Of a stretch of 64,000 bases of DNA, positions 1-64,000 are shown one piece after another (positions within the stretch are counted from its first letter, which is position 1; the number at the start of each line of letters is the position of its first letter). The translations under genes and the position numbers were made by a program. Source of the stretch: Candidatus Tayloriibacteriota bacterium (lineage in GTDB: Bacteria > Patescibacteriota > Minisyncoccia > Phycocordibacterales > PALSA-1337); contig CALRAJ010000001.1 of the NCBI GenBank assembly GCA_943350765.1, forward strand, positions 191,066 to 255,065. The letters are read 5' to 3'. The notes beneath the pieces are model-generated. The model saw only the letters and a program-made list of their open reading frames with translations. It had not been told where the DNA came from and did not search any database.

Positions 1-590
1 GATCTTGAAAACTCCACCTCAATATCGGCAGGCTTTATCTCTATCACAGACTTCTTTCTTATGGGTAAAATCGCGACCGATGCAGTCGAAGTATGCACCC
101 GACCCATCTTTTCGGTAGCAGGTATTCTCTGCACTCGATGCACCCCAGTCTCGTATCTTAAAAGTCTGTACACATCTTGACCTCTGATTTCAAAAACCGC
201 TTCCTTGTATCCACCAGCACTACCAAAAGATTCTTCTATAACTTTAAAAGCCCAGCCGAGATTTTCTGAATACCTTCGATACATGGTAGCTAATTCTTCT
301 GCAAAAAGTGCAGCTTCTTCACCTCCCGCTCCAGCTCTGACCTCGAGAATGATTTCGTTTGGTAGCTCGCTGACCACCGCCTCTTCGGAAGACACAATTT
401 CCTCCATTTGCTTTACAAGTGCTTGTTTTTGCTCATCAATAGACTTTATTTCAACTTCTGCAAGTGCCAAAAGTCCAGGATCTCCTGCTGACATAGTTTT
501 TAGCTCTGTCTGCTCGCGAGTAAGCTTCTCATACATTTCGGCGAGATAGCTAGTCTTGTGATTTTCTTTGTATTGGGTAATATCTACCAT
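1..590 (-). CDS. prfA: Peptide chain release factor 1 (N-terminal part; the 3' end of the gene runs off the window start)
   Basis: Reverse-strand translation from the ATG at 590-588 reads MVDITQYKENHK...ILEVRAGAGGEEAALFA...GGYKEAVFEIRG...GVHRVQRIPATEKMGRVHTSTASVAILP, matching the RF1 domains. It is absent from the ORF track because no stop falls inside the window. Confidence 0.85.
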   Translation of the reverse strand, partial: MVDITQYKENHKTSYLAEMYEKLTREQTELKTMSAGDPGLLALAEVEIKSIDEQKQALVKQMEEIVSSEEAVVSELPNEIILEVRAGAGGEEAALFAEELATMYRRYSENLGWAFKVIEESFGSAGGYKEAVFEIRGQDVYRLLRYETGVHRVQRIPATEKMGRVHTSTASVAILPIRKKSVIEIKPADIEVEFSR

Positions 591-597
591 AAAAATG

Positions 598-640
598 CAG
601 TGTAAAAACATAAACCCGAACCGCTCGCGGTTCGGGTTTA
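598..640 (-). terminator. Rho-independent terminator downstream of rpmE
   Basis: GC hairpin AAACCCGAACCG-CTCG-CGGTTCGGGTTT (612-639) followed on the minus strand by ATGTTTTTACA. It sits between the rpmE stop and the prfA start. Confidence 0.5.
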
Positions 641-650
641 TGTTAAGTAT

Positions 651-881
651 TTATTTTGCCTTTACTTCTTTCTTTGGAGCTTTTGAGGCAGCTCGAGTCT
701 TGAATCTTTCTACTCGTCCAGCTGTGTCGAGTGACTTTTCGTTACCAGTATAGAATGGGTGGCATACACTACAGATTTCCACCGCGATACTTTCTCGAGT
801 AGAGCCAAAAGTAAAAACATGACCACACGCACAAGTGGTAGTTGCCTTTGGGAAATATGCTGGATGTGTATCTTTTTTCAT
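651..881 (-). CDS. rpmE: 50S ribosomal protein L31
   Basis: [11 protein letters not shown]...CACGHVF...[10 protein letters not shown]...GRVERFKTR shows the L31 zinc-ribbon motifs. The start was chosen at the internal ATG (879-881) that gives the canonical MKKD N-terminus. Confidence 0.85.
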
Positions 882-1098
882 ACAAAGTAGTGTAACAGAC
901 ATAGGAATAAAAGACAAGTAAAAGGATCGGGTTATATAAAATTTGACTAAAAGTGGTGTCGTGGGCTTTCCCCGAAAATCGCAGTAGCAATTTTCGGGGA
1001 TTACACAGTTTTACTTAAAATAGCCCTGGGTATAGGCTCAGTTTGGCGGAAAGGCTCAACGATGTACCGTTGAGCCTTTAAGGCAATTCTAGCCAAAA

Positions 1099-2499
1099 TT
1101 AGCCTCCCAAAATATCAATCTGCTTTTGATACTTATCTGCTAATGCCATCACATCATCACCATAAAATGCATACTCTCGTTTACTAGCATTTGCTGGGCC
1201 AGCTAGGTAGCGAAGGGCAGCTAAACGCTCCGCTGAACGAGTACCCGCAGCTGCACCATTTTCTTTCATCAAAAGAGCTGACGCCATAAACGCATCTTTT
1301 GGTTCCCACGGATTTGAGGGGCTATTTTTACCCAAGAGAGAACGCACCTTGTCCTTGTCGGCATTATATTCCCATGGTCCGACCCAAGATTTGTCAGCAT
1401 TTTGCGTACACTTGCCCGTTGTGGAATTGATATACCCACCATAACAAATCCATGTAGATGGAATAAACTGGGCCGGACCCATTGCTCCTCCCCAGCCATA
1501 CCATGGCTTTTTTGATACAGGTACTGTATCAGGATTTAAACCAATAAACTCCATCATTGCCTTAAAAATAGGTACATCTCGAGTGGGGTGCATATCTACT
1601 TTCCAATTCCCAGTTCCCACATTTTGTCCCAGATTACTTTCTTCGGCAATAATACCGAGAATAAGTGCTGGTCTCACACCTGTCTTTTGTGATGCACCGT
1701 TTGCATAATCAAGTGCTTTTGCAAAAGATATAGCACTCGAACCCTGAAGTGAGAAAAGCTCACTCCTGATAGCTGCGGCTGACTTCTGAGATTCTTTCAA
1801 AATTGCCTGATAATTTTTCTCAATGCCCCGAGAAGTACTCAGGATTTTCTTTTTCTCAGCCTCATCCTGCTCAACCTTCTTCTTTTCTAAGAGTTGAATA
1901 GTACGCAATCCCAGTTCATCTTCTTTTTTTACCTCAAGTGATTCTTTTTGTGTATTAGTTTCTGCTTTTGTGATTTCGAGGTCATCAAAAGACTGCTTTA
2001 GTGAAGTGTTTATGGAAGCAAATGCATCTATATCCTCAAAAAACTGTGAGAGTGGCTTGTTAGACAAAAATATCTCGACCATAGAAGCATCCTCAATTTG
2101 TGCTGTTTTTCGCATAAGCTGGGCGACTATTTTTTTCTCTCTATCTATCTTTTCGGATAAATTAGATATAACTACTTTTTTAGTACCGATATCCCCAGAA
2201 AGCTTTTCAATGGCAATGTCTCGAGCCTTGATACTGAGTTTTGCCTTGGCAATATTTGCATTCAATATCGCAATATCTCTTTCAAGACTGACGCTTTTGC
2301 CCTGCTGGTCTTTTAGAATTGTTTCTTGGATAGCTATAGCTGATTCGATATCAGTCAGCTGTTTTTGTAATTGGGTACGACGATTTGCCACATCTGAGCC
2401 ACCGACTGCCTGAGCAGAAATACTGGATATGGGTAGCACAAAAACAACACCGACTAGTACTAATAAAAAATATCCAACTCGGGTAAATCTCATAGACAC
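1099..2499 (-). CDS. Secreted coiled-coil protein with a C-terminal lytic-transglycosylase-like (MltB / family 3-like) domain
   Basis: N-terminal signal/TM segment (FLLVLVGVVFVLPISSISAQA), a long charged coiled-coil region, and a C-terminal LILGIIAEESNLGQNVGTGNW motif resembling the catalytic E-S motif of MltB-type lytic transglycosylases. Confidence 0.5.
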   Translation of the reverse strand: MSMRFTRVGYFLLVLVGVVFVLPISSISAQAVGGSDVANRRTQLQKQLTDIESAIAIQETILKDQQGKSVSLERDIAILNANIAKAKLSIKARDIAIEKLSGDIGTKKVVISNLSEKIDREKKIVAQLMRKTAQIEDASMVEIFLSNKPLSQFFEDIDAFASINTSLKQSFDDLEITKAETNTQKESLEVKKEDELGLRTIQLLEKKKVEQDEAEKKKILSTSRGIEKNYQAILKESQKSAAAIRSELFSLQGSSAISFAKALDYANGASQKTGVRPALILGIIAEESNLGQNVGTGNWKVDMHPTRDVPIFKAMMEFIGLNPDTVPVSKKPWYGWGGAMGPAQFIPSTWICYGGYINSTTGKCTQNADKSWVGPWEYNADKDKVRSLLGKNSPSNPWEPKDAFMASALLMKENGAAAGTRSAERLAALRYLAGPANASKREYAFYGDDVMALADKYQKQIDILGG

Positions 2500-2611
2500 T
2501 AGTATACCATTTTTGAGGAAAAATAACCAAAGGAAAACACCCGACCTAGTACAGTTGGGTGTTTTCCTTTCTCAAACCTAATATATTATGTCTATTGTCC
2601 TATGCACACTA

Positions 2612-3310
2612 CTACTTCTTTGCTGGCTTTGCATCTCCCGCAGGAGTTTCTGCCTTTCCACCCACCCCTTCTTCTGCACCCTCTTTGCCCTCCTTTGCTT
2701 CCTTACCCTTCTTTGCCACCTCGATCGCAGACATATCCACTGCCGCCACTTCCTCTACCACCTCTTCCTTTGGCTCATACACAGAAACCACCACTTCATC
2801 AGCGTTTGTAATCAGAGTTACTCCAGCGGGCATTTTAATATCCTTTGCGAGTACCACACTTGAAAATGTTGCGAGAAATGAAATATCTACAGCAATAGTA
2901 TGCGGTAAATCCTTTGGAGAAGCCTCGACGCGTAGCTCTCGAAGTACCTTTACGAGGTTACCGCCAAGCTCTTTGACCGCAGGAGCGTTACCAACAAAGT
3001 CAATCGGTACATTGACCTGTATCATTTGACCCTTTTCAAATACATAAAAATCAGCATGTCGAGCAGTACCTTTTACTGGGTGAACATCTACATCATAGAT
3101 AAGTGAGTCCAGCTCGACACCCTCACCTTGTAGTGTGACCACAGACGACTCACCCGCTTTTCGCCAAACTTTAATAAAATCAGAAAAAGCCACCTTGATC
3201 GGAGTAGACTTTTCTTTCTTGCCATAGTAGATAGCAGGAATCATACCGCCATCGCGTAATGCCTCGAGGTTTTCCTTTAAATCTCGCTTGTGTATATTCA
3301 ATGTAATCAT
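2612..3310 (-). CDS. rplY: 50S ribosomal protein L25 / general stress protein Ctc, long form with an acidic and lysine-rich C-terminal tail
   Basis: MITLNIHKRDLKENLEALRDGGMIPAIYYGKKEKSTPIKV... is the typical L25/Ctc N-terminus and fold. Length is 232 aa with an EEVV/KEGKE tail. Confidence 0.8.
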   Translation of the reverse strand: MITLNIHKRDLKENLEALRDGGMIPAIYYGKKEKSTPIKVAFSDFIKVWRKAGESSVVTLQGEGVELDSLIYDVDVHPVKGTARHADFYVFEKGQMIQVNVPIDFVGNAPAVKELGGNLVKVLRELRVEASPKDLPHTIAVDISFLATFSSVVLAKDIKMPAGVTLITNADEVVVSVYEPKEEVVEEVAAVDMSAIEVAKKGKEAKEGKEGAEEGVGGKAETPAGDAKPAKK

Positions 3311-3382
3311 GAGATAGTAGTATATACTGCCTTAGAAAAAAAATCAAACTTTTTAAAACTACCCGGACTTGTCTAGCTCACT

Positions 3383-3724
3383 CTACGCCGCTTCAGCATG
3401 CTCTTGATTTCCTCCGTAGTCGTTTTTGTATAGCCAATATTCCATCTGCTCTAGTGCAGGCACTGGGTCAGATTGATAAAGTACCAATATCTCAGGGTGC
3501 TCTACTAAAACCCTGCGGTACCCAGCTGAAAATTTATGATTATTATGCATCACCCAATCATACAAACAATCATTTAAATCTTCTTTTGTAATTTCCTTAC
3601 CATACTTTCCATAATATCTAAGTGCTAAATCACGCTGAAAATACGCATGCACCGTATTTATCTCACGAGACTTTACCTTTTCAATTGGGATTTCCTCGAT
3701 ATTACTCATACAGATAGTATACAC
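3383..3724 (-). CDS. Hypothetical protein
   Basis: 113-aa ORF with ordinary composition and no recognisable motif. The true start may be the internal M at MSNIEE. Confidence 0.35.
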   Translation of the reverse strand: MYTICMSNIEEIPIEKVKSREINTVHAYFQRDLALRYYGKYGKEITKEDLNDCLYDWVMHNNHKFSAGYRRVLVEHPEILVLYQSDPVPALEQMEYWLYKNDYGGNQEHAEAA

Positions 3725-3791
3725 CTATGGCAAAACAATTGAAAATTAGTCAAAATTGGTTTTCGCAAAAAACAGTTCTTGCAAAACTCAC

Positions 3792-4760
3792 CTACACCAC
3801 ACTATTCTGCGGTACCCCACCCTCGAGAGTTTGGATAATATTAGTGGTTGAAAGCAACGCCATCTCATGCCGTGCTTCAGCCGTACCCGAGGCAATATGT
3901 GGAGTAAGCACGACATTTGGCAGTTTAGCGAGACCTTTGGCAAGCTTTGGCTCAAATTCAAACACATCGAGACCCGCACCAGCAATCACGCCGTTTTTCA
4001 GAGCCAGCACCAAAGAATTTTCATCTACCACCTGCCCACGAGAAGTGTTTACTAGATAGGCAGTCTTTTTCATCATCGCAAGTCGCTCGGCATTTATCAA
4101 ATGTTGTGTCGAAGGCAGTAGTGGCACATGTATCGAGATCACATCAGCGACTTTTAAAACTTCCTCGACAGTAGGATAAAAAACTGCACCAAAGCTCTTC
4201 TCTAGCTCATCATTTCTCTTTACATCATAGTACACCAGCTTCATACCAAAACCATTGACCGCTCGATGAGCCACATCGGCTCCTATCCGACCTGTGCCAA
4301 TAATCCCCAATATCTTGCCAGCAAGCTTTGTCCCATGGAAAATCATCGGGTCCCAACCTTTAAACTTTCCTTTTCTCATATATTCATCCGCCTCTACCAC
4401 TCGACAAGAAAGTGCGAGGACTAGTGCCAGAGTATGCTCTGCCACACGGTCAGCTCCTCCACCAGGAGTATTAGTCACATAGATACCTCGCTTTTTTGCC
4501 TCCACAATATCAATGTTATTAAAACCAATAGCAAAGTTGGCATAAATCTTTGCCGTCGTACAGGCATCAAATACCTTTGCGTCCACCTGATCAGTCAAAA
4601 GTGTCAGCACCGCATCATAAGGTTTTTTTGAAATGGCTTTGATCAGTTCCTTCTGCGTCAATGGTCTATTTTTTTTATTTATATCGACTTCATACCCTTT
4701 ATCAGTAAGCATTTTCACACCAACCTCAGGAATCTGCCTAGTTATGTATATTTTTTTCAT
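3792..4760 (-). CDS. D-isomer-specific 2-hydroxyacid dehydrogenase (glycerate dehydrogenase / hydroxypyruvate reductase-like)
   Basis: GIIGTGRIG NAD-binding motif and catalytic region ...VNTSRG...DV.E.EP...LPNVVLTPHIASGT. Length 322 aa. Confidence 0.85.
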   Translation of the reverse strand: MKKIYITRQIPEVGVKMLTDKGYEVDINKKNRPLTQKELIKAISKKPYDAVLTLLTDQVDAKVFDACTTAKIYANFAIGFNNIDIVEAKKRGIYVTNTPGGGADRVAEHTLALVLALSCRVVEADEYMRKGKFKGWDPMIFHGTKLAGKILGIIGTGRIGADVAHRAVNGFGMKLVYYDVKRNDELEKSFGAVFYPTVEEVLKVADVISIHVPLLPSTQHLINAERLAMMKKTAYLVNTSRGQVVDENSLVLALKNGVIAGAGLDVFEFEPKLAKGLAKLPNVVLTPHIASGTAEARHEMALLSTTNIIQTLEGGVPQNSVV

Positions 4761-4864
4761 TTAATTATTATATCATGGAGAATTATTTTTAAAATCAACT
4801 TTTACTTTTTATATACACATATACAAAATCTATGGATGAAAATCCATTTCAGGTATTGACAAGT

Positions 4865-4893
4865 ATACCATATTATGGATAATAGAAACCTGA
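4865..4893 (+). promoter_or_regulatory. Candidate sigma70-type promoter (TTGACA - 16/17 nt - GATAAT/ATAATA)
   Basis: TTGACA at 4865-4870 and an AT-rich -10 about 17 nt downstream, roughly 50 nt upstream of the 4941 ORF. Confidence 0.3.
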
Positions 4894-4940
4894 ATCCGTT
4901 CGTCAAAATCAACCTGTCCTAAATAGGAAACTCTGTTCTT

Positions 4941-5300
4941 ATGCTAAATATCTACACCATGACTCTTCAGACGATACACCCCTCACTAAACAAGTATCGC
5001 CAGCTTGAATTATCAGTCTATGATGATTATCCACCACTTGTCGTTGGTCAGCATACCAAACTTCCACACACCTCAGGCGGACATGCGCGCACTGCGTACA
5101 TTGTACGTGTTCGCGAGGTCCTTCGCGAGGCTATTCTTGGAACTCATAAAATGATCCAAGTTAGCCTACACTCAAACGCATTTGCATTGGTTGATGTGAT
5201 TTGTGATGAGGATGATGTTGTCGGTAAGCAGTGGCAGGTAATATCCAAAAAAGAATTCGCATTTCACTTTCTGAGTCCAAATGAGGCGACGATTGAATAA
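4941..5300 (+). CDS. Hypothetical protein
   Basis: 119-aa ORF followed by a clear intrinsic terminator. No recognisable motif. Confidence 0.35.
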   Translation: MLNIYTMTLQTIHPSLNKYRQLELSVYDDYPPLVVGQHTKLPHTSGGHARTAYIVRVREVLREAILGTHKMIQVSLHSNAFALVDVICDEDDVVGKQWQVISKKEFAFHFLSPNEATIE

Positions 5301-5326
5301 GAAAAGGCTCTAGTATCTTGCACCCA

Positions 5327-5357
5327 TCGCCCATAGGAAACTATGGGCTTTTTATTT
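5327..5357 (+). terminator. Rho-independent terminator
   Basis: GCCCATAG-GAAA-CTATGGGC followed by TTTTTATTT. Confidence 0.6.
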
Positions 5358-5552
5358 AATTACCCCAAATAACCCTGCGGCGTACTCGTCGCGGGTACAA
5401 TCATACCTATATCAAAACCACACCCAAATGCTCAAATATTTAAACGGCTAAACACTAGTGTTTAGCCGTTTAATCTGGCTCTGTAGAGCCATTTAGACTT
5501 TTTACCGAAAACTATCATTTTTAAGTAAAAAACTATGATAATTCACTGTTTC

Positions 5553-6434
5553 CTACCCTAGAAAACTAAACACTCTCATCTTTTCCTCCACCACTTGCGA
5601 TACTGCGTCTCTAGAAGGAGCGAGATATTTGTATGGAGCGACTTCTTTTGGATTGGCAGAGAGTGTCGTGTCCAGAGTACTTCGATATGCCACTCGAAGC
5701 TCAGTATTTACATGCACAATAGCCACACCAGCTTTGATTGCCGACTGAATATCCGCATCAGTATTACCAGATGCACCATGAAGTACGAGTGGTACGCCAG
5801 TCGCCTCTGACACCTCTGCCACTCGAGAGATATTGAGTGCGGGATCCTTCCATTTTGCAAGCATGCCGTGAATATTTCCCACGGCAGGTGCTAGCATATC
5901 TACACCAGTCTCATCGACATATCGCTTGGCTTGCTCTGCTGTGGTCAGGTATTCGTCAGATAGATTGATCCCCTCTGGCACAGCATCGAGTACCTTTGAA
6001 GATTTGCCGATATAGCCCAGCTCTGCCTCGACGAGTACTCGCTCACCAAAAAGTGGCTTCTGACTTTTTGCATACTCTACACACTGCTTTGCCACTCTAA
6101 TATTTTCCTCAAACGATAGCTCCGTGCCGTCAAAGATGACCATATCGAAACCGAGGTCGATAGCCTCTTTTACTCGCTCAAAAGAATAGGTATGGTCAGC
6201 GTTTATAAAAATCGGGAAATCGTACTGAGTACGCAAGCTTTTGACTAGAGCTACCGCTTGCTTTGCACCTATAAAATCTCGCTCGCCTTCAGAAACACCG
6301 ATAATGACAGGTAATTTTAATTTCCTTGCCGAATTAAACACCCCCCACAATCCCACTGTGTCGGAGATATTAAAATGACCAATAGCTGTCTTTTTTTCCT
6401 GAGCCTCACTGATGTATTGTTTTAGTGTTTTCAT
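5553..6434 (-). CDS. fba: Class II fructose-bisphosphate aldolase
   Basis: MKTLKQYISEAQEKKTAIGHFNISD...VIIGVSEGE...HGASG...LHGASGNTD shows class II FBA/tagatose-bisphosphate aldolase motifs. The start was set at MKTLKQ rather than the upstream in-frame M. Confidence 0.85.
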   Translation of the reverse strand: MKTLKQYISEAQEKKTAIGHFNISDTVGLWGVFNSARKLKLPVIIGVSEGERDFIGAKQAVALVKSLRTQYDFPIFINADHTYSFERVKEAIDLGFDMVIFDGTELSFEENIRVAKQCVEYAKSQKPLFGERVLVEAELGYIGKSSKVLDAVPEGINLSDEYLTTAEQAKRYVDETGVDMLAPAVGNIHGMLAKWKDPALNISRVAEVSEATGVPLVLHGASGNTDADIQSAIKAGVAIVHVNTELRVAYRSTLDTTLSANPKEVAPYKYLAPSRDAVSQVVEEKMRVFSFLG

Positions 6435-6460
6435 ATATTGTATTATATCGTAGCTTGCCC

Positions 6461-6610
6461 CCAATTACGAAATACTTTTCTTGGCATATCTTTTAAAGGG
6501 TACGGATAAAAATTTACTAATTTTTTCCTGAAATCTCGGCTACCCGCCTGCGAACCCCCTTTAAAAGATACGCCTGCGACAGTATTTCGTAATTGGGGGT
6601 ACCTTAAAAT
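6461..6610. repeat. MITE-like modular repeat, family 2 copy
   Basis: Imperfect inverted terminal repeats of about 40 bp (CCCCCAATTACGAAATAC...TTTTAAAGGG / CCCTTTAAAAGATACGCC...GTATTTCGTAATTGGGGG) flank a core that recurs in inverted orientation at 14088-14212. Segments are also shared with 58021-58150 and 59070-59180. Confidence 0.6.
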
Positions 6611-6627
6611 TTTAAAACCAAACATGG

Positions 6628-7986
6628 CTACTGTGTTTCTGGCAACCCAGCTGTCCTCTGCACCACTCGGAAAATCACGGCACCCAGTACCAAAACGGCT
6701 ATACCGAGCATTATCCAGATTATCCACGGCGCGCGCTCTGAAAGTGGTATTACTGGGGGTACATACTCACCATTTACCCGTTCTGCTTCGAGATTTCCGG
6801 AAATAAATTCATCGCTTTTAAAGTTACGGTATACCTGGGCCAAGTCGTATGATGGAAATACCGCCTTTTCATTACCATAGAAAAGTTTATAGTTATGCTG
6901 TGGCTCTGCTAAAAACTTTATTACCCTAACATATCCGCGGAATTCGAGGTCGTTAATTTTTATCGGCTGACTATCCTGATTATGAATAAGTATTTTTACA
7001 TAACGAGCATTTGACTCACCAAAGGAAACTAAAGTTTTTTCGCCAGATAAATCCTTTGTCTTATACTGATATATTGCATCCCCACCTATATAGCTCCAAA
7101 CTTTTTTATCTGCACTCGAATAAACAGAAACCGATCTTTCAAAATTTCTCGAATCAGTGCTTATAGCAAACTGATCGCTTATAGCACCCATATCTCCAAA
7201 ATCAGGGGAGATTCGTGGATGATTTGTTTTACCATCATCTAGTCTAAAGTCTGCGATTATCTGAGTATCTTTACCAACCTCCACTACCTCAAAAGTAGGA
7301 AAGTAAGAAAGACGATTACCTCTCGCATACACATCTCGCCTAGCACTAGCCCCGAGTACTAGGACAGGATCGCTATCAGAATCAATAATTTTTACCATAA
7401 CATATCGGTACACTGCCTCAGGATATGACACTGTAGTATTACGCACAGGGTAGTCTCGACTATAGTCGTAGATGATTTGATTGTCTGCGAGTAATGACCA
7501 TCTTCCCATGTCATTACTACCATATATCTGAACCTTCTTTCGATAGTTTTTCTGCTCAGCATCGATATTGATATTTATCTGATTATGTCGTGCTGAGCCA
7601 CCAAAATCTACAACAAAGCTAGTGTACTCACCCGCCACAGAACCCTTGTTTAAAATCTGTGTAGTCGGTGCTGTAGTCTGTACCGTGTCACGATCTGTAA
7701 TCAAAAGGTATGGGACTTCTTTATTATCACCTGCATCTACTACTCGCAGATCGCTCAGATGAGTGGTAGAAGAAGCAAATACTTGAGGATCAAGCACCAC
7801 TTGCACAAGTGAAGTCGACTGGGCTACGGACGGTATTTTTATCTCCTTATAAGCCCGCCAATCCTTTTGAGAAAAATCGGCAGACACTGTTGAGACCACT
7901 CCAAACAGAGCAGAAATCGTAATTACCAGTATTCTAGAAAAATTTGAGAAGTGTGTGTTCATGAGATAGTTATATTTTAACTGCAT
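6628..7986 (-). CDS. Secreted or membrane-anchored protein, DUF3999-like (partner of the downstream DUF2339-like membrane protein)
   Basis: N-terminal signal peptide and a C-terminal TM helix (WIIWIMLGIAVLVLGAVIF). Its start overlaps the stop of the upstream gene (ATGA at 7986). Family assignment rests on architecture and gene pairing and is tentative. Confidence 0.4.
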   Translation of the reverse strand: MQLKYNYLMNTHFSNFSRILVITISALFGVVSTVSADFSQKDWRAYKEIKIPSVAQSTSLVQVVLDPQVFASSTTHLSDLRVVDAGDNKEVPYLLITDRDTVQTTAPTTQILNKGSVAGEYTSFVVDFGGSARHNQININIDAEQKNYRKKVQIYGSNDMGRWSLLADNQIIYDYSRDYPVRNTTVSYPEAVYRYVMVKIIDSDSDPVLVLGASARRDVYARGNRLSYFPTFEVVEVGKDTQIIADFRLDDGKTNHPRISPDFGDMGAISDQFAISTDSRNFERSVSVYSSADKKVWSYIGGDAIYQYKTKDLSGEKTLVSFGESNARYVKILIHNQDSQPIKINDLEFRGYVRVIKFLAEPQHNYKLFYGNEKAVFPSYDLAQVYRNFKSDEFISGNLEAERVNGEYVPPVIPLSERAPWIIWIMLGIAVLVLGAVIFRVVQRTAGLPETQ

Positions 7987-9893
7987 TATTTCATTACAAC
8001 TGTTTCAGTATCCGACACGGTCAAGAAACCTTTAATTCGACTCGAAAATCGGAAATAAAGGTACCCAACCACAACAAGGGCAACTCCTAGCACCATAAAT
8101 GCTGCAATACGATAAACCTGATCTAGAAGCCAAATGTCATAAAGGAATGTCTTGAGTACCGTGATCCCAAAAACCACAGTCGCACAGATACGCAACACCG
8201 AGGTTTTTGAAATAATTCCAAGTACGAGTGCTACCAGTGCGTAGGCGATAAAGAATACTGATATTGCGAGGCTAGTAGATTGGATGATATTGGCAGTTGT
8301 CGAAAGATAACGGAAACCATCAACGATTTCAAAAACACCTGCACACAAAACAAGAATATTTGCTATCGCCATAAATACTGAGGCCTTGTGTAAATCCTCC
8401 CTATCCTTTGATGACACATAGAATGCGTGGAAAACATAAGCAATAAAGACGGCGAGGATTGTCGCTATTGCAAACACGATAAATCGCTCGTTGAATATGA
8501 GGATAAAATCTGCTTTTGCAAGGTTTGTATCAAATGCAAATAGACGAAATATACCGAGAGCAAAAATAGGGATCGAGTATGAGACTATTCTCGAACGAAG
8601 CAAGAGTGCCACCCATGCGATAATAGCACTTTCCACAAACCACGAAATAGTGATCCAGAAACCATTGAACTGAATAGGGAAAACGAGAGTGAGGAATAGT
8701 ACCGCCATTCCTGCTGGCAAATAGACGAGGGCTTTTGTCTCTCTTTTTGCATACGAGCCGACGAGCGTAATGAGTGTGTAGACCGCCGTTAGAAAAAGTG
8801 GCAAAAGACCTATGTAGGCAGAGTACTCAGGGTTTAGAATAGAATAGCTTACTGACATATAGATTATTCCTGTCAGCAACATTAAAGCAAAGTCGCCATT
8901 GTTTGGCTTTTTATCATTAAAATAATAGAAGACCAATGACGAACCAGTAAATATCGCCCAAAGTAGTGTAAAGTAGGCTTCGGTCATGAATAGCTTACTC
9001 GTGTCATAATTTCCAAAAAACCACCCTCCTACGAGTAGCAAGGTACCCACCGCTGTACCCCAGACCAGCTGTTTCCAATTTTTAAAGTAAGCAAGCACAA
9101 AAAGTCCCAGATCAAGTAGTGCAACATAAGTCAGAAGTCCAATATCATTTACCACATTTGTCGAAAGTAGGACGGGTGTTAAAAAACCACCGAGAAGTGC
9201 TATACCAGCTATTGCAATAGAGTCATATCTAACCGAAAGTACGATAGAGAAAATAGTGATAATAATCATTCCAAGAAAAGCCGGTACCTGATCGATTTTA
9301 TGATAAAAACCAAAAGCACTATAGAGAGATAGGTAGAGGATCGCGATACCGCCACCCGTCAAGTAAAATGCGTACTTTGGATATTTTCTATAGAACCATT
9401 CTCCCGCACCAATAAAGCCGAGACCGATAATCAAGCCGAGAATAATACGCCCTGTCTCGCCGATGAGGTTGTTATCAAAAGAGAACTTGATGAAAAATCC
9501 AACGCCAAAAAGTATCGCGATTATACCTGCCAACATGAGCCACCTTGTATTAAAAGCAAACTCCGTAGCAGTCGCAGTAGTATTGACAGAGGTTTTTACA
9601 CTACTGTATGTAGGTGAAGCCTGAGGTATGCTTTTAGTTGGGATATTTACTGTGTCAGTCTGATAGTGATGTGTATCCTGAGATGTTTCAGTATGCGAGG
9701 TCTGGATAGGGCTACTGTTAGTAGGAGTACTTGAACCGTAAAGCTCATCTTTTGTAATAATGCCTTTCTGGATGAGAAGTGAGGCGAGACGGTAAGATAT
9801 TTGGCTAGGTTTTTCTGCAATATTCTGATGCTGATTTTTTGAAACAAAATACCATGCGACACAGATAATTATGATAATGAATATTAATTCCAT
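7986..9893 (-). CDS. Large polytopic membrane protein, DUF2339-like
   Basis: 635 aa. An S/T-rich N-terminal region is followed by more than 12 predicted TM helices. It is operonic with the signal-peptide protein at 6628-7986. Confidence 0.45.
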   Translation of the reverse strand: MELIFIIIIICVAWYFVSKNQHQNIAEKPSQISYRLASLLIQKGIITKDELYGSSTPTNSSPIQTSHTETSQDTHHYQTDTVNIPTKSIPQASPTYSSVKTSVNTTATATEFAFNTRWLMLAGIIAILFGVGFFIKFSFDNNLIGETGRIILGLIIGLGFIGAGEWFYRKYPKYAFYLTGGGIAILYLSLYSAFGFYHKIDQVPAFLGMIIITIFSIVLSVRYDSIAIAGIALLGGFLTPVLLSTNVVNDIGLLTYVALLDLGLFVLAYFKNWKQLVWGTAVGTLLLVGGWFFGNYDTSKLFMTEAYFTLLWAIFTGSSLVFYYFNDKKPNNGDFALMLLTGIIYMSVSYSILNPEYSAYIGLLPLFLTAVYTLITLVGSYAKRETKALVYLPAGMAVLFLTLVFPIQFNGFWITISWFVESAIIAWVALLLRSRIVSYSIPIFALGIFRLFAFDTNLAKADFILIFNERFIVFAIATILAVFIAYVFHAFYVSSKDREDLHKASVFMAIANILVLCAGVFEIVDGFRYLSTTANIIQSTSLAISVFFIAYALVALVLGIISKTSVLRICATVVFGITVLKTFLYDIWLLDQVYRIAAFMVLGVALVVVGYLYFRFSSRIKGFLTVSDTETVVMK

Positions 9894-10100
9894 AAATAGT
9901 ATTACTTAGCGTGATTAACGCTGGCTATTATTATTGATATGTCTATGAGTATACTGTATCTTGGGGGATTTAAGAAGTATGGCTAAAGGGTTATGAACAA
10001 TGAAAACGCCAGCAACAACCATATACGCCATTGCGTATATAAGGGAAATACATCTCAGCTATAGCTGAAATGTATTTCTTGTCTAGTGTCAAAATCAATG

Positions 10101-10134
10101 TTGCCCACGATTTTCTACTGAAAATCGTGGGCAA
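10101..10134 (-). terminator. Long hairpin (TTGCCCACGATTTTC-TACT-GAAAATCGTGGGCAA) downstream of 10311-10616; member of the TTTCTACTGAAA hairpin family
   Basis: Perfect 15-bp stem. The TTTCTACTGAAA core recurs in other hairpins in this window. Confidence 0.45.
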
Positions 10135-10140
10135 AAACCT

Positions 10141-10300
10141 ACCCAAACAAGCCGTAAAGGCTCGAGGAGTGGAGACGACGAAGATACAGGAGCCACATAT
10201 CGGTGGCGGGAGTACTGAGCTCAGTAGAGCGAATGTGACGGGCTAGCAAGACGCGTTACAAGCACGGTACACCGTTGAGCCTTTCCGCCAAACCACGCCC
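10141..10300. repeat. Dispersed intergenic repeat, family 1 copy A
   Basis: GAAGATACAGGAGCCACATATCGGTGGCGGGAGTACTGAGCTCAGTAGAGCGAATGTGACGG...GTTACAAGCACGG..GTTGAGCC. Near-identical copies lie at 54815-54945 (same orientation) and 27236-27350 (inverted). Related units lie at 20560-20720 and 51285-51425. Confidence 0.7.
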
Positions 10301-10310
10301 CTACTCAGGC

Positions 10311-10616
10311 TTACTTCCCTCTTTTTTCGTAGTATACATATGTACCAAAATCACCAATCTGCTTGATCAGCTTTTCCTGCTCCAGCTCCTCTAGATACCT
10401 CGTCGCAGTCGCATCTGACACCCCGCAGAGCTTTTGCACATCATCATTTTTCACCCGCCCATCCGCCACCAAATCAAAATACTCCAAAATCTTCCTCTTC
10501 TGCTCCGCTTTCTCCCCCGCCTGCCTCGCTATCAAACTTCCCACTCCATATTTCATCCTCCATATCAAAAGACCCACCACCAGCAGCACCAAGACTAAAA
10601 TTAAAATTGTGTTCAT
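10311..10616 (-). CDS. Small membrane-anchored helix-turn-helix protein
   Basis: N-terminal TM helix (ILILVLVLLVVGLLIW) and a C-terminal winged-HTH-like segment (VQKLCGVSDATATRYLEELEQEKLIKQIG). Confidence 0.45.
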   Translation of the reverse strand: MNTILILVLVLLVVGLLIWRMKYGVGSLIARQAGEKAEQKRKILEYFDLVADGRVKNDDVQKLCGVSDATATRYLEELEQEKLIKQIGDFGTYVYYEKRGK

Positions 10617-10649
10617 AGGGTTAGTATAACATTTTTATGGTTGTTCTAG

Positions 10650-10844
10650 CTACAAATCAAATACCTCCTCAATAGAACCCCTAATCGAATCGCGTATATC
10701 CTTTGCCAGCATTTCATCATATTCAACCATAGATAAGACTGACTGAACCTGCTCAACTAATAAACTTTTTACTCCAATATCTTTAGCCACCTCCCTAACC
10801 TCGTCTTCGGTTATTGTGAATCTTATAGATTTTATTTTTTCCAT
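10650..10844 (-). CDS. Small hypothetical protein (64 aa)
   Basis: Compact acidic ORF between the HTH protein and the DpnI-like gene. No motif recognised. Confidence 0.3.
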   Translation of the reverse strand: MEKIKSIRFTITEDEVREVAKDIGVKSLLVEQVQSVLSMVEYDEMLAKDIRDSIRGSIEEVFDL

Positions 10845-10878
10845 ACCTGATCTTTGATCGAATCAGAAAGAAAGTCAA

Positions 10879-11643
10879 TTAGGATAGTTGATAAGTCCCA
10901 TTTCCGGTAAAAGTAAGGTAGTTCCTATCACGAAGAAACTGTAGTTGCTGGCGAATTTTATCTTTAATATGCTTGTTTTCTGGATGAATCTTCTGAAGCT
11001 CAGATTCAAATTCATACACATCAGCCAGAATAAATTCTTTTTTATTTATCGCATCAATACAATTCATAATATCCAAAATCCAACCCTTTGCATCGGCTTT
11101 TGTAACTTTCTTGAGAAATACAGTCTTTTGCCACTTATCTAATACTTCTTTTTTGTCTATCTCCCTACCGTCTTCCACATAAAAGATTTGCCCCGCTTTA
11201 GGAATTTTTGAAAAGAGAATGTTTGAACCCACCCAGCCCGCCCTTCGGGCAGTTTTTTTTAAAGGATTTCTTTTCTCGATAATTTCAGAAATGAAAAAGT
11301 GCTTCGGCACCACAAAGAAATCATTCACAGACAAAGATTCCGAGTATCCCATGAAAAAAAAGTTCGGTTTAGTCTTAGAGTTTATTCTTTCAATCATTTT
11401 AGAATACGCTCCGGCAGGCACAGTCTTTCCAATCTTTCCTTTCTTCGACTTTAGCTCAAAATCTTCACTGCACTTTTTGCAATAAAAATCTGCAACTGGT
11501 TTATTATTCGTATAGTTATAAATCTGGTCTCCACAACCTGGGCAAAAAATAAAACTCTCTACCCATACCTCAGTCATCACACGAATCTTTTGTGATTGGC
11601 TTGTATAGTTATTTGCAAGTTGTGTGTCGAATGATGATTCCAT
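10879..11643 (-). CDS. DpnI / Dam-replacing-protein (DRP) family methyl-directed type IIM restriction endonuclease-like protein
   Basis: N-terminal ...YTSQSQKIRVMTEVWVESFIFCPGCGDQIYNYTNNKPVADFYCKKCSEDFELKSKKGK... resembles the DpnI/DRP N-terminal region (SQK-R-TE-WV, CPxCG, ADFYC-xC-E-FELKSKKG). The C-terminal region is compatible with a winged-helix domain. Recognition is from memory of the family. Confidence 0.55.
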   Translation of the reverse strand: MESSFDTQLANNYTSQSQKIRVMTEVWVESFIFCPGCGDQIYNYTNNKPVADFYCKKCSEDFELKSKKGKIGKTVPAGAYSKMIERINSKTKPNFFFMGYSESLSVNDFFVVPKHFFISEIIEKRNPLKKTARRAGWVGSNILFSKIPKAGQIFYVEDGREIDKKEVLDKWQKTVFLKKVTKADAKGWILDIMNCIDAINKKEFILADVYEFESELQKIHPENKHIKDKIRQQLQFLRDRNYLTFTGNGTYQLS

Positions 11644-11674
11644 TTTTTTATTTTATTTGGGTAAAAACTTTGAT

Positions 11675-12808
11675 TTATTCATTCGTAAAAAGCTCCAAGT
11701 ACTTTTTGTACTCAAAATCACGACCGTAGGTAGTAAGTCGGTCACGCTGTACAAGAATGCCGATACGCACAAGCTCGCTCACCAATGTATTTGCAGCAGG
11801 ACGAGAAAGTCCTGTCCACTCTTCCACCTTTCGCACATTCACAATAGGAAGTTTATATAACCCCCGAAGCACAGTGAGACCATTTTTTGCTCGACTACTG
11901 CCAAGAGCCATGACTTTGGCCATATCTTTTTCTCTGAGAGCAGTAATGGCACGAGATGTTACCACCGCTTGATCAGCGACAGTTGCAACTCCTTCCAAAA
12001 AGAAATTAATCCATGGAATAATTTCGCCTTTATTATGGTACCCTTCGAGCAAATCGAAGTATGCCTCACGATTCCTTCTAAAGAAAGCGGAAAGATATAG
12101 AACCGGTCGTTCCAAAATCCCTTGTTGACAGAGATAGAAGGTAACGAGCAACCGTCCGACTCGCCCATTACCATCAAGAAAGGGGTGAATAGTTTCAAAT
12201 TGAGCATGCATAAGAGCTGTTTTAATTAATGGTGGTATATCAATATCAGCATGCAAAAACTTTTCAAAATCGTCGAGGGTACGATTCATTTCATGTACTG
12301 GCGGAGGAACAAACCGAGCTGTCGCAGGAGAACCTCCACCAATCCAATTTTGGGTACGGCGAAATTCACCAGGAGTCTTCCCTAGTGCATCACCAGTACC
12401 CTCTAATAATGTTTTGTGCACTTCCTGAATAAGTCTAAGTGAAAGTGGTAATGATTCCAGTCGACGCAGACCTTGGTTCATTGCATCTATATAATGTAAA
12501 ATTCGGTCGACATCTTTCGGTAAATCTTTTGTGATTTCAATCTCCGCACGAATAGCATCACTCATAGTTGCTTGTGTACCCTCAATCTCACTCGAAAGTG
12601 CCGCTTCTTTGCGGGCATACATAAATATAAACAAATCTAGATCGGGAAGTAGCTGAGTAATTCCATCAAGCTTACCCACAGATAAAGCTGCTCGAGCATG
12701 AAGCATATGAGTAAGTTTCAAGAAAATAGGCATTTCCACAAATGGAAACGGTCCGGGGATAAAAGCTTTGTAGCCTTGGGGTTGTTGTATAAATTGACCT
12801 ATTTTCAT
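11675..12808 (-). CDS. Fic/Doc (Fido) family protein with a C-terminal winged HTH
   Basis: Canonical Fic motif HPFLDGNGRVGR. The N-terminal inhibitory motif SSEIEG ([ST]xxxE[GN]) is typical of class II Fic. The C-terminal region is wHTH-like. Confidence 0.8.
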   Translation of the reverse strand: MKIGQFIQQPQGYKAFIPGPFPFVEMPIFLKLTHMLHARAALSVGKLDGITQLLPDLDLFIFMYARKEAALSSEIEGTQATMSDAIRAEIEITKDLPKDVDRILHYIDAMNQGLRRLESLPLSLRLIQEVHKTLLEGTGDALGKTPGEFRRTQNWIGGGSPATARFVPPPVHEMNRTLDDFEKFLHADIDIPPLIKTALMHAQFETIHPFLDGNGRVGRLLVTFYLCQQGILERPVLYLSAFFRRNREAYFDLLEGYHNKGEIIPWINFFLEGVATVADQAVVTSRAITALREKDMAKVMALGSSRAKNGLTVLRGLYKLPIVNVRKVEEWTGLSRPAANTLVSELVRIGILVQRDRLTTYGRDFEYKKYLELFTNE

Positions 12809-12878
12809 ATCTTTACATCATCTATGTAGATGTAAAGATATTAGCATAATACTTAACATCACACAAGGAGATGTAAAG
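12809..12878. promoter_or_regulatory. Palindromic operator-like site at the Fic start (TCTTTACATC..GATGTAAAGA plus a third GATGTAAAG half-site)
   Basis: A 10-bp inverted repeat lies immediately upstream of the Fic ATG (12808). An extra direct half-site lies about 35 nt further upstream. Confidence 0.4.
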
Positions 12879-13061
12879 CCTAACTTGTGGATAAGACATG
12901 GTTTGCCAGCAGTGCATGTATATACCCTTTATTTAAGCCATATTTTGGTCTAAAGGCTCAACGGTACCCGTTGAGCCTTTGAAGCTATAAACGCTCTAAA
13001 AATAGCGAAATTGCTTTGCCAGACATTATGCTATAATAATCGCACCTATAAAAATACAAAT

Positions 13062-14057
13062 ATGTTCAACAAACCTTTTGATTTTGTGGCGGTGGGAGAT
13101 ATTACGACCGATGCATTTATAAAAATAAAAGACGCACATCTGACTTGTGCTATCAACAACACTAAATGCGAAATCTGCCTGAAATTTGCCGACAAAGTAC
13201 CATTTGAGTCTGTTACCGAAGTCAAAGCTGTCGGTAACAGTGCCAATGCTTCCGTATGTGCCTCACGACTCGGTATTAGTTCAGCCCTAGTCAGTGATAT
13301 AGGGCAAGATGAAAATGGTAAAAATTGTCTCACTGAGCTTTCAAAAAATAAAGTCTCGACAAAATACATTTCGACTCATCGAAACATGGCCACCAACTAT
13401 CATTATGTCCTCTGGTACCAAGATGAGCGGACTATCCTAGTCAACCACAAAGAGTATCCATACAGTCTACCGAAAATAGTGACACCAAAGTGGGTATACC
13501 TGAGCTCACTCGCTTCAAACTCCCTCGACTACCATCTCGAAATCATAGCCTTTCTCAAAACACATCCAGAGACCAAGCTCGCCTTTCAGCCCGGGACTTT
13601 CCAGATGAAACTTGGCAAAGAAAAGCTTGCCGAGCTCTATGCCCTGTCAGAAGTATTTGTTTGTAATGTAGAAGAATCACAACGCATCCTAGGGACATCA
13701 GAAACCAATATCAAAAATCTACTCTCCAGCATGCGTGCCATCGGCCCGAAAATAGTACTCATTACCGATGGCCCAAAAGGTGCCTACATGGACGACGGCA
13801 CGACGCAGTACTTTATGCCCATCTACCCAGACCCAAAACCACCTTTTGAGAGGACTGGCTGTGGCGATGCCTTTGCCTCGACTTTTGTCACTGCCCTCGC
13901 ACTCGGCAAGACCCCTCTCGAGGCACTGATGTGGGCACCGATAAATCCGATGTCTGTAGTACAATATGTAGGTGCTCAGGAAGGGCTTCTCGATAGGATA
14001 ATACTAGAAAAGCTCCTCGCCGAAGCACCAGCCGATTACAAACCGAAAGTTATTTAA
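13062..14057 (+). CDS. PfkB-family carbohydrate kinase (ribokinase-like)
   Basis: N-terminal FDFVAVGDITTD and the C-terminal GCGDAFASTF PfkB signature. The start was set at MFNKPFDF. Confidence 0.75.
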   Translation: MFNKPFDFVAVGDITTDAFIKIKDAHLTCAINNTKCEICLKFADKVPFESVTEVKAVGNSANASVCASRLGISSALVSDIGQDENGKNCLTELSKNKVSTKYISTHRNMATNYHYVLWYQDERTILVNHKEYPYSLPKIVTPKWVYLSSLASNSLDYHLEIIAFLKTHPETKLAFQPGTFQMKLGKEKLAELYALSEVFVCNVEESQRILGTSETNIKNLLSSMRAIGPKIVLITDGPKGAYMDDGTTQYFMPIYPDPKPPFERTGCGDAFASTFVTALALGKTPLEALMWAPINPMSVVQYVGAQEGLLDRIILEKLLAEAPADYKPKVI

Positions 14058-14087
14058 ATCTAGTGTGCTTACAAAAATCGTTGAAGG

Positions 14088-14212
14088 TGTATGTTTCTAA
14101 GGGGGTTCGCAAGCGCGACGGCGGGAGATTTCAGGAAAAAATTAGCAAATTTTTATCCGTACCCCGTCTACAGGTGCCTATCCCTAAACCATAGGCCTTA
14201 GAAACATATACC
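14088..14212. repeat. MITE-like modular repeat, family 2 copy (inverted relative to 6461-6610)
   Basis: Terminal inverted repeats ATGTTTCTAAGG / CCTTAGAAACAT enclose GGGGGTTCGCAAGCGCGACGGCGGGAGATTTCAGGAAAAAATTAGCAAATTTTTATCCGTA. This segment is nearly identical to the reverse complement of 6511-6570. Confidence 0.6.
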
Positions 14213-14244
14213 GAGAAAGATTTTTGTATCCCCATATAAAAACC

Positions 14245-15765
14245 ATGCAGAACCTACAGAAAAAAACCACCATACTCATAATTCTCGATGGCTGGGGCTA
14301 TCGTGAGGACAAAACTCACAATGCTATCGCACAGGCTAAAACTCCCATCTTTGATTCTCTCTGGAAAAAATATCCGCATGCCCTTCTCGAAGCCTCTGGT
14401 CTCCATGTCGGTCTTCCCCATGGGCAGATGGGTAATAGTGAAATAGGTCATACCACTATCGGTGCAGGCAAAGTGATAGATACTGACCTCGTGCGCATTG
14501 CAAAGGCTATCGAAAACAATGAGTTCAAGGATAATCCAGCTTTTAAGAAGCTTTTTACCCATGTCAATAAACACAGCTCGACTCTCCATATAAAAGGTCT
14601 ACTCTCGGACGGCGGTGTACACAGCCACCACGACCATCTCCATGCCTTTTTAAAAACTGCAAAAGAAGCGGGTGTAAATAAAATAGCTATTCATGTTTTT
14701 ACTGATGGTAGAGACACTGCTCCACAGAGTGCAAAAGGATATTTACAGAAACTTGAAAAAAGCATCGAGGATCTAGGTATTGGTTTTATCGCCACCGCTT
14801 CGGGAAGATTTTATGCCATGGATAGAGATAACAACTGGGACAGACTAGCCAAGGCAGAGGAAGTATTTTTTCATGGCAAAGGTCAGTCGCATAAAAACAT
14901 AAAACCCTCAGAAGTCATGAGCGAGCTTTACACAAAAGGGGTACTGGACGAACACCTCGAGCCTATTATTTTTCTCGATGAAAATGGTAAAAGCTATACT
15001 GTAGAGAAAAATGATGGCGTGTTTTTCTATAATTTCCGCTCAGATAGAGCGCGAATGCTTTCTAGTAAAATAGCCGAGAGAAAAAATCGTGATAATCTGT
15101 GCTTTGTAACCATGACAGAATACGAAAAATCCCTGCCGGCCGAGATTGCCTTTCCTATTATCGAAATCGAGACTACACTCGCAAAGGAAATCTCCAGTGC
15201 GGGCCTAACGCAGGCCCATATTGCTGAAACTGAAAAGTTCCCTCATGCAACTTATTTTTTAAACGGTGGTAAACAAGATCCCTACCCAGGTGAAGAACAT
15301 ATCATGCTCGCAAGTAGAAAGGACATTAAAACACACGACCTTGCCCCAAAAATGCGTGCTGAGGCTATAGCAGACAAGGCCATCGAACAAATCGAGAAAA
15401 GTACTGACTTTATTTTTATTAACTTTGCCAATCCAGATATGGTGGGACATACAGCCAATGTGCCTGCCATCATAGAAGCCATCGAGGAGGTGGATACCCA
15501 GCTCGGTCGAGTTATCTCAGTACTCGAGAAAAATAGTGGTGTAGCCTTTATCACCGCGGACCATGGTAATGCTGAAGTAAATATTGACCCCAGCACTGGA
15601 GAAAAACACACCTCGCATACAATTAATCCCGTACCTGCCATACTTACTGATATCAAAATACACAAACTTTCAAATGGAAGCCTTGTGGACATCACACCCA
15701 CCATTCTAAAACTCATGGCAATCCCCCAACCCATATCCATGACAGGTAAAACCTTGGTAGTATAA
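14245..15765 (+). CDS. gpmI: 2,3-bisphosphoglycerate-independent phosphoglycerate mutase
   Basis: TTILIILDGWGYRE...NAI..A.TP..D.L...YP...L.ASG..VGLP.GQMGNSEVGH matches the iPGM N-terminal motifs. Length is about 506 aa. Confidence 0.85.
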   Translation: MQNLQKKTTILIILDGWGYREDKTHNAIAQAKTPIFDSLWKKYPHALLEASGLHVGLPHGQMGNSEIGHTTIGAGKVIDTDLVRIAKAIENNEFKDNPAFKKLFTHVNKHSSTLHIKGLLSDGGVHSHHDHLHAFLKTAKEAGVNKIAIHVFTDGRDTAPQSAKGYLQKLEKSIEDLGIGFIATASGRFYAMDRDNNWDRLAKAEEVFFHGKGQSHKNIKPSEVMSELYTKGVLDEHLEPIIFLDENGKSYTVEKNDGVFFYNFRSDRARMLSSKIAERKNRDNLCFVTMTEYEKSLPAEIAFPIIEIETTLAKEISSAGLTQAHIAETEKFPHATYFLNGGKQDPYPGEEHIMLASRKDIKTHDLAPKMRAEAIADKAIEQIEKSTDFIFINFANPDMVGHTANVPAIIEAIEEVDTQLGRVISVLEKNSGVAFITADHGNAEVNIDPSTGEKHTSHTINPVPAILTDIKIHKLSNGSLVDITPTILKLMAIPQPISMTGKTLVV

Positions 15766-15770
15766 AACAG

Positions 15771-16784
15771 ATGAATACTGACAAAAAACATCCTTCCCAG
15801 ATTTTAACACTACTTCTCGTGGTTATGGTGGCGAGTGTATTTTTTTACACTGAAAGAAATCACATAGACAAAGAATCGTCTCTAGCAAGCTCACTCAGCT
15901 CACAACAAGAGATGCTCGAAAAGTATCATGTTGAAATCAACAAATTAAAACTTGAAGCGGAGAAACAAACAAAAAAGATAGCAGAGGTTGAAAACACCTC
16001 CTCAGAAAATAACCAGGTAATAAATAAAACTATCAAAAAGGCTGAGTTAGAAAATAAAATTATTGAAAATAAAGCAACTCAAAAAATATCTGCCCTAGAG
16101 GCAAAACTGGCAAACAGTCCAAAAGATTTAATCCGTATTATAGGAGAGTGGAAGCCACGGGTTGCAAAAATATCCTGTATCTGGAAGGACACTTCTGGTA
16201 AAACATACGCTACTGGTGGTGGCTCTGGATTTATTTTTAAAGAAAATACAGAATCCGTCGAACACACATGGGTTTTGACAAATAAACATGTATTTCTTGA
16301 TAATAATAAATACACACCCTACACCTGTACCATCAAACTGCCTGAGCTAGAGAGTGGACTGGAAATAGATTTTAAATCAGGTAATTATCATATAATTGAA
16401 CCACTTGATATCGGCCTCATAGAAGTAATCAATCCTGATACATACATAAAATCATTGACTACCGTAAAAAAGACATTTACTGAAGTATTTTGCCAGTACA
16501 AAGCCTCACTCGGTGAGAAAATCGCAATACTCGGCTACCCTACTATCGGTACAATTGGCGACATCACAGCTACTGAAGGGATCATTTCGGGTTATGATGG
16601 TGACTTCTATATTACCTCTGCAAAGATTGAGCGTGGTAACTCTGGTGGCATAGCCCTATCAATAGAAAAAAACTGTATCCTCGGTATTCCAACCTTTGCT
16701 AAAAAAGGCGAGATTGAAACCTTAGGTAGAATACTTACAACTCAAGCTATTTTTAAGGCTTGGAATGTACAACTGGGTCAATAA
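15771..16784 (+). CDS. Membrane-anchored trypsin-like serine protease (S1 family, no PDZ domain evident)
   Basis: N-terminal TM helix and a coiled-coil segment. The catalytic triad context is TNKHVF (His), an Asp region and GNSGG (Ser). Confidence 0.6.
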   Translation: MNTDKKHPSQILTLLLVVMVASVFFYTERNHIDKESSLASSLSSQQEMLEKYHVEINKLKLEAEKQTKKIAEVENTSSENNQVINKTIKKAELENKIIENKATQKISALEAKLANSPKDLIRIIGEWKPRVAKISCIWKDTSGKTYATGGGSGFIFKENTESVEHTWVLTNKHVFLDNNKYTPYTCTIKLPELESGLEIDFKSGNYHIIEPLDIGLIEVINPDTYIKSLTTVKKTFTEVFCQYKASLGEKIAILGYPTIGTIGDITATEGIISGYDGDFYITSAKIERGNSGGIALSIEKNCILGIPTFAKKGEIETLGRILTTQAIFKAWNVQLGQ

Positions 16785-16837
16785 TTTCTGTAATACTGTA
16801 TAAAAATGGTGTAGATAATATGGCAGTTTCTGAACAT

Positions 16838-18109
16838 TTACACCCCCATATCTTTTTCCCCATGTATTGCGACACCGACAAATTTAAAGAAAAGTATTAG
16901 AGAAGTAAGCCAAAAAGCTCCGAGCGCAAACCCAGCTATCACATCAGAGACCCAGTGCACATTGAGATACACTCGACTAAAACCAACAAGTAGAAAAAGT
17001 AAAAGGCTTGATATACCAAAAACCTCACGACTGATCCTGTTTTGTATTCTACTACCAAAAACATATATTAATGAACAGAAAAAGATAACCGCGAGTGTAG
17101 CATGACCACTCGGAAAACTAAACCCAGTCTCAAGTACTACCGAATTTTCTGGCCTAGCTCGCTCGACGAACTGCTTTAGTAAGGCTTGAAAAAATGCTCC
17201 CCCCAAAAGACCAAAGGATAGAACTAGTGCATGATGAATTCTTTTTTTCCACATCAAAAAACAGGCTATCACAAGACTTACTATAATGAGATTGACTGGA
17301 CTAAAAAGATTTGTAAAGCTTGTAAAAAAATTCACTCCGAGGATGCTTTGGATATCGAACATCCGTAGATTGACCCATACATCAAGCTGTGCCAAAGATG
17401 ATTCCTTACTGAATACATCCTGCATTGTTTTAAAAAATATATAAAGTGAAGTGATGTTTACAACAAGAGTATAAAAATGATATTTTGCAAAAACATGACT
17501 CTGCTTATTTGCAAAACGGTAACCCCAGATAATCAAAAGACTCAAGATCACAGCAATACCTAAAAATTTACCTATATACTGTGCAGCTATTTCGTAACTA
17601 GCACCAAAAATATATCCAATGAGCACTGAGGACACTGACCATAAAATACCCCCAGCAATGTTATATAGCCAAAATTTATGTACATGAACATCCCCCGCTC
17701 CAGCCAAGAAGGGGGCGAACGCACGGGTTATAGGACTAAATCTGCCAATGACAAGTGCCTTGCCTGTATGCTGATTCATCTTGTCTTTAACTTTTTGAAA
17801 ATATGTATCAGTAACAAAAAAATATTTACCAAATCTGCCAATAAGTCCGTCACCATACTTTTTACCCAAAAAATAACCCACCACATCTCCGATAATAGCC
17901 CCGAGAGATACCAGTATCAAAACTGGCCAAATATTTAGTGTTCCGAGACGCACTAAAAATCCACTCAAAATCACCAATGAGTGTCCTGGTATAAATGTTC
18001 CGACAAGTGGGAGAGCTTCAACTACAGCCACTAAAAATAGTACGATATATGCTCCATACCCCAGCGTGTCGAGTGGAATACTATTTATCAGTGAGTGTAG
18101 GTTAAACAT
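16838..18109 (-). CDS. DedA/VTT-domain and PAP2 (type 2 phosphatidic acid / undecaprenyl-PP phosphatase) fusion membrane protein
   Basis: The N-terminal half looks like DedA (…ALPLVGTFIPGHSLVILSGFL…RFSPITRAFAPFLAGAG). The C-terminal half carries the PAP2 motifs PSGHAT and SRVYLNVHWVSDV. Confidence 0.65.
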   Translation of the reverse strand: MFNLHSLINSIPLDTLGYGAYIVLFLVAVVEALPLVGTFIPGHSLVILSGFLVRLGTLNIWPVLILVSLGAIIGDVVGYFLGKKYGDGLIGRFGKYFFVTDTYFQKVKDKMNQHTGKALVIGRFSPITRAFAPFLAGAGDVHVHKFWLYNIAGGILWSVSSVLIGYIFGASYEIAAQYIGKFLGIAVILSLLIIWGYRFANKQSHVFAKYHFYTLVVNITSLYIFFKTMQDVFSKESSLAQLDVWVNLRMFDIQSILGVNFFTSFTNLFSPVNLIIVSLVIACFLMWKKRIHHALVLSFGLLGGAFFQALLKQFVERARPENSVVLETGFSFPSGHATLAVIFFCSLIYVFGSRIQNRISREVFGISSLLLFLLVGFSRVYLNVHWVSDVIAGFALGAFWLTSLILFFKFVGVAIHGEKDMGV

Positions 18110-18123
18110 CTAAAGTTTTAACC

Positions 18124-18879
18124 TTATTTAAGAGCAAATGACGCCTTTACCGTAAGCATGATATCCTTTTCGATCTTTGACATGTCGTATGACCCATAAT
18201 CATTTATTTCGTTTGAATTTTTACTCAACACCTGCACTACGCCACTCGAAGCAGACCTAAGTGAGCCGATACGCTTGCCACCACTTTCGGCTATTTTTGA
18301 AGCTCGAGCCTGTGCGTCCTGTATTGCACTTCCGAGGAGTGATACTCTGAGCTCACTAAGTTTTGAATATGAGTATTCGATACCTGTGGTTGAAAATATT
18401 ACACCTTTTTCAATGAGTTCCTGAGTGTTTTTTGCCACATTAGTAACTCGAGTAACATCTTTTGAATTAATCTCTACATTTTGTCGCAATACATACTCTT
18501 TGTCCGTCCCAGATGATGTAGCTGGATTATAATCATATACTTGATCCATAAAAACTGGTGAGATATCTATCTCGTCGGCTTTGATACCCTTTGCTGTTAA
18601 GAAGTTTTTTACTTGGACTAGGTCACTGTCTATCTTTGAATAACCCGACTTCAAAGCACTGAGTTTTGTGGTTCTGTTAAAAACAGCCGTCCATTTTACA
18701 GTATCTGATACTACTGCCGTACGCACCGAGCCAGTTACCGAAAGCTCATCCCAAAGTGAGCGAGTTTGGTAAAAGGTATAGGAAGCAATAATAGTACTGA
18801 GGATTATTGCCGTACCGAGCAGAAGCCCTGGATTTCGAGCAATAAAATTATTTTGTTTTTTTGAAGTGTCAATAGCCAT
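18124..18879 (-). CDS. SIMPL-domain (DUF541) protein, membrane-anchored
   Basis: N-terminal TM helix and a C-terminal pattern (…LRVSLLGSAIQDAQARASKIAESGGKRIGSLRSA…) typical of SIMPL/DUF541 proteins. Confidence 0.5.
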   Translation of the reverse strand: MAIDTSKKQNNFIARNPGLLLGTAIILSTIIASYTFYQTRSLWDELSVTGSVRTAVVSDTVKWTAVFNRTTKLSALKSGYSKIDSDLVQVKNFLTAKGIKADEIDISPVFMDQVYDYNPATSSGTDKEYVLRQNVEINSKDVTRVTNVAKNTQELIEKGVIFSTTGIEYSYSKLSELRVSLLGSAIQDAQARASKIAESGGKRIGSLRSASSGVVQVLSKNSNEINDYGSYDMSKIEKDIMLTVKASFALK

Positions 18880-18990
18880 ATATTTTTATTATATTAACTA
18901 ATAATTGAACTACCTATCGCCCGCCACACACTCTTTTTCAAGAAATCAACCACAACCCTAGTATACCTCTAAAACAGGATTCGGTCTACC

Positions 18991-19836
18991 TCACCCGAGC
19001 ATATACAAATCCTGATTATACTCCCCGACCCCTATATACTCCGCCTCACCTTTAATGATTTTTTCAAATGGTTTACAGGCAAAACAACCGCCCTTACCCC
19101 TAGGACACTCATAAACCACAGATTCCCTAGCTGTCTTTACCTGCCTAGCAACTTCTATTACTTTTTTGTAGGATTCTTCGACAGAAGGTAGCTCGACAGC
19201 TATAGGTGCGTCATCCTTGTCCAAATACCAGTAGTAGGCACCTGTTACTTTTCTTTTCTGTAATTTATTCAAAAGTAGCTGGTAAATAGGTAGCTGGAGC
19301 GACTCGCCACTCTCCTCATTTTTACCAGTCTTAAAATCGAGTACTCGGATACTATCATCCTCTGGGACATACTCAAGCCAATCTATCTTTCCACAAAGAA
19401 TAATATTTTCTTCTTCCGATAGAAAAAAATTGGGTGGCATGTCATTATCACCGCCTTTTAATTTTAAAGCTTTATTTAAAAGTGGTCCAGGATTTCTCAA
19501 GACTCGCAAAATCATCTCCTTGCCACGATTTTTTGCCTCTAGCTCGTCAGTTTCGTTTTTAAAGCCACCAGCCTTGCCTCTGACTTTTTGCCAAGCCTTT
19601 TCATACAGCTCTAAAAGTGGCTGTTTGAATCTTTCCTCAGCTTTAAAATTTGCAAGGCCTTCTACAACCTCATGTACTGATACCCCGAGAGCTAGTGGTG
19701 GGCTAACGATATTTATTTTTCTTTTTGTTTTTGGATCCTTATATACATTATGCAAAAAATAGGCACGGGGACATTTGATAAAATCCCCCATTGATGAGTG
19801 CGACACCCACACAGCTTTATATTTGTCTTGAGCCAT
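18991..19836 (-). CDS. PD-(D/E)XK nuclease with a four-cysteine cluster (Cas4 / RecB-nuclease-like), standalone
   Basis: Motifs GKIDWLE (Asp), VLDFKTGK (D-x-K), QLPIYQLL (QxxxY), an N-terminal Cys (FIKCPRAY) and three C-terminal Cys (CPRGKGGCFAC), consistent with the Fe-S cluster of Cas4/AddB. No cas genes or CRISPR array are nearby. Confidence 0.55.
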   Translation of the reverse strand: MAQDKYKAVWVSHSSMGDFIKCPRAYFLHNVYKDPKTKRKINIVSPPLALGVSVHEVVEGLANFKAEERFKQPLLELYEKAWQKVRGKAGGFKNETDELEAKNRGKEMILRVLRNPGPLLNKALKLKGGDNDMPPNFFLSEEENIILCGKIDWLEYVPEDDSIRVLDFKTGKNEESGESLQLPIYQLLLNKLQKRKVTGAYYWYLDKDDAPIAVELPSVEESYKKVIEVARQVKTARESVVYECPRGKGGCFACKPFEKIIKGEAEYIGVGEYNQDLYMLG

Positions 19837-19924
19837 AGATCAGTATAGTTTAGCATACTGGAATAATAGTGCGGGGATTTGTTAAATTAAAAATGTTTTG
19901 CACAGAACAGATATAGAAAAAATA

Positions 19925-19972
19925 GACAAAAAAATAACCGCCGATATCTACACCTGTAGACTCAGCGGTTAC
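19925..19972 (-). terminator. Intrinsic terminator on the minus strand (hairpin AACCGCCGATATCTACACCTGTAGACTCAGCGGTT plus a T-run)
   Basis: Hairpin at 19936-19970. The A9 run at 19927-19935 becomes a U-run on the minus strand. Confidence 0.6.
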
Positions 19973-19975
19973 CAG

Positions 19976-20354
19976 AAAATTACCCTACAACGGTGGTATG
20001 CCGTTGCATCTGGTGGACGGGCCTGGATTTCTCACAGGATTCGGGGACTTATAAACTTCGCCCCCTTCATAACTTCATTCGAATTCCTTTCCGACAACTG
20101 ACGAGACTCGTCGCACCTCAATGGACGGTGTGCGACATGATTTCGCTAAATCAGCTGTCTATTTTTGGCCGTTTTGCGTAGACAATTTTCTCAGTGCTTT
20201 CGATTTTGCCTAGGTCGCACCCACCACTAGGCTGTCTTAATTGACTGACACAATCAGGTACATACACTCGATACGAATATGAATAAGTTTCATACTTTGT
20301 TAAGGAACAGCGTCGCTCTTGGCTGGACAACCTGTCGAAGTCTTAAGCTGACGG
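19976..20354 (-). ncRNA. Candidate non-coding RNA of unknown class (about 380 nt), with its own promoter and terminator
   Basis: No ORF longer than 20 aa in the RNA sense. It is bounded by a sigma70-like promoter (20360-20390) and an intrinsic terminator (19925-19972). The 3' part ends ...CCAGGCCCGTCCACCA. Identity (tmRNA, SRP RNA, 6S RNA or other) could not be established. Confidence 0.4.
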
Positions 20355-20359
20355 TAGAT

Positions 20360-20390
20360 ACAGTATAGCATATACAGATTATTTGTCAAG
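20360..20390 (-). promoter_or_regulatory. Sigma70-like promoter on the minus strand (TTGACA - 16 nt - TATACT)
   Basis: Reverse complement of 20384-20389 is TTGACA and of 20362-20367 is TATACT. Spacer is 16 nt. Confidence 0.45.
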
Positions 20391-20559
20391 CTTTTTTCAC
20401 ACTTTAGATCACTTTTAACAGTCAAATCTCTAAAATATGGCTCTAGATATAGCTATTCTCCAGACCTCCAAAATAGGTATGGTCGACAAAAATTGTATAA
20501 AATACCATCTATAAGGTTGCTTCGCTCTATTGGCCGATACCGAGGAAGATACCTCGGTA

Positions 20560-20720
20560 CGCAAGAGCCATACTGGTGGCGAAAGTCCTGAGCCTAGCAG
20601 GGCGTAGGGTAGGAGACACGACGGTGGCGGGCATGCTGAGCTCAGTAGAGCGTAGTACTCGATTTATATAGTCGCTCCGCTCCTTATAAATCGGTGCTTG
20701 CCCTACGCTTTGGTAAGCTC
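20560..20720. repeat. Dispersed intergenic repeat, family 1, composite copy D (tandem and inverted units)
   Basis: AGAGCCATACTGGTGGCGAAAGTCCTGAGCCTAGCAGGGCGTAGGGTA ... GGTGGCGGGCATGCTGAGCTCAGTAGAGCGTAGTACTCG ... TGCCCTACGCTTTGGTAAGCTCAGGACTTTCGGTGCC. Confidence 0.6.
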
Positions 20721-20781
20721 AGGACTTTCGGTGCCTTCGCACCTCTTGCATAAAAAACCTCATCAGCGTAGCATTATATAT

Positions 20782-21468
20782 ATGAAAAAAGTTGCGATTT
20801 TTGATGTAGACGGCACGATTTTCCGTTCGAGCTTGCTCATAAAGCTAGTTGAGGCTTTTGTTGTTGAAAAGGTTTTTCCGAGTACTGCTAAAGATGGCTA
20901 TGCCTTAGAACATAAACTCTGGCTCGAAAGAAAAGGAACTTATGATGAATACATCGAGGCGGTCATCGAGGTTTTTATGGAACATATCCGTGGAGTGTCA
21001 TACACAGACTTTGATAAAATAAGTAAAAATATAGTAGACAAGCACAAGGACGAAACCTATGTGTACACTCGCATGCTAGTCAGAAAACTTAAAAAACAGG
21101 GCTACTTTTTACTAGCAATTTCACAATCACCAAAAGGTATACTGGATGCTTTTTGTAAAAACCTGGGATTTGATAAAGTGTACGGGAGATTTTACGAAAC
21201 AGATGCCGATGATCATTTTACTGGCAAAGTAGCTGAGCTACATTTAATAGCCAACAAGGCAAATATCGTCAAAAGAGTTGTGGAAAAAGAAAACCTGACA
21301 CTCAAAGGTTCGGTATGTATCGGTGATACTGAGGGAGACATCCCCATGCTCGAGCTGGTAGACAATCCAATCTGCTTTAATCCAAACAAAAAGCTTTATC
21401 GTATTGCCAAACTCAATAAATGGAAAGTGGTAGTCGAAAGAAAAGATGTTGTGTATGAGATAATGTAG
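20782..21468 (+). CDS. HAD-superfamily hydrolase (phosphoserine-phosphatase-like, subfamily IB)
   Basis: HAD motif I (VAIFDVDGTI) and the C-terminal GDTEGDIPMLE (motif IV). The start was set at MKKVAIFD. Confidence 0.65.
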   Translation: MKKVAIFDVDGTIFRSSLLIKLVEAFVVEKVFPSTAKDGYALEHKLWLERKGTYDEYIEAVIEVFMEHIRGVSYTDFDKISKNIVDKHKDETYVYTRMLVRKLKKQGYFLLAISQSPKGILDAFCKNLGFDKVYGRFYETDADDHFTGKVAELHLIANKANIVKRVVEKENLTLKGSVCIGDTEGDIPMLELVDNPICFNPNKKLYRIAKLNKWKVVVERKDVVYEIM

Positions 21469-21482
21469 AGTATACTAAAACA

Positions 21483-21516
21483 AAACACCTCGTGGCTACG
21501 CCACGAGGTGTTTTCT
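21483..21516. terminator. Bidirectional intrinsic terminator between convergent genes
   Basis: AACACCTCGTGGC-TACG-CCACGAGGTGTT followed by TTCTG. The core GTGGCTACGCCAC recurs at 30361-30400. Confidence 0.55.
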
Positions 21517-21534
21517 GAGAGTTTCTTTTTCCAC

Positions 21535-23916
21535 CTACTTCTTTATCTGCAAAAGCATCTTTGCTACTACATCATATAGTGCATCTATCGCTGAAGCACT
21601 CTGACCTGTTGCCGGAGCGACGACTTTTACATAGCCGTTCACAACCTTCCAGCCTGCGCTGTTGTAACACTGGATACCAATGGTTTTAAGACCTGCGGTC
21701 ATAGTAGCTGGGATAGTGATGGTCTGAGAAGCGTTTAAGGGCTTGGTGCCATACCACTGTGAGTCAAATGAGCCACCTGTCAATCTCCCGTTTTCAATCA
21801 CCTCTCGAGCAGTACATCTATCAGCACCGACTGATGTCCAGTTTAGTTCCATATTTGATCCAGCAGTTAATGTCTGAACACCCGCACCAAAAGGACTGGT
21901 AGAAAGAGCCTGACCATTGACTGATAAGGTGATGACTGGGGTCAGTACTGGTTTTGCTTCAAAGGCTACTACTGATGACGCCACCTCTGCACCTGGTGCA
22001 TTACGGCATTTAATACCCATAGTCACTATACCTGAGACAGTTGTAGGTAAAGCGAATGATTCGCTACCAGAGAGACCCTTGTTACCTGTCCATGTCGCGA
22101 TACGAGGGTTAGAAAACGCTTCACAACTTGCAACATTACTTGCTGACCATTTTAATTCTGCGGATGAGCCTTGGGTGACTATTATTGATCGTAAGTCATT
22201 AGTGTAGCCTCCGTAGGAGAATGTGGCGGAGGGGGCTGTATCTACTAAACCAGATGTTAATACAGTAACATATCCCTCCAACACTCCAAATATATTTTGA
22301 TTATCAGAATTTATTACATATAACTTTGCATATCCTGTTGGAAAATTTGATGGAATAGTAACAGACACATCATTGCTTCCATCTACAATACCAGACATCG
22401 TAGATGTATTATAGATACTGTTTACAGCCTCAATTGCAGAACTCAATCTAACAATAATATTTCTAACATTATTGTTACTATTAAACCTAATACTGTATGT
22501 TCTACCTTGAGTAACCTGACTACCAGAGACTGAACGAACATCCGTAATTGACTGAGTATTCGCCACCACCCTTACATACCCATTGACCACCCTCCACTCT
22601 GGAGAAGTGGCTGAGGAATTGATACACTGTATACCAATAGACTTCACACCTGGTGTCATGGTAGCTGGTACGGTGATGGTTTGGCTACCACTACCGATAG
22701 TCTTACTTCCATACCACTGTCCGTCAAAGTCTCCACCAGTCAGTCTACCTGTAGCACCATCAATCACCTTTCGAGCTTCACAGCTAGTAGCATCTGTTGA
22801 TGTCCATGAGAGGGACATAGGCTGACCAGCTACTACTGTAGCAAGACCTGCACCAAAAGGAGTGAGGGCGATGGGAGTGTTGTTGAGGGAGAGGGAGACG
22901 GTGGGGGTAAGAGTGGTACAACCAGGAAAAGTCTCTGACAGACCATTGATATAACGAAGGATTGAAACACCATCCACCACACCGACACTACCGTTTTTAT
23001 CTACATCTCCACGATTTTTTAATTCATCTGTACCAGTAAATCTACCTGACATTATTACATTAAATGCATCATAATCACCCTGACCGATTCTTCCATCATT
23101 ATTTATGTCTCCGAGAGTACCACAGGCTAGATTTCTACCTGGATCTACGACAACTGTACCCCTAGCATCTCTCCAAGTCTGAGCTGTAACAGAGGCACTG
23201 CTGTATGTCTCACCGTTTTGATATATATACCTAGCAATACGAACCTCTGGAGTATCACCGAGAGGTGTAGAATATAGAACCCATTCAGCAAGATTAATTG
23301 CAAGATTGTGGTCTGTATCGGCAGGATGAAAAATACTTATTCCTAAAATTGCTCTAACATCAAAACTCAACTGATTACTAATACTATTTGGATTTGGAGT
23401 ATTTGCTACAGCAATCGTGTAGTTGCCAACATTTGAGGCTGGACCATTCGTACAAACGCTATTGTAGTTACGACAAAGTGTAGTAAATGTAGAAGGCATG
23501 ATAAAGGAAATCGTTGTTGGAGTAATAGTCATACTATTATTTGAATAATAGTCTCCACCGATTATCAACTTACTTCTATTTATACTACTTAAATTTGTAA
23601 AACCCTGTCCTCTAATCGTCATCATTTCACCTTGGTATACGGGACTCGTAACCGATGTAATAACAGGAGCGGTAGGATTTACCGTGGCCGCCACCCTAGC
23701 TCCAGCTGGAGTAGCCTGAGCTGGAGGAGGAGTAACACTGCCACTCTCTGCCGCTATCAACGCATTTAGCTGAGCAATCAGAGATACCAAAAGAGCTCGC
23801 ATTTCGGTAATGGTCATTGTAGGAGAAACCGTTTGAGCGGAGACTGACTGTATACCGACTACAGTAGTAAAAGAGAACACTAGGGCAATAATAATCAAAC
23901 TAAGGGTCTTTTTCAT
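21535..23916 (-). CDS. Large secreted or cell-surface protein with duplicated Ig-like modules and dockerin/EF-hand-like Ca-binding repeats
   Basis: Signal peptide (MKKTLSLIIIALVFSFTTVVGIQSVSA). Two internal repeats of about 110 aa (…LTGGDFDGQWYGSKT…IGIQC.NS…VVNGYV.VV). Motifs DINNDGRIGQGD and GDVDKNGSVGVVDG are dockerin-like. Confidence 0.55.
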   Translation of the reverse strand: MKKTLSLIIIALVFSFTTVVGIQSVSAQTVSPTMTITEMRALLVSLIAQLNALIAAESGSVTPPPAQATPAGARVAATVNPTAPVITSVTSPVYQGEMMTIRGQGFTNLSSINRSKLIIGGDYYSNNSMTITPTTISFIMPSTFTTLCRNYNSVCTNGPASNVGNYTIAVANTPNPNSISNQLSFDVRAILGISIFHPADTDHNLAINLAEWVLYSTPLGDTPEVRIARYIYQNGETYSSASVTAQTWRDARGTVVVDPGRNLACGTLGDINNDGRIGQGDYDAFNVIMSGRFTGTDELKNRGDVDKNGSVGVVDGVSILRYINGLSETFPGCTTLTPTVSLSLNNTPIALTPFGAGLATVVAGQPMSLSWTSTDATSCEARKVIDGATGRLTGGDFDGQWYGSKTIGSGSQTITVPATMTPGVKSIGIQCINSSATSPEWRVVNGYVRVVANTQSITDVRSVSGSQVTQGRTYSIRFNSNNNVRNIIVRLSSAIEAVNSIYNTSTMSGIVDGSNDVSVTIPSNFPTGYAKLYVINSDNQNIFGVLEGYVTVLTSGLVDTAPSATFSYGGYTNDLRSIIVTQGSSAELKWSASNVASCEAFSNPRIATWTGNKGLSGSESFALPTTVSGIVTMGIKCRNAPGAEVASSVVAFEAKPVLTPVITLSVNGQALSTSPFGAGVQTLTAGSNMELNWTSVGADRCTAREVIENGRLTGGSFDSQWYGTKPLNASQTITIPATMTAGLKTIGIQCYNSAGWKVVNGYVKVVAPATGQSASAIDALYDVVAKMLLQIKK

Positions 23917-24109
23917 TGATTTGATGAAATATGGCTTAAATAATAATAAATGGGTACTAACTGCTATTATAGCCCACCCCAAGTGGTTTTGCACAATGTG
24001 GGTGGGGATAAGTCTTTGATGGCTCAGTGGTTTGTAGTCGATGGCTCACTGCTTTTATAGCTAGACCCGTGAATAGACCAGTGAGCCGTTGAGGGCTTTT
24101 GAGCTTGAA

Positions 24110-24874
24110 TTACTTCACCTTTCTGGCATCTAAACACATAAACATCGGTATCTCTTTTCTAGCAAGGTTTTCTGGCATTGCCCGAGGACCAGGCTTACTC
24201 TCTTTGTGCGACACCCATTCTTCTAGCCTAGCAACCATAAAATGAGCTTTGTTTAAAGCTTTAAAATAGACCTGCAGTGGTCGATGAAAAGACACTGTCT
24301 GTGGACCACCTGTCTGCCCTGGATGCATCTCGATCTTACTTCTCATTTCACTTATATATTGATCTACCCGACGATACTGTACCTTGTGTTCCTCGTCCCA
24401 ACCCCAAGCTGTCTTTTTTGGAATACGAAATGTAGGATGATTTAACACAATAAGCATGCGTCCACCCACCTTTAGGACGCGAGTACACTCGGTCAGAGTA
24501 TCAGCTAGATTTTCTATATTTTGAAGCGCTAGAATTATAATCATTTTGTCCACAGAGCCAGTAGTTAAAAATGAAATATCGTGTGATGGTGCCGTGTGGT
24601 AGTAGATTGTTTGTGAGGTGGCTTTTATTGCGAGAGCAATAAGCTGTCTGGAAATATCAGAGGCATGTACCACAGCCCCTCGTCGAGCAATTTCGCGAGA
24701 AAAGTACCCCTGACCGCAGGCAAGGTCAAGTATCACCTCACCTTTTTGCGGATCGAGAAGTCGTAGCAAGTTTGGCAAAATCACCTCTTCCTGAAAGGTA
24801 TCGGACTTATTTTCTAGAAGCTCATCGTACCACTCTGCCACCTTGCCCCAGCTAGTGTCTTGTTTCTTGTTCAT
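24110..24874 (-). CDS. Class I SAM-dependent methyltransferase
   Basis: Motif I VILDLACGQGYFS, and a motif post-I acidic residue in HASDIS. Confidence 0.65.
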   Translation of the reverse strand: MNKKQDTSWGKVAEWYDELLENKSDTFQEEVILPNLLRLLDPQKGEVILDLACGQGYFSREIARRGAVVHASDISRQLIALAIKATSQTIYYHTAPSHDISFLTTGSVDKMIIILALQNIENLADTLTECTRVLKVGGRMLIVLNHPTFRIPKKTAWGWDEEHKVQYRRVDQYISEMRSKIEMHPGQTGGPQTVSFHRPLQVYFKALNKAHFMVARLEEWVSHKESKPGPRAMPENLARKEIPMFMCLDARKVK

Positions 24875-25060
24875 ACATCCTATTATATCATACTTTGGTA
24901 ATAAATGCAAAGATTCCTGACCTATTTAGTCCTGCATCTACGCGATAGCGTAGATGCAGGACTAACAGACCTTATCTACCTACAAACCTCATCGGCTAAA
25001 CACGGAGCTTAGCCGATGAAAATGGCTCTATAGAGCCATTTTCATTTTTACCTAATTTTG

Positions 25061-25104
25061 TCTGAAATCCCCGAATTTTCAGTAGAAAATTCGGGGATTT
25101 CAGA
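25061..25104 (-). terminator. Long hairpin TCTGAAATCCCCGAATTTTC-AGTAG-AAAATTCGGGGATTTCAGA (TTTCTACTGAAA-core family)
   Basis: Perfect 20-bp stem downstream of the 25144-25470 gene. Confidence 0.45.
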
Positions 25105-25143
25105 CACCTGAACCCTTTAACAATGACTGCCTTAATAAATAAT

Positions 25144-25470
25144 TTAATCCTCCTTAATCAACTCATTTTTTATCTTTGCAATTCTAGACAAAATCCTTTT
25201 TGGCTTCCCTATCTTTGCCTTTTTGAGAAAACCTATAAACACATCGAAAATCGTCTTTAGTTTTATACCCTCTGAACGCATCGTCGCTCGAAAATCTTTT
25301 ACATCTCGCATCATTTCATCAGTCTCGGATTGTACCTTTTCTGAAATCTCATCGACACGACGCAAAATCCGCACAAGATAAAAAATAACCACCGCTCCAC
25401 CTATAGAAAGCATAATAACGGCAATAGCCGTGATAAAGAAAAAGATATCTGCATGTATTAATGTATCCAT
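25144..25470 (-). CDS. Small membrane protein, hypothetical
   Basis: One N-terminal TM helix and a charged helical C-terminal part. Confidence 0.4.
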   Translation of the reverse strand: MDTLIHADIFFFITAIAVIMLSIGGAVVIFYLVRILRRVDEISEKVQSETDEMMRDVKDFRATMRSEGIKLKTIFDVFIGFLKKAKIGKPKRILSRIAKIKNELIKED

Positions 25471-25561
25471 GAGTATGTATTTTGTAAATTATAATAGCTA
25501 TACTATAGCACAAATTCCCCGCGGGCTAGTACGCCCGCGGGGAATTTGTTACAGCTTCACC

Positions 25562-25804
25562 CTATTTGCAACATGCACTCTGTCCTGCACAATTTTTACA
25601 TGGACAGAACTTTCCCAAACCACCAATAATCACTAATATCGGCCAAACGATATTTACTGTCTCTGCTGAAACCCACATCATCGCCTTTGCAAAAAATAAA
25701 AGTCCAAAAACAACAATAAGGACCGCTTTCATCATTTTGCACTTATTTACCATTGACCCACATGATCCAGACCCACAAGTTTTTACATCATTCATATTTT
25801 CCAT
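25562..25804 (-). CDS. Small cysteine-rich membrane protein, hypothetical
   Basis: Two TM helices flanked by Cys clusters (CGSGSCGS...C.....CPCKNCAGQSACCK). Confidence 0.4.
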   Translation of the reverse strand: MENMNDVKTCGSGSCGSMVNKCKMMKAVLIVVFGLLFFAKAMMWVSAETVNIVWPILVIIGGLGKFCPCKNCAGQSACCK

Positions 25805-25822
25805 ATATTTTATTTAGAATAA

Positions 25823-27214
<1,392 letters not shown>

Positions 27215-27235
27215 CAGTCAATACTCAGCAAAATC

Positions 27236-27350
27236 AACGGCTCAACAGGCCTGTGCTTGTAACGAGTTTTACTAAACCGGCACATTCGCTCTACTGAGCT
27301 CAGTACTCCCGCCACAAGTCATGGCTCCTGTATCTTCGTCACCTTCGCTC
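27236..27350. repeat. Dispersed intergenic repeat, family 1 copy B (inverted orientation)
   Basis: The reverse complement reads GACGAAGATACAGGAGCCATGACTTGTGGCGGGAGTACTGAGCTCAGTAGAGCGAATGTGCCGG..GTTACAAGCACAGGCCTGTTGAGCCGTTG. Confidence 0.65.
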
Positions 27351-27984
27351 CTTGAGCCGTTCAAATGGCTATACAGAGCCGTTTTATGAAGATTGGTAAG
27401 GACGAGTTTAAGGTGTGATTTGCCTCAATGGCTCAACCACACTGGTTGAGCCATTGAGGCAAAATACGGCATTATTTGAGGCTCACTTTCCATCCTCTAT
27501 ATATGTGGATAATAGAATTGACAGTAAAACTAAAAGTAGTACAGTAAACATTGGCATCTCCCCTAAATCCGATCACTTCAGTGAATAGGGTGAGGAGGTG
27601 GAGTTTGGAACAAACATTGGAGGTATTATGGAAGTAAAGCCCCTTAGTCTCATTGAACAAGTGTTGATTGAGGATCCCAAAAACATTGGTATCCTGTTCT
27701 ATTTTGAGAATTTGCTCGAAGAGAGTATCAGACTCACGGGTGGTTCCTGAAAAAACTTTTAACTCGCAAGCTATTTGGTAACTCGAATGGCTTTTTTTTA
27801 TATATAATTTTGCATGGTGTATTTGAACTAAAGTTTGCACATAAAGCCAAACAAGAGTAATATATACTACATTCAAAGATTGTTATGGCTACCAACCATA
27901 AATCCGCCAAAAGTGGATGACAAAATCCTAATTTGAAACAAATAATACCCTCTCCAATTAACGCTTGGACACTTATCTCATCAA

Positions 27985-28232
27985 AAGTTTCGTGCTAGAG
28001 GACAAGTTGGAACGCGAGACATATCGAGATACGGCGAGCGTGAGACGAAGTCCTGTAGCCGAAAAATTTTCGGTGAGATGTGCAATGGTTAATTGGAGAT
28101 GGTATAAGTCCGCCCTATATTTTATACTTATAAAAAAGGTGGAAAGCTCGGTGGAACCGCGAGGACTACTCCCCGCCCGAGCATACAGACGCTGTGCGTC
28201 TGTATGCTCGGGCGTTTTGCATTATTATTTAT
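27985..28232 (+). promoter_or_regulatory. T-box riboswitch leader controlling thrS
   Basis: Conserved T-box sequence AAGCTCGGTGGAACCGCGAGG at 28143-28165. It is followed immediately by a terminator hairpin CCCGAGCATACAGACGC-TGTG-CGTCTGTATGCTCGGG plus CGTTTTGC, about 20 nt before the thrS ATG. Confidence 0.65.
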
Positions 28233-28241
28233 TAAATCAAC

Positions 28242-29492
28242 ATGAACCCAACACCAACACCTGCTCCAGAAGAACGCGACCACAAAAAAATCGGTAAAGA
28301 ACTAGACCTATTTACCTTTTCAACCTCTGTCGGCAAAGGCCTCCCACTCTGGACCGAAAAAGGCTCGGTGATTCGTCGTGAGCTCGAACGATTCATAGTA
28401 GACGAAGAAACCAAGCGTGACTACAAGCATGTCTACACTCCAGAGATTGCCAAGCTCGACCTCTACCGCAAGTCCGGACACTATCCACACTACAAGGATT
28501 CGATGTACGCACCGATTAAAATTGATGACGAAGAATTTATGCTTCGTCCGATGACATGTCCGCACCATTTCGAGCTCTACCTCAGAAAACCTCACAGCTA
28601 CAAAGAACTCCCTATCCGTATCGCGGAGCTCGCTCGCCTTTATCGCTATGAGCAATCTGGTGAACTTATGGGTCTTCAGCGTGTCCGTTCATTCTGTCTT
28701 TCTGATGCCCATATTATTTGTAAAGATGATGAACAAGCGGTCGAGGAAATCGGTAAAGCACTCGATCTCATCGAATTTGTCACGGAAACGATGGGTCTTG
28801 CAAAAGGTGCCGACTACTGGTTCCGCTTATCTCTGGGAGATATTACTAATAGTGAAAAATACCACAAAGACGATGCGTCATGGATAAAGAGTGAAGGTCT
28901 TTTGCGAGATCTTCTAATAAAACGAGGTGGTACCTTTACTGAAGCCAAAAATGAAGCCGCTTTCTATGGTCCAAAAATTGATGTGCAAATGAAAAATGCC
29001 AACGGTAAAGAAGATACCGCCTTCACCGTACAGTATGACTTCTGTATGCCTGGTAGATTCAACCTCGTCTACACCAACGAAGCCGGCAAAGAAGAGATCG
29101 CCCGTGTTGTCCACCGTTCGTCTGTCGGTGCTATTGAACGCATCATTGCATTCCTTATTGAAAAATATATAGGTGCCTTTCCTCTCTGGCTCGCTCCAGT
29201 ACATGTCCAGATTATCGCGATCGATGAACAACATCATATAGAAGCACAGAAAGTTTACTCAGCACTCAGGGCAGAAAATATTCGCTGTGAGCTCTCACTT
29301 GGTAAAGAAGGTTTTGGTAAAAAAGTCCGTTCAGCCAAGCTAGAAAAGATTCCCTATTTTATTATCATCGGAGACAAGGATATTGCCGTACAAAAAGTCA
29401 CCCTTGAAAGTCGAGATGGGGGTAATCTTGGTCAGATGAGTACAGATGAAGTACTTGCGAAACTATTGAAAGAAATAAAGGAGAAGAAGTAA
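28242..29492 (+). CDS. thrS: Threonyl-tRNA synthetase, short form (catalytic and anticodon-binding domains only; the N-terminal TGS and editing domains are absent)
   Basis: It begins at RDHKKIGKELDLF, a motif that lies near residue 240 in canonical ThrRS. The class II motifs and the anticodon-binding domain follow. No upstream ORF encodes the TGS/N2 domains. Confidence 0.8.
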   Translation: MNPTPTPAPEERDHKKIGKELDLFTFSTSVGKGLPLWTEKGSVIRRELERFIVDEETKRDYKHVYTPEIAKLDLYRKSGHYPHYKDSMYAPIKIDDEEFMLRPMTCPHHFELYLRKPHSYKELPIRIAELARLYRYEQSGELMGLQRVRSFCLSDAHIICKDDEQAVEEIGKALDLIEFVTETMGLAKGADYWFRLSLGDITNSEKYHKDDASWIKSEGLLRDLLIKRGGTFTEAKNEAAFYGPKIDVQMKNANGKEDTAFTVQYDFCMPGRFNLVYTNEAGKEEIARVVHRSSVGAIERIIAFLIEKYIGAFPLWLAPVHVQIIAIDEQHHIEAQKVYSALRAENIRCELSLGKEGFGKKVRSAKLEKIPYFIIIGDKDIAVQKVTLESRDGGNLGQMSTDEVLAKLLKEIKEKK

Positions 29493-30326
29493 TTACGGCT
29501 TAATCCTAAAATCTCTCATACCCATGGTTAATGCGACAGAAACATCGTCTCTTTTACCTGTGTCATGTAAACCCTTTTTCTTTTCATCCATTACAGCCTG
29601 AACAATAGCTCTGGTTCGCTCATATTTTTGTGCAATTTCTGGCTTTCCAATATTTTGAGCATACTTACCAAATACCTCACACTGCTCAATGATCTCCTCT
29701 ACAATTTGAAACTGGACAGGGTGCTCAGCAAGATCCTTGTTTCTATTAGACAGCCATAATTCAGCTAACTCGTATATTGTTTCGGCTGACACACCAACAA
29801 TAACTCTTGGCACCTTTGTTAATTCGCCACGAAAATTATTCTGCTCAGCCACAGCGTATTTAATTTTTGTTAATTCACCTCTATCTATCTCATCTTTGAT
29901 TCTGGAAAGCTTTTTATCTGTAAATTGACTATAGGTCGCATCTACAGCGAGTGCCAAAAAGCTTATCGAATCATCTTCGGTAAATTCAACAATTTCATCC
30001 ACACCATGTGCAATATCATCGAAACGAGAAGCTTTTACGGTAGTTGCTGTACTTCCAAACCAATTACTCTGTTCACCATGCTCATGTAGTATCGCTTCAA
30101 AAATAACAGCTAACTGTAGATGTTCAGCTTCTTGATCATTTGATCCTACTTTAAAACCTTCTTCACGGTCAGCAACATACTTTCTATCACGACTAACATT
30201 CTCTTCACCGTACAAATCAACAAAATCATCTAGTAATATTTCGTCTCGGGCAAGTAATTCCTGTGCTTTTTGATAGGCTTTAAATAACATCTCACGCCTT
30301 TCATTTTGGTAAAATTCTTTTGACAT
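29493..30326 (-). CDS. Hypothetical protein (277 aa)
   Basis: Long acidic ORF with no recognisable motif. It is convergent with thrS, and the stop and start are adjacent. Confidence 0.4.
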   Translation of the reverse strand: MSKEFYQNERREMLFKAYQKAQELLARDEILLDDFVDLYGEENVSRDRKYVADREEGFKVGSNDQEAEHLQLAVIFEAILHEHGEQSNWFGSTATTVKASRFDDIAHGVDEIVEFTEDDSISFLALAVDATYSQFTDKKLSRIKDEIDRGELTKIKYAVAEQNNFRGELTKVPRVIVGVSAETIYELAELWLSNRNKDLAEHPVQFQIVEEIIEQCEVFGKYAQNIGKPEIAQKYERTRAIVQAVMDEKKKGLHDTGKRDDVSVALTMGMRDFRIKP

Positions 30327-30409
30327 GCTTAGTAGTATATTACAGATATTACAAAATGCAACAAATCCCCCGTGGCTACGCCACGGGGGATTTGTTGCTA
30401 TTTATTTTC

Positions 30410-32347
30410 TTATCTATTTATTTGTCCGTTTTGATTTCCACTTGTATTCCCATCTCGACTTCCCACAATCAAATCATGTCTGTCATACACCTGACGATCT
30501 CTATAGTAGAGAAGGTAGACGACAAGACCAATCAAAATAAGAATGATCAGGATAAAGAATAGAATTAATGGAAAATTACTGATGCCGAAAAAAGATGTAC
30601 CGAGAAGTCCGTCATTATCATTTGTTACAACAGCAGGAGTAATCGGTGTAGCTGGAGGAGGAGTAACCACTGGTCTTACGACTGCAGGAGTAACAGCTCT
30701 TGGTACAGATACAAGTGTTGTATTGACACAAGGAGAAGTTACAGACTGACCATTTGAGGTAACGGTTACGGTTGCATATTTTATACCAGTATCACCATAC
30801 GATTTTGACACAGATACAGATGAACCATAAAGTGATTCTGTACCACTCCATGAGTACGCATAGTTACCAGTACCTCCGGCAACGAGTGTTGACCATGTGA
30901 CTGCTTGACCTAGCACAGCAGTATCACGATTTGCATAACAAGAAGCTCTTAATGAGCCAGAATTGTATGTCGTACCGACATACCCGACAGACACACCATT
31001 TGAACAAGTTCGAACAATTGTCTGATTACCAGAAATTACAGTAAGACTTGCTGACTTACTACCGGGATTAACATATGACCTTGTCATAGTGCTATTTGAA
31101 CCAGAAATACCATCTGTACCTGACCAATAATATTGATAGTTTCCGTTTCCACCATATACATTAGATGACCATGTCATATTTTGACCTACACCCACTGATG
31201 TACTATTTGGACTACATGATACTTGAAGTGGTGTTTCGTTATAGTTATTGTAATTATTATTATAATTATCACCATAGATATTCATACTACAACTTCTTGT
31301 AATAGTCTGACCACCAGAGTAAATACTAACGGTCGCAGTTTTATATCCCGGAGTATAATACACTTTATTCATACTTCGATTTGAACCACTAAATCCATCT
31401 GTACCTGACCAGTAGTAAGTATAAGTACCGTCGCCACCAGTAGCTGATGTATTCCAATACACAATCTGTCCTGTAGAAGCAGAAGATGGACTCACATAAC
31501 ACGAGGCATCGAGATTGCCATAACCACCCTGACCGCCTTGATCGGTGATATTGACAGCACTATTACATGACCGAGTGATAGTCTGACCATCGGAAGATGT
31601 GACGGTTACCGAAGCGGTCTTGGTACCTGTTGTATTATATGCACGAGATATGATATTTGAGCTACCGTATAGATTATCAGTACCTGACCATGAGTATCCG
31701 TATCCACCATTGCCACCAGAAGCAGAAGCATTCCAGTTTACGGTCTCGCCAACAGCCATTGTTGTTGGATTGGTATAACACGAAACATCTAGGTTGCCGT
31801 AGTTACCCTGACCGTTTGTAACAGTTACACGATTTGTACACGAACGGGTTACGGTCTGACCATCAGAAGAGGTGACCACCACTGAGGCAGTTTTAATACC
31901 AGCAACACTATATGCACGAGAAACAGAATTAGAATGACCAGAAAGACCATCAGTACCGCTCCATGTATACACATAGCCACCATTACCACCAGAAACTGAT
32001 GAGTTCCAGTAAACTGTCTGACCGACAATAGCCGAGGTCGGACTCACATAACATGACACCGCCAAAGTAGGTGCAGTATTTGAAACAGCAACATCCTGAC
32101 CTGAATCATCGGTACCACTATCATGGAAAAGATCGGCTGGATCGAGGACATTGTCCACAAAGATGTCGAGTGGGTCTTTACCATCTGTATCATGAAAGAT
32201 ACCTATTGGGTCAAAAAAGTCCTCGAAGGAAAAAGCCATTGCATGCATCGGTGAAGCAGTTAAAATAAGACCGAAAAGCACAAAATAACCTATAAATAGA
32301 GCCTTTTTTACTGATTTGATTTTTTGGAATATTGATATATTTTTCAT
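30410..32347 (-). CDS. Cell-surface protein with six tandem PKD/Ig-like repeats and a C-terminal TM anchor
   Basis: Signal peptide. A repeat of about 75 aa (…SCY.NPT…G..V.W..S.SGGNG.Y.Y.WSGTD.L.GSS...SR.Y…K.ASV.V.S…Q..TRSC) occurs six times. C-terminal TM (LILFFILIILILIGLVVYLLYY) and a basic tail. Confidence 0.55.
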   Translation of the reverse strand: MKNISIFQKIKSVKKALFIGYFVLFGLILTASPMHAMAFSFEDFFDPIGIFHDTDGKDPLDIFVDNVLDPADLFHDSGTDDSGQDVAVSNTAPTLAVSCYVSPTSAIVGQTVYWNSSVSGGNGGYVYTWSGTDGLSGHSNSVSRAYSVAGIKTASVVVTSSDGQTVTRSCTNRVTVTNGQGNYGNLDVSCYTNPTTMAVGETVNWNASASGGNGGYGYSWSGTDNLYGSSNIISRAYNTTGTKTASVTVTSSDGQTITRSCNSAVNITDQGGQGGYGNLDASCYVSPSSASTGQIVYWNTSATGGDGTYTYYWSGTDGFSGSNRSMNKVYYTPGYKTATVSIYSGGQTITRSCSMNIYGDNYNNNYNNYNETPLQVSCSPNSTSVGVGQNMTWSSNVYGGNGNYQYYWSGTDGISGSNSTMTRSYVNPGSKSASLTVISGNQTIVRTCSNGVSVGYVGTTYNSGSLRASCYANRDTAVLGQAVTWSTLVAGGTGNYAYSWSGTESLYGSSVSVSKSYGDTGIKYATVTVTSNGQSVTSPCVNTTLVSVPRAVTPAVVRPVVTPPPATPITPAVVTNDNDGLLGTSFFGISNFPLILFFILIILILIGLVVYLLYYRDRQVYDRHDLIVGSRDGNTSGNQNGQINR

Positions 32348-32713
32348 ACTTCTATAGTATACACCCATTAGTATTTTTTGTCAAGTAGTACACAATAGTC
32401 ACGATAAATACACAAATCTATCATTTTTTGTTAATTTTAATCAATTTCTTATAACAAATCACGCAAAATATGTGTTTTATTTATTTTACTATAAAATACC
32501 AACTAGCTTTAAAATAAACATGAAGCGTAGCTTGACATATACGACTAAATATGCTAGCTTGTATGTAGTCGTTTTTTTACAGCAGACAACGGTAGCGAAG
32601 AGGAAAAGCAAATGCAAAAATACAATGTAGGACAGATCGTCTAGCGTGAGAGAAAATGTCCCCTGCGAATCTTTGAATTCAACGCGGAGACTGGCAAGTA
32701 CCGCCTCAAGCTT

Positions 32714-33007
32714 GTGTTGAGTCGTACTCATACCCATCACCTCCAACGATACTTTCCACTGGAAAATATCGTGGCTGGAGCAATCCTCACCTTTTCCAAA
32801 AGCGGTCGAGTGATTGAGCTCGTCGAAGAAACCTTCGAAGGCTGGTTGAATATGGATCCGACCACCATATTTGAGCTCACTGAGGCAGGGGTCGAGGATA
32901 TGCTCGCAGATGCTCATGCTCGAGACATATACCACGAGGTCGCCACCAAGGTTGAAAGTGGTGGCAATAGCCGGAACATCCGCTACCTTCCGAGGAATAC
33001 GAATTGA
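32714..33007 (+). CDS. Hypothetical small protein in a GC-richer patch (low confidence)
   Basis: 97-aa ORF followed by a clear plus-strand intrinsic terminator. It overlaps a competing minus-strand ORF. Local GC is higher than the surroundings. Confidence 0.25.
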   Translation: MLSRTHTHHLQRYFPLENIVAGAILTFSKSGRVIELVEETFEGWLNMDPTTIFELTEAGVEDMLADAHARDIYHEVATKVESGGNSRNIRYLPRNTN

Positions 33008-33034
33008 GTAAGTGTACGGTAACATCGGCTCCCA

Positions 33035-33082
33035 CACCCACAACACACAGAACCTACTGTTTGTGTTGTGGGTTTTTTATTT
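33035..33082 (+). terminator. Rho-independent terminator
   Basis: CCCACAACACACAG-AACCTA-CTGTTTGTGTTGTGGG followed by TTTTTTATTTT. Confidence 0.6.
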
Positions 33083-33174
33083 TACTTGAATTCTATGATA
33101 TTTATTATGTTCGAAAATAAAAAGCCCGCCTGCAAAAATCGCAGACGGGTAACAAAGTTATGATGACTTACTTA

Positions 33175-33681
33175 TCACTGTGGATCAAACTTACCCCAGC
33201 TATCAACATAGCTCTCGTAGTGGCCGCTGTTTCCTATCCCATTTCCACCAAAACCTTTTGCAGGCGAGGGGGAAAGTGTGACCAATACTTCTTCTGGTGA
33301 CAACTTTTTGCCAGCGCCAGTAAGGTAATCTGTACCCGCTCCGACCATGGCCACAGGTGGCAACCAAATAAACGCCAGATTTTCAGCAATTTTTCCAGAC
33401 ATTGATGACCCTACTCTCCCATGAACGGTCAAATATCCAGGAAAACTAATCTGATATTTATGGTCTTTTTTCCGAGATAGCGGAACCAGCATGGGTGTGA
33501 TGCCCCTTTCAACATCATTTATCACCAGCCGTGCCCCCTGCGGTCGTGAGTCAAACATAACCATTTGCTCACCCACTGGGACGCCCTCATTTCCGCGAAC
33601 CTTCCTGTCCACCGAGGCACAACCTGTGCCAAGAAGGACAAGAACGATACTGACCAGAATCCACTGCACACGTTTTTTCAT
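33175..33681 (-). CDS. Putative lipoprotein with a PEGA domain
   Basis: Signal peptide ending LLGTGC (lipobox-like) and the PEGA-type motif GARLVINDVERGITPMLVPL...YQISFPGY. GC-richer than the flanks. Confidence 0.5.
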   Translation of the reverse strand: MKKRVQWILVSIVLVLLGTGCASVDRKVRGNEGVPVGEQMVMFDSRPQGARLVINDVERGITPMLVPLSRKKDHKYQISFPGYLTVHGRVGSSMSGKIAENLAFIWLPPVAMVGAGTDYLTGAGKKLSPEEVLVTLSPSPAKGFGGNGIGNSGHYESYVDSWGKFDPQ

Positions 33682-33789
33682 AATGACTCGCTTCTGTATT
33701 GCTACTATTTACCAACAAAGCACAGAGAACACTCCTGTACCAACTACATGAAATATTAGCACCATCTATACAAAAAGTCAAATTTACAA

Positions 33790-35850
33790 TTATATATCTA
33801 TCGTCGCCTTTGTAGCATTGGACTGAATAAACGCTTTTCTAGCAGGTACATCAGTTCCCATAAGCATATCAAACACCTTATCTGCCTCAAATGCATCTCC
33901 GATAGAAACTTGTTTTAGTACTCTTTTTTCTGGATCCATTGTGGTCTCCTTTAGCTCCTCGGCATTCATTTCTCCGAGACCCTTGTATCGCTGAATATGA
34001 ATCTTGCTAGCCTTTTTATTTTTAGGATCAAAAAGATCATCCACAGGAGTATCCTCATCCGACTCATCACTTGCCTCAGAAATAGCAATGTCTTTGCCGA
34101 GTGCCTTTGTTTTTTCCTCATCTGAATAAAAATAAAGTATCTCCTTGCCACGCTTGACCTTGTAAAGTGGAGGCTGAGCAATATAAATAAATCCACCTTC
34201 TATCAGAGGCTTGAAATATCTATAGAGTAGGGTCAAAATCAGGGTACGGATATGGGCACCGTCTACATCGGCATCGGTGGCGATAATTATTTTATGATAA
34301 CGAAGCTTGGTAATATCAAAAGTATCTCCGATCGCGGTACCCATCGCTACTACTAGATTTTTGATTTGCTCTGAGCCCAGCATACGGTCGAGTCTAGCTC
34401 TTTCGATATTTAGAATCTTGCCTCGGAGTGGGAGTACCGCCTGAGTACGACGATCACGCCCTGTCTTTGCGGTACCACCTGCGGAGTCTCCCTCTACAAT
34501 AAATATCTCTGACTCGCTAGCGTCCTTGCTCTGGCAGTCTGCTAGCTTACCTGGCAAGGTCATACCTTCGAGAGCACCTTTTCGAAGCACGGAGTCCTTT
34601 GCAGCTTTTGCGGCCTTACGCGCTTTGAGTGCGAGAATAGACTTTTGAATAATTGCTCGAGCGTCATCTGGATTCTCCTCCATAAACATAGCAAAGGCTT
34701 CTCCAAAAACAGTCGCCACGGCTCCCTGTGCCTCTACACTACCGAGCTTTGCTTTGGTCTGACCTTCAAACTGTATCTCGCGAAGCTTTACAGACACTAC
34801 CGCAGTGAGACCCTCAAGCACATCATCTCCGGTAAAGTTGTCCTCGCTATCTTTTACCATCGTATTTTTACGAGCGTAGTTATTTATCGTCCTCGTGAGT
34901 GCAGTCTTGAACCCGGTCATGTGTGTACCACCTTCGCTGTTGTAGATATTGTTTGCAAAAGCGAGCAGTCTAGGTGAGATATCGTCCACATACTGAAGTG
35001 CGACTTCTACGGACTCTACCCCCTCAACCTTCTTTTCAATATAGAAAATATTTTTGTGGATCGGCTTCTGGAATTGATTATTGAACTTTACCAAAGAAAT
35101 AAGTCCTCCCTCAAAATAAAATGTCTGGGATGGGGCGTCGATACCCAAATCACGGAAATAAAAAACATCAGCCATGTCTATTTTATCCGGACATTCTCTT
35201 GCATCTATCACAGATATACGAAGACCTTTGACAAGGTAAGCCTGCTGACGCATGTGGTTTGCAACACGAGCAAAATCAAAAATTACACCTTCTTTAAAAA
35301 TATCTTTGTCTGGCTCAAAACAAACGATAGTACCATGGAGCTTACTCGAATCTATTTTCTTTACCGCAGATTTCTTTTTACCCTGACTATATTCCTGCAT
35401 ATACACACCACCATCTCGGTGGACTGTAACCTGACAGAAGATAGAGAGAGCATTGACCACCGAAGCACCCACACCGTGGAGACCTCCAGAGACTTTGTAT
35501 CCCTCACCTCCAAACTTACCTCCAGCATGAAGCACGGTCATAACAGTCTCGAGTGCCGAAACTTTGGTCTTTGAATGTGTATCGACTGGAATACCTCGGC
35601 CATTGTCTACTACACGAACGCGATTTTCTGGAAGAAGTGTGATTTCTATATCATTACAAAAACCACCCATCGCTTCGTCGCGAGAGTTATCAAATATTTC
35701 GGTGATAAGGTGATGTAGTCCGTCTGGTCCAGTCGTACCGATATACATACCGGGACGCTTTCTTACAGGATCAAGACCTTCAAGCACAGTGATTTCATCA
35801 GCACCATACGAACCCTTTTTTACATCTTTTTCATCGCTATTTTTTGCCAT
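33790..35850 (-). CDS. gyrB: DNA gyrase subunit B (type IIA topoisomerase ATPase subunit)
   Basis: The GHKL ATPase motifs (…ITEIFDNSRDEA…VVDNGRGIP…GLHGVGASVVNALS), the transducer, and TOPRIM (…IVEGDSAGG…) are all present. Confidence 0.8.
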   Translation of the reverse strand: MAKNSDEKDVKKGSYGADEITVLEGLDPVRKRPGMYIGTTGPDGLHHLITEIFDNSRDEAMGGFCNDIEITLLPENRVRVVDNGRGIPVDTHSKTKVSALETVMTVLHAGGKFGGEGYKVSGGLHGVGASVVNALSIFCQVTVHRDGGVYMQEYSQGKKKSAVKKIDSSKLHGTIVCFEPDKDIFKEGVIFDFARVANHMRQQAYLVKGLRISVIDARECPDKIDMADVFYFRDLGIDAPSQTFYFEGGLISLVKFNNQFQKPIHKNIFYIEKKVEGVESVEVALQYVDDISPRLLAFANNIYNSEGGTHMTGFKTALTRTINNYARKNTMVKDSEDNFTGDDVLEGLTAVVSVKLREIQFEGQTKAKLGSVEAQGAVATVFGEAFAMFMEENPDDARAIIQKSILALKARKAAKAAKDSVLRKGALEGMTLPGKLADCQSKDASESEIFIVEGDSAGGTAKTGRDRRTQAVLPLRGKILNIERARLDRMLGSEQIKNLVVAMGTAIGDTFDITKLRYHKIIIATDADVDGAHIRTLILTLLYRYFKPLIEGGFIYIAQPPLYKVKRGKEILYFYSDEEKTKALGKDIAISEASDESDEDTPVDDLFDPKNKKASKIHIQRYKGLGEMNAEELKETTMDPEKRVLKQVSIGDAFEADKVFDMLMGTDVPARKAFIQSNATKATIDI

Positions 35851-35990
35851 AATTTTAACAAAAGAAAAAAGCTCCCTGCTCTTTATACTTTATATTATAG
35901 CAAATTTAATATAAAAGATACAGCCACCCATTATCCCTTGATTTATTACCTAAAAATGTAATACTTTAGCCTGATAAGCTCCTGTCGTGT

Positions 35991-36257
35991 TTGGCAAATA
36001 AAAAACTAAGCTATACGGATTTATTTATGGATCCTAAAAATAAAGTACGGATTGCACGAGTCATGCTCGGGATTATTTTGATTGTCGGGTCAGTACTTTC
36101 CATCACCCAATCTCTGTGGTGGATACCTATATCATGGTTTAGTGCTGGAATAACTGCCTGCCTAATCACTTTTGGCTTCAAGCAGATGATCGCTACATTT
36201 ATTGTTGGTCTTTTTTGTGGTCCGATTACGCTCATAATTATCGCTCGTGATAAATGA
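35991..36257 (+). CDS. Small membrane protein, hypothetical
   Basis: Two predicted TM helices. Start uncertain (MANKK or MDPKNK). Confidence 0.35.
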   Translation: MANKKLSYTDLFMDPKNKVRIARVMLGIILIVGSVLSITQSLWWIPISWFSAGITACLITFGFKQMIATFIVGLFCGPITLIIIARDK

Positions 36258-36353
36258 GTAGAAACCAATCTTATCAGTCGCTCCTTACCCATAAGAGCGA
36301 TTTTTTAATTACTCTACTTTACTTTAGAACAATTTTGACCTACACTAAGGGAC

Positions 36354-37526
36354 ATGAAAACAGAAAAAAAACACGCTGATTCTGGTCTATCTAGGACAAT
36401 ATTTACCGTCCCTATTACTGAACAGGTCAAACTTTTAAAAGCCTTGGATGGACGACAAGATGCCGAGGCTCTCCGCATAAAACGCTATCTAGCTATGGCA
36501 GACCTTTCTCGCACCAAAGGTAACCCACTTTCTGAAATCAGCGAACGAGTAACAAACCTCCCTGTACTCAAAAACTTTGACCACATAGAGATACCTGAGG
36601 TTATTCCTACCAAAATTCTCTTTGACCTCTTCAACTTCGCTCCAGACCACCCTGCTCGAAGCACCTCCGACACCTACTATGTCGATCCAAAAAATGTCCT
36701 CCGTACGCACGACACCGTGATGTGGTATTACTACTTCCAGCTCGAGGAAATAAAAAAGAAAATCGCTGAGGGTAAAGAGCTCGGTGTGATGTGCTACGGT
36801 AAAGTCTACCGCAAAGACGAAATCGACCGACATCACATGAACATCTTTCATCAGATGGGCGGACTGTATCTCGTGCCAGATAGTCAGAAAATGCTTACCA
36901 TCGAAGATTTGAAAACAGTACTCTCAGGCGTAGTGCAAAGTGTGTTCGGCAAAGACATCAAATATCGCTTCAACCCAGACACCTTCCCCTACACCGATCC
37001 ATCTCTCGAGGTAGAGGTAGAGATCAAAGGCGAATGGATTGAGATCCTAGGCGGTGGTATGCCACGAAAGAGTGTGCTCAAGGATTTCGGCGTCGAGGGC
37101 TACAATGGCTGGGCCTTCGGCTTTGGTCTCGAGCGTCTCGCCATCATCAGTATGCAGCTGCCAGACATCCGCCTTCTCTGGTCTGAGGATGAGCGTGTAA
37201 AAAAGCAACTCAAGCTTGGAAATAAATTTGTCGAAATCAGTAAATACCCACCTATCGTCCGCGACATTTCTTTTGTGGTAAAGAATGATTTTATTCCAAA
37301 CGACTATTTTGACACCGTAAGGGAGACCGCTCCGGGACTTGTCGAGGAAGTTGAGCTTTTGGATAAATACGAGAATGCTAAAAAGTTTGGCGAGGGTAAC
37401 CTCAGCTACGCCTTCCGCATCACCTACCGATCACTTGACCGAACTCTCACTTCAGCTGAAATTGATACGATTCATAAAAGTCTTGAGGATGTGACTAAAA
37501 AGGCGTTTAGGGCGGTGGTGAGGTAA
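36354..37526 (+). CDS. pheS: Phenylalanyl-tRNA synthetase alpha-type catalytic subunit fused to a C-terminal FDX-ACB anticodon-binding domain (monomeric, mitochondrial-FARS2-like architecture)
   Basis: Class II PheS core (FNFAPDHPARSTSDTYY..., GWAFGFGLERLAIISMQLPDIRLL). This is followed by SKYPPIVRDISFVV...NDYFDTVRETAPGLVEEVELLDKYENAKKFGEGNLSYAFRITYRSLDRTLTSAEIDTIHKSLED. That tail aligns with the FDX-ACB domain found at the C-terminus of mitochondrial PheRS and PheT. Confidence 0.8.
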   Translation: MKTEKKHADSGLSRTIFTVPITEQVKLLKALDGRQDAEALRIKRYLAMADLSRTKGNPLSEISERVTNLPVLKNFDHIEIPEVIPTKILFDLFNFAPDHPARSTSDTYYVDPKNVLRTHDTVMWYYYFQLEEIKKKIAEGKELGVMCYGKVYRKDEIDRHHMNIFHQMGGLYLVPDSQKMLTIEDLKTVLSGVVQSVFGKDIKYRFNPDTFPYTDPSLEVEVEIKGEWIEILGGGMPRKSVLKDFGVEGYNGWAFGFGLERLAIISMQLPDIRLLWSEDERVKKQLKLGNKFVEISKYPPIVRDISFVVKNDFIPNDYFDTVRETAPGLVEEVELLDKYENAKKFGEGNLSYAFRITYRSLDRTLTSAEIDTIHKSLEDVTKKAFRAVVR

Positions 37527-37547
37527 AGCCTTTTTAATCATGAAAGA

Positions 37548-38345
37548 TTACTTCGCTAAAAAAATCGGGAACTCGAATTTTAAATTGTATCCTTTTTTTG
37601 TTACTCTAGCACTATTTTTACAATCTTTTAGAATCTCTTGTCCTAAGCCAATATCATCACCTGTTAAACCATAGCGCTTGATGTGGTCTTGCTCAGTTAA
37701 ATTAAGAATCTTTCCTCCTCCAATCTTCTCAAAAAAATTAAAACCTGCGTTTAAATAAATACTCTCTAAATCAGATGATTGAAAAAGTCTTTTGCCGATT
37801 TTATTAACAGTATTGTACATCAAACTCACTAAATTTCTCTCGACAACATCAGAAATATACGCAGGCTGATTTATAAATAATCCCTCAGACTTTAGATGCC
37901 TTTTAATTATCTTTAGCACGGTAATTTGTAATTCTTCTGAAGGGAAATAATCCAGTGCACTTCGCATAATAATGAGGTCAAATTTTTTACCCAAGTCCAT
38001 GTCAAGTAAATCGAGGCAAAATCTTTTGGTTTTTGGATTTTTATTTTCATCAAGATGTTTTTGAGAAATATCGACAATAGTAAGATTAGCTTTCCCAAGG
38101 TTAGCGAGCAATCTCTCGCCGAGAAGTCCAGAAGCCGATGCAACATATAAAATATCGAGCTCTTTATTTGGTAAGAAAGGCTTAACTGCACTTATAAACA
38201 ATTGGATATTATCTTCATCTGAAAAATAATTCCCATACGTTAAAAGCCATTCCTTGCCGAGAACCTTTTTATCTCTGTCCAAATTATATTTTGCTAATCT
38301 CGATGTCATACTTTTTAGAAAAAATCTATTCTTTGATAGATACAA
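37548..38345 (-). CDS. Class I SAM-dependent methyltransferase-like protein
   Basis: Motif I-like ILYVASASGLLGERL and an acidic motif II (TIVDIS). The fold assignment is tentative. Confidence 0.45.
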   Translation of the reverse strand: MYLSKNRFFLKSMTSRLAKYNLDRDKKVLGKEWLLTYGNYFSDEDNIQLFISAVKPFLPNKELDILYVASASGLLGERLLANLGKANLTIVDISQKHLDENKNPKTKRFCLDLLDMDLGKKFDLIIMRSALDYFPSEELQITVLKIIKRHLKSEGLFINQPAYISDVVERNLVSLMYNTVNKIGKRLFQSSDLESIYLNAGFNFFEKIGGGKILNLTEQDHIKRYGLTGDDIGLGQEILKDCKNSARVTKKGYNLKFEFPIFLAK

Positions 38346-38448
38346 ATATACTGAAAGTTCTAATGATTAGCAAGGATGGTCCTTGATAACAATAAAGGGG
38401 TCAGGTACCTTTGAATAGACAAGTAGGGCGGTCAAGTATTTTTATACA

Positions 38449-38736
38449 CTAATTCCCCATTCGTTTTAACTTTCTATAGACATCATCGTCATTTCTTTTT
38501 CCTATCAAAGTCATATACAAAAACTCTTTAGACCAGCGGTAAACGATTCGGTACTCACCGATATCAGCGCGGTAATATTCTTTGTATCCGCGCAAAATAC
38601 TTGCATCCGATGCTTTCGGATTTTCAGCGAGTTTAAAAATCTTTTCGGCTATTTGCCGACACTGCTTCGGTGGCAATTTTTTAAGAAACTTCTCAGAGAC
38701 TCTTGAGAGATTAATCTCGAGCATGGAGAGCTTCAT
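38449..38736 (-). CDS. RelE/ParE-family type II toxin
   Basis: 95 aa. ...YRADIGEYRIVYRWSKEFLYMTLIGKRNDDDVY is a RelE/ParE-like C-terminal pattern. It overlaps the upstream antitoxin gene by 26 nt. Confidence 0.65.
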   Translation of the reverse strand: MKLSMLEINLSRVSEKFLKKLPPKQCRQIAEKIFKLAENPKASDASILRGYKEYYRADIGEYRIVYRWSKEFLYMTLIGKRNDDDVYRKLKRMGN

Positions 38737-38989
38737 TTAAAAGCTTGCGACTTTTAGCCACTCCAATATAGCCCTTTTTATGTGCGCGAGTAGAGAGCTC
38801 GCCCCAATACGCGTCTCGACGAGCCTCAAATTCATTGTACTCATCCATAGACATAACTACCGCCACCTGTCGGCCATTTTTCAGGACGGCCACAGGAGAT
38901 AGTCGTGCCTCTTCTAAAAGCCGTCCGAAATTATTCTTCGCTTCTTTTGCAGTAAAGATTGATGTGATCATGGTAGCTATTATAGCCAA
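38711..38989 (-). CDS. Phd/YefM-family antitoxin
   Basis: 92 aa. TAKEAKNNFGRLLEEARLSPVAVLKNGRQVAVVMSMDEYNEF is the classic Phd/YefM N-terminus. Confidence 0.7.
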   Translation of the reverse strand: MAIIATMITSIFTAKEAKNNFGRLLEEARLSPVAVLKNGRQVAVVMSMDEYNEFEARRDAYWGELSTRAHKKGYIGVAKSRKLLNEALHARD

Positions 38990-39022
38990 AGTAGCTCTTT
39001 TGTCAATATTATGTATCCGCCA

Positions 39023-40498
39023 TTATTCAATAATCCCTCCACCGAGACAGACTTCCCAGTCATAGAGTACGAGGGACTGACCTGGGGAAATACTTTCTGG
39101 TGGTTTATCAAAAGCCACCTGCAATGTTTCATCTGTGTATACGATTATTTTGCATACGAAAAGTGCCTGACGATACCTAGATCTTGCAGTATAAGGATAA
39201 TTTATTTTTATTTCAGCTGGATTTAGGATATTAACTTTTATAAGTTTAATTTTTAGAATATCCCTACTAGACTGATGCATCTGAGTAAATGATGACACTG
39301 TGATCGTATTCCTGGACATGTCCTTTGAAACCACATAATAAGCCTCGTCATGTGTCGTCTTTTTGGTAATAGTAAAACCATGCCTTTCTCCGATAGTAAA
39401 AAAAGTTGCTCCATCATGAAAACCAATCACACCGCCATCGCTTGACAGAACATCCCCTCGCACAGGCTCTATATATCTCTTGAGAAAGTCCTTTACATCT
39501 ACCTTGCCTATAAAACAAAGTCCTTGACTGTCTTTTTTATCTGCATTAGCTAGTCCAAACTTTTCAGCGTATTTCCGTACCTCAGGCTTTTCCAAATCAC
39601 CAACAGGAAAAAGGGTGTGGGCTAGCTGATCGGCAGTCAGTGTCCAGAGAAAATATGATTGATCTTTGTTGGTATCAAGGGCAGTCAAAAGTCGAAAGTC
39701 AAAAGTACCCAGTCTATCATTCTTTGTGTCGCTTACGACTCGTACCTTTTGACTTTTGACTTGCTCAATCCGTGCATAATGCCCTGTCGCCACATAGTCC
39801 GCTCCTTGTGCCATAGCCCATTTATAAAACCCACCAAATTTTACATATTTATTACACATCACATCAGGGTTTGGAGTCCGTCCGAGGCGGTACTCGGCAA
39901 TCATATAGTCCACCACTTCCTGCTTGTATTCCTCCTCGAGATCAAGGGTGATAAATGGTATACCGAGCTTTGCAGCCACCCTCATAGCATCGAGCCTATC
40001 TTCACGCCATGTACAAGTAAACCACTCTGGTTGCCAGACCTTGATAAACACCCCCGTCACATTATATCTAGCCTTTTTAAGTAATACTGCCGAAACTGAT
40101 GAATCTACGCCTCCAGACATACCGACGAAGACCTTAGGTTTAAGAGTGGTATCGGTATTCTTGTGTTTAGTCCAAATTCTTTCCATTTTCATTTGATTAA
40201 TCGGACCGAGCATGGCACCCACATTAAAGGTTCCGGGAAGGTCTTTTCTGCTGATTTCCCGTTCCTCAATTTTGTTAGGGAATGGTATGGTGGCGAAAAT
40301 CTTGATATTCTCACCTTCTACGACCACTTCATCGATTATAAGCTTGATAATATCTTTTTTTAGCCGTTCTGTCACGATTTTCGGATCGTTTATCTTACTC
40401 AAAAACCTGTGGCAAGTTTCTTGAAAAAGTTCGATCCTTGCATTCACATTATGCTGAACATTCAGCTTATTCATCAGTCCATCTCTTTCGCTGATCAA
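39023..40498 (-). CDS. mnmA: tRNA-specific 2-thiouridylase MnmA (the ORF has an N-terminal extension of about 100 aa; the true start is possibly the internal ATG near 40192)
   Basis: PP-loop KVFVGMSGGVDSSVSA, then ...CNKYVKFG...ATGHYARI... and the C-terminal MnmA domains. The in-frame extension upstream of MKMERIW has no recognisable domain. Confidence 0.75.
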   Translation of the reverse strand: MISERDGLMNKLNVQHNVNARIELFQETCHRFLSKINDPKIVTERLKKDIIKLIIDEVVVEGENIKIFATIPFPNKIEEREISRKDLPGTFNVGAMLGPINQMKMERIWTKHKNTDTTLKPKVFVGMSGGVDSSVSAVLLKKARYNVTGVFIKVWQPEWFTCTWREDRLDAMRVAAKLGIPFITLDLEEEYKQEVVDYMIAEYRLGRTPNPDVMCNKYVKFGGFYKWAMAQGADYVATGHYARIEQVKSQKVRVVSDTKNDRLGTFDFRLLTALDTNKDQSYFLWTLTADQLAHTLFPVGDLEKPEVRKYAEKFGLANADKKDSQGLCFIGKVDVKDFLKRYIEPVRGDVLSSDGGVIGFHDGATFFTIGERHGFTITKKTTHDEAYYVVSKDMSRNTITVSSFTQMHQSSRDILKIKLIKVNILNPAEIKINYPYTARSRYRQALFVCKIIVYTDETLQVAFDKPPESISPGQSLVLYDWEVCLGGGIIE

Positions 40499-40553
40499 CT
40501 TTTATTCGCTTAGCTCAATAAGTTTTTGATGGTGATTTCCTGTGGCATATTAC

Positions 40554-41846
40554 TTAAGGTTTCTTATCGAGAAGCCATTTCCAGAGTGGTTTGAATTGTA
40601 TAGTCTTCCCGTCTTTTTTCACTTCTCGTTCCTCGTCCCATGTGAGTATGGTAAGCGTGTCTACATTTAATTCACCGCTTGCTTCAAATAGGGCTCTTGT
40701 TTCTCTCTGCTCGACATCTGAATTTATTGACTCATAGCAAACTTGTATCAGTTCGGTTACCACATGTCCTTGCTTGAGTACAAAATCGACTTCGCGTTCA
40801 TTACGAGTCTTATAATAGAACAATTCTCTATTTGGTTTAGCTCCACGCTTGACCAATTCAGTAAAGACCAAGTTTTCCATTAGTTTGCCTTTATCAGGAG
40901 AGTGTTGTACTGCTTTGGCAATTATAAAACCGTTATCAACAGCATAAACCTTTCGGGGAGATTTTATACGTTCCATTGATTTTGGAGAGTATCGTAGTAG
41001 AGAAAAGACTAGATACGCTTCCTCAAGATAATTTATATATTTCTCTATGGTTGTAGTGCTCTTTAAATTCAAAGCCTCCATCAGTTTTCTAACTGTATAT
41101 AAACTAGAAAAATTGTTTATCAGATGATTGGCTAGATTGCTTACCTGAGTTGAGAATTTAACTCTATGTCTTTTGACCACATCCTTGAAAAGTACTGCAT
41201 CAAGAAGAACATCAAGATAGTCTTTGGGGTCGACATTGCTTACCGCCACCTCGGGAAATCCACCGTTGAGCAGATAGTTCTCCGTAAGATTCAGAAGCTC
41301 GCCTCGTTGTCGTGGCAAAGAAGAGTATTCCTGATTTATTTGAAATTTTTTTGATCGAAGAAATTCATTGAAATCAAACGGTAGTATTTCTATGGGCATA
41401 TGTCTGCCAGTAAGGTGTGTAGCAAGTTCTTTCGAAAGCAATTGTGCGTTGGACCCAGTGAGTACCAAATTGTATCCGCCTCGGTGCAGACGATTTGCAA
41501 ATAACTCCCAACTTGGCAAGTTTTGAATCTCGTCAAATAAAATGGTTTTTACATCACTGCCATAAGTGGCGTGCAGTTCTTTCATTAGTTCATCCGTAGA
41601 TATGCCCCCCACACTCGACAATACTTCATCATCGAAATTGAAGTACATAAACGGACGGTCTTTCAAAAGTACGAGCGAAAATATTGATTTTCCAGCTCGT
41701 CTGGGACCGAGAACTACTTTTATCAAACTAGAATCCAGCCATTTTTTAGCAAATGGTTCTTTGGTTCGATCTATATAAGCAAGAGCTAAAAGCTCCTCTT
41801 TTTGTAGTTTTTGACCAGAAACTATATCTTTTAGGTTATTTTGCAT
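40554..41846 (-). CDS. AAA-family ATPase with a C-terminal DUF4143-like region
   Basis: Walker A (GPRRAGKS) and Walker B (ILFDEIQ). Length is about 430 aa, and the architecture is typical of the AAA_14/DUF4143 proteins. Confidence 0.6.
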   Translation of the reverse strand: MQNNLKDIVSGQKLQKEELLALAYIDRTKEPFAKKWLDSSLIKVVLGPRRAGKSIFSLVLLKDRPFMYFNFDDEVLSSVGGISTDELMKELHATYGSDVKTILFDEIQNLPSWELFANRLHRGGYNLVLTGSNAQLLSKELATHLTGRHMPIEILPFDFNEFLRSKKFQINQEYSSLPRQRGELLNLTENYLLNGGFPEVAVSNVDPKDYLDVLLDAVLFKDVVKRHRVKFSTQVSNLANHLINNFSSLYTVRKLMEALNLKSTTTIEKYINYLEEAYLVFSLLRYSPKSMERIKSPRKVYAVDNGFIIAKAVQHSPDKGKLMENLVFTELVKRGAKPNRELFYYKTRNEREVDFVLKQGHVVTELIQVCYESINSDVEQRETRALFEASGELNVDTLTILTWDEEREVKKDGKTIQFKPLWKWLLDKKP

Positions 41847-41883
41847 AGTATTTTACTTACACTGGGCAAAATAGGTTGTTTTT

Positions 41884-41908
41884 GACCAGTACAGATAGTA
41901 TACTGGTC
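41884..41908. promoter_or_regulatory. Palindrome GACCAGTA-CAGATAGTA-TACTGGTC in the divergent promoter region
   Basis: An 8-bp perfect inverted repeat centred between the divergently transcribed AAA ATPase and PrimPol-helicase genes. Confidence 0.35.
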
Positions 41909-41962
41909 AGGATTGGGGACGTCAACAAACAATGTGGGTAATCGAAAAATACCCTAAATTTT

Positions 41963-44116
41963 ATGATTTCTATCACCGAACAACATCTTGAGTTATTTAT
42001 ATCGCTGTTCCGAGGAAGAACGGATGTGTATGCGCGTCGGTGGGAAAAAGAAGGTCGGTCTGGATACAGCCCAGCATATGAATTTAATTGGGATGAGTTC
42101 ATGACACATAAGCGACGTGGTGGCTCGATGAAAGATTTTGAAAATAAGAGACTGATACCGCTGACTCGAGATGTTATTAGAAAACATCTTATTGGTCAGC
42201 ATGTGATTGGCATATATCCTATCCTGCCCGAAAACACATCGTACTTTATTGCGGCTGATTTTGATGGTGAAAATTGGTTGAACGATAGTAAGAATTTTCT
42301 TGTAGTTTGTGTAGAAGCAGGATTATCGGCATATCTTGAACAATCGCGCTCTGGAAATGGCGGTCATGTTTGGATTTTCTTTTCCGAAGCATATCCATGC
42401 TATAAAAGTCGGCAAGTTGCACTTGAACTTATTCGTAAGGCCTTTGATGTTTCTGAATTTGAAAAAGATGTTAGCTTTGATCGTTTATTCCCAAATCAAG
42501 ACACCTTGAGCAAAGCTGGTTTTGGTAATCTTATTGCTCTCCCCCTTCAAGGAAAATCGGTGGAAAATAGCAATGCTGTTTTTATTGATCCAGAGACAGC
42601 AAAACCATTTCCTGATCAATGGCAGTTTCTTGCTGATATCAAAAGACACACTGTTACTGAATTGGATTCAATACACCAAGAAATCTTTGCAGACACTGGA
42701 AAGCCAGTGTTAAAAACACGATCTGATAATGTATTAGAAATTTTTGTAAGTAATCAAATCAATTTAAGAAGAGCAGAACTTACTCCTACACTCATTCATT
42801 TTCTCAAAGCGGAACTCAATTTTCTTAATACTGAATATCTAACTAAACTAAGGTTGGGAAAATCAGTCTATGGTGTAGAAAAATACTTTAAATTGATTGA
42901 TGAAGAAGGTGACATCGTTTCCTTGCCTCGTGGGTTTTTACAAAAACTTGTCAACTTTCTCAAAGAAAATAATATCGCCTATAAAATACGATTTAATATC
43001 CCCTCTTTTGAGGAAACTCATTATAAAAGTCAAATAGAATTAAAGCCATCACAAATACCAATTATAGAGACAGCTACACAATCTGATCAAGGTGTAATTG
43101 TTGCTCCATCCGGCAGTGGCAAAACTATTATCGGCTTGGAACTCATGGCTCGTAAGCAATTACCAGCTCTTATTCTTGTCCATCGTAAGCAGTTACTAGA
43201 TCAATGGATTGAAAGAATACAGTCGTTTTTAGGAATTACAAAACTACATATTGGCCAATATTCGGGAACAAAGAAAAAGTTAGGCAAGCAGATAACCATC
43301 GGTTTATTGCAGAGCCTAGCTCGTAAAGGTGACGTGTCAGAATTTAGAGATAAATTTGGCACAATTATCGTAGACGAATGCCATCATATTCCAGCAGCTA
43401 CTTTTCGAAAAGTCATCGCACAACTCAATCCAAAATATATTTATGGCCTTACTGCTACACCAAAACGAAAACATAACGATGAAAAATTGATCTACGCCTA
43501 TATAGGCGAGATTATTGCTCACATGGAAGCTTTAGATACTACTCCGATTTCCAATCTCCCCTATCAATCACCAGAAATTTTAATCCGCACAACAAATTTG
43601 GCTGTACCCTTTAAGTTTTCTACTGACCATTTTCAACTCTTAGCTAAAGTCGTTTGTTTTGATACCACCAGAAATCAGATGATCATTGAGGATATTTTAA
43701 GTAAAGTTACTGATAACAAAAAATTGCTTGTGTTGAGCGAGCGTAAAGAGCATTTGGAAATTTTGGCTATGTACCTCAAAGGCAAATGCGAGACAATCGT
43801 TATTTCAGGAGATGATTCTGCTCCTAAAAGAAAATCGAAACTCAAACAGATTGAGTCCGGACATTATCAAGTCATTTTTTCCACGGGCCAGTTTTTTGGC
43901 GAAGGTCTGGATATTAGAAGTATTTCTTGTCTCATCTTGGCGTTTCCGTTTTCGTTTGAAGGTAAACTTGTTCAATATATGGGGCGTCTCCGAGATATCG
44001 GGGTTCAGAAAATAATCATTGACTATCGAGATACACAGATTCCATTTTTGGAGAAACAGTTCAAACAACGCGAACGATATTATAAAAAGCTTAAAGCTCA
44101 GATAAAATTTGCTTAA
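41963..44116 (+). CDS. Primase-polymerase (PrimPol/AEP) N-terminal domain fused to an SF2 DExH-box helicase
   Basis: N-terminal domain has IGIYPI...YFIAADFDGE (DxD) and SRSGNGGHVWIFF (sGxGxH), the hallmarks of bifunctional Prim-Pol. C-terminal domain has Walker A VIVAPSGSGKT, DECH box IIVDECHH, motif III LTATP and helicase-C motifs (FSTGQFFGEGLDI, QYMGRLRD). Confidence 0.65.
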   Translation: MISITEQHLELFISLFRGRTDVYARRWEKEGRSGYSPAYEFNWDEFMTHKRRGGSMKDFENKRLIPLTRDVIRKHLIGQHVIGIYPILPENTSYFIAADFDGENWLNDSKNFLVVCVEAGLSAYLEQSRSGNGGHVWIFFSEAYPCYKSRQVALELIRKAFDVSEFEKDVSFDRLFPNQDTLSKAGFGNLIALPLQGKSVENSNAVFIDPETAKPFPDQWQFLADIKRHTVTELDSIHQEIFADTGKPVLKTRSDNVLEIFVSNQINLRRAELTPTLIHFLKAELNFLNTEYLTKLRLGKSVYGVEKYFKLIDEEGDIVSLPRGFLQKLVNFLKENNIAYKIRFNIPSFEETHYKSQIELKPSQIPIIETATQSDQGVIVAPSGSGKTIIGLELMARKQLPALILVHRKQLLDQWIERIQSFLGITKLHIGQYSGTKKKLGKQITIGLLQSLARKGDVSEFRDKFGTIIVDECHHIPAATFRKVIAQLNPKYIYGLTATPKRKHNDEKLIYAYIGEIIAHMEALDTTPISNLPYQSPEILIRTTNLAVPFKFSTDHFQLLAKVVCFDTTRNQMIIEDILSKVTDNKKLLVLSERKEHLEILAMYLKGKCETIVISGDDSAPKRKSKLKQIESGHYQVIFSTGQFFGEGLDIRSISCLILAFPFSFEGKLVQYMGRLRDIGVQKIIIDYRDTQIPFLEKQFKQRERYYKKLKAQIKFA

Positions 44117-44240
44117 TATTGCTTAAGTTAAGCAAATCGTAGCAAGCTCTCAGAATTCGTTCGCAGTCGTTTTCGGTTTCTGAATCGGTACAAATCTCTT
44201 ACTCTCGGCACAAAACTCGCCACACGGGCAACTACGGGGT

Positions 44241-44425
44241 AATAAAGTTTAGTCTCGTCCTATCCCCGTAGCAAGCTATACCCTCGGACTACCTCGGCGG
44301 GGTATTAGGCGAGACATCTGGGTAAACTTTGTTGTATAGGTGTCGGCTCCGCCGACTTCATCCTCATTCTTGCGGATTCATCCCCGCGGCAAGCCGTCGG
44401 GGTATTCTCCACAATTACAATAAAC
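44241..44425 (+). ncRNA. Conserved structured element of about 185 nt, copy 1 (unknown class)
   Basis: About 93% identical to 55016-55199 in the same orientation. Internal complementary segments include AAAGTTTAG/TAAACTTTG, GTCTCGTCC/GGCGAGAC, CCCCG/CGGGG and GTCGG/CCGAC. No ORF. Confidence 0.4.
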
Positions 44426-44599
44426 TAAATACAAAAAAGCCCGAGTGGGCGATTTTTGTTTACATTTCCTTTTCTTGTTTATCTCCTAACCAAAGCGTGG
44501 TCGATCCCTAGCTGAATCTTTAGCCCTTCATTGGTGCATGTCACTACAAAGACTTTTTCATTAGTTTCAAAATACCACTTTTTACCCAGTCTTGTCAAT

Positions 44600-45538
44600 T
44601 TACCTCAGGTACCTATTTTTATTTGCTACATGCTCCTCAAAAGTTCTAGCGTAGTGCATCTCCCCTTTTTTATCTGAAAGATAGTATAAATAGGGAGTTT
44701 TGATAGGAGTTATTGCAGAAGAAATAGAATCTATTCCGGGGTTGGTAATAGGTGTAGGTGGCAGGCCTCTGTATAAATACAAATTGTACGGCGAATCTAT
44801 TTTTAAATCCTCTAAGGAAATATCCTCACCCTTCTTTTTGCCTTCTATATAAGCAAAAGTCACATCTACCTGAAGTGGCATTCCTATTGAAATTCGTTTC
44901 CATAAAATCCCAGCGATAATTCTCCTAGACTCTGTTGTTCGAGCCTCTTCTTCAAGAATCGAAGCCATCTTTATAACATCAGTCAATGGTTTAGCAAAAA
45001 CCTTCAAATCATTACTCATAGCAGCGACTCTCCTATCGAAATTGGCCAGCATCATATCAACCACTTCCTCCGCACTCACACTCGGCAAAATGTAATAGGT
45101 ATCCGGAAAGAGATAGCCCTCGTGTTTCTTTGCAATCTTAATAAATTCATCATACTTGAAACTTATTGAGTATTTTTCTAAAATACGCCCCACATCAACA
45201 ACTGTTGTTCCCTCTGGAATAGTAACTTTTATGGGAGTTAAACCGTATTCCCCAGTAGTTATTCTCGAAGCAATCTGTATTAGGTTTAAAGGTTTTTTAA
45301 AAATATAAACACCAGAGGCTAGATTTCCTTGATTTCCAGACGCAACGACCACCAACTTAAACAAAAAAGCCGACCTTATAACATGTTTCTCAGCTAGAGA
45401 GTTTGCGACACTAGAAAGTCCAGACCCTTTTGAAATGACAAAATAATCTCCCTTGGGAAAGGAGTCTGGTGCACGAATACCAATCAAGGAAAAAACAAAA
45501 AAAACCAAGACAATGTAGAGGATTACTTTTTTCCTCAT
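44600..45538 (-). CDS. mltG: Endolytic murein transglycosylase MltG (YceG family)
   Basis: N-terminal TM helix. Motifs EGYLFPDTYY and ...LYRGLPPTPITNPG... are characteristic of YceG/MltG. Confidence 0.75.
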   Translation of the reverse strand: MRKKVILYIVLVFFVFSLIGIRAPDSFPKGDYFVISKGSGLSSVANSLAEKHVIRSAFLFKLVVVASGNQGNLASGVYIFKKPLNLIQIASRITTGEYGLTPIKVTIPEGTTVVDVGRILEKYSISFKYDEFIKIAKKHEGYLFPDTYYILPSVSAEEVVDMMLANFDRRVAAMSNDLKVFAKPLTDVIKMASILEEEARTTESRRIIAGILWKRISIGMPLQVDVTFAYIEGKKKGEDISLEDLKIDSPYNLYLYRGLPPTPITNPGIDSISSAITPIKTPYLYYLSDKKGEMHYARTFEEHVANKNRYLR

Positions 45539-46740
45539 ATTGGCAGATTTGATGGGGCATCCGACTTTTTCGATGGAATCCTTGCGAGGTTTGGTGTTTG
45601 AGCCACGCTCCCAGGGAAGTGAAAGATGGTTGCTAGTTCCTCAGTCATAAGAATAAAGGGCTTTTCGGCAAAATACTTGTGTGGAGAATGAAAATAAGAT
45701 CTGGTGCGATACGCATCAAATATTTCTTTCTTGGCTGATAAAGTTTTACCACCTCCAAAATCCTGCCACGGATATTCATACCCACTGAGCCAACCTCGCT
45801 TGATTCCGTTTAAGTAATTTGAAGAATACTGACGAAATGCACCGTTCAAAGTGCCTGGTCGATTTTTATTAAATGAATCCTTGTCCGCAAGGTAAATACC
45901 ACGAATAGCACAGTCAAATGGAAACTTGCTGATACTACGCTCAATCGCTGCAATTTTCTCAATCTGTCCTTTTGTTGGATTTGGAAAACCGGGGTAATCT
46001 TTGTCTGTTTTTGGTGTAGCTTCGGCTCGTATCTTTTCGATTTCCTCTTTTGCCTCAGTCTGCCAATCTTTAGTCTTGAATAAATGACCTTCCTTCAAAC
46101 CCCTAGGCTTATGAGCCTGTATCAAAATCTGTATCCACATTTGCTCTCCTTTTTTGAGGGAACCCATTGACTCTAGGGTTGATGTGAGAGGGTCAATCTT
46201 AAACTCTTCTTTTGGATCCTTGTCCATACCATAATCAATATATGTTTTTATGGGATACACATCTGGTGCAGTGAGCTTGAAGCAAGCACCGAACAAATCT
46301 ACACGCGATGGGTCAAATATAAAACGAGATGTATAATCAGGAACTTCGTATATTTCCACAGTAGGGTATTGTGAGTATATCTGAGCTTCGATCAAATCCT
46401 TAAACTTTGATTGTGTCCAGATAAAAAAACGAATCTTACCCTCATCTGATACAATTTCGCAAGAAAACCAAGGACGAACCTTTCCATGGATATATGTTTC
46501 TAGCCAATTACCATCAGAAGGCATGTACAAAGCAGTAAATACTACCTCCATAGCAAGTGGTGACTTTAGTATTTCTCGAGGTATTTTGATTTCGAGAAGT
46601 GTACTGCCCTGTTTGATATTATAGCTCGTCCGAATGTATTTTATCCATATTTCAATAAATGCAAAGGCTACAAAAAGCAAAAGTACATAAGGCCAAATTA
46701 AACTAACATAAGACAAAACAGAATCCATGAGTAAATCCAT
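45535..46740 (-). CDS. Hypothetical membrane-anchored protein (401 aa)
   Basis: N-terminal TM helix. It overlaps the mltG start by 4 nt (translationally coupled). No recognisable motif. Confidence 0.4.
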   Translation of the reverse strand: MDLLMDSVLSYVSLIWPYVLLLFVAFAFIEIWIKYIRTSYNIKQGSTLLEIKIPREILKSPLAMEVVFTALYMPSDGNWLETYIHGKVRPWFSCEIVSDEGKIRFFIWTQSKFKDLIEAQIYSQYPTVEIYEVPDYTSRFIFDPSRVDLFGACFKLTAPDVYPIKTYIDYGMDKDPKEEFKIDPLTSTLESMGSLKKGEQMWIQILIQAHKPRGLKEGHLFKTKDWQTEAKEEIEKIRAEATPKTDKDYPGFPNPTKGQIEKIAAIERSISKFPFDCAIRGIYLADKDSFNKNRPGTLNGAFRQYSSNYLNGIKRGWLSGYEYPWQDFGGGKTLSAKKEIFDAYRTRSYFHSPHKYFAEKPFILMTEELATIFHFPGSVAQTPNLARIPSKKSDAPSNLPI

Positions 46741-46858
46741 AATAGATATTATAGCCTATAGTATATATTTTTGGTAGTAGACCAAATCGACAACCCACAA
46801 ATAAGAAAATCAGCTGTAAATTTAGCTGATTTTCCTTACACTTCTATAATTTAAAACT

Positions 46859-47890
46859 TTATTTAGATACCGAATACTTTGACTCCTTATCCTTTGTAAA
46901 ATGCTTTGGATTTTGAAGGTTTACCATAATTGTATTCTCTTTTACATATCTTTCCTTTAGAACCTTTTCAATAATATCCTCCTTTGGTAATGGACCATGC
47001 TTTTCGATGATCTTTTTTATCACATCTTTTACCACACCGCTCATATAGCCCCACTCAGCTAGGGCATATAGACCACGACCCACAAGTACAAAGCGAGGAT
47101 CCTTAATAAGCTCATTATGACATGTCGCTACATGAGCCTTTTTGTTAAAAACTTGAGAAATAGTTTTTGCAACATCTTTAAAATGGATTGGTGAGCCGTG
47201 TCGTCGAATAACTAAAAATGCGTAGTCTCGCATACCTTTTGTTTTTATGTTTGGAGAATGAGAAACACCCCATTCACCGAGTGGATTTTTGCCTATCGAT
47301 TTTGATAAATCTAACCAACGCTTCAAAACCTCCTGATTTTTGTATTTCTCTGAAATCTCCTTAGTATGTTCCAGAAATGAAGATATCATCTCTGACTCTG
47401 AAACAAGGTCATTCGTACTCAGCCCAGCATAAAGCTTTTTTAATGATCCTTCTACACTATCTGAAAGCTTTTCATCAACATACCATCTGTGACGAAAATG
47501 ATCGTCTTCCTTGCGTCGCTTAAACGAATCACCGATAACAAGGAGAAAGTTGATGTTATTTTGAGTACTTTCGTCTTTTGAAATATGTCCTAGAAGATCA
47601 TCCTCGACTACGATACCACCGAGTGAATGAAGTAACCCCTCGAGTTCCTCGAAGCTTGCTTTTTCAGCTTTATACGCATCAGATTTTCGAATATTATTTA
47701 TGGCATAATTTTCAATCTGACGAACCCTCTCCCGAGTAATACCGTAAATATCCCCAATGGCTTCGAGGGTCATTCTTTCGACTTTTTTACCTAGTCCATA
47801 TCGATTTACAATCACTTCACGGGCACGATCTGGTAAAGCTCCTAAAAGCCTCTTGACTACTTGTTTTGGTTTAAATTGAATAGTTGCCAT
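46859..47890 (-). CDS. Protein with an N-terminal sigma-70 region 4-like HTH; remainder unknown
   Basis: N-terminus ...LPDRAREVIVNRYGLGKKVERMTLEAIGDIYGITRERVRQIENYA closely resembles sigma-70 region 4.2. No regions 2 or 3 are present. The C-terminal 250 aa are uncharacterised. Confidence 0.5.
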   Translation of the reverse strand: MATIQFKPKQVVKRLLGALPDRAREVIVNRYGLGKKVERMTLEAIGDIYGITRERVRQIENYAINNIRKSDAYKAEKASFEELEGLLHSLGGIVVEDDLLGHISKDESTQNNINFLLVIGDSFKRRKEDDHFRHRWYVDEKLSDSVEGSLKKLYAGLSTNDLVSESEMISSFLEHTKEISEKYKNQEVLKRWLDLSKSIGKNPLGEWGVSHSPNIKTKGMRDYAFLVIRRHGSPIHFKDVAKTISQVFNKKAHVATCHNELIKDPRFVLVGRGLYALAEWGYMSGVVKDVIKKIIEKHGPLPKEDIIEKVLKERYVKENTIMVNLQNPKHFTKDKESKYSVSK

Positions 47891-48154
47891 AAATAATTAT
47901 TACTTAAATAAATCCAGGCATGGCCTGTATGTTACTATATGTATATCATTATAGTATACCTAAGTCAAGGAAGTGTCGAGGGCTTCTCAGTGAACCCAAA
48001 AAGGCCTATCGGTTAGGGATAGGCATCTGTAGACGAAGCCCTCGTATTTCTTTGGTAATAAATCTCTCAAGTCTCCTTCGCCACGCTGTAGCGTACTCGC
48101 GGAAGCGGGACTGCCCGTCTCCGAAGTCTCTTTTTTTGGTTCACTGCTACGCAA

Positions 48155-48190
48155 CAGACACGATTTTTCTACTGAAAAATCGTGTCTGTG
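48155..48190 (-). terminator. Hairpin ACAGACACGATTTTTC-TACT-GAAAAATCGTGTCTGT downstream of leuS (TTTCTACTGAAA-core family)
   Basis: 16-bp stem, followed on the minus strand by a T-rich tract (AAAAAAAGAGACTT on plus). Confidence 0.45.
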
Positions 48191-48236
48191 AGAATTCGAT
48201 TTTCTTCGATTTTATTCTTAAATCTACCCTACTACA

Positions 48237-51200
48237 TTACATTACAATATTTACCACTCTTCCTTGTACATAGATAACTTTCTTTATCTGCTGTCTATCT
48301 ATCCACTTTTTTACTTCTGGAATACCCTGTGCTTGATTTTTTACTACCTCCTCAGTCGAATCTTTTGACACAATAATCTGCCCGCGCACCTTACCATTTA
48401 TCTGCACTGCAATAGTAACCATTTCCTCAACAAGCTTTTCTGGGTCAAATACTGGCCATGTTGCTATGTGTATAGAATTTTTATTACCCATCGCCGACCA
48501 AAGCTCCTCAGCCATATGTGGAGCAAATGGAGCGAGCAACTGTAGTAACACCCCCATCTGCTCTTCTGTAACCACTGTTTTTTCCATCGCATTTAGTAAA
48601 ATCATCAGCGACGAAATCGCGGTATTAAAACTGAAACCTTGAATATCTTCTCCTACCTTTTTAATAGTTTTGTTTAGTACAATTTCAAATGTACCCGCTT
48701 CCAACCCACGATCTACCGTCTCATGTTTGGTGTCTGTAAATCTACACCCAAGCTTCCACACCCGTTCGAGAAATCTTCTCGAGCCAATCATGTTTTGTGT
48801 ACTCCACGCAATACTCTGCTCAAACGGACCCATAAACATTTCATACACTCGAAAAGTATCGGCACCGTATGTAGCCATGACATCATCCGGGTTTACTACA
48901 TTACCAAATCGCTTACTCATCTTGCGACCATCCTCACCCATGATGAGTCCTTGATTTTTTAGCTCGGTGAAAGGCTCACTCGTCGAAACTACACCAATAT
49001 CATAGAGAAACTTATGCCAAAAACGAGCATATATTAGATGTCGTGTTGCGTGCTCTGTACCACCCACATAGAGATCCACTGGTGCCCAATATTTTTCCTT
49101 TTTAGGATCTACCAATGCTTTTTTGTTTTTCGAGTCCATGTAGCGGAGATAGTACCAAGACGACCCAGCCCACTGTGGCATGGTGTTGGTCTCTCTTTTT
49201 GCCGGGCCTTTACATTGCGGACATTTAGTATTCACCCACTTTGAGATAGTCGCAAGTGGTGACTCCCCTGTACCAGTCGGCTCGTATGATTTTACATTCG
49301 GCAATTTTACTGGCAAATCTTTCTCTGGTACTGCCACTACACCTTGCCCGGCAGGATTGCTTAGGGCACATTTTTCACAATGTACGAGTGGTATCGGCTC
49401 GCCCCAATATCTCTGCCTTGAAAATACCCAATCACGGAGTTTGTATTTAGTAACCATTTTACCTCCGACAAATTCAGTAATTTTCTTTTTTGCTTCTTTG
49501 GAATTTAATCCGTCAAATTTATCAGAGTAAGTAAGTAGCCCTTCGCCAGTAAAACACTCTATCCACCCACTAGAAAGATTTTGATAAATAGAATTAAGTA
49601 AGTCTTTGTTGGGTACAGTAAAATCAAAGTTATCGACCCGCACATCTTCTAGTACCGAATTATTCCCCCATACAAATTTCTTACCGATAATGGTATCGAA
49701 GTATATTCCATTTTCCTCTTCTAACAAAAATAGATCTAGCCAAACTCCGTCCTTATCACTCCAGAAAGCTTTGTGATTTTTCCAAAAATGACTTCCAGTT
49801 TTTTCACCAGTACTCAATTTAGAATTAAATCCTCTATCTGCAAGCTGTTTCTCGATAATCTTCCAGCCATTTTGCGTAACAAAAACATCTACATCCGAAT
49901 GGAGACCAAATTTCTTGTCACTCTGCGCTAATCTAGCCATACCACCAACCAATACCATTATGAAGTCATGTTTTCTAGATAAATCAAATACTTCCTTTAA
50001 TAGTTTACAATTATTCTCCTTGTTTGTGTCGGAATAATTTTTCTCATCTTTAATTACACATCGAATCGGTATATTATACTTCTTTGCAAACTCCCAATCC
50101 CGCTCATCATGTGCCGGCACTGCCATAACCGCACCGGTACCGTAGTCCGCGAGTACATAGTCGGCAATAAACATTGGGATCTTTTCTTTTGTTGCAGGAT
50201 TTATCGCCCACACACCATCGAGCTTTACACCAGTCTTTTCCTTGCCTGCATCTGTTCGCTCTATCTCAGTTTTCTTTTTTGACAAAGCAACATACTGACC
50301 TACTGATTCGGCGTTTTTAAGGACTCCTTTATGATTTTCATCTATCGCAAGTGTTACCCAAGGATGCTCTGGAGAAAGCACGAGAGCTGTTGCCCCAAAA
50401 AGTGTGTCCGCACGAGTAGTAAATACTGGCACTAAACCCGGCTTCCCACCATTTTCAAATTCTACTGCAAATGATATTTCTGACCCCTCACTCCTACCAA
50501 TCCAGTTCCTCTGACTCTCTTTAATAGACTCAGGCCAATTTAGGCTATCAATATCTTTGAGCAGTCGATCCGCATAGTCTGTAATCCGCAAAACCCACTG
50601 ACGAATAGGCTTTTTTTCTACCACACTACTACAGCGTTCACACTTACCATCCTCTAGGTCTTCGTTAGCAAGGCCTGTCTTGCACGATGGACACCAGTTG
50701 ATCGGCTCGTTGGACTCGTATGCTAAACCTTTTTTAAAAAGTTGTAGGAAAATCCACTGTGTCCAGCGATAGTATTCTGGATCGGTAGTATCTACTTCAC
50801 GCGACCAGTCATAGTCTAGTCCGATGATCTCCAACTGTTCTTTATAGCGTTTAATATTTTTCTTTACCGCCACACTCGGGTGGATTTTATTTTTAATGGC
50901 ATAATTTTCAGCAGGAAGACCGAAGGCATCAAAACCCATCGGGTGTAATACATTAAAACCCTGCATTCGTTTGAAACGCGAGTAGACATCGGTAGCGATA
51001 TATCCCTTTGGATGACCGACATGGAGACCTTCTCCCGACGGGTACGGAAACATGTCTAAAATGTAGCATTTATTGTTTTTAGCTGTATCGGCAGATTTCG
51101 GCTCAACTGTTTTATACAGCTTTTTTCTCTCCCATATCCTTTGCCATTTAATTTCAATCCGTTTATGGTTATACTCCGCAAGTTTCTGCTTGCCATGCCG

Positions 51201-51260
51201 TAGCGTAATCGCGGAGGATGGACACTTTTTTTCTATCTTTATATGGTCGTATTGCTTCAT
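48237..51260 (-). CDS. leuS: Leucyl-tRNA synthetase with an extra inserted domain of about 150 aa
   Basis: HIGH region (PYPSGEGLHVGH), editing-domain motifs, AHDERDWEFA and KMSKR are present. Between AHDERDWEFAKKYNIPI and YKLRDWVFSRQRYWGEPIP there are about 200 aa, versus about 70 aa in E. coli LeuRS. The extra region includes HDFIMVLVGGMARLAQSDKKFGLHSDVDVFV. Confidence 0.85.
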   Translation of the reverse strand: MKQYDHIKIEKKCPSSAITLRHGKQKLAEYNHKRIEIKWQRIWERKKLYKTVEPKSADTAKNNKCYILDMFPYPSGEGLHVGHPKGYIATDVYSRFKRMQGFNVLHPMGFDAFGLPAENYAIKNKIHPSVAVKKNIKRYKEQLEIIGLDYDWSREVDTTDPEYYRWTQWIFLQLFKKGLAYESNEPINWCPSCKTGLANEDLEDGKCERCSSVVEKKPIRQWVLRITDYADRLLKDIDSLNWPESIKESQRNWIGRSEGSEISFAVEFENGGKPGLVPVFTTRADTLFGATALVLSPEHPWVTLAIDENHKGVLKNAESVGQYVALSKKKTEIERTDAGKEKTGVKLDGVWAINPATKEKIPMFIADYVLADYGTGAVMAVPAHDERDWEFAKKYNIPIRCVIKDEKNYSDTNKENNCKLLKEVFDLSRKHDFIMVLVGGMARLAQSDKKFGLHSDVDVFVTQNGWKIIEKQLADRGFNSKLSTGEKTGSHFWKNHKAFWSDKDGVWLDLFLLEEENGIYFDTIIGKKFVWGNNSVLEDVRVDNFDFTVPNKDLLNSIYQNLSSGWIECFTGEGLLTYSDKFDGLNSKEAKKKITEFVGGKMVTKYKLRDWVFSRQRYWGEPIPLVHCEKCALSNPAGQGVVAVPEKDLPVKLPNVKSYEPTGTGESPLATISKWVNTKCPQCKGPAKRETNTMPQWAGSSWYYLRYMDSKNKKALVDPKKEKYWAPVDLYVGGTEHATRHLIYARFWHKFLYDIGVVSTSEPFTELKNQGLIMGEDGRKMSKRFGNVVNPDDVMATYGADTFRVYEMFMGPFEQSIAWSTQNMIGSRRFLERVWKLGCRFTDTKHETVDRGLEAGTFEIVLNKTIKKVGEDIQGFSFNTAISSLMILLNAMEKTVVTEEQMGVLLQLLAPFAPHMAEELWSAMGNKNSIHIATWPVFDPEKLVEEMVTIAVQINGKVRGQIIVSKDSTEEVVKNQAQGIPEVKKWIDRQQIKKVIYVQGRVVNIVM

Positions 51261-51284
51261 AAGGACTAATAGTATACTAAATGG

Positions 51285-51425
51285 GAGCGGGAGCCAAGAG
51301 CCATACTGGTGGCGAAAGTCCTGAGCTTAGCAAAGCGTAGGGCAAGAGCCATACAGGAGCCATACTGGTGGCGGGAGTACTAAAGCTCACCAGAGCGTAG
51401 TACTGGTAGCGAAGATGCTGAGTTT
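51285..51425. repeat. Dispersed intergenic repeat, family 1, tandem-unit copy E
   Basis: Repeated units AGAGCCATACTGGTGGCG[AG][AG]AGT.CTGAGCT.AGCA.AGCGTAG, between two and three units. Confidence 0.6.
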
Positions 51426-51494
51426 AGCAAAATAAAGTACAAGCGAGTGAGAAAAAGTTAATAGATTATAGTTTTTAGTTTATAGACGTATAGA

Positions 51495-51523
51495 TTGACA
51501 ATATATATAAAATAGCATAATGT
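51495..51523 (+). promoter_or_regulatory. Candidate sigma70-type promoter (TTGACA - 17 nt - TAATGT)
   Basis: About 25 nt upstream of the ATG of the 51546 ORF. Confidence 0.3.
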
Positions 51524-51545
51524 TCATTCCAGTTGCACAATAGCT

Positions 51546-51872
51546 ATGAAAACATATACCTCGTCCCGTCGGAATACGCTCCTTGGGTTGCTCTGTGCAG
51601 CCCTCGGATCCATCAAAAGTCTTGGGGCAAAATCCCCCGAACCGAAATACTACCGAGTGCAGTGGAAGAAACTCCACGACGAGCCCGTCGGACCTGGGGA
51701 TATGTGGGTCTGCCACGAAACGGACCCCAACACCCCAAAACGGCAAAGTGAGAACTGCTACAACCTGCAGATGCAGGCCATTCACGGAAGTCATTGGGGC
51801 ACACCGGCTAAGAGTATCAGTCGGGGCAATGGTGACTATTGGAGACCGACTGGACTCGTTCCTGTTTTTTGA
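51546..51872 (+). CDS. Small Tat-signal secreted protein, paralog A (unknown function)
   Basis: Twin-arginine motif SRRNTLLGLL and a conserved core PKYYRVQWKKLHDEPVGPGDMWV.H.TDPNTP shared with 52212-52538. GC-richer than the genome background. Its own promoter and terminator are present. Confidence 0.55.
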   Translation: MKTYTSSRRNTLLGLLCAALGSIKSLGAKSPEPKYYRVQWKKLHDEPVGPGDMWVCHETDPNTPKRQSENCYNLQMQAIHGSHWGTPAKSISRGNGDYWRPTGLVPVF

Positions 51873-51887
51873 TCAATCAACTATCGC

Positions 51888-51915
51888 ACACTGTCTTTGA
51901 GACAGTTTTTTATTT
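51888..51915 (+). terminator. Rho-independent terminator
   Basis: ACTGTCT-TTG-AGACAGT followed by TTTTTTATTT. Confidence 0.55.
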
Positions 51916-52211
51916 AAAAAAATACGAAAAACCATAGTTTTCCGAATGCCAGAAAAGCCAATAAATGGGCCATTTGAAGGGCTCAACAGCCCTGTTGAGC
52001 CGTTCAAATGGCTGGTTACAACCTAGCGAGAACGGTTCTGACCGGGTGAAAGCCCATCTGGTTTCATTGAAATGACTAATTACTAGACTAGTTTACAATG
52101 TGGACATTTGAGCTTGTCTCACATTTGCAATATAATTTGACAATACATAAAGAAATAATGTATGCTACCCTATAGCCTGAACAAACATTGGTAACAAAAG
52201 ATTAATCTATT

Positions 52212-52538
52212 ATGAAGCAAGATGCTGTCATTACTGGTCAGTCCCGTCGGAATACGCTCCTTGGGTTGCTCTATGCCGTCCTTGGACTGAAGTTGGAAGT
52301 TGAAGCAAAAACTCCCGTGCCCAAATATCAAAGGGTGCAGTGGAAGAAACTCCACGACGAGCCCGTCGGACATGGAGATATGTGGGTTATGCACGCAACG
52401 GATCCAAACACTCCGGATAACCTACACTTCCTTGAAATGCACAGGGCTGGTAAACATTTCCACGGAATTCCAGCAAAGGATATACTCTATCCCAATGGTA
52501 ATTTTTGGAGGCCAGTTGCCATCGTTGATGTCAACTGA
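52212..52538 (+). CDS. Small Tat-signal secreted protein, paralog B
   Basis: SRRNTLLGLL twin-arginine motif. About 50% identical to 51546-51872 over the full length (KYQRVQWKKLHDEPVGHGDMWVMHATDPNTP). Confidence 0.55.
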   Translation: MKQDAVITGQSRRNTLLGLLYAVLGLKLEVEAKTPVPKYQRVQWKKLHDEPVGHGDMWVMHATDPNTPDNLHFLEMHRAGKHFHGIPAKDILYPNGNFWRPVAIVDVN

Positions 52539-52552
52539 TAAAAGATACCCTC

Positions 52553-52580
52553 AGCACTGCCCCAAAAGCAGTTTTTTATT
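52553..52580 (+). terminator. Rho-independent terminator
   Basis: GCACTGC-CCCAAAA-GCAGT followed by TTTTTTATTT. Confidence 0.5.
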
Positions 52581-52584
52581 TAAA

Positions 52585-53016
52585 TCATTTGCTATCAACA
52601 AATCCGATCTTTTTGACAAAAGCTGGAATAAACTTCTGATGACCTATAAATATTTCTTTTGGTAAATTGTCTAAATCAAACCATTTCCATTCTGCAAATT
52701 TATCTGGCTCTGTTACCTTTAGTTCACCTGACCAATTTTTTGCAAGAAAATTGATATGCACATAATGCACTTTCTCCAATGGATCATTTACTAGATGTAA
52801 AAATTCTAATTCATTTGATATTATACCAGTCTCCTCCTCCAATTCTCTTTTAGCTGCACCTGCTAGTGATTCTCCATATTCAAAATGACCTCCTGGTAAA
52901 CACCATGTTCCATAGCCAGTTTTTCCTATTCTTTTACCAAATAAAATCTTTCCGTCTTTAAAAACAAATATATTTACACCGATCTTTGGATATGATTTTT
53001 GATCGTTTGAGTTCAT
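52585..53016 (-). CDS. NUDIX hydrolase
   Basis: Nudix box GGHFEYGESLAGAAKRELEEETGI. Confidence 0.8.
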   Translation of the reverse strand: MNSNDQKSYPKIGVNIFVFKDGKILFGKRIGKTGYGTWCLPGGHFEYGESLAGAAKRELEEETGIISNELEFLHLVNDPLEKVHYVHINFLAKNWSGELKVTEPDKFAEWKWFDLDNLPKEIFIGHQKFIPAFVKKIGFVDSK

Positions 53017-53227
53017 TGTGATTAGATAATATATTAAATCAATTTACCCAGGCTCGTGCCTAAACCGCAGTAGCGGATTGGTATCTACGCTTCGCTTCGA
53101 CCCTTGGCTGGCTCACTCTGGGTCATTGAATTTAAAATATAATTTCTAAAGAAATTATATTTTAAATTCAATCTGCCCTGCATCTCTCTTTACAGGCCCG
53201 ATGCTGGATCTCGGATTTAAAATCCTA

Positions 53228-54325
53228 CTAGATTTTAAACTCTACGACATCCCCATCTTTTACCACATACTCCTTTCCCTCTGTCCGTACCAAACCCTTT
53301 TCTCGAGCCACTCCGTATGAGCCTGAGGCGAGAAGCTTGTCCCACTCGATAACTTCCGCACGCACAAACTTATCTTTAAAATCCGTGTGGATCGCCGTAC
53401 CAGCCAGAGGTGCTGTCCAACCTTTTCGTATTGTCCAAGCTCGAGTCTCCTCGACTCCAGTCGTAAAATAGGTAATCAGGTCGAGCACTTCATATCCAGC
53501 GCGAATAAGTGTATCGATACCATCGTCCTTTGCCCCTAACCCATCTCGCATTTCTTTTTTATCCGCATCAGATAGGTCCTTGAGCTCATGTTCAAAACCC
53601 GCGTCCACCACCACCCATTTTGCGCCAGTCTTTTTAAAATGTTCGATCAGTCGGGTATACCTTGCATCATTTATCTCATCAAGATTTTTGCCTCCAGCTT
53701 TTTTGTTTAAAACATACAAAAATGGCTTTGCGGTCAGCAAGTGCAAATGTTTGAGTAATGGTTTTTCAAATTCATCTGTAGTAACGGTACTGACGAGCTT
53801 CTCTGCCTCAAGAGCATTTTTTAATTTCTCTAGCAGTCCATTTTCAATCACTGCCTCTTTTTTGCCACGCTTTATATCACTTTGAATGTTTGAAAGACGC
53901 TTGGTCACTGTTTGAAGGTCGGCGAGGATAAGCTCGAGATTGATAACCTCGATATCATTGAGTGGGTCTATTTTACCATCGACATGGATTACATTATCGT
54001 CTTCAAAAATACGCACGACCTCAGCAATAGCATCCGTCTCACGGATATTAGTGAGGAATTGATTACCCAAACCCTCACCTGCCGAGGCACCTTTTACGAG
54101 CCCTGCAATATCCACAAACTCCACCGCCGCAGGCACCGTTTTTAATGTTTTAGAAAATGCAGACAACTTCCAAAGACGCTCATCTGGTACGGCTACTACA
54201 CCTACAGAAGGGTCAATTGTACAAAAAGGGTAGTTTTCAGCAGGCACACTCTTTTTAGTAAGTGCGTTAAAAAGCGTTGATTTACCGACATTTGGAAGTC
54301 CGACAATACCGATGGATAGTGACAT
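53228..54325 (-). CDS. ychF: Ribosome-binding ATPase YchF (Obg-family GTPase)
   Basis: [23 protein letters not shown], then the TGS/YchF C-terminal domain (…DFIRAEVI…). Length 365 aa. Confidence 0.85.
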
Positions 54326-54814
54326 AGGAACACACTATAACACAATTTTAATTAGGAATGAAATAATAAATACAAAAGGCGTCCGTGTGTGGACACGAAC
54401 GCCTGAGTGAGAACAGCCAAAATGGCCGTGAACGAAACGAATTTGCAACGAAATACTCAAAGCCCAGGGGCCTTTACCCTGTCCTGGCTTCCACAAACCA
54501 GGGGCTTGAGCCATTTCGCTGCTCCCAAAAAACAGGATGGAGTGATGCTCATAATACCAGCACTTTCAACCTGCTCGATCCGCAACTGATAATACATGCC
54601 CACAAGGAGCTCGTAGAAGAATCTCATAGCTTTCTTTCTGCGACCGACATACTTTATATCATACTGCATCACAAAATACAAGTATCTAAAAAAGAACTTG
54701 ATATTTTCAGTCCAAAGGCTAAACAATGTATGTTTGAGCCTTTGGGTCGTTTTTACCCCGAAATCTCATTACTGCCTATTCTGTAGGGTGCCTCTACAAA
54801 GCCATTTGAACGGC

Positions 54815-54945
54815 TCAAGGAGCGTAGGCGACGAAGATACAGGAGCCATATCGGTGGCGGGAGTAATGAGCTCAGCAGAGCGAATGTGACGGTCTAGTAG
54901 GATTCGTTACAAGCACAGGGCTGTTGAGCCGTTAGATTTTACCTA
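54815..54945. repeat. Dispersed intergenic repeat, family 1 copy C
   Basis: GACGAAGATACAGGAGCCATATCGGTGGCGGGAGTAATGAGCTCAGCAGAGCGAATGTGACGG..GTTACAAGCACAGGGCTGTTGAGCCGTTAG. Near-identical to copy A. Confidence 0.65.
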
Positions 54946-55015
54946 TATACATGGGTTTGAATAATACATACTAGAAAATTCATATCCGTCTTTTATAATT
55001 GCATGGTATTTAACA

Positions 55016-55199
55016 AATAAAGTTTAGCCTCGTCCTATCCCCGTAGCAAGCTATTCCCTCGGATTACCTCGGCGGGGTATTAGGCGAGACGACAGGGTAA
55101 ACTTTGTTGCAAGAGTGTCGGCTCCGCCGACCTCATCTTCATTCTTGCGGATTCATCCCCGCGGCAAGCCGTCGGGGTATTCTCCACAATTGCAATAAA
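55016..55199 (+). ncRNA. Conserved structured element of about 185 nt, copy 2 (unknown class)
   Basis: About 93% identical to 44241-44425. Substitutions cluster in predicted loop or bulge segments (for example ATCTGGG versus GACAGGG, and GTATAGG versus GCAAGAG). Confidence 0.4.
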
Positions 55200-55245
55200 A
55201 AACCACGAACTTACATTCGTGGCATGGTAACTTCTGCACAGCTTA

Positions 55246-55536
55246 CTAAGCCTTTTTCTTACTGAGACCCATTTTCTTCAGAGCATCCTCCGGAGCGCTG
55301 TTGCTCTCGATGACGCCTGGCGGTGCGATGATAGCACCGCCACGACACAACCTGAAGCTGATTTTACCTTCCGTTACCAGCTTATTAACCTCCTTCACGG
55401 GATCCAAACCGGGAAAATACTCACGGAAAGCTGGGTTGAACCCAGAATAGACCGTGTGAATAGTCTTCATATTTCCTTTGACGAGTCTTTCGATTGCCAA
55501 GAGGACGAACTGCTCTACCGTCAGCTTTTCACTCAT
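55246..55536 (-). CDS. Hypothetical protein (96 aa), GC-richer cassette
   Basis: First gene of a compact three-gene, same-strand cassette whose GC content is clearly above the local background. Confidence 0.4.
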   Translation of the reverse strand: MSEKLTVEQFVLLAIERLVKGNMKTIHTVYSGFNPAFREYFPGLDPVKEVNKLVTEGKISFRLCRGGAIIAPPGVIESNSAPEDALKKMGLSKKKA

Positions 55537-55558
55537 AGTTTTTGTAGTTCTGTTTTGA

Positions 55559-56455
55559 TTACTGAACTAGCCCCATGGCACTGAGAGCCTTTTTCCCAGC
55601 ATTGACCGCTGGTTTCCGAGCTCTCTTCACAGAAACAACGACACCTTCTTCGGCAGCGGTCGCATGTAGGTTAAACCGCTTGCACCACTCGTCGTAGCGT
55701 TGATTTTGACGCGCGATGAGCTTTCCGTAGTGATCCATGACCTTTTTAACATCCGGAGGCTGAATAACCCCATCAGTAAGATCCCTCGCGACATGCTGGA
55801 GGTTGTGACCGACCACCGCACCTGTCTTTGCGAACTGGGCACCAAGCCGTGACTTCAGTTGACCAATACTGCCAGACTTGGCGCTGACCTTGTCAACTTT
55901 TCCGGTCATCGCCTCAGTGATTGATTCGGCCTTGACCCCAAACCGATCTGCGGCTTGAGGAACAGACATGCTCTCTTCAAGCACAGCTTTGATTGCCAGT
56001 TTGAGTCGTGCTTTGCCCTGAGCAGACTGGACTTCATCGAGATAATTCCTGATAAGTCTTGCAGGAAATCCGACCTGTTCACCAACATTGTGAATAATCA
56101 TGGCTCGGGTCTCACCAGCCGTCAAAAGCAGACCCATAACATGACCGATGTCCGTAGATGAGGGTGGGAGTGCCCCACCAACATTGCACTTGAGAGCACG
56201 AACAATCATTTCGGCTCTTGAACTAAAGTGCTGGAATTCGCACTCTACATCCTTAAACTCCATTGCTCGGTACGCAGCAAGCCGATGACGACCATCGACA
56301 AGCTCATTTCCGGCATCAGACAGTATAAGTGGTGGAAGTGTCACACCAGCTGTAATCAAGTCAACAAGATATTCCACATGTGCCTGATTGAGATGGAGAC
56401 GAACCACGAATGTCTCTTTGATCTCGCTGACTTTCAATTTTACTGTTTTCTTCAT
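55559..56455 (-). CDS. ParB/Sulfiredoxin-like nuclease-domain protein
   Basis: ParB-type motif ELVDGRHRLAAY within an N-terminal domain of about 90 aa. The remainder is uncharacterised. GC-richer than the flanks. Confidence 0.55.
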   Translation of the reverse strand: MKKTVKLKVSEIKETFVVRLHLNQAHVEYLVDLITAGVTLPPLILSDAGNELVDGRHRLAAYRAMEFKDVECEFQHFSSRAEMIVRALKCNVGGALPPSSTDIGHVMGLLLTAGETRAMIIHNVGEQVGFPARLIRNYLDEVQSAQGKARLKLAIKAVLEESMSVPQAADRFGVKAESITEAMTGKVDKVSAKSGSIGQLKSRLGAQFAKTGAVVGHNLQHVARDLTDGVIQPPDVKKVMDHYGKLIARQNQRYDEWCKRFNLHATAAEEGVVVSVKRARKPAVNAGKKALSAMGLVQ

Positions 56456-56492
56456 ACTCTACCTTTTGCTTTTCTTTTTTTACTGTTGCTGT

Positions 56493-56750
56493 TTACTTTG
56501 CCCGAATCGGTTGTGCCGACCGAGCCCGCCAACCCTTGGCGAACTTTTCAATCCCCATCAGATAAACCATTTGGCCTTTTGACGGCGCATGATCATCTTG
56601 ATAAGCACTGATTGAAAAGGTTACTGTTGTATTCACAGGTAAACCGGATTCCGAAAAAGGGGCTTTGAGTCTTGTGACCGCATACGCCCTTTCTCCTCCT
56701 CCAATCACCGATGTCACAACAGCTTCAACTAATGAAGTTTTCTGCTCCAT
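56493..56750 (-). CDS. Hypothetical protein (85 aa), GC-richer cassette
   Basis: Third ORF of the cassette. No motif. Confidence 0.35.
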   Translation of the reverse strand: MEQKTSLVEAVVTSVIGGGERAYAVTRLKAPFSESGLPVNTTVTFSISAYQDDHAPSKGQMVYLMGIEKFAKGWRARSAQPIRAK

Positions 56751-56911
56751 AGGCTTTATTCTGTTGTTAAGGACCTACTACAGGAAAACGACAGGCTTTC
56801 CTAAGTCCGACTTGAGGCTAGCATATAATCCATACTTAGTCAAGTAAAAATCCTTACATTTTTAATGTAAGTGCACCGAATAATCTACCTAAAAATAGAC
56901 TTCTTTCCCCC

Positions 56912-57529
56912 CTACTGACCCTTCTTCCCTATTTCGTACACCACCTTACCCCAAGACTCTTTTATTTCTGGCGTAATATTTTTGATTGGACCGATTTTCA
57001 AAACCTTTACAGGCGCAATACCTCCAAAACCAAGTATCGCATTTTTCAGAATATTAGCAGTATTACCATACATGATACGCAAAATAAGTGGGTGTGTATC
57101 AGAGGTAATAAAAATCCGTCCCGTTCTACCTGTCAATCTTTTTATCCAGCTAACTTTCGATTTCAAACGCATCATAAGACCCATCTCTGGTGTCGGTTTA
57201 ATAAAATTATAGGCAAAACCAGGGAGCCATATGCGATCAAAAAGCCCTTTTAGTAAGGCTGGCATAGATGACCACCAAGTGGGGTAGAAAATCACAACAT
57301 GCTCTGCCCATTTTATATCCTCCTGCACTTTTATTAGGTCTGGCTCTAGCACTTGAATCTTGCGGTAGCCATCATGCATAATCGGGTCAAACTGTAGATC
57401 GGAGATATTCGTTCGTCGTACTTCATACCCCGCCTCTCTAGCACCTTTTTCATACTGATCAGCAAAATACGCATTCGAGGAATTGACCTTATCTGGATGA
57501 CCAAGTAACACAAATATCTTTTTTGACAT
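56912..57529 (-). CDS. Flavodoxin-like-fold NAD(P)H-dependent FMN/quinone oxidoreductase (Flavodoxin_2 / NQO1 / MdaB-like)
   Basis: N-terminus MSKKIFVLLGHPDKVNSSNAYFADQY and ...VIFYPTWWSSMPALLKGLFDRIW are typical of this family. Confidence 0.65.
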   Translation of the reverse strand: MSKKIFVLLGHPDKVNSSNAYFADQYEKGAREAGYEVRRTNISDLQFDPIMHDGYRKIQVLEPDLIKVQEDIKWAEHVVIFYPTWWSSMPALLKGLFDRIWLPGFAYNFIKPTPEMGLMMRLKSKVSWIKRLTGRTGRIFITSDTHPLILRIMYGNTANILKNAILGFGGIAPVKVLKIGPIKNITPEIKESWGKVVYEIGKKGQ

Positions 57530-57722
57530 ACAGTATTTTATAAGTTAATGATAGTGGTATTGTAACCCAAATATATACAGGTGTCGATCACAAACGATCG
57601 ACCAGCGAGTACTCGAGACGGAGGATTTTAAATCCCTCGGCCTGCTGGTCTGCTCCCTTTACAAAGGGAGAATAAATACAAGTCCATTCTTAAATCACGA
57701 ATCGTAAATCTTGCTTCTAATC

Positions 57723-57944
57723 TTACTTCCCCATCATTCCCTTCAGCTCACTTTGATGCTCTTTCATTACAGCCATCATCGCCGTATTCTGATCCATACC
57801 ACCTTTAGTTTTTTCTTGTACCTCGAGAGCTATTTTCTGAAAAAAGTCTGGGTTCTTTTCAATCATGTTGAAAATCTGCTCCTGTTGCTCCTTTGGAACA
57901 TCTTTCATTTTTGACTCAAGCATTTTACGCATTATAAAATTCAT
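57723..57944 (-). CDS. Small hypothetical protein (73 aa), methionine- and lysine-rich
   Basis: Met/Lys/Glu-rich ORF of unusual composition. No motif. Confidence 0.3.
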   Translation of the reverse strand: MNFIMRKMLESKMKDVPKEQQEQIFNMIEKNPDFFQKIALEVQEKTKGGMDQNTAMMAVMKEHQSELKGMMGK

Positions 57945-58020
57945 ACGATATAAAATAAATATCCAAAACTACGGAATACCGTCGCAGGTGTATCTTTTAA
58001 ATGGACTTCGGAGACGGGTA

Positions 58021-58150
58021 GTCGAGACTTGAGAGATTTCTTACCAAAGAAATACTCGTGGCCCGTCCACAGGTGTCTATCCCTAACTGATAGACCTTTA
58101 AAAGATACGCCTAGAAAGGTATTTCGTAGTTTTGGTAATCGAGTAGACTA
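58021..58150. repeat. MITE-like modular repeat, family 2, mosaic copy
   Basis: Shares CCGTCCACAGGTGTCTATCCCTAA with 14160-14190 and TTTAAAAGATACGCCTAGAAAGGTATTTCGTA with 6561-6600. Confidence 0.5.
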
Positions 58151-58237
58151 CTACTGTAACAAAATGTACCGTATCCACAACATTGACAATACAGTACTAG
58201 TTATTATATAATAGATATGCCTTTGTGTTGGGTAGTC

Positions 58238-58805
58238 GCTCTTTTTGCTTAGGTAAAAAGGGAGGAAAGTCCGAACACTTACTCGATGAAAATCGAGAAC
58301 AGGTAGTGGGTAATCCCCATCTGGAGCAATCCACGAGGTGCGAGCAGAGACGCCGTGATCCGAAAGGGTCTGGCATCCCGATGCAAATCAGGATGAGCTT
58401 GTCTGGCAACAGACGAGGTGAAACGGCTAAACCCTTACCCGAGTGCAAGACCGTGTCAGCGCATCTCACAGAGTCGCGATGCAGTCAAAAGTCCATAGTC
58501 TAGAGCCTGGATCTAAATTCTTAACTTACGACTTTGCGGACTAAGTGCTTACTTATGACTACACCGAAGTTCTGTGAGGTGCGTTGAAGAGTCGCTTGAG
58601 CGTTGTGGTAACACATCGCCTAGAATAATGCCTATCGCCAATTTTGTTCACCGAAGGTGATTACAAAATTGAGCGTCCCGCCGAAGCCTTGGCGAAGGTG
58701 GACCCGCCTTCGTATGCAAACAAACTACGACGAGATACTCAATTTTGCACTACCTCCGGTGGGCAAAATTGGTACAGAATTCGGCTTATAGACACAAAGC
58801 GTACG
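58238..58805 (+). ncRNA. rnpB: RNase P RNA (bacterial type A-like), unusually long
   Basis: P4 strands GGGAGGAAAGTCCGAACAC (58261-58279) and ACAGAATTCGGCTTATAG (58774-58791). Additional matches are CCCGAGTGCAAG (P11/12 region) and CCTAGAATAATG (like CCUAGAUGAAUG). It is followed by an intrinsic terminator. About 130 extra nt lie between the P15/P18 region and the 3' P4 strand. Confidence 0.75.
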
Positions 58806-58841
58806 AAACTACCCGCGTAATGGCGGGTAGTTTCTTTTTAT
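58806..58841 (+). terminator. Rho-independent terminator after rnpB
   Basis: AAACTACCCGC-GTAATG-GCGGGTAGTTT followed by CTTTTTA. Confidence 0.6.
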
Positions 58842-59069
58842 ATACGATATCGAACACCTAGGTACCCTGAACTACGAAAATCTATTTAAAATATACACCT
58901 TCAAAGTATTTAGTGATTTGGGGTCATAAACTTAAACGGCTAAACACTAGCGTTTAGCCGTTTAAAGCTAGTACTAGAGCCATATTTTAGCCTAAAGGCT
59001 CAACGGCGCGCCGTTGAGCCTTTAAGCTATTTTCTCCTCCACCACCCACCTCCCCATAGAATCTAAAAA

Positions 59070-59180
59070 ATTCCGTTGGAGGCATATCTTTTAAAGAGGG
59101 TTTCGAAGCTGTCGAGCTGAGAACTTCAGGATTTTTAAGCTTCAAAAAATCCGTACTCTTTTAAAGATATGCCGAGAAAG
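59070..59180. repeat. MITE-like modular repeat, family 2 copy
   Basis: Inverted repeat GGCATATCTTTTAAAGAG (59081-59098) / CTCTTTTAAAGATATGCC (59156-59173) around a loop of about 55 nt. The TTTAAAAGATA(C/T)GCC module is shared with 6461-6610. Confidence 0.5.
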
Positions 59181-59193
59181 GAATTTTTAGATT

Positions 59194-60456
59194 CTAATAA
59201 TTCCTCAACCTATTTACTCGCTCATGCTGTCGTATCTTTTCATGAGCTTTAGCCTCAATCTGACGGATACGCTCACGAGTGACACCAAACTCTTTACCTA
59301 CCTCCTCTAGAGTATGAGTAATACCGTCTACGAGTCCGTGTCGCATCTCTAGAATCTTGCGTTCTTTTGGTGATAAATCATCGAGTATTTCCTTTACCTG
59401 ATCAGTGAGTATTCGTCTAGAAGAGTCTTGGTCTGGAGAAAGGATTTTATCATCGGAAAGAAAATCTCCGAGAGTAGACTTGCCATCATCGCCATCATCG
59501 CCTACCGGCTGTTCGAGCGACACCGTATCCTGATCTATTTTTTCAATATTATATACTTTTTCAACTTCAAGACCCATTTCTACAGCAATCTCCTCGGCAA
59601 GAGGCTCTCGTCCCAAATCCTGTGAAAGTCTTCGTACAACCTGCTTATATTTTGCAATCGTCTCCACCATATGTACTGGCACTCGAATAGTACGGGACTG
59701 ATCAGCAAGGGCTCGGGTAATAGCTTGTCTGATCCACCATGTAGCGTAGGTAGAAAATTTGTAGCCTTTTGTCCAATCAAACTTATCCACTGCTTTAAAT
59801 AGACCGAGATTACCCTCTTGTATAAGGTCGAGTAGAGTGAGATCGGCACTTCGTCCGACATATTTTTTTGCTATTGAAACCACGAGACGCAAGTTTGCGC
59901 GAGCGAGCAAATTCTTTGCCTCTTCATCACCTCTCTCGATACGCTGGGCAAGCTCTTTTTCCTGTGTTCCTGGGATAAGTGGATACTGACCGATTTCCTT
60001 TAAATACATCTGGATAGAATCGTACGAGGAGTCACTTTTACCACCATATGTATACTTTTTTGAAACTACCTCTTCAGGCTCAACTTCCAAAAGTCCACCA
60101 CCCTCAAGCACATCTATTCCTGAAGTAGACAGCTTACTATACAAATCATCTAAAAACATTACATCTTGCTCTATATTTGGAAACTCCTTCAAAATCTCGT
60201 CGTATGTCACAAAGCCACGCTCCTTACCCTTTAAAAGTAGCTTTGTAGCCTTTAACTCCCATTCCTTTTTACTAGAACGCGCAGAATGACTAGGCTTTTT
60301 TATTTTTGCCTTTGCTTTTGTTTTAGCTTTTAACTTTTTTGGGCTAGACTTTTTATTTTGGCTTTTTTTTACAATTTTCTTTATATTTTTTTTCATTTTA
60401 TTTTTAGAGATTATGCGATTTTGCAGAATCATACCGTATATCAGACTTTGAAACAC
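59194..60456 (-). CDS. rpoD: RNA polymerase sigma factor RpoD (primary sigma-70)
   Basis: Region 2 ([40 protein letters not shown]), region 3, and region 4 ([23 protein letters not shown]). The N-terminus is lysine-rich. The start may be the internal MKKNIKK (60396). Confidence 0.85.
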
Positions 60457-60484
60457 GGCACCTGCCCAACAAAACTAGATACTG

Positions 60485-62221
60485 TTATTTCCTAGAAAGT
60501 TTTGCCAGTGTATTGCTCAATTCCTGACAACGCGCGAGAAGTACGGTAACCCTATCCACTTCCTTATTTTTTTCTGCTTCATCGAGTGCCTTCATTACTT
60601 GCGCAAACTCTCTTTTTAAATAATCTGTCTCTAAACTTTGGAGCATTTCCTCTATATCTTCTTTTATTTTTTCAGAATTACTATACATGACTTCTGATTC
60701 AAATGCGAGCTCTTGTTTTTTATCCTTACTGTCAGTGAGCACTTTATCCCAATTATCTTTTCCTAAAATATCTTCTAAACGCTTTTTCAGGACATGTACA
60801 TCTAATGTTGGCTTTTCATGAGACTCCTGCCAATAAATAATACTGAGTACCTTTCGCTCTATCGAATCTTTTCTGGAAAGTGGTGATGCTTCTACGATGG
60901 TATTTTTAGCTGTAGACCCTGCCTCAAGTTGCATGCTTTTTTCTAGGCGTTTTAGATCCTCCCAGATTGCGCTTTCATCTATCTTGGTCATATCGCGTAT
61001 TTTTGCAACAAAATGTGCCTTTTCCATACGACTTTGCAAGACAACAATATACGGCAATACTTCCTCAGAGATCGCTTTTGTTAATTTTCTATCGTCCAAG
61101 CCTCTTGCAAGTACTGTGTTCAGATGAAACTCTATTATCTGTTTGGCGTTCCGCAACATATTTTTCCAATCATCTACCGACTGTAAAACAATATCTGCAG
61201 GATCTTTACCTCCCTCTATTTGCACGATTTTAACATCCATTCCCAGAGAAAGTGCCACTTGTGCTGCTCGAGCTGAGGCGCGCACACCAGCGTTATCTGC
61301 ATCAAAAGCAATAATCATATTGGTCGATAATCGCCTAACAAGTCCGAGATTATTTACTACCGCATCTCTGGAAACAACCGAATCAGTGAGTGCAGTACCA
61401 GAGACTGCTACAGTATTTTTTATCCCTGCCTGATGAGACATAATGAGGTCCATTTGCCCTTCAACCAGTATTGAATAATCGCGTTTTCGTATTTCTAACT
61501 TAGCTTTATCTAAACCATAAAGTACATTTGATTTGTTAAATAAAACCGTATCAGGACTGTTTAGATACTTTGCTGACTTACCATCATCTACAAGTATTCT
61601 ACCTGAAAAAGCAATAACTCGGCCACTACTGTCGGAAATAGGGAACATGATCCTACCACGAAATCTATCGTAGTATCCCTTATCAGTTTTTTTAATCAAA
61701 CCAACTTTTTCCATTTCAGCAATCGAAAAGCCTTTTTTGAGTAAATGGTCATATATTGCCCTCCACCCATCAGGTACAAAACCCACTCTAAAATCGGCTA
61801 TCGTTTCATCCTTCAACCCCCTTTTTTTCAAGTATTCTTGAGCTTCTTTATTCCCCTTCAGGACATGCTCATAATATGCAGTAGCTTCTTCTATTGCAGA
61901 ATACAAACGATCTTGCTCACTACGAACCTTTACATTTTCCTTAACTAGTTCCACCCCAGCTCGCAACGCAAGAGTCTTGAGTGCTCCGATAAAATCGAGT
62001 CCTTCAAACTCCTGTACAAAAGTAAATATATCTCCTTTTGCTGCACAGCCAAAGCAGTAGTAGGAACCTCTTTCAGGAGAAACGAAAAAAGACGGTGTTT
62101 TTTCGTTATGAAAAGGACACTTTCCTTTCAGGTTGCCCCCAGCCCTTTCAAGCTTTATATACGATTCTACCACCTCGGTAATCGTCAATCGCTCCTTAAT
62201 TTTTTCGACTGAAGATGACAT
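60485..62221 (-). CDS. dnaG: DNA primase DnaG
   Basis: Zinc-ribbon CPFHNEKTPSFFVSPERGSYYCFGCAAKGD, the TOPRIM domain (…EGQMDLI…DADNAG…) and a C-terminal helicase-interaction region. It lies directly upstream of rpoD, as in the classical dnaG-rpoD operon. Confidence 0.85.
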   Translation of the reverse strand: MSSSVEKIKERLTITEVVESYIKLERAGGNLKGKCPFHNEKTPSFFVSPERGSYYCFGCAAKGDIFTFVQEFEGLDFIGALKTLALRAGVELVKENVKVRSEQDRLYSAIEEATAYYEHVLKGNKEAQEYLKKRGLKDETIADFRVGFVPDGWRAIYDHLLKKGFSIAEMEKVGLIKKTDKGYYDRFRGRIMFPISDSSGRVIAFSGRILVDDGKSAKYLNSPDTVLFNKSNVLYGLDKAKLEIRKRDYSILVEGQMDLIMSHQAGIKNTVAVSGTALTDSVVSRDAVVNNLGLVRRLSTNMIIAFDADNAGVRASARAAQVALSLGMDVKIVQIEGGKDPADIVLQSVDDWKNMLRNAKQIIEFHLNTVLARGLDDRKLTKAISEEVLPYIVVLQSRMEKAHFVAKIRDMTKIDESAIWEDLKRLEKSMQLEAGSTAKNTIVEASPLSRKDSIERKVLSIIYWQESHEKPTLDVHVLKKRLEDILGKDNWDKVLTDSKDKKQELAFESEVMYSNSEKIKEDIEEMLQSLETDYLKREFAQVMKALDEAEKNKEVDRVTVLLARCQELSNTLAKLSRK

Positions 62222-62290
62222 GTATTGTACGCTTGGTTACATACTAGGACACCATCATTAGCTATACGGACTTTTTATACCAATCTACAT

Positions 62291-64000
62291 TTACTCGTTT
62301 CGACTTGCCTCCATGTCAGAAATCATTTTCCACTTTGGACTACCCTTGAAACCACTACCTGCAGGAATAAGTCGTCCGATAATAACATTCTCCATAAGAC
62401 CTTCGAGTTCATCTTTATTTCCACGGATAGCACTGTTGATCAATATGCGAGTTGTATGCTGGAACGATGCAGCTGAAAGGAAGCTCTTTCGTGAGAGTGA
62501 TACTTCTGTAATACCCATTACAATAGCTTCGGCTTTTGCCTCTTCCGCACCATTTTTCTTTACAGCATCATTTTCAATAGTAAATTCATTTTTTGTAACA
62601 ATATCTCCTACAATAAATCCAGTATCCCCAGATTCTTTTATCTTTAATCTAGAGAACATTTGTCTAACAATAATTTCGATATGTTTTCTTGATACAGACT
62701 CGCCTTGAAGCTCATAAATCTTGCTCACTTCAGTGATCACATATTCTCGAGCCTTATCTTTACCAGCATATTTGAATACTTCATCAATATCTGCAGAACC
62801 ATCAGTAATAATATCTCCCTTCTTTACCTTATCACCCACCTTTACCAGTGGCATACGGCGATAGTTTATAGAATACTCTATAGCACTACCAGTCTTGCCA
62901 CGATCCTCTAACTCAGGCATCATAGTGATGATTTTTTCTTTACCTAATTCCTTGATGTCAGTGATCATACCATCGGCAATGTTTACAATTGCTGGATTCT
63001 TTGGCTTTCTTTTCTCAAAGATTTCTTCAACTCGAGGTAGACCAGCAGTAATATCTCCGCCCACTGATGCAGTACCTCCAGCGTGGAAAGTACGCATTGT
63101 AAGCTGTGTTCCAGGCTCACCGATAGCCTGCCCTGCGACAGTACCTACAGCTTCACCTAGATCCACTAGCTTGTTTTTACCAAGATCGAGACCATAACAC
63201 TGCGCACAAATACCATCGAGAGATTTACACGAAAGTGGTGAGCGCACTACAACATGGTTTACACCAGCTTCTTCAATCATCACCGCTTCTTCTTTGGTTA
63301 TAAGATGTCCCTTTGATAGCAAGACCTTACCCTTCAAATCAACACAATCCGCAGATAGAACTCTACCACGGATACTCTTTGAAATTGCAACCTCAATGCC
63401 AAGTGAGTTTTCTTTGGTTATTACCACCCCTTCTTTTGCACCACAATCATCTTCACTTACCATAATATCCTGTGCAACCACGAAAAGTTTTCTAGTAAGA
63501 TATCCGGCCTTTGCAGTATTTAGGGCTGTATCAGTCAAACCCTTTCTAGAACCGTGAGTAGTGATGAAATATTCGATAGGAGTAAGACCTTCCTTACTAC
63601 AAGAAAGAATAGGGAGTTCTATAGTCTCACCAGCGGTATTTTGAATCAAACCCTTCATACCAGCCATCTGAGTAATCTGTGAATATGAACCTCTGGCACC
63701 AGAGTTTACCATGTCATATACTGAACCAACTTTATCTAGCGAGGCAGGAATTAGTTTTTCAACATCATTTTTAGCTTTGTGCCAGATTTCAATATTTTTT
63801 CTAAGTCGTTCCTCCTCCGTAAGTAAACCTTCGTTATACTGATTTACCACTGCTTCAGAAAGCACTTTCGCCTTTGCAATTATTTCGTGTTTTCCTTCTG
63901 GGATAACAATGTCGTCCATACCCCATGTGATACCTGATCTAGTAACATACTTAAATCCGAATGCCTTGATACGGTCAATAATAGGTGGCACATTTTCAAT
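62291..64000 (-). CDS. rpoC: DNA-directed RNA polymerase subunit beta' (C-terminal portion; the 5' end lies beyond the window end)
   Basis: ...GLTDTALNTAKAGYLTRKLFVVAQDIMVSEDDCG... and downstream beta' C-terminal motifs. The ORF is open at the window edge. Confidence 0.8.
   Translation of the reverse strand: MENVPPIIDRIKAFGFKYVTRSGITWGMDDIVIPEGKHEIIAKAKVLSEAVVNQYNEGLLTEEERLRKNIEIWHKAKNDVEKLIPASLDKVGSVYDMVNSGARGSYSQITQMAGMKGLIQNTAGETIELPILSCSKEGLTPIEYFITTHGSRKGLTDTALNTAKAGYLTRKLFVVAQDIMVSEDDCGAKEGVVITKENSLGIEVAISKSIRGRVLSADCVDLKGKVLLSKGHLITKEEAVMIEEAGVNHVVVRSPLSCKSLDGICAQCYGLDLGKNKLVDLGEAVGTVAGQAIGEPGTQLTMRTFHAGGTASVGGDITAGLPRVEEIFEKRKPKNPAIVNIADGMITDIKELGKEKIITMMPELEDRGKTGSAIEYSINYRRMPLVKVGDKVKKGDIITDGSADIDEVFKYAGKDKAREYVITEVSKIYELQGESVSRKHIEIIVRQMFSRLKIKESGDTGFIVGDIVTKNEFTIENDAVKKNGAEEAKAEAIVMGITEVSLSRKSFLSAASFQHTTRILINSAIRGNKDELEGLMENVIIGRLIPAGSGFKGSPKWKMISDMEASRNE

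Follow-up and report, generated by a model that had tools for sequence, protein, structure and literature searches.

Two questions are raised by the locus studied here, namely what a primase fused to a helicase does in a genome that already carries a canonical primase gene, and whether the DNA features around its gene belong to it. The sequence-only reading of the 64-kb stretch of DNA analysed (the window) had described the protein as an extra replication or defence enzyme of mobile-element or conflict type, and had considered it as one module with a divergently transcribed ATPase gene, a palindrome between the two genes and a repeated element downstream. The gene and its domains are as follows.

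41963-44116, + strand: primase-helicase gene, a 717-aa ORF with Pfam matches, to which homologs align from residue 1
41984-42670, + strand: AEP (Prim-Pol) catalytic domain, residues 8-236 (PF22548; D99/D101, H135, D173)
42734-42997, + strand: middle alpha/beta domain, residues ~258-345 (secondary structure of the model)
43034-44032, + strand: SF2 helicase/translocase core, residues ~358-690 (ResIII, Helicase_C; GSGKT, DECHH, TATP, QxxGRxxR)

The fusion of a Prim-Pol to an SF2 helicase was borne out by both the Pfam profile search and the motifs. The AEP-TOTE model PF22548 matched almost end to end (positions 2-229 of 230, E 1.5e-82, 277.1 bits against a gathering cut-off of 27), and the C-terminal part matched ResIII (E 6e-29) and Helicase_C (E 8.6e-9). 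The Prim-Pol signatures AADFDGE (D99/D101), SRSGNGGHVWIFF (H135) and FDRLFPNQD (D173) provide the AEP motifs I (DxD), II (S130-G133-H135) and III (D173), which align to those of MsCAPP, while the helicase signatures are GSGKT (384-388), DECHH (471-475), LTATP (496-500) and QYMGRLR (671-677). All the signatures named in the sequence-only reading (DxD, sGxGxH, GSGKT, DECH, LTATP and helicase-C) are present, and the catalytic residues of both halves are unchanged across 45 homologs. At the RED position of XPB the protein reads TATPKRKHNDEK, and R502, K503, D506 and E507 are invariant in the same 45 homologs. The canonical primase gene dnaG had also been placed correctly, at 60485-62221 (- strand), where DNAG_N, Zn_ribbon_DnaG and Toprim matches were found. 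Hence, the 717-aa protein is a genuine Prim-Pol fused to an XPB-like SF2 helicase, and it is additional to DnaG.

We then compared the protein with its structural relatives, using an AF2 model with an overall pLDDT of 82 (mostly 80-94 over residues 1-160, down to 53-76 over residues 171-210). The AEP domain superposed on CAPP (7NQD/7P9J) with a target-normalised TM-score of 0.75-0.82 (Foldseek), and phmmer aligned it motif by motif to MsCAPP (7nqd, E 1.5e-15); the PADLOC profile for Cas-associated PrimPol also matched the protein (E 2e-77). The PrimPol plus helicase architecture is that of CAPP_A type 3, the commonest non-CRISPR form (Zabrady et al. 2021, PMC8211822), and the CAPP catalytic core by itself is an efficient primase (PMC10345425). 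The likeness to this class A type 3 'CAPP-helicase' thus covers the Prim-Pol fold, the catalytic motifs and the domain layout. However, the protein scored 85.9 bits with the NCBIfam model for CAPP type A1 (NF040561), under the cut-off of 200, and it has neither a TPR nor a PriCT-like C-terminal domain. In addition, no cas domain was found among the genes within 10 kb of the helicase, and no CRISPR-like repeat array in the window.

For residues ~330-717, the best matches were archaeal XPB/Rad25 (S. tokodaii XPBII, 5TNU/6P4F, Foldseek E 8e-22 and phmmer E 3e-19; A. fulgidus, 2FWR) and T4 UvsW. Walker A, DECH, TATP and QxxGRxxR are shared, and the domain upstream of the motor also aligns in fold searches, with Foldseek alignments to XPB covering 441-494 columns compared to a motor core of ~360 aa. 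The modelled middle domain (258-345) is possibly equivalent to the damage-recognition domain of XPB. The protein is nevertheless not an XPB equivalog, as it reached 95.3 bits with NF045503, far under the cut-off of 610, is fused to a Prim-Pol and has no Bax1-type nuclease partner.

The family is large and already named. More than 8,000 homolog clusters were found for the 717-aa protein, the AEP domain is matched by 6,170 representatives at 50% identity, and identity is 62-90% among the best 120 of the more than 8,000 clusters. The family's name at NCBI, 'TOTE conflict system archaeo-eukaryotic primase domain-containing protein', has been given both to a homolog with 80% identity and to an E. 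coli relative, WP_000233452.1, carried by at least 684 of the 5,426 complete genomes of this species. The architecture is therefore covered by Pfam, by NCBI annotation and by the CAPP literature, and 'uncharacterised', as the sequence-only reading had it, does not apply in the catalogue sense. TOTE stands for TPR, OB, TBP and Effector (Aravind, Iyer and Burroughs 2022, as cited in PMC12458937). The AEP domain fits the AEP-TOTE model end to end and has an SF2 helicase joined to it, but the defining partners are absent: no gene for TPR-OB (cold-shock/S1) or a TBP domain lies within 10 kb of the helicase (precomputed Pfam calls), none was found by Pfam in two other neighbourhoods, and none is among the families with at least two members in 128 immediate neighbours of the homologs. 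The gene is thus a solo effector-type gene and not a demonstrable TOTE system.

The flanks of the primase-helicase vary across 80 species genomes. A Pantoea plasmid carries the gene as Tn3-type cargo, its relative in E. coli O157 lies inside an integrase-bearing island, and the Patescibacteria copy is 80% identical to one from Ignavibacteriaceae. As the genomic contexts differ so widely, the gene is accessory, horizontally mobile and of conflict type rather than housekeeping, as had been proposed from the sequence. It spreads as a ~2.3-kb accessory cassette (the gene and a 130-nt 3' flank) among Patescibacteria, Ignavibacteriota, Chlorobiota and Bacteroidota, and Proteobacteria have full-length relatives that are more distant. 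The 128 immediate neighbours include 19 SLFN_AlbA_2, 10 Fic (SoFic, E 5e-117), six AbiEii, three RhuM and three M78/CapP-like genes; four to five genes away are DRT-type reverse transcriptases, Cas1, type I methyltransferases, PDC-S01/S02/S05 and PD-T4-6. Two different contexts share a unit made up of a SoFic-type Fic gene and the helicase. In summary, the gene is typically inserted in defence-island-like regions.

From these results, we consider it probable that the gene encodes a stand-alone AEP-TOTE/CAPP-like accessory enzyme of conflict or defence, for which we infer the activities, the target and the defence role. The protein has three parts, a Prim-Pol of CAPP type at the N-terminus, an XPB/UvsW-like SF2 motor at the C-terminus and the alpha/beta domain between them. 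Driven by ATP, the motor would act on an invading or replicating element and open or remodel its DNA, whether duplex or branched, and the fused Prim-Pol might then prime and extend DNA on the strand laid bare, either derailing the replication of the element or generating DNA products. Pfam found no nuclease or obvious toxic effector domain in the protein, so that killing, if it occurs, would have to be indirect. No experiments on the AEP-TOTE primase-helicase family were found in the searchable literature, and the defence role hence rests on guilt by association. Several observations speak against defence: the conservation is unusually high for a defence gene, the TOTE partners are absent within 10 kb, the protein has no obvious toxic effector, and related Prim-Pols such as AgaPP work in repair or replication (PMC11724360).

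An accessory enzyme of DNA repair or damage tolerance, which would act once the motor has remodelled stalled forks or lesions, by repriming or by joining ends, and would have no immune role, could account for the same high conservation and the same absence of a toxic effector. The motors XPB and UvsW serve in repair or fork remodelling, Prim-Pols take part in translesion synthesis, repriming and end-joining, and the element-derived AgaPP raises survival after DNA damage (PMC11724360). However, the distribution is patchy with clear horizontal transfer, the immediate neighbours are SoFic, AbiE, Schlafen/AlbA_2, RhuM and PDC candidates and not repair genes, the nearest characterised Prim-Pol relatives are CRISPR-associated, and the XPB equivalog score is low (95 against 610 bits). 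We therefore regard a repair role as rather unlikely.

The remaining readings depend on what surrounds the gene, beginning with its 3' side, where two features adjoin.

44107-44245, + strand: conserved non-coding 3' flank (flank E), which begins with a hairpin overlapping the stop codon
44247-44418, no strand assigned: 172-nt structured insertion, MITE-like, with AATAAA flanks at 44241-44246 and 44419-44424

The hairpin arms at the stop codon are ATTTGCTTAA (44107-44116) and TTAAGCAAAT (44128-44137), and flank E carries repeated CAAAGCTC-like motifs. It is common to 14 other loci in differing contexts, 12 of them behind an intact helicase gene, and homology to relatives stops at ~44245; flank E thus forms the right-hand boundary of the cassette that is transferred. 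No consensus RNA structure was found for it on either strand. A stronger form of the immune reading makes flank E a functional cis partner, serving as a priming or loading site or as a template, of a solo, single-gene enzyme against mobile elements that would need no TPR-OB/TBP and would act by aberrant priming on opened foreign DNA. We hold this to be unlikely; if true, it would be a polymerase-based defence that resembles the DRT reverse-transcriptase systems in its logic, with a primase as its basis.

The same flank could be the origin of a decayed integrative or plasmid replicon, with the gene as its replication initiator. AEP-helicase fusions are well known as the replicases of mobile elements (PMC5862659; PMC10345425), the conserved 130-nt flank with its perfect hairpin and repeats travels with the gene, and the E. 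coli relative adjoins YfjI/DUF3987 and inovirus Gp2 replication-type genes in its island. The replicases concerned (pRN1 ORF904, PolpTN2 and PrimPol-PV1, PMC5862659; AgaPP with PriCT-DUF3987, PMC11724360) likewise combine an AEP Prim-Pol and a helicase on mobile DNA, but their helicases are SF3-type or DUF3987, their origin-binding domains are PriCT or winged-helix, and the plasmids, viruses or integrated elements that carry them are recognisable. The window protein has no such context, no PriCT or winged-helix origin-binding domain, and a monomeric-type XPB/UvsW-like SF2 motor instead of a hexameric replicative helicase of SF3/4/6. No tRNA gene, att-like or other flanking direct repeat, or integrase was found in the window, no gene called within 10 kb of the helicase encodes an integrase, and integrases are rare among the neighbours of homologs. 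Plasmids carrying the primase-helicase possess their own Rep genes, no full-length copy occurs in 50,697 phage records, and flank E, besides being restricted to a sub-clade with 80% identity or more, is also retained at sites that lack the gene. Since the gene is intact and its catalytic residues are invariant in thousands of homologs, it is not a relic, as the sequence-only reading had suggested it could be, and an initiator role is quite improbable.

The insertion beyond flank E was correctly located, together with the hairpin, in the sequence-only reading, but it does not belong to one module with the gene. It forms the core of a 184-nt repeated element (44241-44424) with a second, 93% identical copy at 55016-55199 (core 55022-55193), and AATAAA lies at the edges of both copies. 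Its folding z-score is -3.3 on the + strand and -5.2 on the - strand. The insertion is missing from the orthologous site in three relatives (L002, L085 and L088) that are ~90-92% identical to the window over the region. It is, hence, independent and outside the helicase unit.

On the 5' side of the helicase gene lies the divergent ATPase gene that had been recognised from the sequence, with the following layout.

40554-41846, - strand: 430-aa ATPase, AAA_14 - helix-turn-helix - DUF4143 (PD-(D/E)xK-type), Pfam AAA_14 and DUF4143
41860-41925, - strand: predicted DUF4143 promoter-operator (promoter scan, 10/12 matches; layout conserved)
41925-41920, - strand: -35 box TTGACG (promoter scan)
41902-41897, - strand: -10 box TATACT (promoter scan)
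41901-41908, 41884-41891 and 41860-41867: operator half-sites A, B and C

The ATPase matched the PADLOC candidate PDC-S01 (PDLC04787), which is a candidate system only, over its full length (residues 23-428, E 3.2e-100), with AAA_14 and DUF4143 in both; DUF4143 is classed as a PD-(D/E)XK family (PMC3424549). The inverted repeat is perfect, as had been noted, but its length is 9 bp and not 8 bp (TGACCAGTA at 41883-41891 and TACTGGTCA at 41901-41909, with 9 nt between the arms). By a rough estimate, ~0.01 such repeats are expected by chance per 117-bp spacer, and the real support for the repeat comes from its conservation and co-variation in ~70 other loci. The operator layout is repeated upstream of ~70 ATPase orthologs, ~65 of these loci being without the helicase, and its distance to the ATPase start codon is fixed. 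Half-sites A, B and C switch type together, and their type co-varies with residue 264 in the helix-turn-helix of the ATPase. This comparison of sequences indicates that the palindrome is part of the ATPase gene's own putative promoter-operator, and most likely the ATPase represses its own promoter via the three-half-site operator that holds the palindrome. The text returned by a full-text literature search for DUF4143 holds no mention of a self-operator or co-varying residue in these ATPases.

The two genes are seldom found together. The helicase is present at five of 80 loci of ATPase orthologs (75-98% identity) and absent from the other 75, a DUF4143 gene lies within 8 kb in seven of 80 primase-helicase loci, and the divergent arrangement occurs in the window's own lineage only. 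All the pair-bearing loci that retain the flank on that side have the mnmA side in common, a sign that the two genes came to lie next to each other once, in an ancestor. The DUF4143 ATPase is thus a separate neighbouring cassette, independent of the helicase, and their pairing next to mnmA is a single event confined to one lineage. That the two genes form a system co-regulated from a palindromic divergent promoter is very doubtful, despite an adjacency retained in ~10 loci (helicase 76-92% identical to the window copy), the occurrence of both gene types in defence islands and an ATPase operator and promoter that nearly fill the 117-bp spacer, so that the helicase promoter probably overlaps them, given these counts, the many operators without a helicase, each fixed relative to the ATPase start, and the insertion of ~200-450 bp that, in L082 and L085, separates the operator block from the helicase gene and includes an extra ORF in L082.

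A ParE/Phd pair near the primase-helicase is another independent mobile piece. The helicase cassette with its 3' flank, the DUF4143 cassette, the 172-nt insertion and the ParE/Phd pair are hence four independent mobile pieces, and they share one plastic interval, from mnmA to mltG.

For the window, the outcome is mainly a correction, as the gene is catalogued and the 'module' falls apart into independent pieces. If the inferred role of the primase-helicase is true, it would be a very widespread primase-based immune or conflict enzyme, with a range that reaches from bacteria of candidate phyla to E. coli O157, and the family is easy to test thanks to the copy in E. coli. The new piece is the putative operator of the DUF4143 (PDC-S01) genes, whose half-site type is tracked by the single helix-turn-helix residue 264, and this correspondence offers a direct handle on the control of the abundant, unstudied DUF4143 ATPases.

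The two open reading frames and the fusion of a Prim-Pol N-terminal domain to an SF2 helicase proposed by the sequence-only reading were exactly as described, with the HMM search bearing out both halves of the larger protein, and dnaG was confirmed elsewhere in the window (60485-62221).

41963-44116, plus strand: primase-helicase gene, 717 aa
Residues 8-236 of the 717-aa protein: Pfam PF22548 'AEP-TOTE' (E 1.5e-82)
Residues 358-502 of the 717-aa protein: Pfam ResIII (E 6e-29)
Residues 575-675 of the 717-aa protein: Pfam Helicase_C (E 8.6e-9)
40554-41846, minus strand: ATPase gene, 430 aa; Pfam AAA_14 and DUF4143

The primase-helicase carries AEP motifs (AADFDGE, SRSGNGGHVWIFF, FDRLFPNQD) and SF2 motifs (GSGKT, DECHH, LTATP, QYMGRLR), and in an alignment of 45 homologs of 62-85% identity, residues D99, D101, H135, D173, K387/T388, D471-H475, T497-P500, Q671, G674, R675 and R677 were invariant (45/45). 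When its AlphaFold model (mean pLDDT 82) was compared with the PDB by Foldseek, the top match was archaeal XPB (5TNU, 6P4O; E ~1e-21), followed by T4 UvsW and TFIIH XPB, and at 440-490 columns the alignments to XPB/UvsW extend beyond the motor core. Over its N-terminal 250 residues, the model matched the CRISPR-associated Prim-Pol domain (7NQD, 7P9J) with a target-normalised TM-score of 0.75-0.82. Sequence searches recovered XPBII (E 3e-19) and MsCAPP (E 1.5e-15), the latter aligned motif by motif. Since it falls short of the orthology thresholds both for XPB (95 vs 610 bits) and for CAPP type A1 (86 vs 200 bits), the protein is related to XPB and CAPP but orthologous to neither.

The primase-helicase adds a new member to a known family. 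The suggestion that it was uncharacterised stands for the bench, as no experimental study of the AEP-TOTE primase-helicase family was found in the literature searched, but not for annotation, as the family is already catalogued by Pfam, NCBI and Zabrady et al. The Pfam model is AEP-TOTE, and the NCBI product name, 'TOTE conflict system archaeo-eukaryotic primase domain-containing protein', is borne by an 80% identical Ignavibacteriaceae homolog as well as by an E. coli relative; in the summary of Aravind et al. 2022 given in PMC12458937, TOTE denotes TPR, OB, TBP, Effector. CAPP_A 'type 3' has been defined as Prim-Pol plus helicase, which is the commonest architecture of the non-CRISPR relatives (Zabrady et al., PMC8211822). 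Among the matches listed, the family exceeds 8,000 clusters at 90% identity, and the AEP domain alone matched 6,170 representatives at 50% identity (728 at E <= 1e-30). Full-length relatives of ~34% identity are carried by 98 plasmids, and the phage collection yielded helicase-domain matches only, with no full-length relative. Searched for at the near-identical DNA level, the E. coli relative is covered to more than 80% in 684 of the 5,426 complete genomes, while 876 contain some match to it. Its O157:H7 copy lies in an integrase-bearing island, beside HTH regulator, YfjI and inovirus-Gp2 genes. As a side observation, Bacteroidota homologs are extended at the C terminus by a conserved stretch of 280-400 aa that matches nothing in Pfam, which gives proteins of ~1,120 aa (L030, L045, L046, L048, L050, L055, L056, L068, L081; L numbers denote homologous loci fetched from other genomes and metagenomes) or ~1,000 aa (L060-L067, L070), and a related sequence forms a separate downstream ORF in L040 and L044.

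A census of 80 species-representative genomes showed highly variable flanks around the primase-helicase gene, which agrees with the non-housekeeping character that had been proposed for it. Among 128 immediate (±1) neighbours, SLFN_AlbA_2 occurs 19 times (14 of these with HATPase_c_4 too), HTH-Fic 10 times (PADLOC 'SoFic', E 5e-117), AbiEii six times, and RhuM, AbiEi_1, DUF6155 and M78 peptidase three times each. Four to five genes away, the mix is broader and includes DRT-type reverse transcriptases, Cas1, type I methyltransferases, PDC-S01/S02/S05 and PD-T4-6. Across genomes, these neighbours form a defence-island pattern. SoFic, RhuM and DUF4143 genes are often embedded in type I restriction-modification operons; membership of the primase-helicase in such operons was rejected, an HsdM-like gene being near it in only 1/80 loci. 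No CRISPR array was found in the window, and no cas genes within 10 kb of the primase-helicase. Whereas a complete TOTE system has TPR-OB and TBP proteins, neither was seen within 10 kb of the gene or in any further neighbourhood examined, and hence the primase-helicase is a solo gene rather than part of a complete TOTE system.

The protein combines an XPB-like motor and an intact Prim-Pol domain with a defence-island context, and the reading with the best support is an accessory enzyme of conflict or defence, encoded by a solo gene. The motor would open or remodel invader DNA, on which the Prim-Pol domain would then prime and extend; the CAPP catalytic core by itself primes (PMC10345425). The evidence disfavours each of three alternatives, namely an accessory repair or damage-tolerance enzyme, a decayed replicon and a genuine two-gene system that includes the ATPase. 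The first has a precedent in AgaPP (PMC11724360) and, set beside the defence-island neighbours, is unlikely.

The second alternative concerns the region behind the gene, where the hairpin noted in the sequence-only reading is present and overlaps the stop codon.

44107-44137: hairpin overlapping the helicase stop codon, at the start of flank E
44107-44245: flank E, the conserved non-coding 3' flank, ~130 nt conserved from the stop-codon hairpin on
Loci with flank E: L003-L008, L026, L079, L082, L085, L091, L153, L154, L161, L167
44241-44424 and 55016-55199: 184-nt repeat, two window copies, 93% identical
44247-44418 and, in the second copy, 55022-55193: 172-nt insertion, with AATAAA on each side in both copies

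Flank E, which contains repeated CAAAGCTC-like motifs, recurs in 14 other loci, and in 12 of these the helicase gene in front of it is intact. It occurs in Fic-type and DUF4143-type contexts alike and travels with the helicase; homologs at 77% identity or less are without it, and at L091, L153, L154 and L161 it is kept with the helicase absent or cut to a few codons. That flank E is the origin of a decayed replicon is distinctly improbable; a flanking tRNA had been envisaged, and we found no tRNA or tmRNA in the window and no integrase within 10 kb of the gene. We read flank E as the end of the helicase cassette; a role in cis, though conceivable, is unsupported. As RNAalifold gave no consensus RNA structure and no compensatory pairs in flank E on either strand, a structured ncRNA partner of the helicase was dropped as a supported claim.

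The conserved 185-nt element that had been tied to the helicase is present as the 184-nt repeat. Homology to the close relatives L002, L085 and L088 reaches 44246 and restarts at 44419, so that the gap marks a 172-nt insertion in the window, independent of the helicase and missing from this site in the relatives. Its predicted folding is strong (z-score -3.3 on the plus strand and -5.2 on the minus strand), and a search of the other fetched loci, 1.78 Mb in all, found no copy of it. The whole window contained no Rfam family at gathering thresholds, including any for this element, and a snoRNA match in a permissive scan of 44050-44650 was discarded as chance only. The 172-nt element is MITE-like (MITE, miniature mobile element) and stands apart from the primase-helicase. 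Two further observations concern the window sequence: a small minus-strand ORF just downstream of mltG (44479-44598; 5907-6110 in L082) is conserved in relatives (39-67 aa, common motif KVFVxTxTNEGLK), and a repeat search returned short families, including 64-70-nt repeats and AAAGGCTCAACGG...CCGTTGAGCCTTT-type hairpins resembling terminator or REP elements.

10156-10265, 20555-20618, 51288-51371, 54809-54916: short repeats (one set)
1031-1082, 5432-5473, 12936-12988, 27411-27463, 58924-59030: short repeats (another set)

The inverted repeat between the divergent genes, claimed at 8 bp in a shared promoter, is present as a perfect 9-mer pair.

41883-41891 and 41901-41909: inverted repeat, 9 nt between arms
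41925-41897, minus strand: sigma70-like promoter of the ATPase gene (TTGACG, 17-nt spacer, TATACT)

The promoter block contains the -35 box and three half-sites: half-site A overlaps the -10 box, half-site B follows after 9 nt, and half-site C lies 12-20 nt past half-site B. It is kept upstream of nearly all ATPase orthologs, helicase present or not, at a fixed distance to the ATPase start codon, and in L082 and L085 ~200-450 bp are inserted between it and the helicase gene; the L082 insert holds a 99-aa cysteine-rich (zinc-ribbon-like) ORF (3317-3616, plus strand). A promoter scan gave no convincing plus-strand sigma70-type promoter for the primase-helicase. The palindrome is thus real and functional-looking, yet a property of the DUF4143 ATPase, not of the helicase.

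The half-sites fall into three types (GTCC at 52 loci, GACC at 9, the window among them, and GTGC at 7), and all three positions switch together. Out of 430 ATPase protein columns, residue 264 alone separates the types, being A with GTCC (94%), T with GACC (8/9) and V with GTGC (7/7); the GACC group is polyphyletic by overall identity. This residue may be the first of the second helix of a predicted helix-turn-helix, as suggested by a weak Pfam HTH_11 match (residues 251-277) and, as weak support, by the helix boundaries (249-258 and 264-281), the only part used of a poor AlphaFold model (pLDDT 53). In the ATPase mRNA, half-sites B and C would additionally pair into a 5'-terminal hairpin; half-site A co-varies as well, despite its position upstream of the predicted transcript, and the co-variation is therefore more likely to rest on recognition of the DNA by a protein. 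The ATPase probably binds and represses its own promoter.

A true two-gene system of primase-helicase and ATPase is very improbable, with any DUF4143 gene within 8 kb at just 7/80 primase-helicase loci, the helicase upstream in 5/80 metagenomic ATPase orthologs (75-98% identity), and the divergent arrangement confined to the window's own lineage. The pair-bearing loci that keep the flank on that side all have the mnmA side in common, which suggests that the two genes probably came together once, in an ancestor, rather than being transferred jointly. The ATPase gene, which matches the PADLOC candidate PDC-S01 (E 3e-100), is highly mobile in itself, with copies of ~80% identity or more in Taylor-, Vogel-, Falkow-, Andersen-, Kuenen-, Uhr- and Harrisonbacteria. 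Its commonest divergent partner is an often degraded ~100-aa ORF (MDNRETPPEYKDKF...) with no Pfam match, directly upstream in 19/80 DUF4143 loci (e.g., L104, L106, L108, L115, L118), a fragment of which sits between ATPase and helicase in L093 and L167. The helicase is preceded by a co-directional SoFic-type HTH-Fic gene in L083 (5050-8151), L084 (914-4015), L004, L006, L007, L013, L016, L019, L026 and L063. Because the L083/L084 unit, with a gap of 18 nt, is found in two different genomic contexts, a functional link is more plausible for the Fic-helicase pairing than for the DUF4143-helicase one.

Just past mnmA, the window also holds a ParE-type toxin and Phd/YefM antitoxin pair (38449-38989, minus strand), adjoined by a class I methyltransferase (37548-38345), and the pair lends more support to the accessory character of the interval. 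In summary, the analysis confirms what the sequence-only reading observed and bears out part of its interpretation. What had been proposed as a module is made up of independent mobile pieces that lie side by side by chance, in a plastic interval where the ParE/Phd pair is also found. Two by-products are of use, namely the DUF4143 ATPase operator together with a residue that tracks operator type, and the E. coli relative, which makes the primase-helicase family open to direct testing.

Follow-up and report, generated by a model that had tools for sequence, protein, structure and literature searches.

The 64-kb stretch of DNA analysed here (the window) contains a single repeat family, with only two copies. 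A repeat search placed copy 1 at 44241-44424 and copy 2 at 55016-55199; both lie on the + strand, are 184 nt long and 93% identical, align without gaps and start 10,775 nt from one another. When copy 1 was compared with the window by blastn, copy 2 was recovered with E = 7e-76 and the remainder was noise; nhmmer concurred. These searches bear out the first-pass annotation, which had described two co-oriented copies of about 93% identity, 10.8 kb apart. The homology has sharp edges on both sides: it begins with AATAAAGTTTAG and stops at CAATTRCAATAAA.

Copy 1 starts 125 nt past the stop codon of a gene encoding a 717-aa AEP-TOTE primase-polymerase/SF2 helicase (41963-44116, + strand) and sits between this gene and the convergent MltG/YceG gene (44600-45538, - strand). 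Copy 2 lies next to a 96-aa gene (55246-55536, - strand), which comes after a 298-aa gene; its end is 47 nt away from the stop codon of the 96-aa gene. The 10.6-kb interval between the copies encodes MltG, LeuRS, a NUDIX hydrolase and YchF; none of the proteins scanned resembled an integrase. The repeats had initially been tied to the PrimPol-helicase and 'ParB-like' genes. That association is not recurrent: no homologue of the AEP-helicase or of the 298-aa protein was detected by tblastn at any of 141 other element-bearing loci, and no gene is conserved beside the element across loci. For the adjacent PrimPol-helicase or HTH genes the element carries no particular implication.

Architecture and folding of the repeat

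In each copy we distinguish a putative mobile unit of 178 nt from a preceding AATAAA, presumed to be a target (transposon-adjacent) motif; all features described below are on the + strand. In copy 1 the flanking AATAAA occupies 44241-44246 and the unit, GTTTAG...CAATAAA, 44247-44424 (204 bits with R1, a covariance model built from the 184-nt family). Its left-end domain (44247-44333), defined by pair counts on a 22-member alignment and by ssDNA and RNA folds, comprises helix P1 (44241-44251 with 44323-44333), helix P2 (44252-44262 with 44306-44315) and hairpin A (44262-44306; 44264-44268 with 44298-44302, plus 44269-44271 with 44276-44278), whose loop is CAAG and whose stem carries a 19-nt insert on its 3' side. 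P1 incorporates the flanking AATAAA, which forms its outer part by pairing with 44328-44333. A guide-like internal segment, TTTGTTGT (44328-44335), is complementary either to the flanking AATAAA or to the right terminus ACAATAAA (44417-44424), including one conserved G.T. It is followed by a central hairpin, GTCGGC-TCC-GCCGAC (44342-44356), in which five of the six pairs show double changes and 98.4% of cells are paired. The right-end domain (44370-44424), delimited by motif scan, alignment and pair counts, consists of helix P_R (44370-44376 with 44408-44414), hairpin B (44380-44389 with 44394-44405; CAAG loop, bulged T44397) and the terminus. Hairpins A and B have ATCCCCG..GCAAGC..CGGGGTATT in common, and both are kept in the 22 members. 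Copy 2 has the same layout, its domains lying at the copy 1 coordinate + 10775: left-flank AATAAA at 55016-55021, unit at 55022-55199 (198 bits with R1), guide TTTGTTGC at 55103-55110 and terminus GCAATAAA at 55192-55199. The 178-nt unit is devoid of ORFs, lacks terminal inverted repeats and target duplications, and has non-complementary ends, GTTTAGTCTCG... and ...CAATTACAATAAA.

The repeats are kept folded by selection. Standard pairs fill 96.7% of pair cells in the 22-member alignment (versus 87% in shuffles and 32–49% with slid partners), none of 500 shuffles reached the observed pairing values, double changes occur at 23 pairs, and alignment insertions are confined to hairpin loops. Between the two window copies there are 13 differences, only 1 of which falls within the 104 core stem positions (hypergeometric P = 2e-4); among the other 12, two compensate each other (44335 T>C and 44417 A>G). 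The initial view of a structured, selected non-coding element rather than a passive duplicate is upheld by these pairing and double-change figures. Most of the complementary segments it listed (AAAGTTTAG/TAAACTTTG, GTCTCGTCC/GGCGAGAC, CCCCG/CGGGG and GTCGGC-TCC-GCCGAC) correspond to real helices; the CTTGCGG..CCGCGGCAAG pairing is better drawn as TTGCGGA/TCCACAA around the second CCCCG..CGGGG hairpin.

A long-range pairing between the internal segment and the right terminus was also picked up by RNAalifold. Across the family the TTTGTTGN segment pairs both with the flanking AATAAA and with the terminal N'CAATAAA, and N and N' covary (UA in 11 cases, GC in 5 and CG in 2). Folding with RNA parameters gave z = -3.7 on the + strand and -4.5 on the - strand; with DNA parameters both copies fold well (z = -3.5). 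Conservation of structure alone does not discriminate between single-stranded DNA and RNA.

Relatives of the repeat and the shared hairpin

The 184-nt form turned up in about 30 additional copies, some complete and some partial, across genomes and metagenomes of the candidate phyla radiation (CPR, Patescibacteria), at 7 or 8 genome loci and 21 metagenome loci; the flanks are unrelated in all of them. Copies are present in all four same-species contigs (L001-L004); in other genomes single copies lie between core genes, for example YebC and RuvC. A left border (A)ATAAA precedes 21 of the 22 aligned members, the flanks being otherwise unlike, and CAATAAA forms the right terminus in 19 of the 20 rows that extend that far. 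The exception on the left is copy L028, which has CTCCCA in place of AATAAA, so that the left hexamer is taken as flank, outside the element. This assignment of one hexamer to the flank and the other to the element is inferred mainly from L028 and from variable positions in Gracilibacteria copies; the outermost helix accordingly appears to use an AATAAA target outside the mobile unit. Terminal inverted repeats and target duplications were absent among copies of the 184-nt family, and the one exact pattern tried for an empty copy 1 site had 0 matches in JGI metagenomes. No TnpA gene was found in the window (tblastn) or at any of the roughly 30 loci with the 184-nt form.

The bulged hairpin ATCCCCG-NN-GCAAGC-N'N'-(A/T)-CGGGGTATT occurs twice per copy, once near each end. 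A pattern scan of one genome per species located it at at least 120 loci; the matches listed include Methanosarcina, Anaerolineae, Nitrospira, Gracilibacteria, Saccharibacteria, Rickettsia, Synechococcus, gammaproteobacteria and Woesearchaeota, and among them NN and N'N' covary (CA/TG, CC/GG, CT/AG, AG/CT, GG/CC and TA/TA). The hairpin is found at both ends of IS200-type insertion sequences encoding a Y1 HUH TnpA (Pfam Y1_Tnp) in Methanosarcina, gammaproteobacteria and Ca. Megaera. An ORF of 147–148 aa adjoins it at L113, L011 and L105, as well as at the degraded L106, L087 and L046, and lies between two end hairpins at L113 and L105, where both ends are visible; the three intact ORFs scanned (L113, L011 and L105) match Y1_Tnp with E = 1e-35 to 1e-38. 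On a Ca. Megaera plasmid with 27 matching places, the hairpins surround a gene annotated 'IS200/IS605 family transposase'. These autonomous relatives carry tnpA only and measure about 620 nt.

The same hairpin occurs on many ORF-less multi-copy elements of 150–210 nt in very diverse bacteria and archaea. In Methanosarcina spelaei an ORF-less element of about 208 nt, present also as a head-to-tail tandem, has both ends in common with the TnpA-bearing IS of that genome. ORF-less families in a Gracilibacteria MAG (6 copies), an Anaerolineaceae MAG (6), Synechococcus UW140 (4) and a gammaproteobacterial MAG (3) have identical interiors and unrelated flanks, and the Anaerolineaceae and Synechococcus families share the left and right border motifs of the CPR form. 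R1 gave whole-element-like matches in Woesearchaeota, Anaerolineaceae, Bacteroidetes and Rickettsia, a match at the left end of the Megaera IS (E ~ 3e-4) and a weak one at the left end of the Methanosarcina IS (13.5 bits, E ~ 0.1). An autonomous element with full CPR-type ends was not among the loci found; hairpin motif, border motif and layout are common to the window copies and the TnpA-bearing L113, L105, L011 and L146. What connects the 184-nt form to autonomous elements is the common hairpin of ~27 nt, together with the border motifs and the layout in two domains, not homology from end to end.

Interpretation and comparison with known systems

We consider it likely that the repeats are non-autonomous, gene-less miniature derivatives of IS200-group insertion sequences (IS200/IS605 family), a type of element known as PATEs (palindrome-associated transposable elements) or as MITE-like. 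Each consists solely of two end domains, left and right, with the same bulged hairpin at their core; by analogy with IS608, a Y1 HUH TnpA would bind this hairpin on single-stranded DNA. Both domains would fold when the active strand becomes single-stranded, for example at the replication fork. TnpA supplied in trans by an autonomous relative would then bind the two hairpins and probably cut on the 3' side of two motifs, the flanking AATAAA and the terminal CAATAAA, which the internal TTTGTT(G)N segment would present by base-pairing. The excised strand would form a circle and re-insert on the 3' side of a new AATAAA, leaving no target duplication. On this view the covariation would reflect selection on DNA hairpins needed for mobility. 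The + strand is favoured, tentatively, as the active strand. Points that weigh against this reading are that no TnpA gene or empty site was detected in the searches above, that the guide-like segment is placed differently from IS608 guides, that tnpA of the autonomous relatives is antisense to the top strand, and that the elements are somewhat commoner on the C-rich strand (77 loci versus 49), a bias that counted per genome (42 versus 29) is not significant (p = 0.15).

Unlikely, in our estimation, is a combined reading in which this IS200 lineage recognizes its cleavage sites in a manner unlike IS608: one long guide (TTTGTTGN) would pair by turns with the flanking target and with the right terminus, in canonical helices, extra helices would enclose the hairpin, the ~27-nt putative TnpA-binding hairpin is near-invariant from CPR to methanogens, and the miniatures may in addition be host-co-opted stable RNAs.

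That the repeats are primarily a family of structured ncRNA genes, or cis-acting 3'-UTR or terminator-proximal RNAs, with helices maintained for RNA function and spread by duplication or horizontal transfer, is improbable. The strong covariation in five or six helices and the RNA fold scores on both strands speak for such an RNA; read-through from the PrimPol-helicase gene into copy 1 is possible, a hairpin with a T run follows copy 1, and immediately to the left of copy 2 there is a promoter-like site with 10 of 12 matches. Moreover, IS200 ends in Salmonella yield small regulatory RNAs. However, the promoter-like site is flank sequence, and no promoter is common to both copies. The outer helix draws on nucleotides beyond the repeated unit, the flanks are unrelated in some 30 loci with no conserved gene alongside, and the tandem and multi-copy behaviour is typical of transposons. 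The absence of a known RNA family had been suspected from the outset and was confirmed by a covariance-model scan of the whole window against Rfam 15, with 0 matches at gathering score and only noise in permissive scans (E >= 0.9). What stands of the original RNA-gene reading is that the element is structured and selected; an RNA gene is not the preferred account of it, the same hairpins bracketing Y1 TnpA genes.

There is very little likelihood that the repeats are gene-less IS200/IS605 derivatives encoding an omega-RNA (reRNA) for a TnpB or IscB acting in trans. PATEs carrying omega-RNA are known in Geobacillus (PMC10055086), and the right-end domain directly adjoins the flank, as expected of a TnpB guide; against this, the tnpA-only autonomous relatives have no room for tnpB or iscB, the Rfam HEARO and IS605-orfB motifs are unmatched, and no large ORF recurs beside the copies. 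Least credible of all are diverged attL/attR sites of an integrated element or, in association with the PrimPol-helicase and ParB-like genes, an origin-like nick site: the copies are direct repeats, each beside a gene typical of mobile or defence DNA, but the interval between them holds core genes and so they are not att sites, other genomes have single copies in unrelated places without the AEP-helicase or 298-aa homologue, and the 7% divergence is spread along the copies with no spared core.

Most likely, then, the repeats are an ordinary kind of mobile element and not a new RNA gene. The main value of this reading is as a correction: the ends of a single-strand DNA transposon account for a covarying, multi-helix intergenic CPR repeat that looks like a new RNA, and in searches for new RNAs the hairpin ATCCCCGNNGCAAGC...CGGGGTATT bordered by AATAAA should be masked. 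It would also place IS200-derived miniature elements in CPR genomes, with one putative TnpA-binding hairpin nearly unchanged across very distant bacteria and archaea, and the guide-like pairing with a hexamer target could interest those re-programming IS608-type insertion.

The Rfam candidate RNAs (HEARO/IscB omega-RNA and IS605-orfB motifs) are likewise covarying, multi-helix, non-coding and linked to IS200/IS605, yet no Rfam model matches the repeats at gathering score, or at E <= 5–10 beyond noise. The closest parallel is with the IS200 group (tnpA only), for which IS608 of Helicobacter pylori is the mechanistic paradigm. IS608 inserts 3' of a short specific target, carries subterminal imperfect palindromes at distances of 19 nt (left) and 10 nt (right) from the cleavage sites, and has its cleavage sites read through pairing with internal guide sequences (PMC3201880, PMC5027513). 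The window elements similarly have subterminal imperfect hairpins at both ends, neither terminal inverted repeats nor target duplication, a short specific motif beside the insertion that is repeated at the right terminus, and an internal segment complementary to both cleavage motifs; the very same hairpin is found on autonomous elements encoding Y1_Tnp. By analogy, the dual pairing of TTTGTTGN and the N/N' covariation match the guide/cleavage-site logic of IS608. The departures from IS608 are a hexameric motif (AATAAA) instead of a tetra- or pentanucleotide, a guide-like segment that is located 3' of the left-end domain (IS608 has its guides 5' of the hairpin foot) and makes a long canonical helix, and the enclosure of the left hairpin by two more helices (P1 and P2). 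Unlike the IS200 group at large, the window copies lack tnpA; where autonomous relatives carry this gene, it runs antisense to the strand presumed active (the top strand).

The PATEs of haloarchaea and Geobacillus are also gene-less, multi-copy and a few hundred nt or less, and consist of left and right ends only, with presumed mobilization in trans by TnpA (PMC10055086, PMC3119063). However, they derive mostly from tnpB-bearing IS605/IS1341 elements, often with omega-RNA, whereas the window family would derive from the tnpA-only IS200 type and is found here in CPR bacteria. REP/BIME sequences and their RAYT (TnpA-REP) offer a further parallel as short structured extragenic repeats forming ssDNA hairpins for a Y1 HUH enzyme (PMC3333891, PMC8266576). 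REPs, though, are single hairpins of 20–40 nt with a conserved GTAG/CTAC foot that flank a single-copy domesticated gene, whereas the window unit is a two-domain element of 178 nt whose ends match those of multi-copy IS.

A 184-nt repeat and its surroundings

The 184-nt repeat is present in exactly two copies in the window, at 44241–44424 (copy 1) and 55016–55199 (copy 2). When copy 1 was used as a query against the window, copy 2 was found with E = 7e-76 (sensitive blastn) and E = 4e-49 (nhmmer), and neither program returned a further match. The two have the same orientation, start 10,775 nt apart and align without gaps at 93% identity, in agreement with the first-pass annotation, which had described them as co-oriented, collinear and about 93% identical. 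Their homology has a sharp left edge at AATAAAGTTTAG and a sharp right edge at CAATTRCAATAAA; 1 of the 13 differences between them falls within the 104 core stem positions (P = 2e-4).

The neighbourhood looks like that of an ordinary small bacterial chromosome. MnmA is followed by an AAA_14/DUF4143 ATPase, an AEP-TOTE primase-polymerase fused to an SF2 helicase (41963–44116, + strand) and copy 1; then come MltG/YceG (44600–45538, − strand) and, in this order, a DUF8128 protein, a sigma-r4/HARE-HTH protein, LeuRS, a NUDIX hydrolase and YchF. Copy 2 lies at the end of the 920-nt non-coding stretch after YchF, and is followed by a 96-aa and a 298-aa gene (both on the − strand), a flavodoxin-like gene, RpoD and DnaG. 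Same-species contigs of four public assemblies have this layout too, and the first-pass description is accurate.

Several features of these genes were recorded in passing. The ATPase gene (PADLOC PDC-S01, 3e-100) is divergent from the primase-polymerase/helicase gene (Pfam PF22548, 1.5e-82; PADLOC CRISPR-associated PrimPol, 2e-77), and the pair (40554–44116), which lacks the TPR-OB or TBP partners of TOTE systems, is a candidate defence locus. LeuRS (48237–51260) is long for its family at 1007 aa, and its residues ~400–560 look like an inserted domain. The gene-poor stretch after it contains a 678-nt direct repeat (51263–52580) with two paralogous 108-aa ORFs (51546–51872 and 52212–52538) that have signal-peptide-like starts. 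The cassette at 55246–56750 has 50% G+C in a genome of ~41% G+C; its 298-aa protein, called 'ParB-like' in the first-pass annotation, has HTH_psq as its only Pfam match (2e-5) and a DGRHR motif seen by eye, and its 96-aa and 85-aa neighbours are without family match.

The window also contains other repeats. A second non-coding family of ~125–140 nt (10156–10316, +; 27236–27378, −; 54792–54933, +; 86–91% alike), with one copy 80 nt to the left of copy 2, has weaker relatives at 20555–20618 and 51288–51351; GGCTCAA...TTGAGCC forms its outer stem, Rfam gave no match to it, and it could represent a further miniature mobile element or else a structured RNA. Recurrent palindromes (AAAGGCTCAACG...CGTTGAGCCTTT and AAACGGCTAAACA...TGTTTAGCCGTTT; 1031–1082, 5432–5473, 12936–12988, 27411–27463, 54695–54746, 58924–58965 and 58975–59030) look like REP sequences or shared terminators. 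A third family, built around a long hairpin (CCCCCAATTACGAAATA...), occurs in both orientations at 6458–6601, 14073–14164, 48000–48075 and 57960–58099, with arms up to 98% complementary lying kilobases apart (repeat pairs I2, I3 and I7–I9).

Structural constraint and the hairpin signature

In copy 1 the helix set consists of P1 (44241–44251 with 44323–44333), which includes the flanking AATAAA, P2 (44252–44262 with 44306–44315), hairpin A (44264–44268 with 44298–44302, plus 44269–44271 with 44276–44278), a central hairpin (44342–44347 with 44351–44356), P_R (44370–44376 with 44408–44414) and hairpin B (44380–44389 with 44394–44405). Over 22 aligned members, 96.7% of the pairs are standard, versus 87% in shuffled alignments and 32–49% when partners were slid; double changes occur at 23 pairs, and none of 500 shuffles attained any observed measure. 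Length variation among members consists of insertions in hairpin loops, and with DNA parameters, too, the fold of each copy is significantly better than that of its shuffles. Structural selection on the element is real. RNAalifold found, unprompted, a competing pairing of the internal TTTGTTGN (44328–44335) with the right terminus N'CAATAAA (44417–44424). The N/N' positions of this guide-terminus pairing covary (UA in 11, GC in 5 and CG in 2), and they differ between the window copies (T/A in copy 1, C/G in copy 2).

The element holds one hairpin twice (ATCCCCG-NN-GCAAGC-...-CGGGGTATT), at 44262–44308 with 19 nt inserted into the 3' arm of the stem and at 44373–44399 in compact form. A pattern scan of one genome per species gave at least 120 loci; the matches listed are from Methanosarcina (many copies, often at contig ends), other methanogens, Woesearchaeota, Anaerolineae, Nitrospira, SAR324, Gracilibacteria, Saccharibacteria and other CPR groups, Rickettsia, Synechococcus, Verrucomicrobiota and several gammaproteobacteria. 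Covariation links the two free positions to their partners (CA/TG, CC/GG, CT/AG, AG/CT, GG/CC and TA/TA), from which an architecture of a 5-bp G+C stem, a bulged base, a 3-bp variable stem and a CAAG loop was derived. Useful by-products of the analysis are this conserved signature and a guide-like pairing in which the target is a hexamer.

Relatives with and without a transposase gene

Full-length or partial relatives of the 184-nt form were found by nhmmer at seven or eight genome loci (Taylorbacteria, Saccharibacteria, Zambryskibacteria, an unclassified MAG with three copies and a Patescibacteria single-cell genome), and a metagenome scan with the left-end 21-mer added 21 loci. No TnpA was found at any of these loci or in the window, and a search of viral contigs for an exact 31-mer of the right end had 0 matches. 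In the alignment, left flanks are unrelated outside (A)ATAAA and right flanks diverge directly after CAATAAA; there are neither terminal inverted repeats nor a target duplication. We take the left hexamer to be flank, i.e. target, because one copy (locus L028) lacks AATAAA, which its sister copy in the same genome has, and because the two outer positions of the hexamer vary among Gracilibacteria copies with identical interiors. At locus L137, where two left-end matches 1.1 kb apart flank a RuvC gene, a cargo-carrying element was considered and rejected.

ORFs within 2.5 kb of all hairpin matches were clustered, and one of the few clusters common to several unrelated genomes is a 147–148-aa Y1 HUH transposase (Pfam Y1_Tnp, E = 1e-35 to 1e-38), named 'IS200/IS605 family transposase' in annotated plasmid records. 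In Methanosarcina spelaei (L113) and a gammaproteobacterium (L105) its gene lies between two hairpin-bearing ends of a ~620-nt element, and in a 556-nt Pseudoalteromonas contig cut at its right end (L011) it directly adjoins the left-end hairpin. The left flank of these autonomous elements ends in AATAAA and their right terminus is AAATAAA (AAAT and GAAAT, respectively, in Methanosarcina). A Ca. Megaera plasmid has 27 matching places, and on it the transposase gene is bracketed by the same hairpins; degraded copies are present at three loci (L106, L087 and L046). Classical enterobacterial IS200 was rejected at the DNA level, the gammaproteobacterial autonomous element having no DNA match in E. 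coli genomes.

Miniature forms accompany them. M. spelaei has a ~208-nt ORF-less element with both ends as in its autonomous IS, once as a head-to-tail tandem, and ORF-less families of 150–200 nt with identical interiors and unrelated flanks occur in a Gracilibacteria MAG (6 copies), an Anaerolineaceae MAG (6), Synechococcus UW140 (4) and a gammaproteobacterial MAG (3). Two Methanosarcina junctions, a head-to-tail tandem of the miniature element (L085, 6350–6764) and a partial right-end duplication in which ...GAAAT is joined to an internal site following ...TCAT (L055, 3015–3102), resemble what TnpA cleavage at a pseudo-site would produce. The CPR form is homologous to the autonomous elements only in hairpin, border motifs and layout. 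R1, the covariance model built from the 184-nt family, gave whole-element-like matches in Woesearchaeota (E ~ 1e-7), Anaerolineaceae (2e-5) and Bacteroidetes (2e-5), and matched the left ends of the Megaera IS (3e-4) and, weakly, the Methanosarcina IS.

Identity of the element

Each window copy is very probably a gene-less, IS200-derived miniature transposon of the PATE type, here in CPR bacteria. The first-pass annotation had attributed the preserved pairing to an RNA; the structural selection stands, and an RNA gene is not its best explanation. An RNA gene, though compatible with the covariation, is improbable on sequence grounds: the outer helix uses flank nucleotides, the same hairpins bracket transposase genes, no promoter is common to both copies, and no neighbour gene is conserved at the other loci. 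The first-pass annotation had been unable to match the element to a known RNA family, and Rfam 15 gave no match at gathering score in the whole window, permissive E-value scans of both copies gave noise alone, and no tRNA or tmRNA was found in the window. A DGR template/variable repeat pair was ruled out, the copy-to-copy differences not being adenine-specific; group II intron, retron and CRISPR-linked RNA were set aside, neither a reverse transcriptase nor a cas gene having been noticed in the vicinity of the copies and the Rfam scan showing no domain V. A PATE carrying an omega-RNA is also improbable: the autonomous relatives have tnpA only, and their length does not accommodate tnpB or iscB. 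Core genes between the copies and single copies elsewhere (e.g. beside YebC and RuvC in L137) contradict the earlier alternatives of att sites or of an origin linked with the PrimPol and 'ParB-like' genes. An association with the AEP-helicase, the 96-aa and 298-aa genes or the DUF4143 ATPase was also rejected: tblastn of all other loci gave no match except for a few non-adjacent MltG matches and one weak match to that ATPase.

If the element is such a miniature transposon, the covariation would reflect selection on single-stranded DNA hairpins, and the TTTGTT segment would guide both AATAAA motifs. We infer that a TnpA acting in trans would bind and cleave it. The predicted empty sites are CTACGGGGTAATAAA joined to CTAAATACAAAAAAGCC for copy 1 (0 matches in metagenomes) and TATTTAACAAATAAA joined to AAACCACGAAC for copy 2, and the predicted circle junction is ACAATAAA joined to GTTTAG. 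As to the active strand, the + strand is favoured by a flank motif located 5' of the element, in keeping with the family rule, by the conserved G.T in P1 and the guide pairing, which is an A.C mismatch on the other strand, and by the bulged base on the 3' side of the stem, where the IS608 hairpin has its bulge as well. The − strand is favoured by the sense of tnpA in autonomous relatives and by more elements on the C-rich strand in a GC-skew orientation test (77 versus 49 loci; per genome 42 versus 29, P = 0.15, non-significant); motif supply does not account for this lean, because AATAAA is equally frequent on both strands.

TnpA of the IS200/IS605 family attaches to subterminal imperfect palindromes of one strand in its single-stranded form. 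Its cuts fall 3' of a short motif in the left flank and 3' of a related one at the right terminus, and each motif is recognised by pairing with internal guide sequences; the strand leaves as a circle and inserts 3' of the same target motif without duplication (PMC3201880, PMC5027513). Gene-less derivatives moved in trans (PATEs) are known (PMC10055086, PMC3119063). The element is not a new RNA class, and IS200-derived miniature transposons as such are already known; our reading of it comes from the match between its features and this published mechanism, together with these gene-less derivatives.

Follow-up and report, generated by a model that had tools for sequence, protein, structure and literature searches.

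Few enzymes are as strongly conserved as the aminoacyl-tRNA synthetases, and one of them, leucyl-tRNA synthetase (LeuRS), has an editing domain that is itself a classic inserted module. In the window (the whole stretch of 64,000 nucleotides that was analysed), the editing domain of LeuRS, CP1, is in turn interrupted by a further stretch of protein. The question raised by this locus is what the insert is and what it may do inside a synthetase.

The leuS gene was confirmed as an ORF of 1007 aa at 48237..51260 on the minus strand, as the first-pass annotation had stated; all features of the protein given below lie on this strand. The product scored 997 bits with the NCBIfam equivalog TIGR00396 (leuS_bact; cut-off 548), was matched by Pfam tRNA-synt_1, tRNA-synt_1_2, and Anticodon_1, and aligned with T. 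thermophilus LeuRS at E 9.5e-226. The HIGH signature was HVGHP (aa 80–84, 51009..51023), and the KMSKS signature was KMSKR (aa 780–784, 48909..48923). CP1 was matched by PF13603 (E 1e-54) in two stretches. The N-terminal part (aa 251–415, 50016..50510; profile positions 1–152 of 185) contained the T-rich motif TTRADT at aa 281 and the editing aspartate D388 (50097–50099), located by motif position. The C-terminal remainder after the insert (aa 570–605, 49446..49553) was delimited by the T. thermophilus alignment and PF13603. All the marks of a bacterial-type LeuRS that were examined (a score above the TIGR00396 cut-off, HIGH, KMSKS, and CP1 with its T-rich motif and Asp) were present. The window LeuRS is otherwise canonical, and its HIGH, KMSKS, and editing motifs are intact. 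Neither an Rfam scan nor a tRNA scan of the window gave a match, so no RNA gene accounts for the gap of about 1 kb upstream of leuS.

The extent of the insert was determined from conserved anchors and from alignment. Between AHDERDWEFA (aa 383–392) and YKLRDWVFSRQRYWGEPIP (aa 606–624), 213 residues were counted, close to the 200 or so noted earlier. The distance from PAHD to YKLRDW was 224 aa. Most relatives that lack an insert have 54–80 aa there; the closest of these, P0003, has 71 aa, with the loop TPDSVGDFSDGKCIV at the site of window aa 404–569. T. thermophilus LeuRS aligned with window aa 29–404 and then with aa 570–775, restarting at aa 570, its own residue 377. The alignment left about 152–153 additional residues between T. 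thermophilus residues 363 and 377, in agreement with the extra domain of about 150 aa proposed before. These residues (aa ~410–566) interrupt the CP1 editing domain. The cassette including linkers (aa 397–569, 49554..50072) had no DNA homology to syntenic orthologues, and its GC content was 0.345 versus 0.427 for the remaining leuS. The identical protein was recorded on six contigs, and the leuS DNA was the same as that of the window in the three places compared (one ENA assembly and two NCBI assemblies). Homologous inserts occurred at the same site in five further LeuRS proteins or fragments from other datasets. Because identical DNA was present in several assemblies and same-site inserts in other datasets, the insert is not an assembly artefact.

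The folded domain spans aa 410–566 (49563..50033). The predicted elements of its first half are α1 (414–431), β1 (435–438), α2 (439–448), β2 (457–461), and α3 (463–475); the second half is β-rich and is followed by a C-terminal helix (552–566). The predicted domain has the α-β-α-β-α-β order with a mixed sheet of a Pol-beta-like core, and in the full-length AF2 model it folds in the context of LeuRS.

The conservation of the GG..D.D residues among homologues had been proposed as a check on the nucleotidyltransferase (NTase) reading, and the motif residues were invariant in 10/10 aligned family sequences. G439-G440 (49941..49946) forms the hG[GS] loop between β1 and α2, together with an equally unchanged V438. 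It aligns with G27-G28 of ANT(2'')-Ia, by analogy with which the loop would be a putative NTP-phosphate binding site. H454-S-D456-V-D458 on β2 (49887..49901) provides putative Mg2+-binding carboxylates and a putative phosphate-contacting His; H454, D456, and D458 correspond to His42, Asp44, and Asp46 of ANT(2'')-Ia, whose roles have been described (PMC4313920). The invariant D456-V-D458-V on the predicted strand 457–461 represents [DE]h[DE]h, and A442 is also invariant. D509 (49734..49736), in the predicted β-strand VWLDLFL, is the candidate third carboxylate and catalytic base, as judged by D/E conservation: the position is D or E in all nine full-length members, with Asp in 6/6 LeuRS inserts and Glu in 3/3 full-length stand-alone homologues. 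Its putative counterpart in ANT(2'')-Ia is Asp86.

One part of the first-pass annotation had to be corrected. The string that it quoted (aa 431–461) did not match the strict hG[GS]-x(9-13)-Dh[DE]h pattern, as 15 residues lie between G440 and D456. The same spacing is found in ANT(2'')-Ia, so it is a property of the subgroup and no evidence against an NTase fold. The relaxed x(9-15) pattern matched once in the window LeuRS and also in about 3% of its shuffles, and the motif by itself is therefore weak evidence. The reading of the insert as an NTase module was nevertheless supported by the predicted fold, the profile matches, and the conservation of the residues, and the assignment rests on these rather than on the motif alone.

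Fold and homology identify the insert as a complete minimal Pol-beta-superfamily domain of the LnuA / ANT(2'')-Ia / TM1012 / LicD-FKRP subgroup. Small-molecule enzymes were nearer in fold (LnuA 13.9, ANT(2'') 12.8) than MenT1 (10.4). PF10706 matched 5/7 family members (best E 9.8e-6), as did PF14907. The window insert scored 17.8–18.0 bits with PF10706 (E 0.003), under the Pfam gathering score of 21 bits; judged by sequence profile, it is a remote PF10706 relative and is not called a member. The family profile matched ANT(2'')-Ia at 7e-5 and LnuA at 2.7e-3, the Lnu(D) model matched 6/10 family members, and Mf1 matched 4/10 (best E 1e-7). The NCBIfam resistance families (Lnu, ANT(2'')-Ia) gave 14–21 bits versus cut-offs of 225–325 bits. 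Since the scores were under the PF10706 gathering and NCBIfam cut-offs, function cannot be transferred from those families. The AbiEii (DUF1814) models matched only 1/10 family members (E 0.016), which places the family outside MenT/AbiEii, and no PADLOC defence model matched the window insert.

The insert differs from each of its known relatives. The Lnu(A/C/D/P) family, including LnuA (PDB 4FO1/4WH5), is 12–16% identical to the insert, which at 14–21 bits against cut-offs of about 325 bits is a non-member; LnuA is a free-standing resistance protein, whereas the window domain is nested in an aminoacyl-tRNA synthetase. ANT(2'')-Ia/AadB (PDB 4WQK, 4XJE; PF10706) is a 2''-nucleotidyltransferase that modifies aminoglycosides, and its likeness to the insert is one of sequence and fold. 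Only α1 to β2 are alignable in sequence, and unlike ANT(2'')-Ia the window domain has a β-rich C-terminal half with one long helix. LicD/FKRP/Mf1 proteins are NTase-fold phospho-alcohol transferases that use CDP-alcohol donors and act on glycans or lipids; they are larger or multi-domain, and the insert scored well under the cut-offs of these families. MenT1 (Rv0078A) and the other MenT tRNA nucleotidyltransferase toxins belong to another sequence family (DUF1814/AbiEii) and have cognate antitoxins. Unlike MenT, the window module is acidic and forms part of an essential enzyme, and it has no antitoxin context because it is internal to leuS.

The NTase module was very rare. Besides the window LeuRS, it was found in five LeuRS proteins or fragments and as a few stand-alone proteins of 140–155 aa, and the family sequences, stand-alone proteins included, were only 20–48% identical. 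A single-sequence search with the excised insert found nothing in a word-indexed set of 5.8 billion proteins or in PDB sequences; relatives were found solely by an exhaustive HMMER scan and profile searches. The word-indexed profile search missed the known LeuRS carriers P0099 and P0113, and its counts are no census. A genome-collection scan gave at least one locus among 185,579 species representatives and a JGI metagenome scan gave no locus, both as lower bounds from two short peptide patterns. Among the best 120 LeuRS matches, three had the NTase form. Within the LnuA/ANT(2'')/LicD subgroup, the insert would represent a new branch that is very rare.

The proposed comparison with sister genomes showed that the insert is patchy, being absent or replaced by a NUDIX domain in syntenic orthologues. 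LeuRS core identity to the window was 87% for P0002 (NUDIX), 86% for P0003 (no insert), and 86% for P0004 (NUDIX), versus 64, 62, and 51% for the NTase-bearing P0099, P0113, and P0121. The four LeuRS that carry the NTase had a common ancestor that spanned all 121 sequences of an NJ tree. The gene order YchF - ... - leuS - sigma-like - DUF8128 - YceG was common to the three alleles. DNA identity to the NUDIX allele (L007) and the insert-less allele (L008) was 75–95% up to CDS nt ~1185, fell to about 40% or gaps at nt ~1190–1710, and returned to 65–88%; the breakpoints are sharp. In P0002, the NUDIX domain interrupts PF13603 at the same point of the profile as the insert does in the window (~152–154). 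The NUDIX-bearing LeuRS P0002 and P0004, the latter named 'NUDIX domain-containing protein' by NCBI, share host, insertion point, and synteny with the window, and differ in carrying an unrelated fold (PF00293) and in being common, whereas the NTase form is rare. The NUDIX form was found in 60 of the best 120 LeuRS matches by a motif classifier and in 66 by a precomputed Pfam list. About half of the closest relatives listed had NUDIX at the site, and most others had nothing or a short loop extension. The NTase domain is one state of a polymorphic, patchily distributed insertion site in Patescibacteria LeuRS. The insert has a low GC content, and insert identities rank in the opposite order to core identities; both facts are compatible with lateral transfer and do not prove it. 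A stand-alone NUDIX gene (52585–53016) was considered as the source of the LeuRS NUDIX inserts and was rejected, with only NUDIX-box-level similarity.

The explanation judged slightly better than even is that an NTase nested in CP1 is an exchangeable cassette, with a small molecule a likelier substrate than tRNA and with LeuRS as its scaffold. By analogy with ANT(2'')-Ia, the domain would be catalytically active. The donor, an NTP or NDP-alcohol, would be held by its phosphates at G439-G440 and H454; D456, D458, and D509 would form the site for two Mg2+ ions, and D509 would also act as the base. The nucleotidyl (or phospho-alcohol) group would be passed to an acceptor hydroxyl. The acceptor may be a small, probably cationic molecule (antibiotic-like or a metabolite) rather than tRNA, a more tentative step. 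It is suggested because the nearest structures and families are small-molecule modifiers, because the module is acidic (pI 4.7–6.4, net charge −2 to −11) versus a LeuRS core of pI 8.9, because an acidic and aromatic patch (LLEEENG, HxWxNHxWFW) is conserved, and because one stand-alone homologue (P0126) adjoins an APH-type kinase gene. LeuRS would then be chiefly a scaffold whose expression is constitutive, and the module would not alter leucylation or editing.

NUDIX, NTase, and, at a second site, α/β-hydrolase domains recur within CP1 of many Patescibacteria LeuRS. This recurrence suggests that the domains are functionally coupled to LeuRS, and a model in which LeuRS is purely a scaffold leaves it unexplained. 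It is possible, though unlikely, that CP1 of Patescibacteria LeuRS is a dedicated slot exchanging nucleotide-handling enzymes that work with the synthetase, taken as one claim for the NUDIX hydrolase, the LnuA/ANT(2'')/LicD-like transferase, and the α/β-hydrolase at the second site. The target of the NTase might then be the 3' end of tRNALeu, or else a compound of adenylate-like or NDP-X type bound or released by LeuRS. Such a compound could be a by-product or an inhibitor, and proofreading or self-protection would be extended beyond classical editing.

A LicD/FKRP/Mf1-like phospho-alcohol transferase, with an NDP-alcohol (CDP-choline, CDP-ribitol) rather than an NTP as donor, seems rather improbable; both cassettes, NTase and NUDIX, would then handle the same kind of substrate, a nucleoside diphosphate joined to X.

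Action on LeuRS-held tRNA seems quite improbable. The NTase would extend tRNALeu at its 3' end, either in CCA repair or as a MenT-like block, or would otherwise modify the acceptor end, and it would exploit its location within CP1, to which the 3' end is brought for editing. However, the small-molecule enzymes match more closely in fold than MenT1, all sequence-family matches are of Lnu, ANT(2''), or LicD type and only one member was matched by AbiEii/MenT-type models, and an acidic module is poorly suited to binding RNA. The NTase is absent, or replaced by NUDIX, in orthologues whose cores are 86% identical, which indicates that it is not needed for tRNALeu handling.

That the domain is an inert passenger or a purely structural appendage in a permissive loop is given equally little credit. 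Close orthologues work in its absence, it persists in very few lineages, and pLDDT below 50 in the C-terminal linker (aa 563–567, full-length AF2 model) suggests a loosely tethered module. On the other hand, the motif residues needed for catalysis are invariant across 20–48% identical sequences, stand-alone proteins included, and purifying selection acts on the insert, with pN 0.20, pS 0.65, and dN/dS ~0.16 between the inserts of P0099 and P0113. The selection figure comes from this pair, as synonymous sites between the window and other carriers were saturated and dN/dS was unusable. The chance rate of the relaxed motif and the unmatched strict spacing speak for the absence of any NTase, the stretch then being an expansion of CP1 or of a leucine-specific segment, an intein-like element, or the product of chimeric assembly. 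This reading can be dismissed as ruled out by the fold matches, the identical DNA in assemblies, and the invariant motif residues.

Should the modules work together with LeuRS, their targets being tRNA ends, adenylates, inhibitors, or by-products of the Ap(n)A type, they would constitute a new kind of quality control or self-defence linked to a synthetase. Should they be mere passengers, the site would still be a clear natural example of a permissive site for grafting domains into LeuRS, useful for engineering. A full-text literature search found no description of LeuRS with NUDIX or NTase inserts; PMC13622651 mentions only a pheS counter-selection marker. According to a recent survey of domain insertions, PF13603 was always the insert and never the host in 213 events (PMC13114784). 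Here CP1 is the host of a complete, apparently catalytic NTase, giving three-level nesting of NTase in CP1 in the Rossmann fold. The occupation of the same loop by NUDIX in about half of the closest relatives listed suggests that an essential translation enzyme of the genome-reduced Patescibacteria has an accessory slot, so far unrecognised, whose content is fluid in evolution. That a class Ia synthetase can carry an unrelated enzyme domain has a precedent in NF040702 ('isoleucine--tRNA ligase, N-acetyltransferase domain-containing'), which differs from the window LeuRS in both synthetase and passenger fold.

The first-pass annotation had reported a long LeuRS ORF, and a frame of 1007 aa was borne out at 48237..51260 on the minus strand. 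The protein was identified as a bacterial-type leucyl-tRNA synthetase with 997 bits against a cut-off of 548 bits (NCBIfam TIGR00396). It was aligned with T. thermophilus LeuRS at E 9.5e-226 and matched tRNA-synt_1, the editing domain PF13603, and Anticodon_1 in Pfam. The HIGH signature was present as HVGHP (aa 80–84), the KMSKS signature as KMSKR (aa 780–784), the T-rich editing motif as TTRADT (aa 281), and the conserved editing Asp as D388 within AHDERD. The LeuRS keeps its own catalytic and editing motifs intact.

Three further features of the protein were observed. The N-terminal extension (aa 1–28; 51177–51260, minus strand) resembles a duplicated canonical start, MKQYDHIKIEKKC-PSSAITLRHGKQKLAE-YNHKRIEIKWQRIW; close relatives start directly with MKQYDHTKIEKKWQKQW, and a doubled start also occurs in the distant LeuRS P0067, there with a PSSA linker. 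The alignment with T. thermophilus LeuRS begins only at aa 29, and the AlphaFold2 pLDDT was below 50 across aa 1–25. The leucine-specific domain is absent: GEDGRKM (aa 775–781; ~48920–48940, minus strand) stands in place of T. thermophilus residues 579–638, just before KMSKS, and is similar to the GKDG tetrapeptide of Mycoplasma mobile LeuRS (PMC3643597). Nine extra residues, ALSNPAGQG (aa 632–640; ~49341–49367, minus strand), lie inside HCEKC...VVAVPEKD and are missing in P0002–P0005 (relatives with 83–87% identity) and in T. thermophilus LeuRS.

The anchors of the reported extra domain were located at aa 383–392 (AHDERDWEFA), aa 606–624 (YKLRDW...), and aa 431–461 (the motif string). The long gap between conserved segments was confirmed: from PAHD to YKLRDW there were 224 residues, versus 71 in P0003, the closest relative without an insert. 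T. thermophilus residues 3–363 corresponded to aa 29–404, and the alignment restarted at aa 570 (residue 377), which delimited the insert as ~152 extra residues between residues 363 and 377, within the editing domain (CP1). PF13603 was broken by the insert; profile positions 1–152 of 185 reached to aa 415, and the match resumed in a second stretch beyond the insert. The DNA identity of leuS to both syntenic orthologues, P0002 (NUDIX insert) and P0003, was 75–95% up to CDS nt ~1185, dropped to ~40% or gaps until nt ~1710, and recovered after. This collapse of identity placed the cassette limits at 49554–50072 of the window. The GC content of the cassette was 0.345, versus 0.427 in the remainder of leuS.

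The proposed nucleotidyltransferase (NTase)-like module was supported by fold searches, profile matches, and invariant motif residues. With the excised insert, matches to families of the NTase fold were weak but coherent: E was 0.003 for PF10706 (ANT(2'')), 0.04 for Lnu(D), and 3e-4 for LicD-like Mf1. Its AlphaFold2 model from a 7-sequence alignment (pLDDT 79.7, pTM 0.78) had a core in alpha-beta-alpha-beta-alpha-beta order, after which came a beta-rich half and a helix at the C-terminus. The best Foldseek match in the PDB was LnuA (E 4.5e-7, TM 0.60/0.69), followed in order by FKRP, TM1012, MenT1, and ANT(2'')-Ia, and then by CCA-adding enzymes, CutA, and Cid1. LicD proteins were at the top in a viral fold library (E 1e-7). 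PF10706 was matched by five of seven family members (best 9.8e-6), as was PF14907. Among PDB sequences, a 10-sequence profile matched ANT(2'')-Ia (E 7e-5) and LnuA (E 2.7e-3). The Lnu(D), Lnu(P), Lnu(C), and Mf1 models matched 4–6 of the 10 members, all far below curated cut-offs, and the window insert was thus outside every named resistance family. From the fold matches and the sub-cut-off sequence matches, the insert is a remote member of the LnuA/ANT(2'')/TM1012/LicD subgroup of Pol-beta-type nucleotidyltransferases. The NTase domain in the window LeuRS is complete, of LnuA size, and intact in its motifs. The fold was kept in the full-length model (pLDDT 81.6, pTM 0.72), which had a low-confidence C-terminal linker (aa 563–567) and a disordered N-terminal extension (aa 1–25); this model is informative on the fold of the domain, not on inter-domain geometry.

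The motif itself required correction. The strict pattern hG[GS]-x(9-13)-Dh[DE]h, with which the region had been said to agree, did not match the insert, in which 15 residues separate G440 and D456. With the range relaxed to x(9-15), the pattern matched once in the window LeuRS and in 4 of 120 related LeuRS, 3 of them with the same insert. About 3% of shuffles of the same protein also matched, so the motif alone is weak evidence and the case was built on fold, homology, and conservation. G439, G440, A442, H454, D456, and D458 were invariant in all ten aligned sequences, which were 20–48% identical to the window insert. H454, D456, and D458 aligned opposite His42, Asp44, and Asp46 of ANT(2'')-Ia. 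In that enzyme both Mg2+ ions are coordinated by Asp44 and Asp46, the phosphates of the NTP are held with the help of His42, and Asp86 serves as catalytic base as well as metal ligand (PMC4313920). All six LeuRS inserts had Asp at position 509 (VWLDLFL), where the three full-length stand-alone proteins had Glu; judged from sequence, D509 is the obvious candidate counterpart of Asp86. For the inserts of P0099 and P0113, the two other full-length carriers, pN was 0.20, pS 0.65, and dN/dS ~0.16 with dS near saturation, indicating purifying selection. The insert is probably catalytically competent.

The NTase domain would catalyze Mg2+-dependent nucleotidyl transfer, with an NTP as donor and a hydroxyl as acceptor. 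A small, probably cationic acceptor molecule is favoured, because the nearest structures and all sequence-family matches are small-molecule enzymes; the module is acidic (pI 4.7–6.4; LeuRS core, 8.9); acidic and aromatic stretches in it are conserved (LLEEENG and HxWxNHxWFW); and the stand-alone homologue P0126 lies near an APH-type kinase gene. The main rival, action on the 3' end of tRNALeu, is suggested by the MenT1 structural match (PMC10435456) and the position within CP1; against it stand the acidic charge, the sequence-family matches, and the fact that close orthologues do without the insert. For the donor, the similarity to LicD, Mf1, and FKRP makes phospho-alcohol transfer from an NDP-alcohol instead of NTP possible.

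The CP1 site was typed by motif in the best 120 LeuRS matches, in which a few sequences escaped regular-expression typing. The NTase insert was found in 3, and 60 had a NUDIX box in that segment (66 with PF00293 by a precomputed Pfam list); most of the remainder had only a short loop of 54–107 residues. P0067 had a ~80-aa insert without a Pfam match at the same site (aa ~400–500). All named matches were from Patescibacteria, such as Yonathbacteria, Taylorbacteria, and Paceibacterota, and some Patescibacteria LeuRS were as long as 1131–1558 aa. In P0002, PF13603 ended at profile position 154 and NUDIX followed at aa 398–515 (E 1.7e-11); with the break at ~152 in the window LeuRS, this indicated a common break point for both inserts. 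At a second CP1 site, directly after RNWIGRSEG, a ~175-aa alpha/beta (serine) hydrolase split PF13603 at profile position ~20 in P0079, P0083, P0120, P0047, P0059, and P0090, some of which also had a NUDIX insert. A function coupled between the CP1 inserts and LeuRS is unlikely; it is kept alive because CP1 has repeatedly captured enzymes that handle nucleotides or esters (NUDIX, NTase, and alpha/beta-hydrolase), a recurrence that a pure scaffold model does not explain.

P0099 and P0113 were found among the LeuRS search matches. When 1.84 billion representatives were scanned exhaustively with HMMER, only three further carriers emerged (P0121, P0122, and P0123), all LeuRS fragments in which the insert sits at the same site, together with a stand-alone protein of 142 aa (P0124); the stand-alone P0126 and P0127 were added by profile search. 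As lower bounds, pattern scans found at least one related locus in 185,579 species-representative genomes; in the JGI metagenome collection the count was zero. The identical 1007-aa protein was on record for six contigs, and the leuS DNA was identical to the window at all three places fetched (one ENA and two NCBI assemblies). P0123 (370 aa) was the most divergent carrier, with AHDLRE versus AHDxRD at the editing Asp and the T-rich motif altered to FTKRPET; in this protein the editing function may have degenerated. Upstream of the P0126 gene (155 aa; 6001–6468 in three fetched loci) is a gene for an OLD-family AAA/TOPRIM nuclease; downstream come an uncharacterised 161-aa gene and then an APH-family kinase gene. 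The setting resembles an accessory region of defence or resistance type.

The module was present in P0099, P0113, and P0121–P0123; P0002 and P0004 had NUDIX at the site, and P0003 had no insert. Over 785 core columns, the window LeuRS was 87% identical to P0002 (NUDIX), 86% to P0003 (no insert), and 86% to P0004 (NUDIX), versus 64%, 62%, and 51% to the NTase carriers P0099, P0113, and P0121. The insert identity was reversed relative to the core, with a peak of 48% for P0121, the carrier with the most distant core. In a neighbor-joining tree, the common ancestor of four NTase carriers took in all 121 sequences. The window, P0002, and P0003 loci were syntenic (YchF, small genes, leuS, sigma-70-like, DUF8128, YceG). 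The dS of ~1.8 between window and P0002 indicated that they are not very recent relatives and that insert turnover is at about genus scale, not strain scale. The data fit both lateral cassette exchange via conserved flanks and repeated replacement or loss; the discordant insert and core identities favour some lateral movement.

The NTase fold itself and accessory domains in synthetases are already known. An IleRS with a GNAT domain is covered by an NCBIfam exception model, so a class Ia synthetase with an enzyme passenger is not in principle without precedent; the present case is a LeuRS with an NTase. In a 2026 domain-insertion survey, PF13603 was always insert and never host (PMC13114784). 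Full-text literature searches found no description of a LeuRS with an NTase or NUDIX insert. The combination of LeuRS host, CP1 site, and NTase passenger, with its alternation with NUDIX, is new.

Upstream of leuS, with two small ORFs between, the window contains a stand-alone NUDIX gene (143 aa; 52585–53016, minus strand) that adjoins ychF (53228–54325) and is syntenic in the locus of a NUDIX-insert relative. It was rejected as the source of the LeuRS NUDIX inserts because the similarity is at NUDIX-box level only. The ~1-kb gap upstream of leuS holds two paralogous 108-aa ORFs (51546–51872 and 52212–52538, both plus strand), without Pfam annotation in the syntenic loci, that have a SRRNTLLGLL signal-like N-terminus and the common core RVQWKKLHDEPVG.GDMWV. 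Inspection by eye showed short direct repeats in the DNA at 51300–51420, ...CACCAGTATGGCTC... among them.

Follow-up and report, generated by a model that had tools for sequence, protein, structure and literature searches.

Tandem, probably partly homogenised paralogs of a rare small β-rich protein family with predicted Tat-type signal peptides in a CPR genome

The signal peptides of Tat substrates are recognised by the consensus S/T-R-R-x-F-L-K, which TatP applies as the expression RR.[FGAVML][LITMVF]. Their hallmarks are a strictly retained arginine pair, a weakly hydrophobic h-region and a basic "Sec-avoidance" residue in the c-region, and the usual reason for exporting a protein by this route is the binding of a cofactor. 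The pair is expected within the first ~35 residues, and the h-region, of about 12–20 uncharged residues, falls below Sec signals in hydrophobicity. Among CPR bacteria, TatA and TatC have been reported in some Microgenomatia, Paceibacteria and Saccharimonadia (PMC9166423); the distribution of Tat in CPR is patchy, and it is rare in Saccharibacteria, where only one of the analysed genomes had tatBC (PMC6031116). The protein family described here, represented by two genes (ORF A and ORF B) in a 64-kb stretch of DNA that we call the window, shares with Tat signal peptides, such as those of the small substrates that minimal TatAC systems export in monoderm bacteria, the [S/T]-R-R where the n-region meets the h-region, an h-region that is short, weakly hydrophobic and rich in Gly, Ala and Ser, a basic residue in the c-region, an A-x-A-like site and a compact cargo domain able to fold before export. 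It differs from the consensus in that Thr replaces Phe and Leu replaces Lys in its window motif, S-R-R-N-T-L-L, and from Tat substrates in having no conserved cofactor-ligand residues.

Two described domains resemble the cargo itself, both of them distantly. DUF551 (PF04448), a small phage domain of unknown function, was the top Foldseek match in the BFVD collection. This match is non-significant and at noise level (E = 0.19, probability 0.25, TM 0.23), and we treat it as a lead only. The likeness is superficial, through a Trp-containing first strand and a C-terminal aromatic-x-Pro motif in DUF551. The two also share a phage link, in that some members of our family without a signal lie in phage-like gene runs. 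No family member matched DUF551 in Pfam even at E ≤ 1, and tblastn of 50,697 phage genomes gave no match to the family. The second resemblance is to the immunoglobulin V-set/I-set: the family profile gave nine weak matches to the Ig repeats of a eukaryotic protein, P0060 (summed E = 8e-8), and the alternation K-[IV]-x-W-x-x-L ... L-Q-[IM] ... G-x-Y is reminiscent of strands C, E and F of Ig domains. As this score is the addition of weak matches, we judged it spurious.

The two genes lie between leuS and a NUDIX gene, and the features of the locus are as follows.

51546–51872, + strand: ORF A, 108 aa
52212–52538, + strand: ORF B, 108 aa
48237–51260, − strand: leuS, flanking the pair on one side
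52585–53016, − strand: NUDIX gene (Pfam E 6e-26), flanking the pair on the other side
53228–54325, − strand: ychF-type GTPase gene, next after the NUDIX gene
51495–51523, + strand: promoter-like site of ORF A; −35 TTGACA at 51495–51500, −10-like TAATGT (17 nt) or CATAAT (15 nt)
52108–52136, + strand: promoter-like site 1 of ORF B, TTGAGC-17-TATAAT, scan score 10/12
52137–52166, + strand: promoter-like site 2 of ORF B, TTGACA-18-TATGCT, scan score 10/12
51890–51912, + strand: terminator-like hairpin and T-run of ORF A; 7-bp stem, TTTTTTATTTA tail
52556–52578, + strand: terminator-like hairpin and T-run of ORF B, homologous to that of ORF A
51286–51420, + strand: units of a dispersed intergenic repeat, GAGCCATACTGGTGGCG...CTGAGCTTAGCA.AGCGTAG, upstream of ORF A; the repeat is not confined to this locus
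51969–52012, no strand assigned: palindrome with GGCTCAAC / GTTGAGCC between ORF A and ORF B; 21-nt arms, 95% complementary

From the BLASTP alignment we observed that the proteins of ORF A and ORF B are 58% identical (E 4e-40) and have in common both the SRRNTLLGLL motif and the conserved core; the initial annotation had described them as tandem 108-aa paralogs with these features. It had also given each gene a TTGACA-type promoter and a terminator of its own, which agrees with the TTGACA boxes at 51495 and 52137 and with the homologous hairpins and T-runs, which the scan placed at 51890–51906 and 52556–52572. The promoter-like site of ORF A was not called in the consensus scan and its −10 is weak, but in a DNA alignment of four orthologous loci (L001, L002, L004 and L007) its TTGACA is invariant and its −10-like box is conserved, as is the terminator of ORF A in the same alignment. 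The second promoter-like site of ORF B falls inside a segment duplicated from the ORF A promoter (51489–51512 against 52131–52154, 79% identical), and in the terminator segment CAGTTTTTTATTTAAA is identical 3′ of both genes. Thus the phylogenetic footprint supports a putative promoter and a putative terminator for each gene.

The repeats around the genes are of two kinds. Units of the GAGCCATACTGGTGGCG type occur at 20565, 51298, 51357 and 54843, that is, four times in the window against 0.08 expected. GGCTCAAC occurs 15 times against 1.4 expected in the window, mostly within aaaGGCTCAAC-N7/8-GTTGAGCCttt hairpins, of which the window has five copies; the palindrome at 51969–52012 is a copy of this dispersed REP-like hairpin family. 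Of the repeats thought to separate the two genes, only the palindrome does so, the GAGCCATACTGGTGGCG units being upstream of ORF A. A known RNA within these intergenic repeats was ruled out, as they gave no Rfam match and contain no tRNAs.

Next, we consider the family and its fold. ORF A and ORF B gave no match in Pfam, NCBIfam, PHROGs or PADLOC. In a word-indexed search of 5.8 billion proteins, ORF A alone retrieved 3 relatives and the alignment 18, all named "hypothetical" and without a Pfam domain, and HMMER, run exhaustively with the family profile against 1.84 billion representatives, gave 56 sequences at E ≤ 1e-3, 43 of them at E ≤ 1e-10. The spurious Ig-repeat protein P0060 is among the 56. 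A scan of GTDB genomes yielded a single MAG, labelled Candidatus Saccharibacteria, with alignment A3 and none with alignment A1. The family is thus very rare, occurs largely in CPR-type genomes and is undescribed, as is its predicted fold. What is conserved is a domain of about 75–79 aa (residues ~30–108 of ORF A) with the signature, in ORF A numbering, W40 ... G51-D52 ... P61-N62 ... (NLQMQAxH) ... G85 ... W99-R100-P101. AlphaFold2, given the family alignment, modelled ORF A with a mean pLDDT of 83 (at least 90 for residues 31–108) and ORF B with a mean of 85 and the same order of strands, and the predicted fold is small and β-rich. This confident model has no known relative: Foldseek gave no structural relative in the PDB (E at least 0.74) or among the viral structures of BFVD (E at least 0.19), PDB sequence-profile searches were empty, and neither a curated family (Pfam-A, NCBIfam, PHROGs, PADLOC) nor a solved structure was matched significantly by sequence, profile or structure.

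Across the family the domain conserves Trp, Gly, Asp, Pro, Asn and Arg but not a single Cys, His or Met, and a redox or metal cofactor is therefore unlikely. The initial annotation had offered a cofactor-containing protein as one possible function, which does not agree with this pattern. A CusF-like metal or cofactor site made of His, Met and Trp was likewise rejected, since M53, H57, M76 and H80 of ORF A vary across the family. Of the 68 family representatives, about 30 lack any signal and consist of essentially the bare domain, so its basic function needs no export. Other members combine the domain with further parts: P0048 is a fusion of an MshEN domain with the family domain, a second, unknown domain is fused in either order in P0036, P0049 and P0056, and P0046 and P0055 carry two tandem copies of the domain behind an RR signal. 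One signal-less member lies in a run of small, co-directional genes, and two genes of this run match phage families. No family member was found in viral contigs, INPHARED phages or PLSDB plasmids, and with no match in PHROGs or PADLOC either, an origin from phage, plasmid or defence systems was rejected, that one phage-like run notwithstanding.

We then examined the N-terminal segments. In ORF A the signal spans residues 1–29, with S7-R8-R9-N-T-L-L, the h-region LLGLLCAALGSI and K24 in the c-region; in ORF B the corresponding motif is S11-R12-R13-N-T-L-L. In both, the consecutive arginines (R8-R9 and R12-R13) stand at the boundary of the n- and h-regions. NTLLGLLCAALGSI of ORF A comprises 14 uncharged residues and its best 11-residue KD window reaches 2.2, whereas the other N-terminal hydrophobic segments of the window reach KD 2.5–3.8 and have K or mixed charges, never RR. 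The c-regions read IK-SLGA|K in ORF A and LK-LEVEA|K in ORF B; cleavage would probably occur after L-G-A28 in the former, at a sub-optimal site, and after V-E-A in the latter. Across the family, a K or R in the c-region, ahead of an A-x-A-like site (VEA, KAA, RAAS, TEA, AKA), is nearly universal. RR is present in about 27 of some 35 signal-bearing members, while about 7 have genuine signals without it; an S or T precedes the pair in about 20 of the 27, and hydrophobic residues follow two to three positions on.

Compared with the consensus, SRRNTLL matches at S, RR and L, and its Thr at the Phe position fails the strict TatP expression. About half of the RR signals of the family satisfy that expression (RRQFL, RRSVL, RRNLI, RRGAL), and distant members have textbook motifs, such as HRRQFLATLGG in P0033 and TRRGALLSALL in P0046. 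Neither ORF A nor ORF B matched the curated Tat-signal models PF10518 (TAT_signal) or TIGR01409 at E ≤ 1, these models being very short and insensitive; one of 19 members matched PF10518 at E = 0.072, below the threshold. A lipoprotein was ruled out, as there is no lipobox: the G-L-L-C17 of ORF A has a disallowed Leu at −1, and the Cys is Tyr in ORF B. On account of the family-wide [S/T]RR, the weakly hydrophobic h-region and the basic c-region residue, the Tat-type reading of these sequences, already proposed in the initial annotation, is well supported at the sequence level. Family members are also the sole genes with a credible RR signal in the window and about 150 kb of related CPR contigs.

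In the same stretches no Tat machinery was found. Using tblastn and a motif scan, we detected neither tatA nor tatC in the 64-kb window or in L001–L006, and TatC and MttA_Hcf106 are absent from the Pfam lists of the related loci. As the 64 kb contain neither gene, we infer Tat export from the signals themselves. The explanation that we favour, and hold to be somewhat probable, is that ORF A and ORF B are independently transcribed paralogs encoding Tat-type-exported small β-domain proteins with a non-enzymatic binding or structural role outside the cell. According to this explanation, each protein would be synthesised as a pre-protein that begins with a signal peptide of the twin-arginine type, and its β-rich domain of ~79 aa would most likely fold in the cytoplasm. 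The folded domain would then cross the single membrane through a minimal TatA/TatC translocase, and signal peptidase I would release it after LGA in ORF A or VEA in ORF B. Once outside the cell, the domain would most likely act as a non-enzymatic binding or structural module, although neither gene context nor homology pointed to a ligand.

The strongest alternative is export by Sec from a genome without Tat, where RR would be merely the positive n-region of an ordinary signal peptide, kept by inheritance. The absence of Tat genes from the 64 kb and the related contigs speaks for it, as do the Thr at the Phe position of the window motif, the non-RR signals of P0008, P0020, P0024 and P0043, and the absence of Tat from most of the Saccharibacteria analysed (PMC6031116). 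However, in 27 signal-bearing sequences, which diverge to as little as about 30% identity, RR is never swapped for KK or for RK/KR; it is accompanied by the preceding S/T, the weakly hydrophobic h-region and the basic Sec-avoidance residue of the c-region, and the other secreted and membrane proteins of the window look unlike the signals of ORF A and ORF B. We consider Sec export rather unlikely.

It is less likely still that the N-terminal segment is an uncleaved membrane anchor, which would leave the domain tethered to the outer face of the membrane instead of released. Many monoderm surface proteins are anchored by an uncleaved N-terminal segment, and the L-G-A site of ORF A is weak at position −3. 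On the other hand, an uncharged stretch of 12–14 residues is too short for a stable transmembrane helix, and A-x-A-like sites recur across the family.

Under the preferred explanation, homologous recombination also passes sequence between the two copies. The divergence of ORF A and ORF B is mosaic. In the 5′ half, dS between ORF A and ORF B is about 0.5, with two stretches of perfect identity, 32 and 37 nt long, and the two share lineage-specific synonymous states that are absent from the orthologs. The 3′ half is saturated, at a dS of about 3; here ORF B is four codons shorter through a deletion and no longer has the NLQMQAxH motif. These values do not fit a simply recent duplication, as had been supposed at first. 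A foreign source for the C-terminal half of ORF B was also rejected, its nearest relatives still being the local A-type orthologs, at 54% identity. ORF A, which resembles the single-copy orthologs, is the ancestral (A-type) copy and ORF B the divergent paralog. Most simply, ORF B is a paralog of local origin, either old or diverged very rapidly, and gene conversion has homogenised its 5′ half with that of ORF A.

A strain at 97.6% nucleotide identity (L003) has, in place of the pair, a single A/B hybrid gene, with the same NUDIX gene after it. It consists of the ORF A promoter and residues 1–51, joined to ORF B from residue 52 on, and its junction lies inside the 37-nt identity run. Such a hybrid would be the expected product of unequal homologous recombination between ORF A and ORF B, and unequal crossing-over may thus have left the sister strain with one gene. 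We consider an assembly artefact less likely, since the contig is labelled k=141 in its name and the repeat spans just 37 nt.

How long the family gene has been at this site can be judged from related contigs. The host is a CPR bacterium, as initially proposed: YchF beside the locus has 95–96% identity to metagenome proteins, and its matches at about 80% carry the names Candidatus Paceibacterota, Parcubacteria or Patescibacteria group. L001, L002 (about 80% nucleotide identity), L004 and L007 share the gene order MnmA, YceG, DUF8128, sigma factor, leuS, family gene, variable gene and ychF, and each has one A-type copy in the leuS–ychF slot. ORF A is 79–82% identical to single-copy orthologs (P0001, P0002), and among A-type orthologs dS is 0.5–1.6 and dN/dS 0.12–0.22. 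From this divergence and this purifying selection, the family gene is real, constrained and old at the slot. In the more distant L016 (YchF 81%) synteny is kept, and the slot holds an unrelated 386-aa GC-rich gene and no family member. Other CPR lineages have the gene at other sites, between prfA and rpsB in L010 and beside His_Phos in L005, so it has probably moved between lineages over long timescales. Judged by these alignments, the family gene is a long-standing resident of the leuS–ychF slot in a Paceibacteria-like clade.

The initial annotation had called both genes markedly GC-richer than the surrounding genome and taken them for a recently acquired cargo. ORF A is indeed GC-rich: its 0.538 exceeds the 0.411 of the window and ranks in the top 0.1% of 327-nt windows, and with 0.587 it has the highest GC3 among the 51 genes of the window (mean 0.381, sd 0.077). 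The same had been said of ORF B, which is only mildly GC-rich (GC 0.483, top 6%; GC3 0.495). In AT-rich hosts (the window, L001, L002, L004–L008 and L010) the family gene stands 8–15 GC points above its own contig, with a GC3 of 0.59–0.73 against about 0.38, whereas in the GC-rich hosts L011, L012 and L014 its GC equals that of the surroundings. The excess is thus shown without exception by the AT-rich hosts and is constant for the family there.

Several causes of this excess were considered. Across six genes, stop-codon counts in the five alternative frames were the same as in synonymous-codon shuffles. The open reading frames in other frames are thus a by-product of composition, in keeping with the initial annotation, and dual coding or an antisense gene was ruled out. 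Expression-linked codon bias was rejected on two grounds: the other high-GC3 genes of the window are not a highly expressed class, and in L010 the ribosomal protein and tsf genes have a GC3 of 0.26–0.41 against 0.62 for the family gene among them. Selected mRNA structure is not supported, as the minimum free energies, compared with synonymous shuffles, gave a mean z of −0.46 and none was significant. Polarised synonymous changes numbered 18 from GC to AT and 11 from AT to GC; these counts are too small to be decisive, and the ychF control is biased by very AT-rich outgroups. By a rough relaxation estimate, one ancient acquisition with neutral amelioration afterwards could not have left a GC3 of 0.70–0.73 at the observed dS.

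A bolder proposal takes in both the export signal and the composition. The domain may be a new fold and the principal, perhaps the only, cargo for which Paceibacteria-like CPR keep a minimal TatAC, exported folded to the cell surface for contact with a host or partner cell. Its GC-richness would then be actively kept, by recurrent recombinational replacement, a GC-biased conversion hotspot or selection on GC3, and would not stem from recent transfer. To this combination we give little credence.

That the pair is a GC-rich foreign cargo, recently acquired and duplicated after arrival, is very improbable: ORF A is the strongest GC3 outlier of the window, the family occurs at different loci in CPR lineages (L005, L010), in GC-rich genomes and in a phage-like contig, and the slot of L016 is occupied by a different GC-rich gene, but the orthologs sit in the same slot with promoter and terminator conserved and dS near saturation, dN/dS is low, the 3′ half of ORF B is saturated against ORF A, and the phage, plasmid and viral-contig collections gave no match.

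CPR bacteria are tiny, mostly uncultured episymbionts, and to our knowledge their surface and secreted proteins are almost wholly uncharacterised. The kind of protein reported here would be an ordinary small exported hypothetical protein, and current understanding would not be overturned by it. The gene-specific GC3 excess, which outlasts saturating synonymous divergence, is not readily explained by standard amelioration, and the locus offers a clean, small example of paralog dynamics, with partial gene conversion and an unequal-crossover hybrid in a sister strain. With a confident fold, no solved relative and one of the few credible Tat signals in CPR, the family is a compact target for structural genomics, and it could be used as a marker for whether, and why, reduced genomes retain Tat.

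We found that in the strain represented by contig k141_1538144 (ENA ERZ27265266), whose positions 1-1151 align to window positions 51504-53332 with 97.6% nucleotide identity, ORF A and ORF B, the tandem 108-aa paralogs, are replaced by a single hybrid gene in which the 5' part of A is fused to the 3' part of B. This hybrid is a structural polymorphism that arose by recombination within a 37-nt identity run.

We compared the leuS–ychF interval, where ORF A and ORF B reside, in the relatives. L016 (Logan SRR26424594), a more distant relative, has the same synteny as the window, and its slot is occupied by an unrelated gene. The relevant features are as follows.

Window 48237-51260, minus strand: leuS, with a long product (1007 aa)
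L016 12386-13546: unrelated gene in the slot between NUDIX and leuS; its 386-aa product is predicted to be a membrane protein or to be secreted

This L016 gene, too, is GC-rich, with a GC3 of 0.594 and an overall GC of 0.519 vs 0.385 in its contig. The gene adjoining ychF also varies across the relatives, being a NUDIX gene, a GNAT gene, a 179-aa gene or none. From these two observations, the interval appears to be a hotspot for GC-rich genes that are specific to individual lineages. As for leuS itself, the LeuS ortholog in the related locus L004 (6951-9842) was observed to have a NUDIX-family Pfam match internal to the synthetase, which suggests that LeuS of the window's clade may carry an inserted domain.

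Two kinds of dispersed repeat were mapped in the window.

1053-1076, 12955-12977, 27430-27452, 51980-52001, 58997-59020: intergenic GGCTCAAC hairpin copies
10274, 27239, 51100, 54923, 60077: single copies of the GGCTCAAC element
10274 (minus), 27239 (plus), 54923 (minus): second variant, cGGCTCAACAGnCCTGTGCTTGTAACGnnTnnTACTAnACCG
20565-20690, 51286-51420, 54843-54900, all plus: dispersed intergenic repeat with GAGCCATACTGGTGGCG units

GGCTCAAC occurs 15 times (1.4 expected), and at five places it forms an intergenic hairpin of nearly the same sequence, aaaGGCTCAAC-N7/8-GTTGAGCCttt. These hairpins look like a dispersed REP-like or bidirectional-terminator-like element. The GAGCCATACTGGTGGCG-type repeat, with units of ~48–59 nt (GAGCCATACTGGTGGCG[AG][AG]AGT.CTGAGC.TAGCA.AGCGTAG), has 4 occurrences vs 0.08 expected. 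Rfam gave no match for the GGCTCAAC/cGGCTCAACAGnCCTGTGCTTGTAACGnnTnnTACTAnACCG hairpin element, nor for the GAGCCATACTGGTGGCG-type repeat.

Elsewhere, a CPR contig (L010) has, ~6 kb away from its family member, a diversity-generating-retroelement-like pair (963-2388), in which an RVT_1 reverse transcriptase is accompanied by a bAvd accessory protein. In a CPR-like genome (GCA_040384205.1; L013 1515-11915), the ribosomal-protein S10/spc cluster is broken between rplB and rpsS by an insertion that carries genes for a dihydroorotate dehydrogenase, an unknown product, P0036 (a family member with a fused domain) and a histidine kinase.

In P0036, P0049 and P0056, the family domain is joined to another domain, conserved but without annotation (...Y[RK]xxGxVR[ST]xxDA[DE]xLHMF[FW]SxxxVPxGLTxEEVxxCI...). 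The fusion occurs in either order and suggests that the two unknown domains may be functionally linked in the signal-less members of the family.
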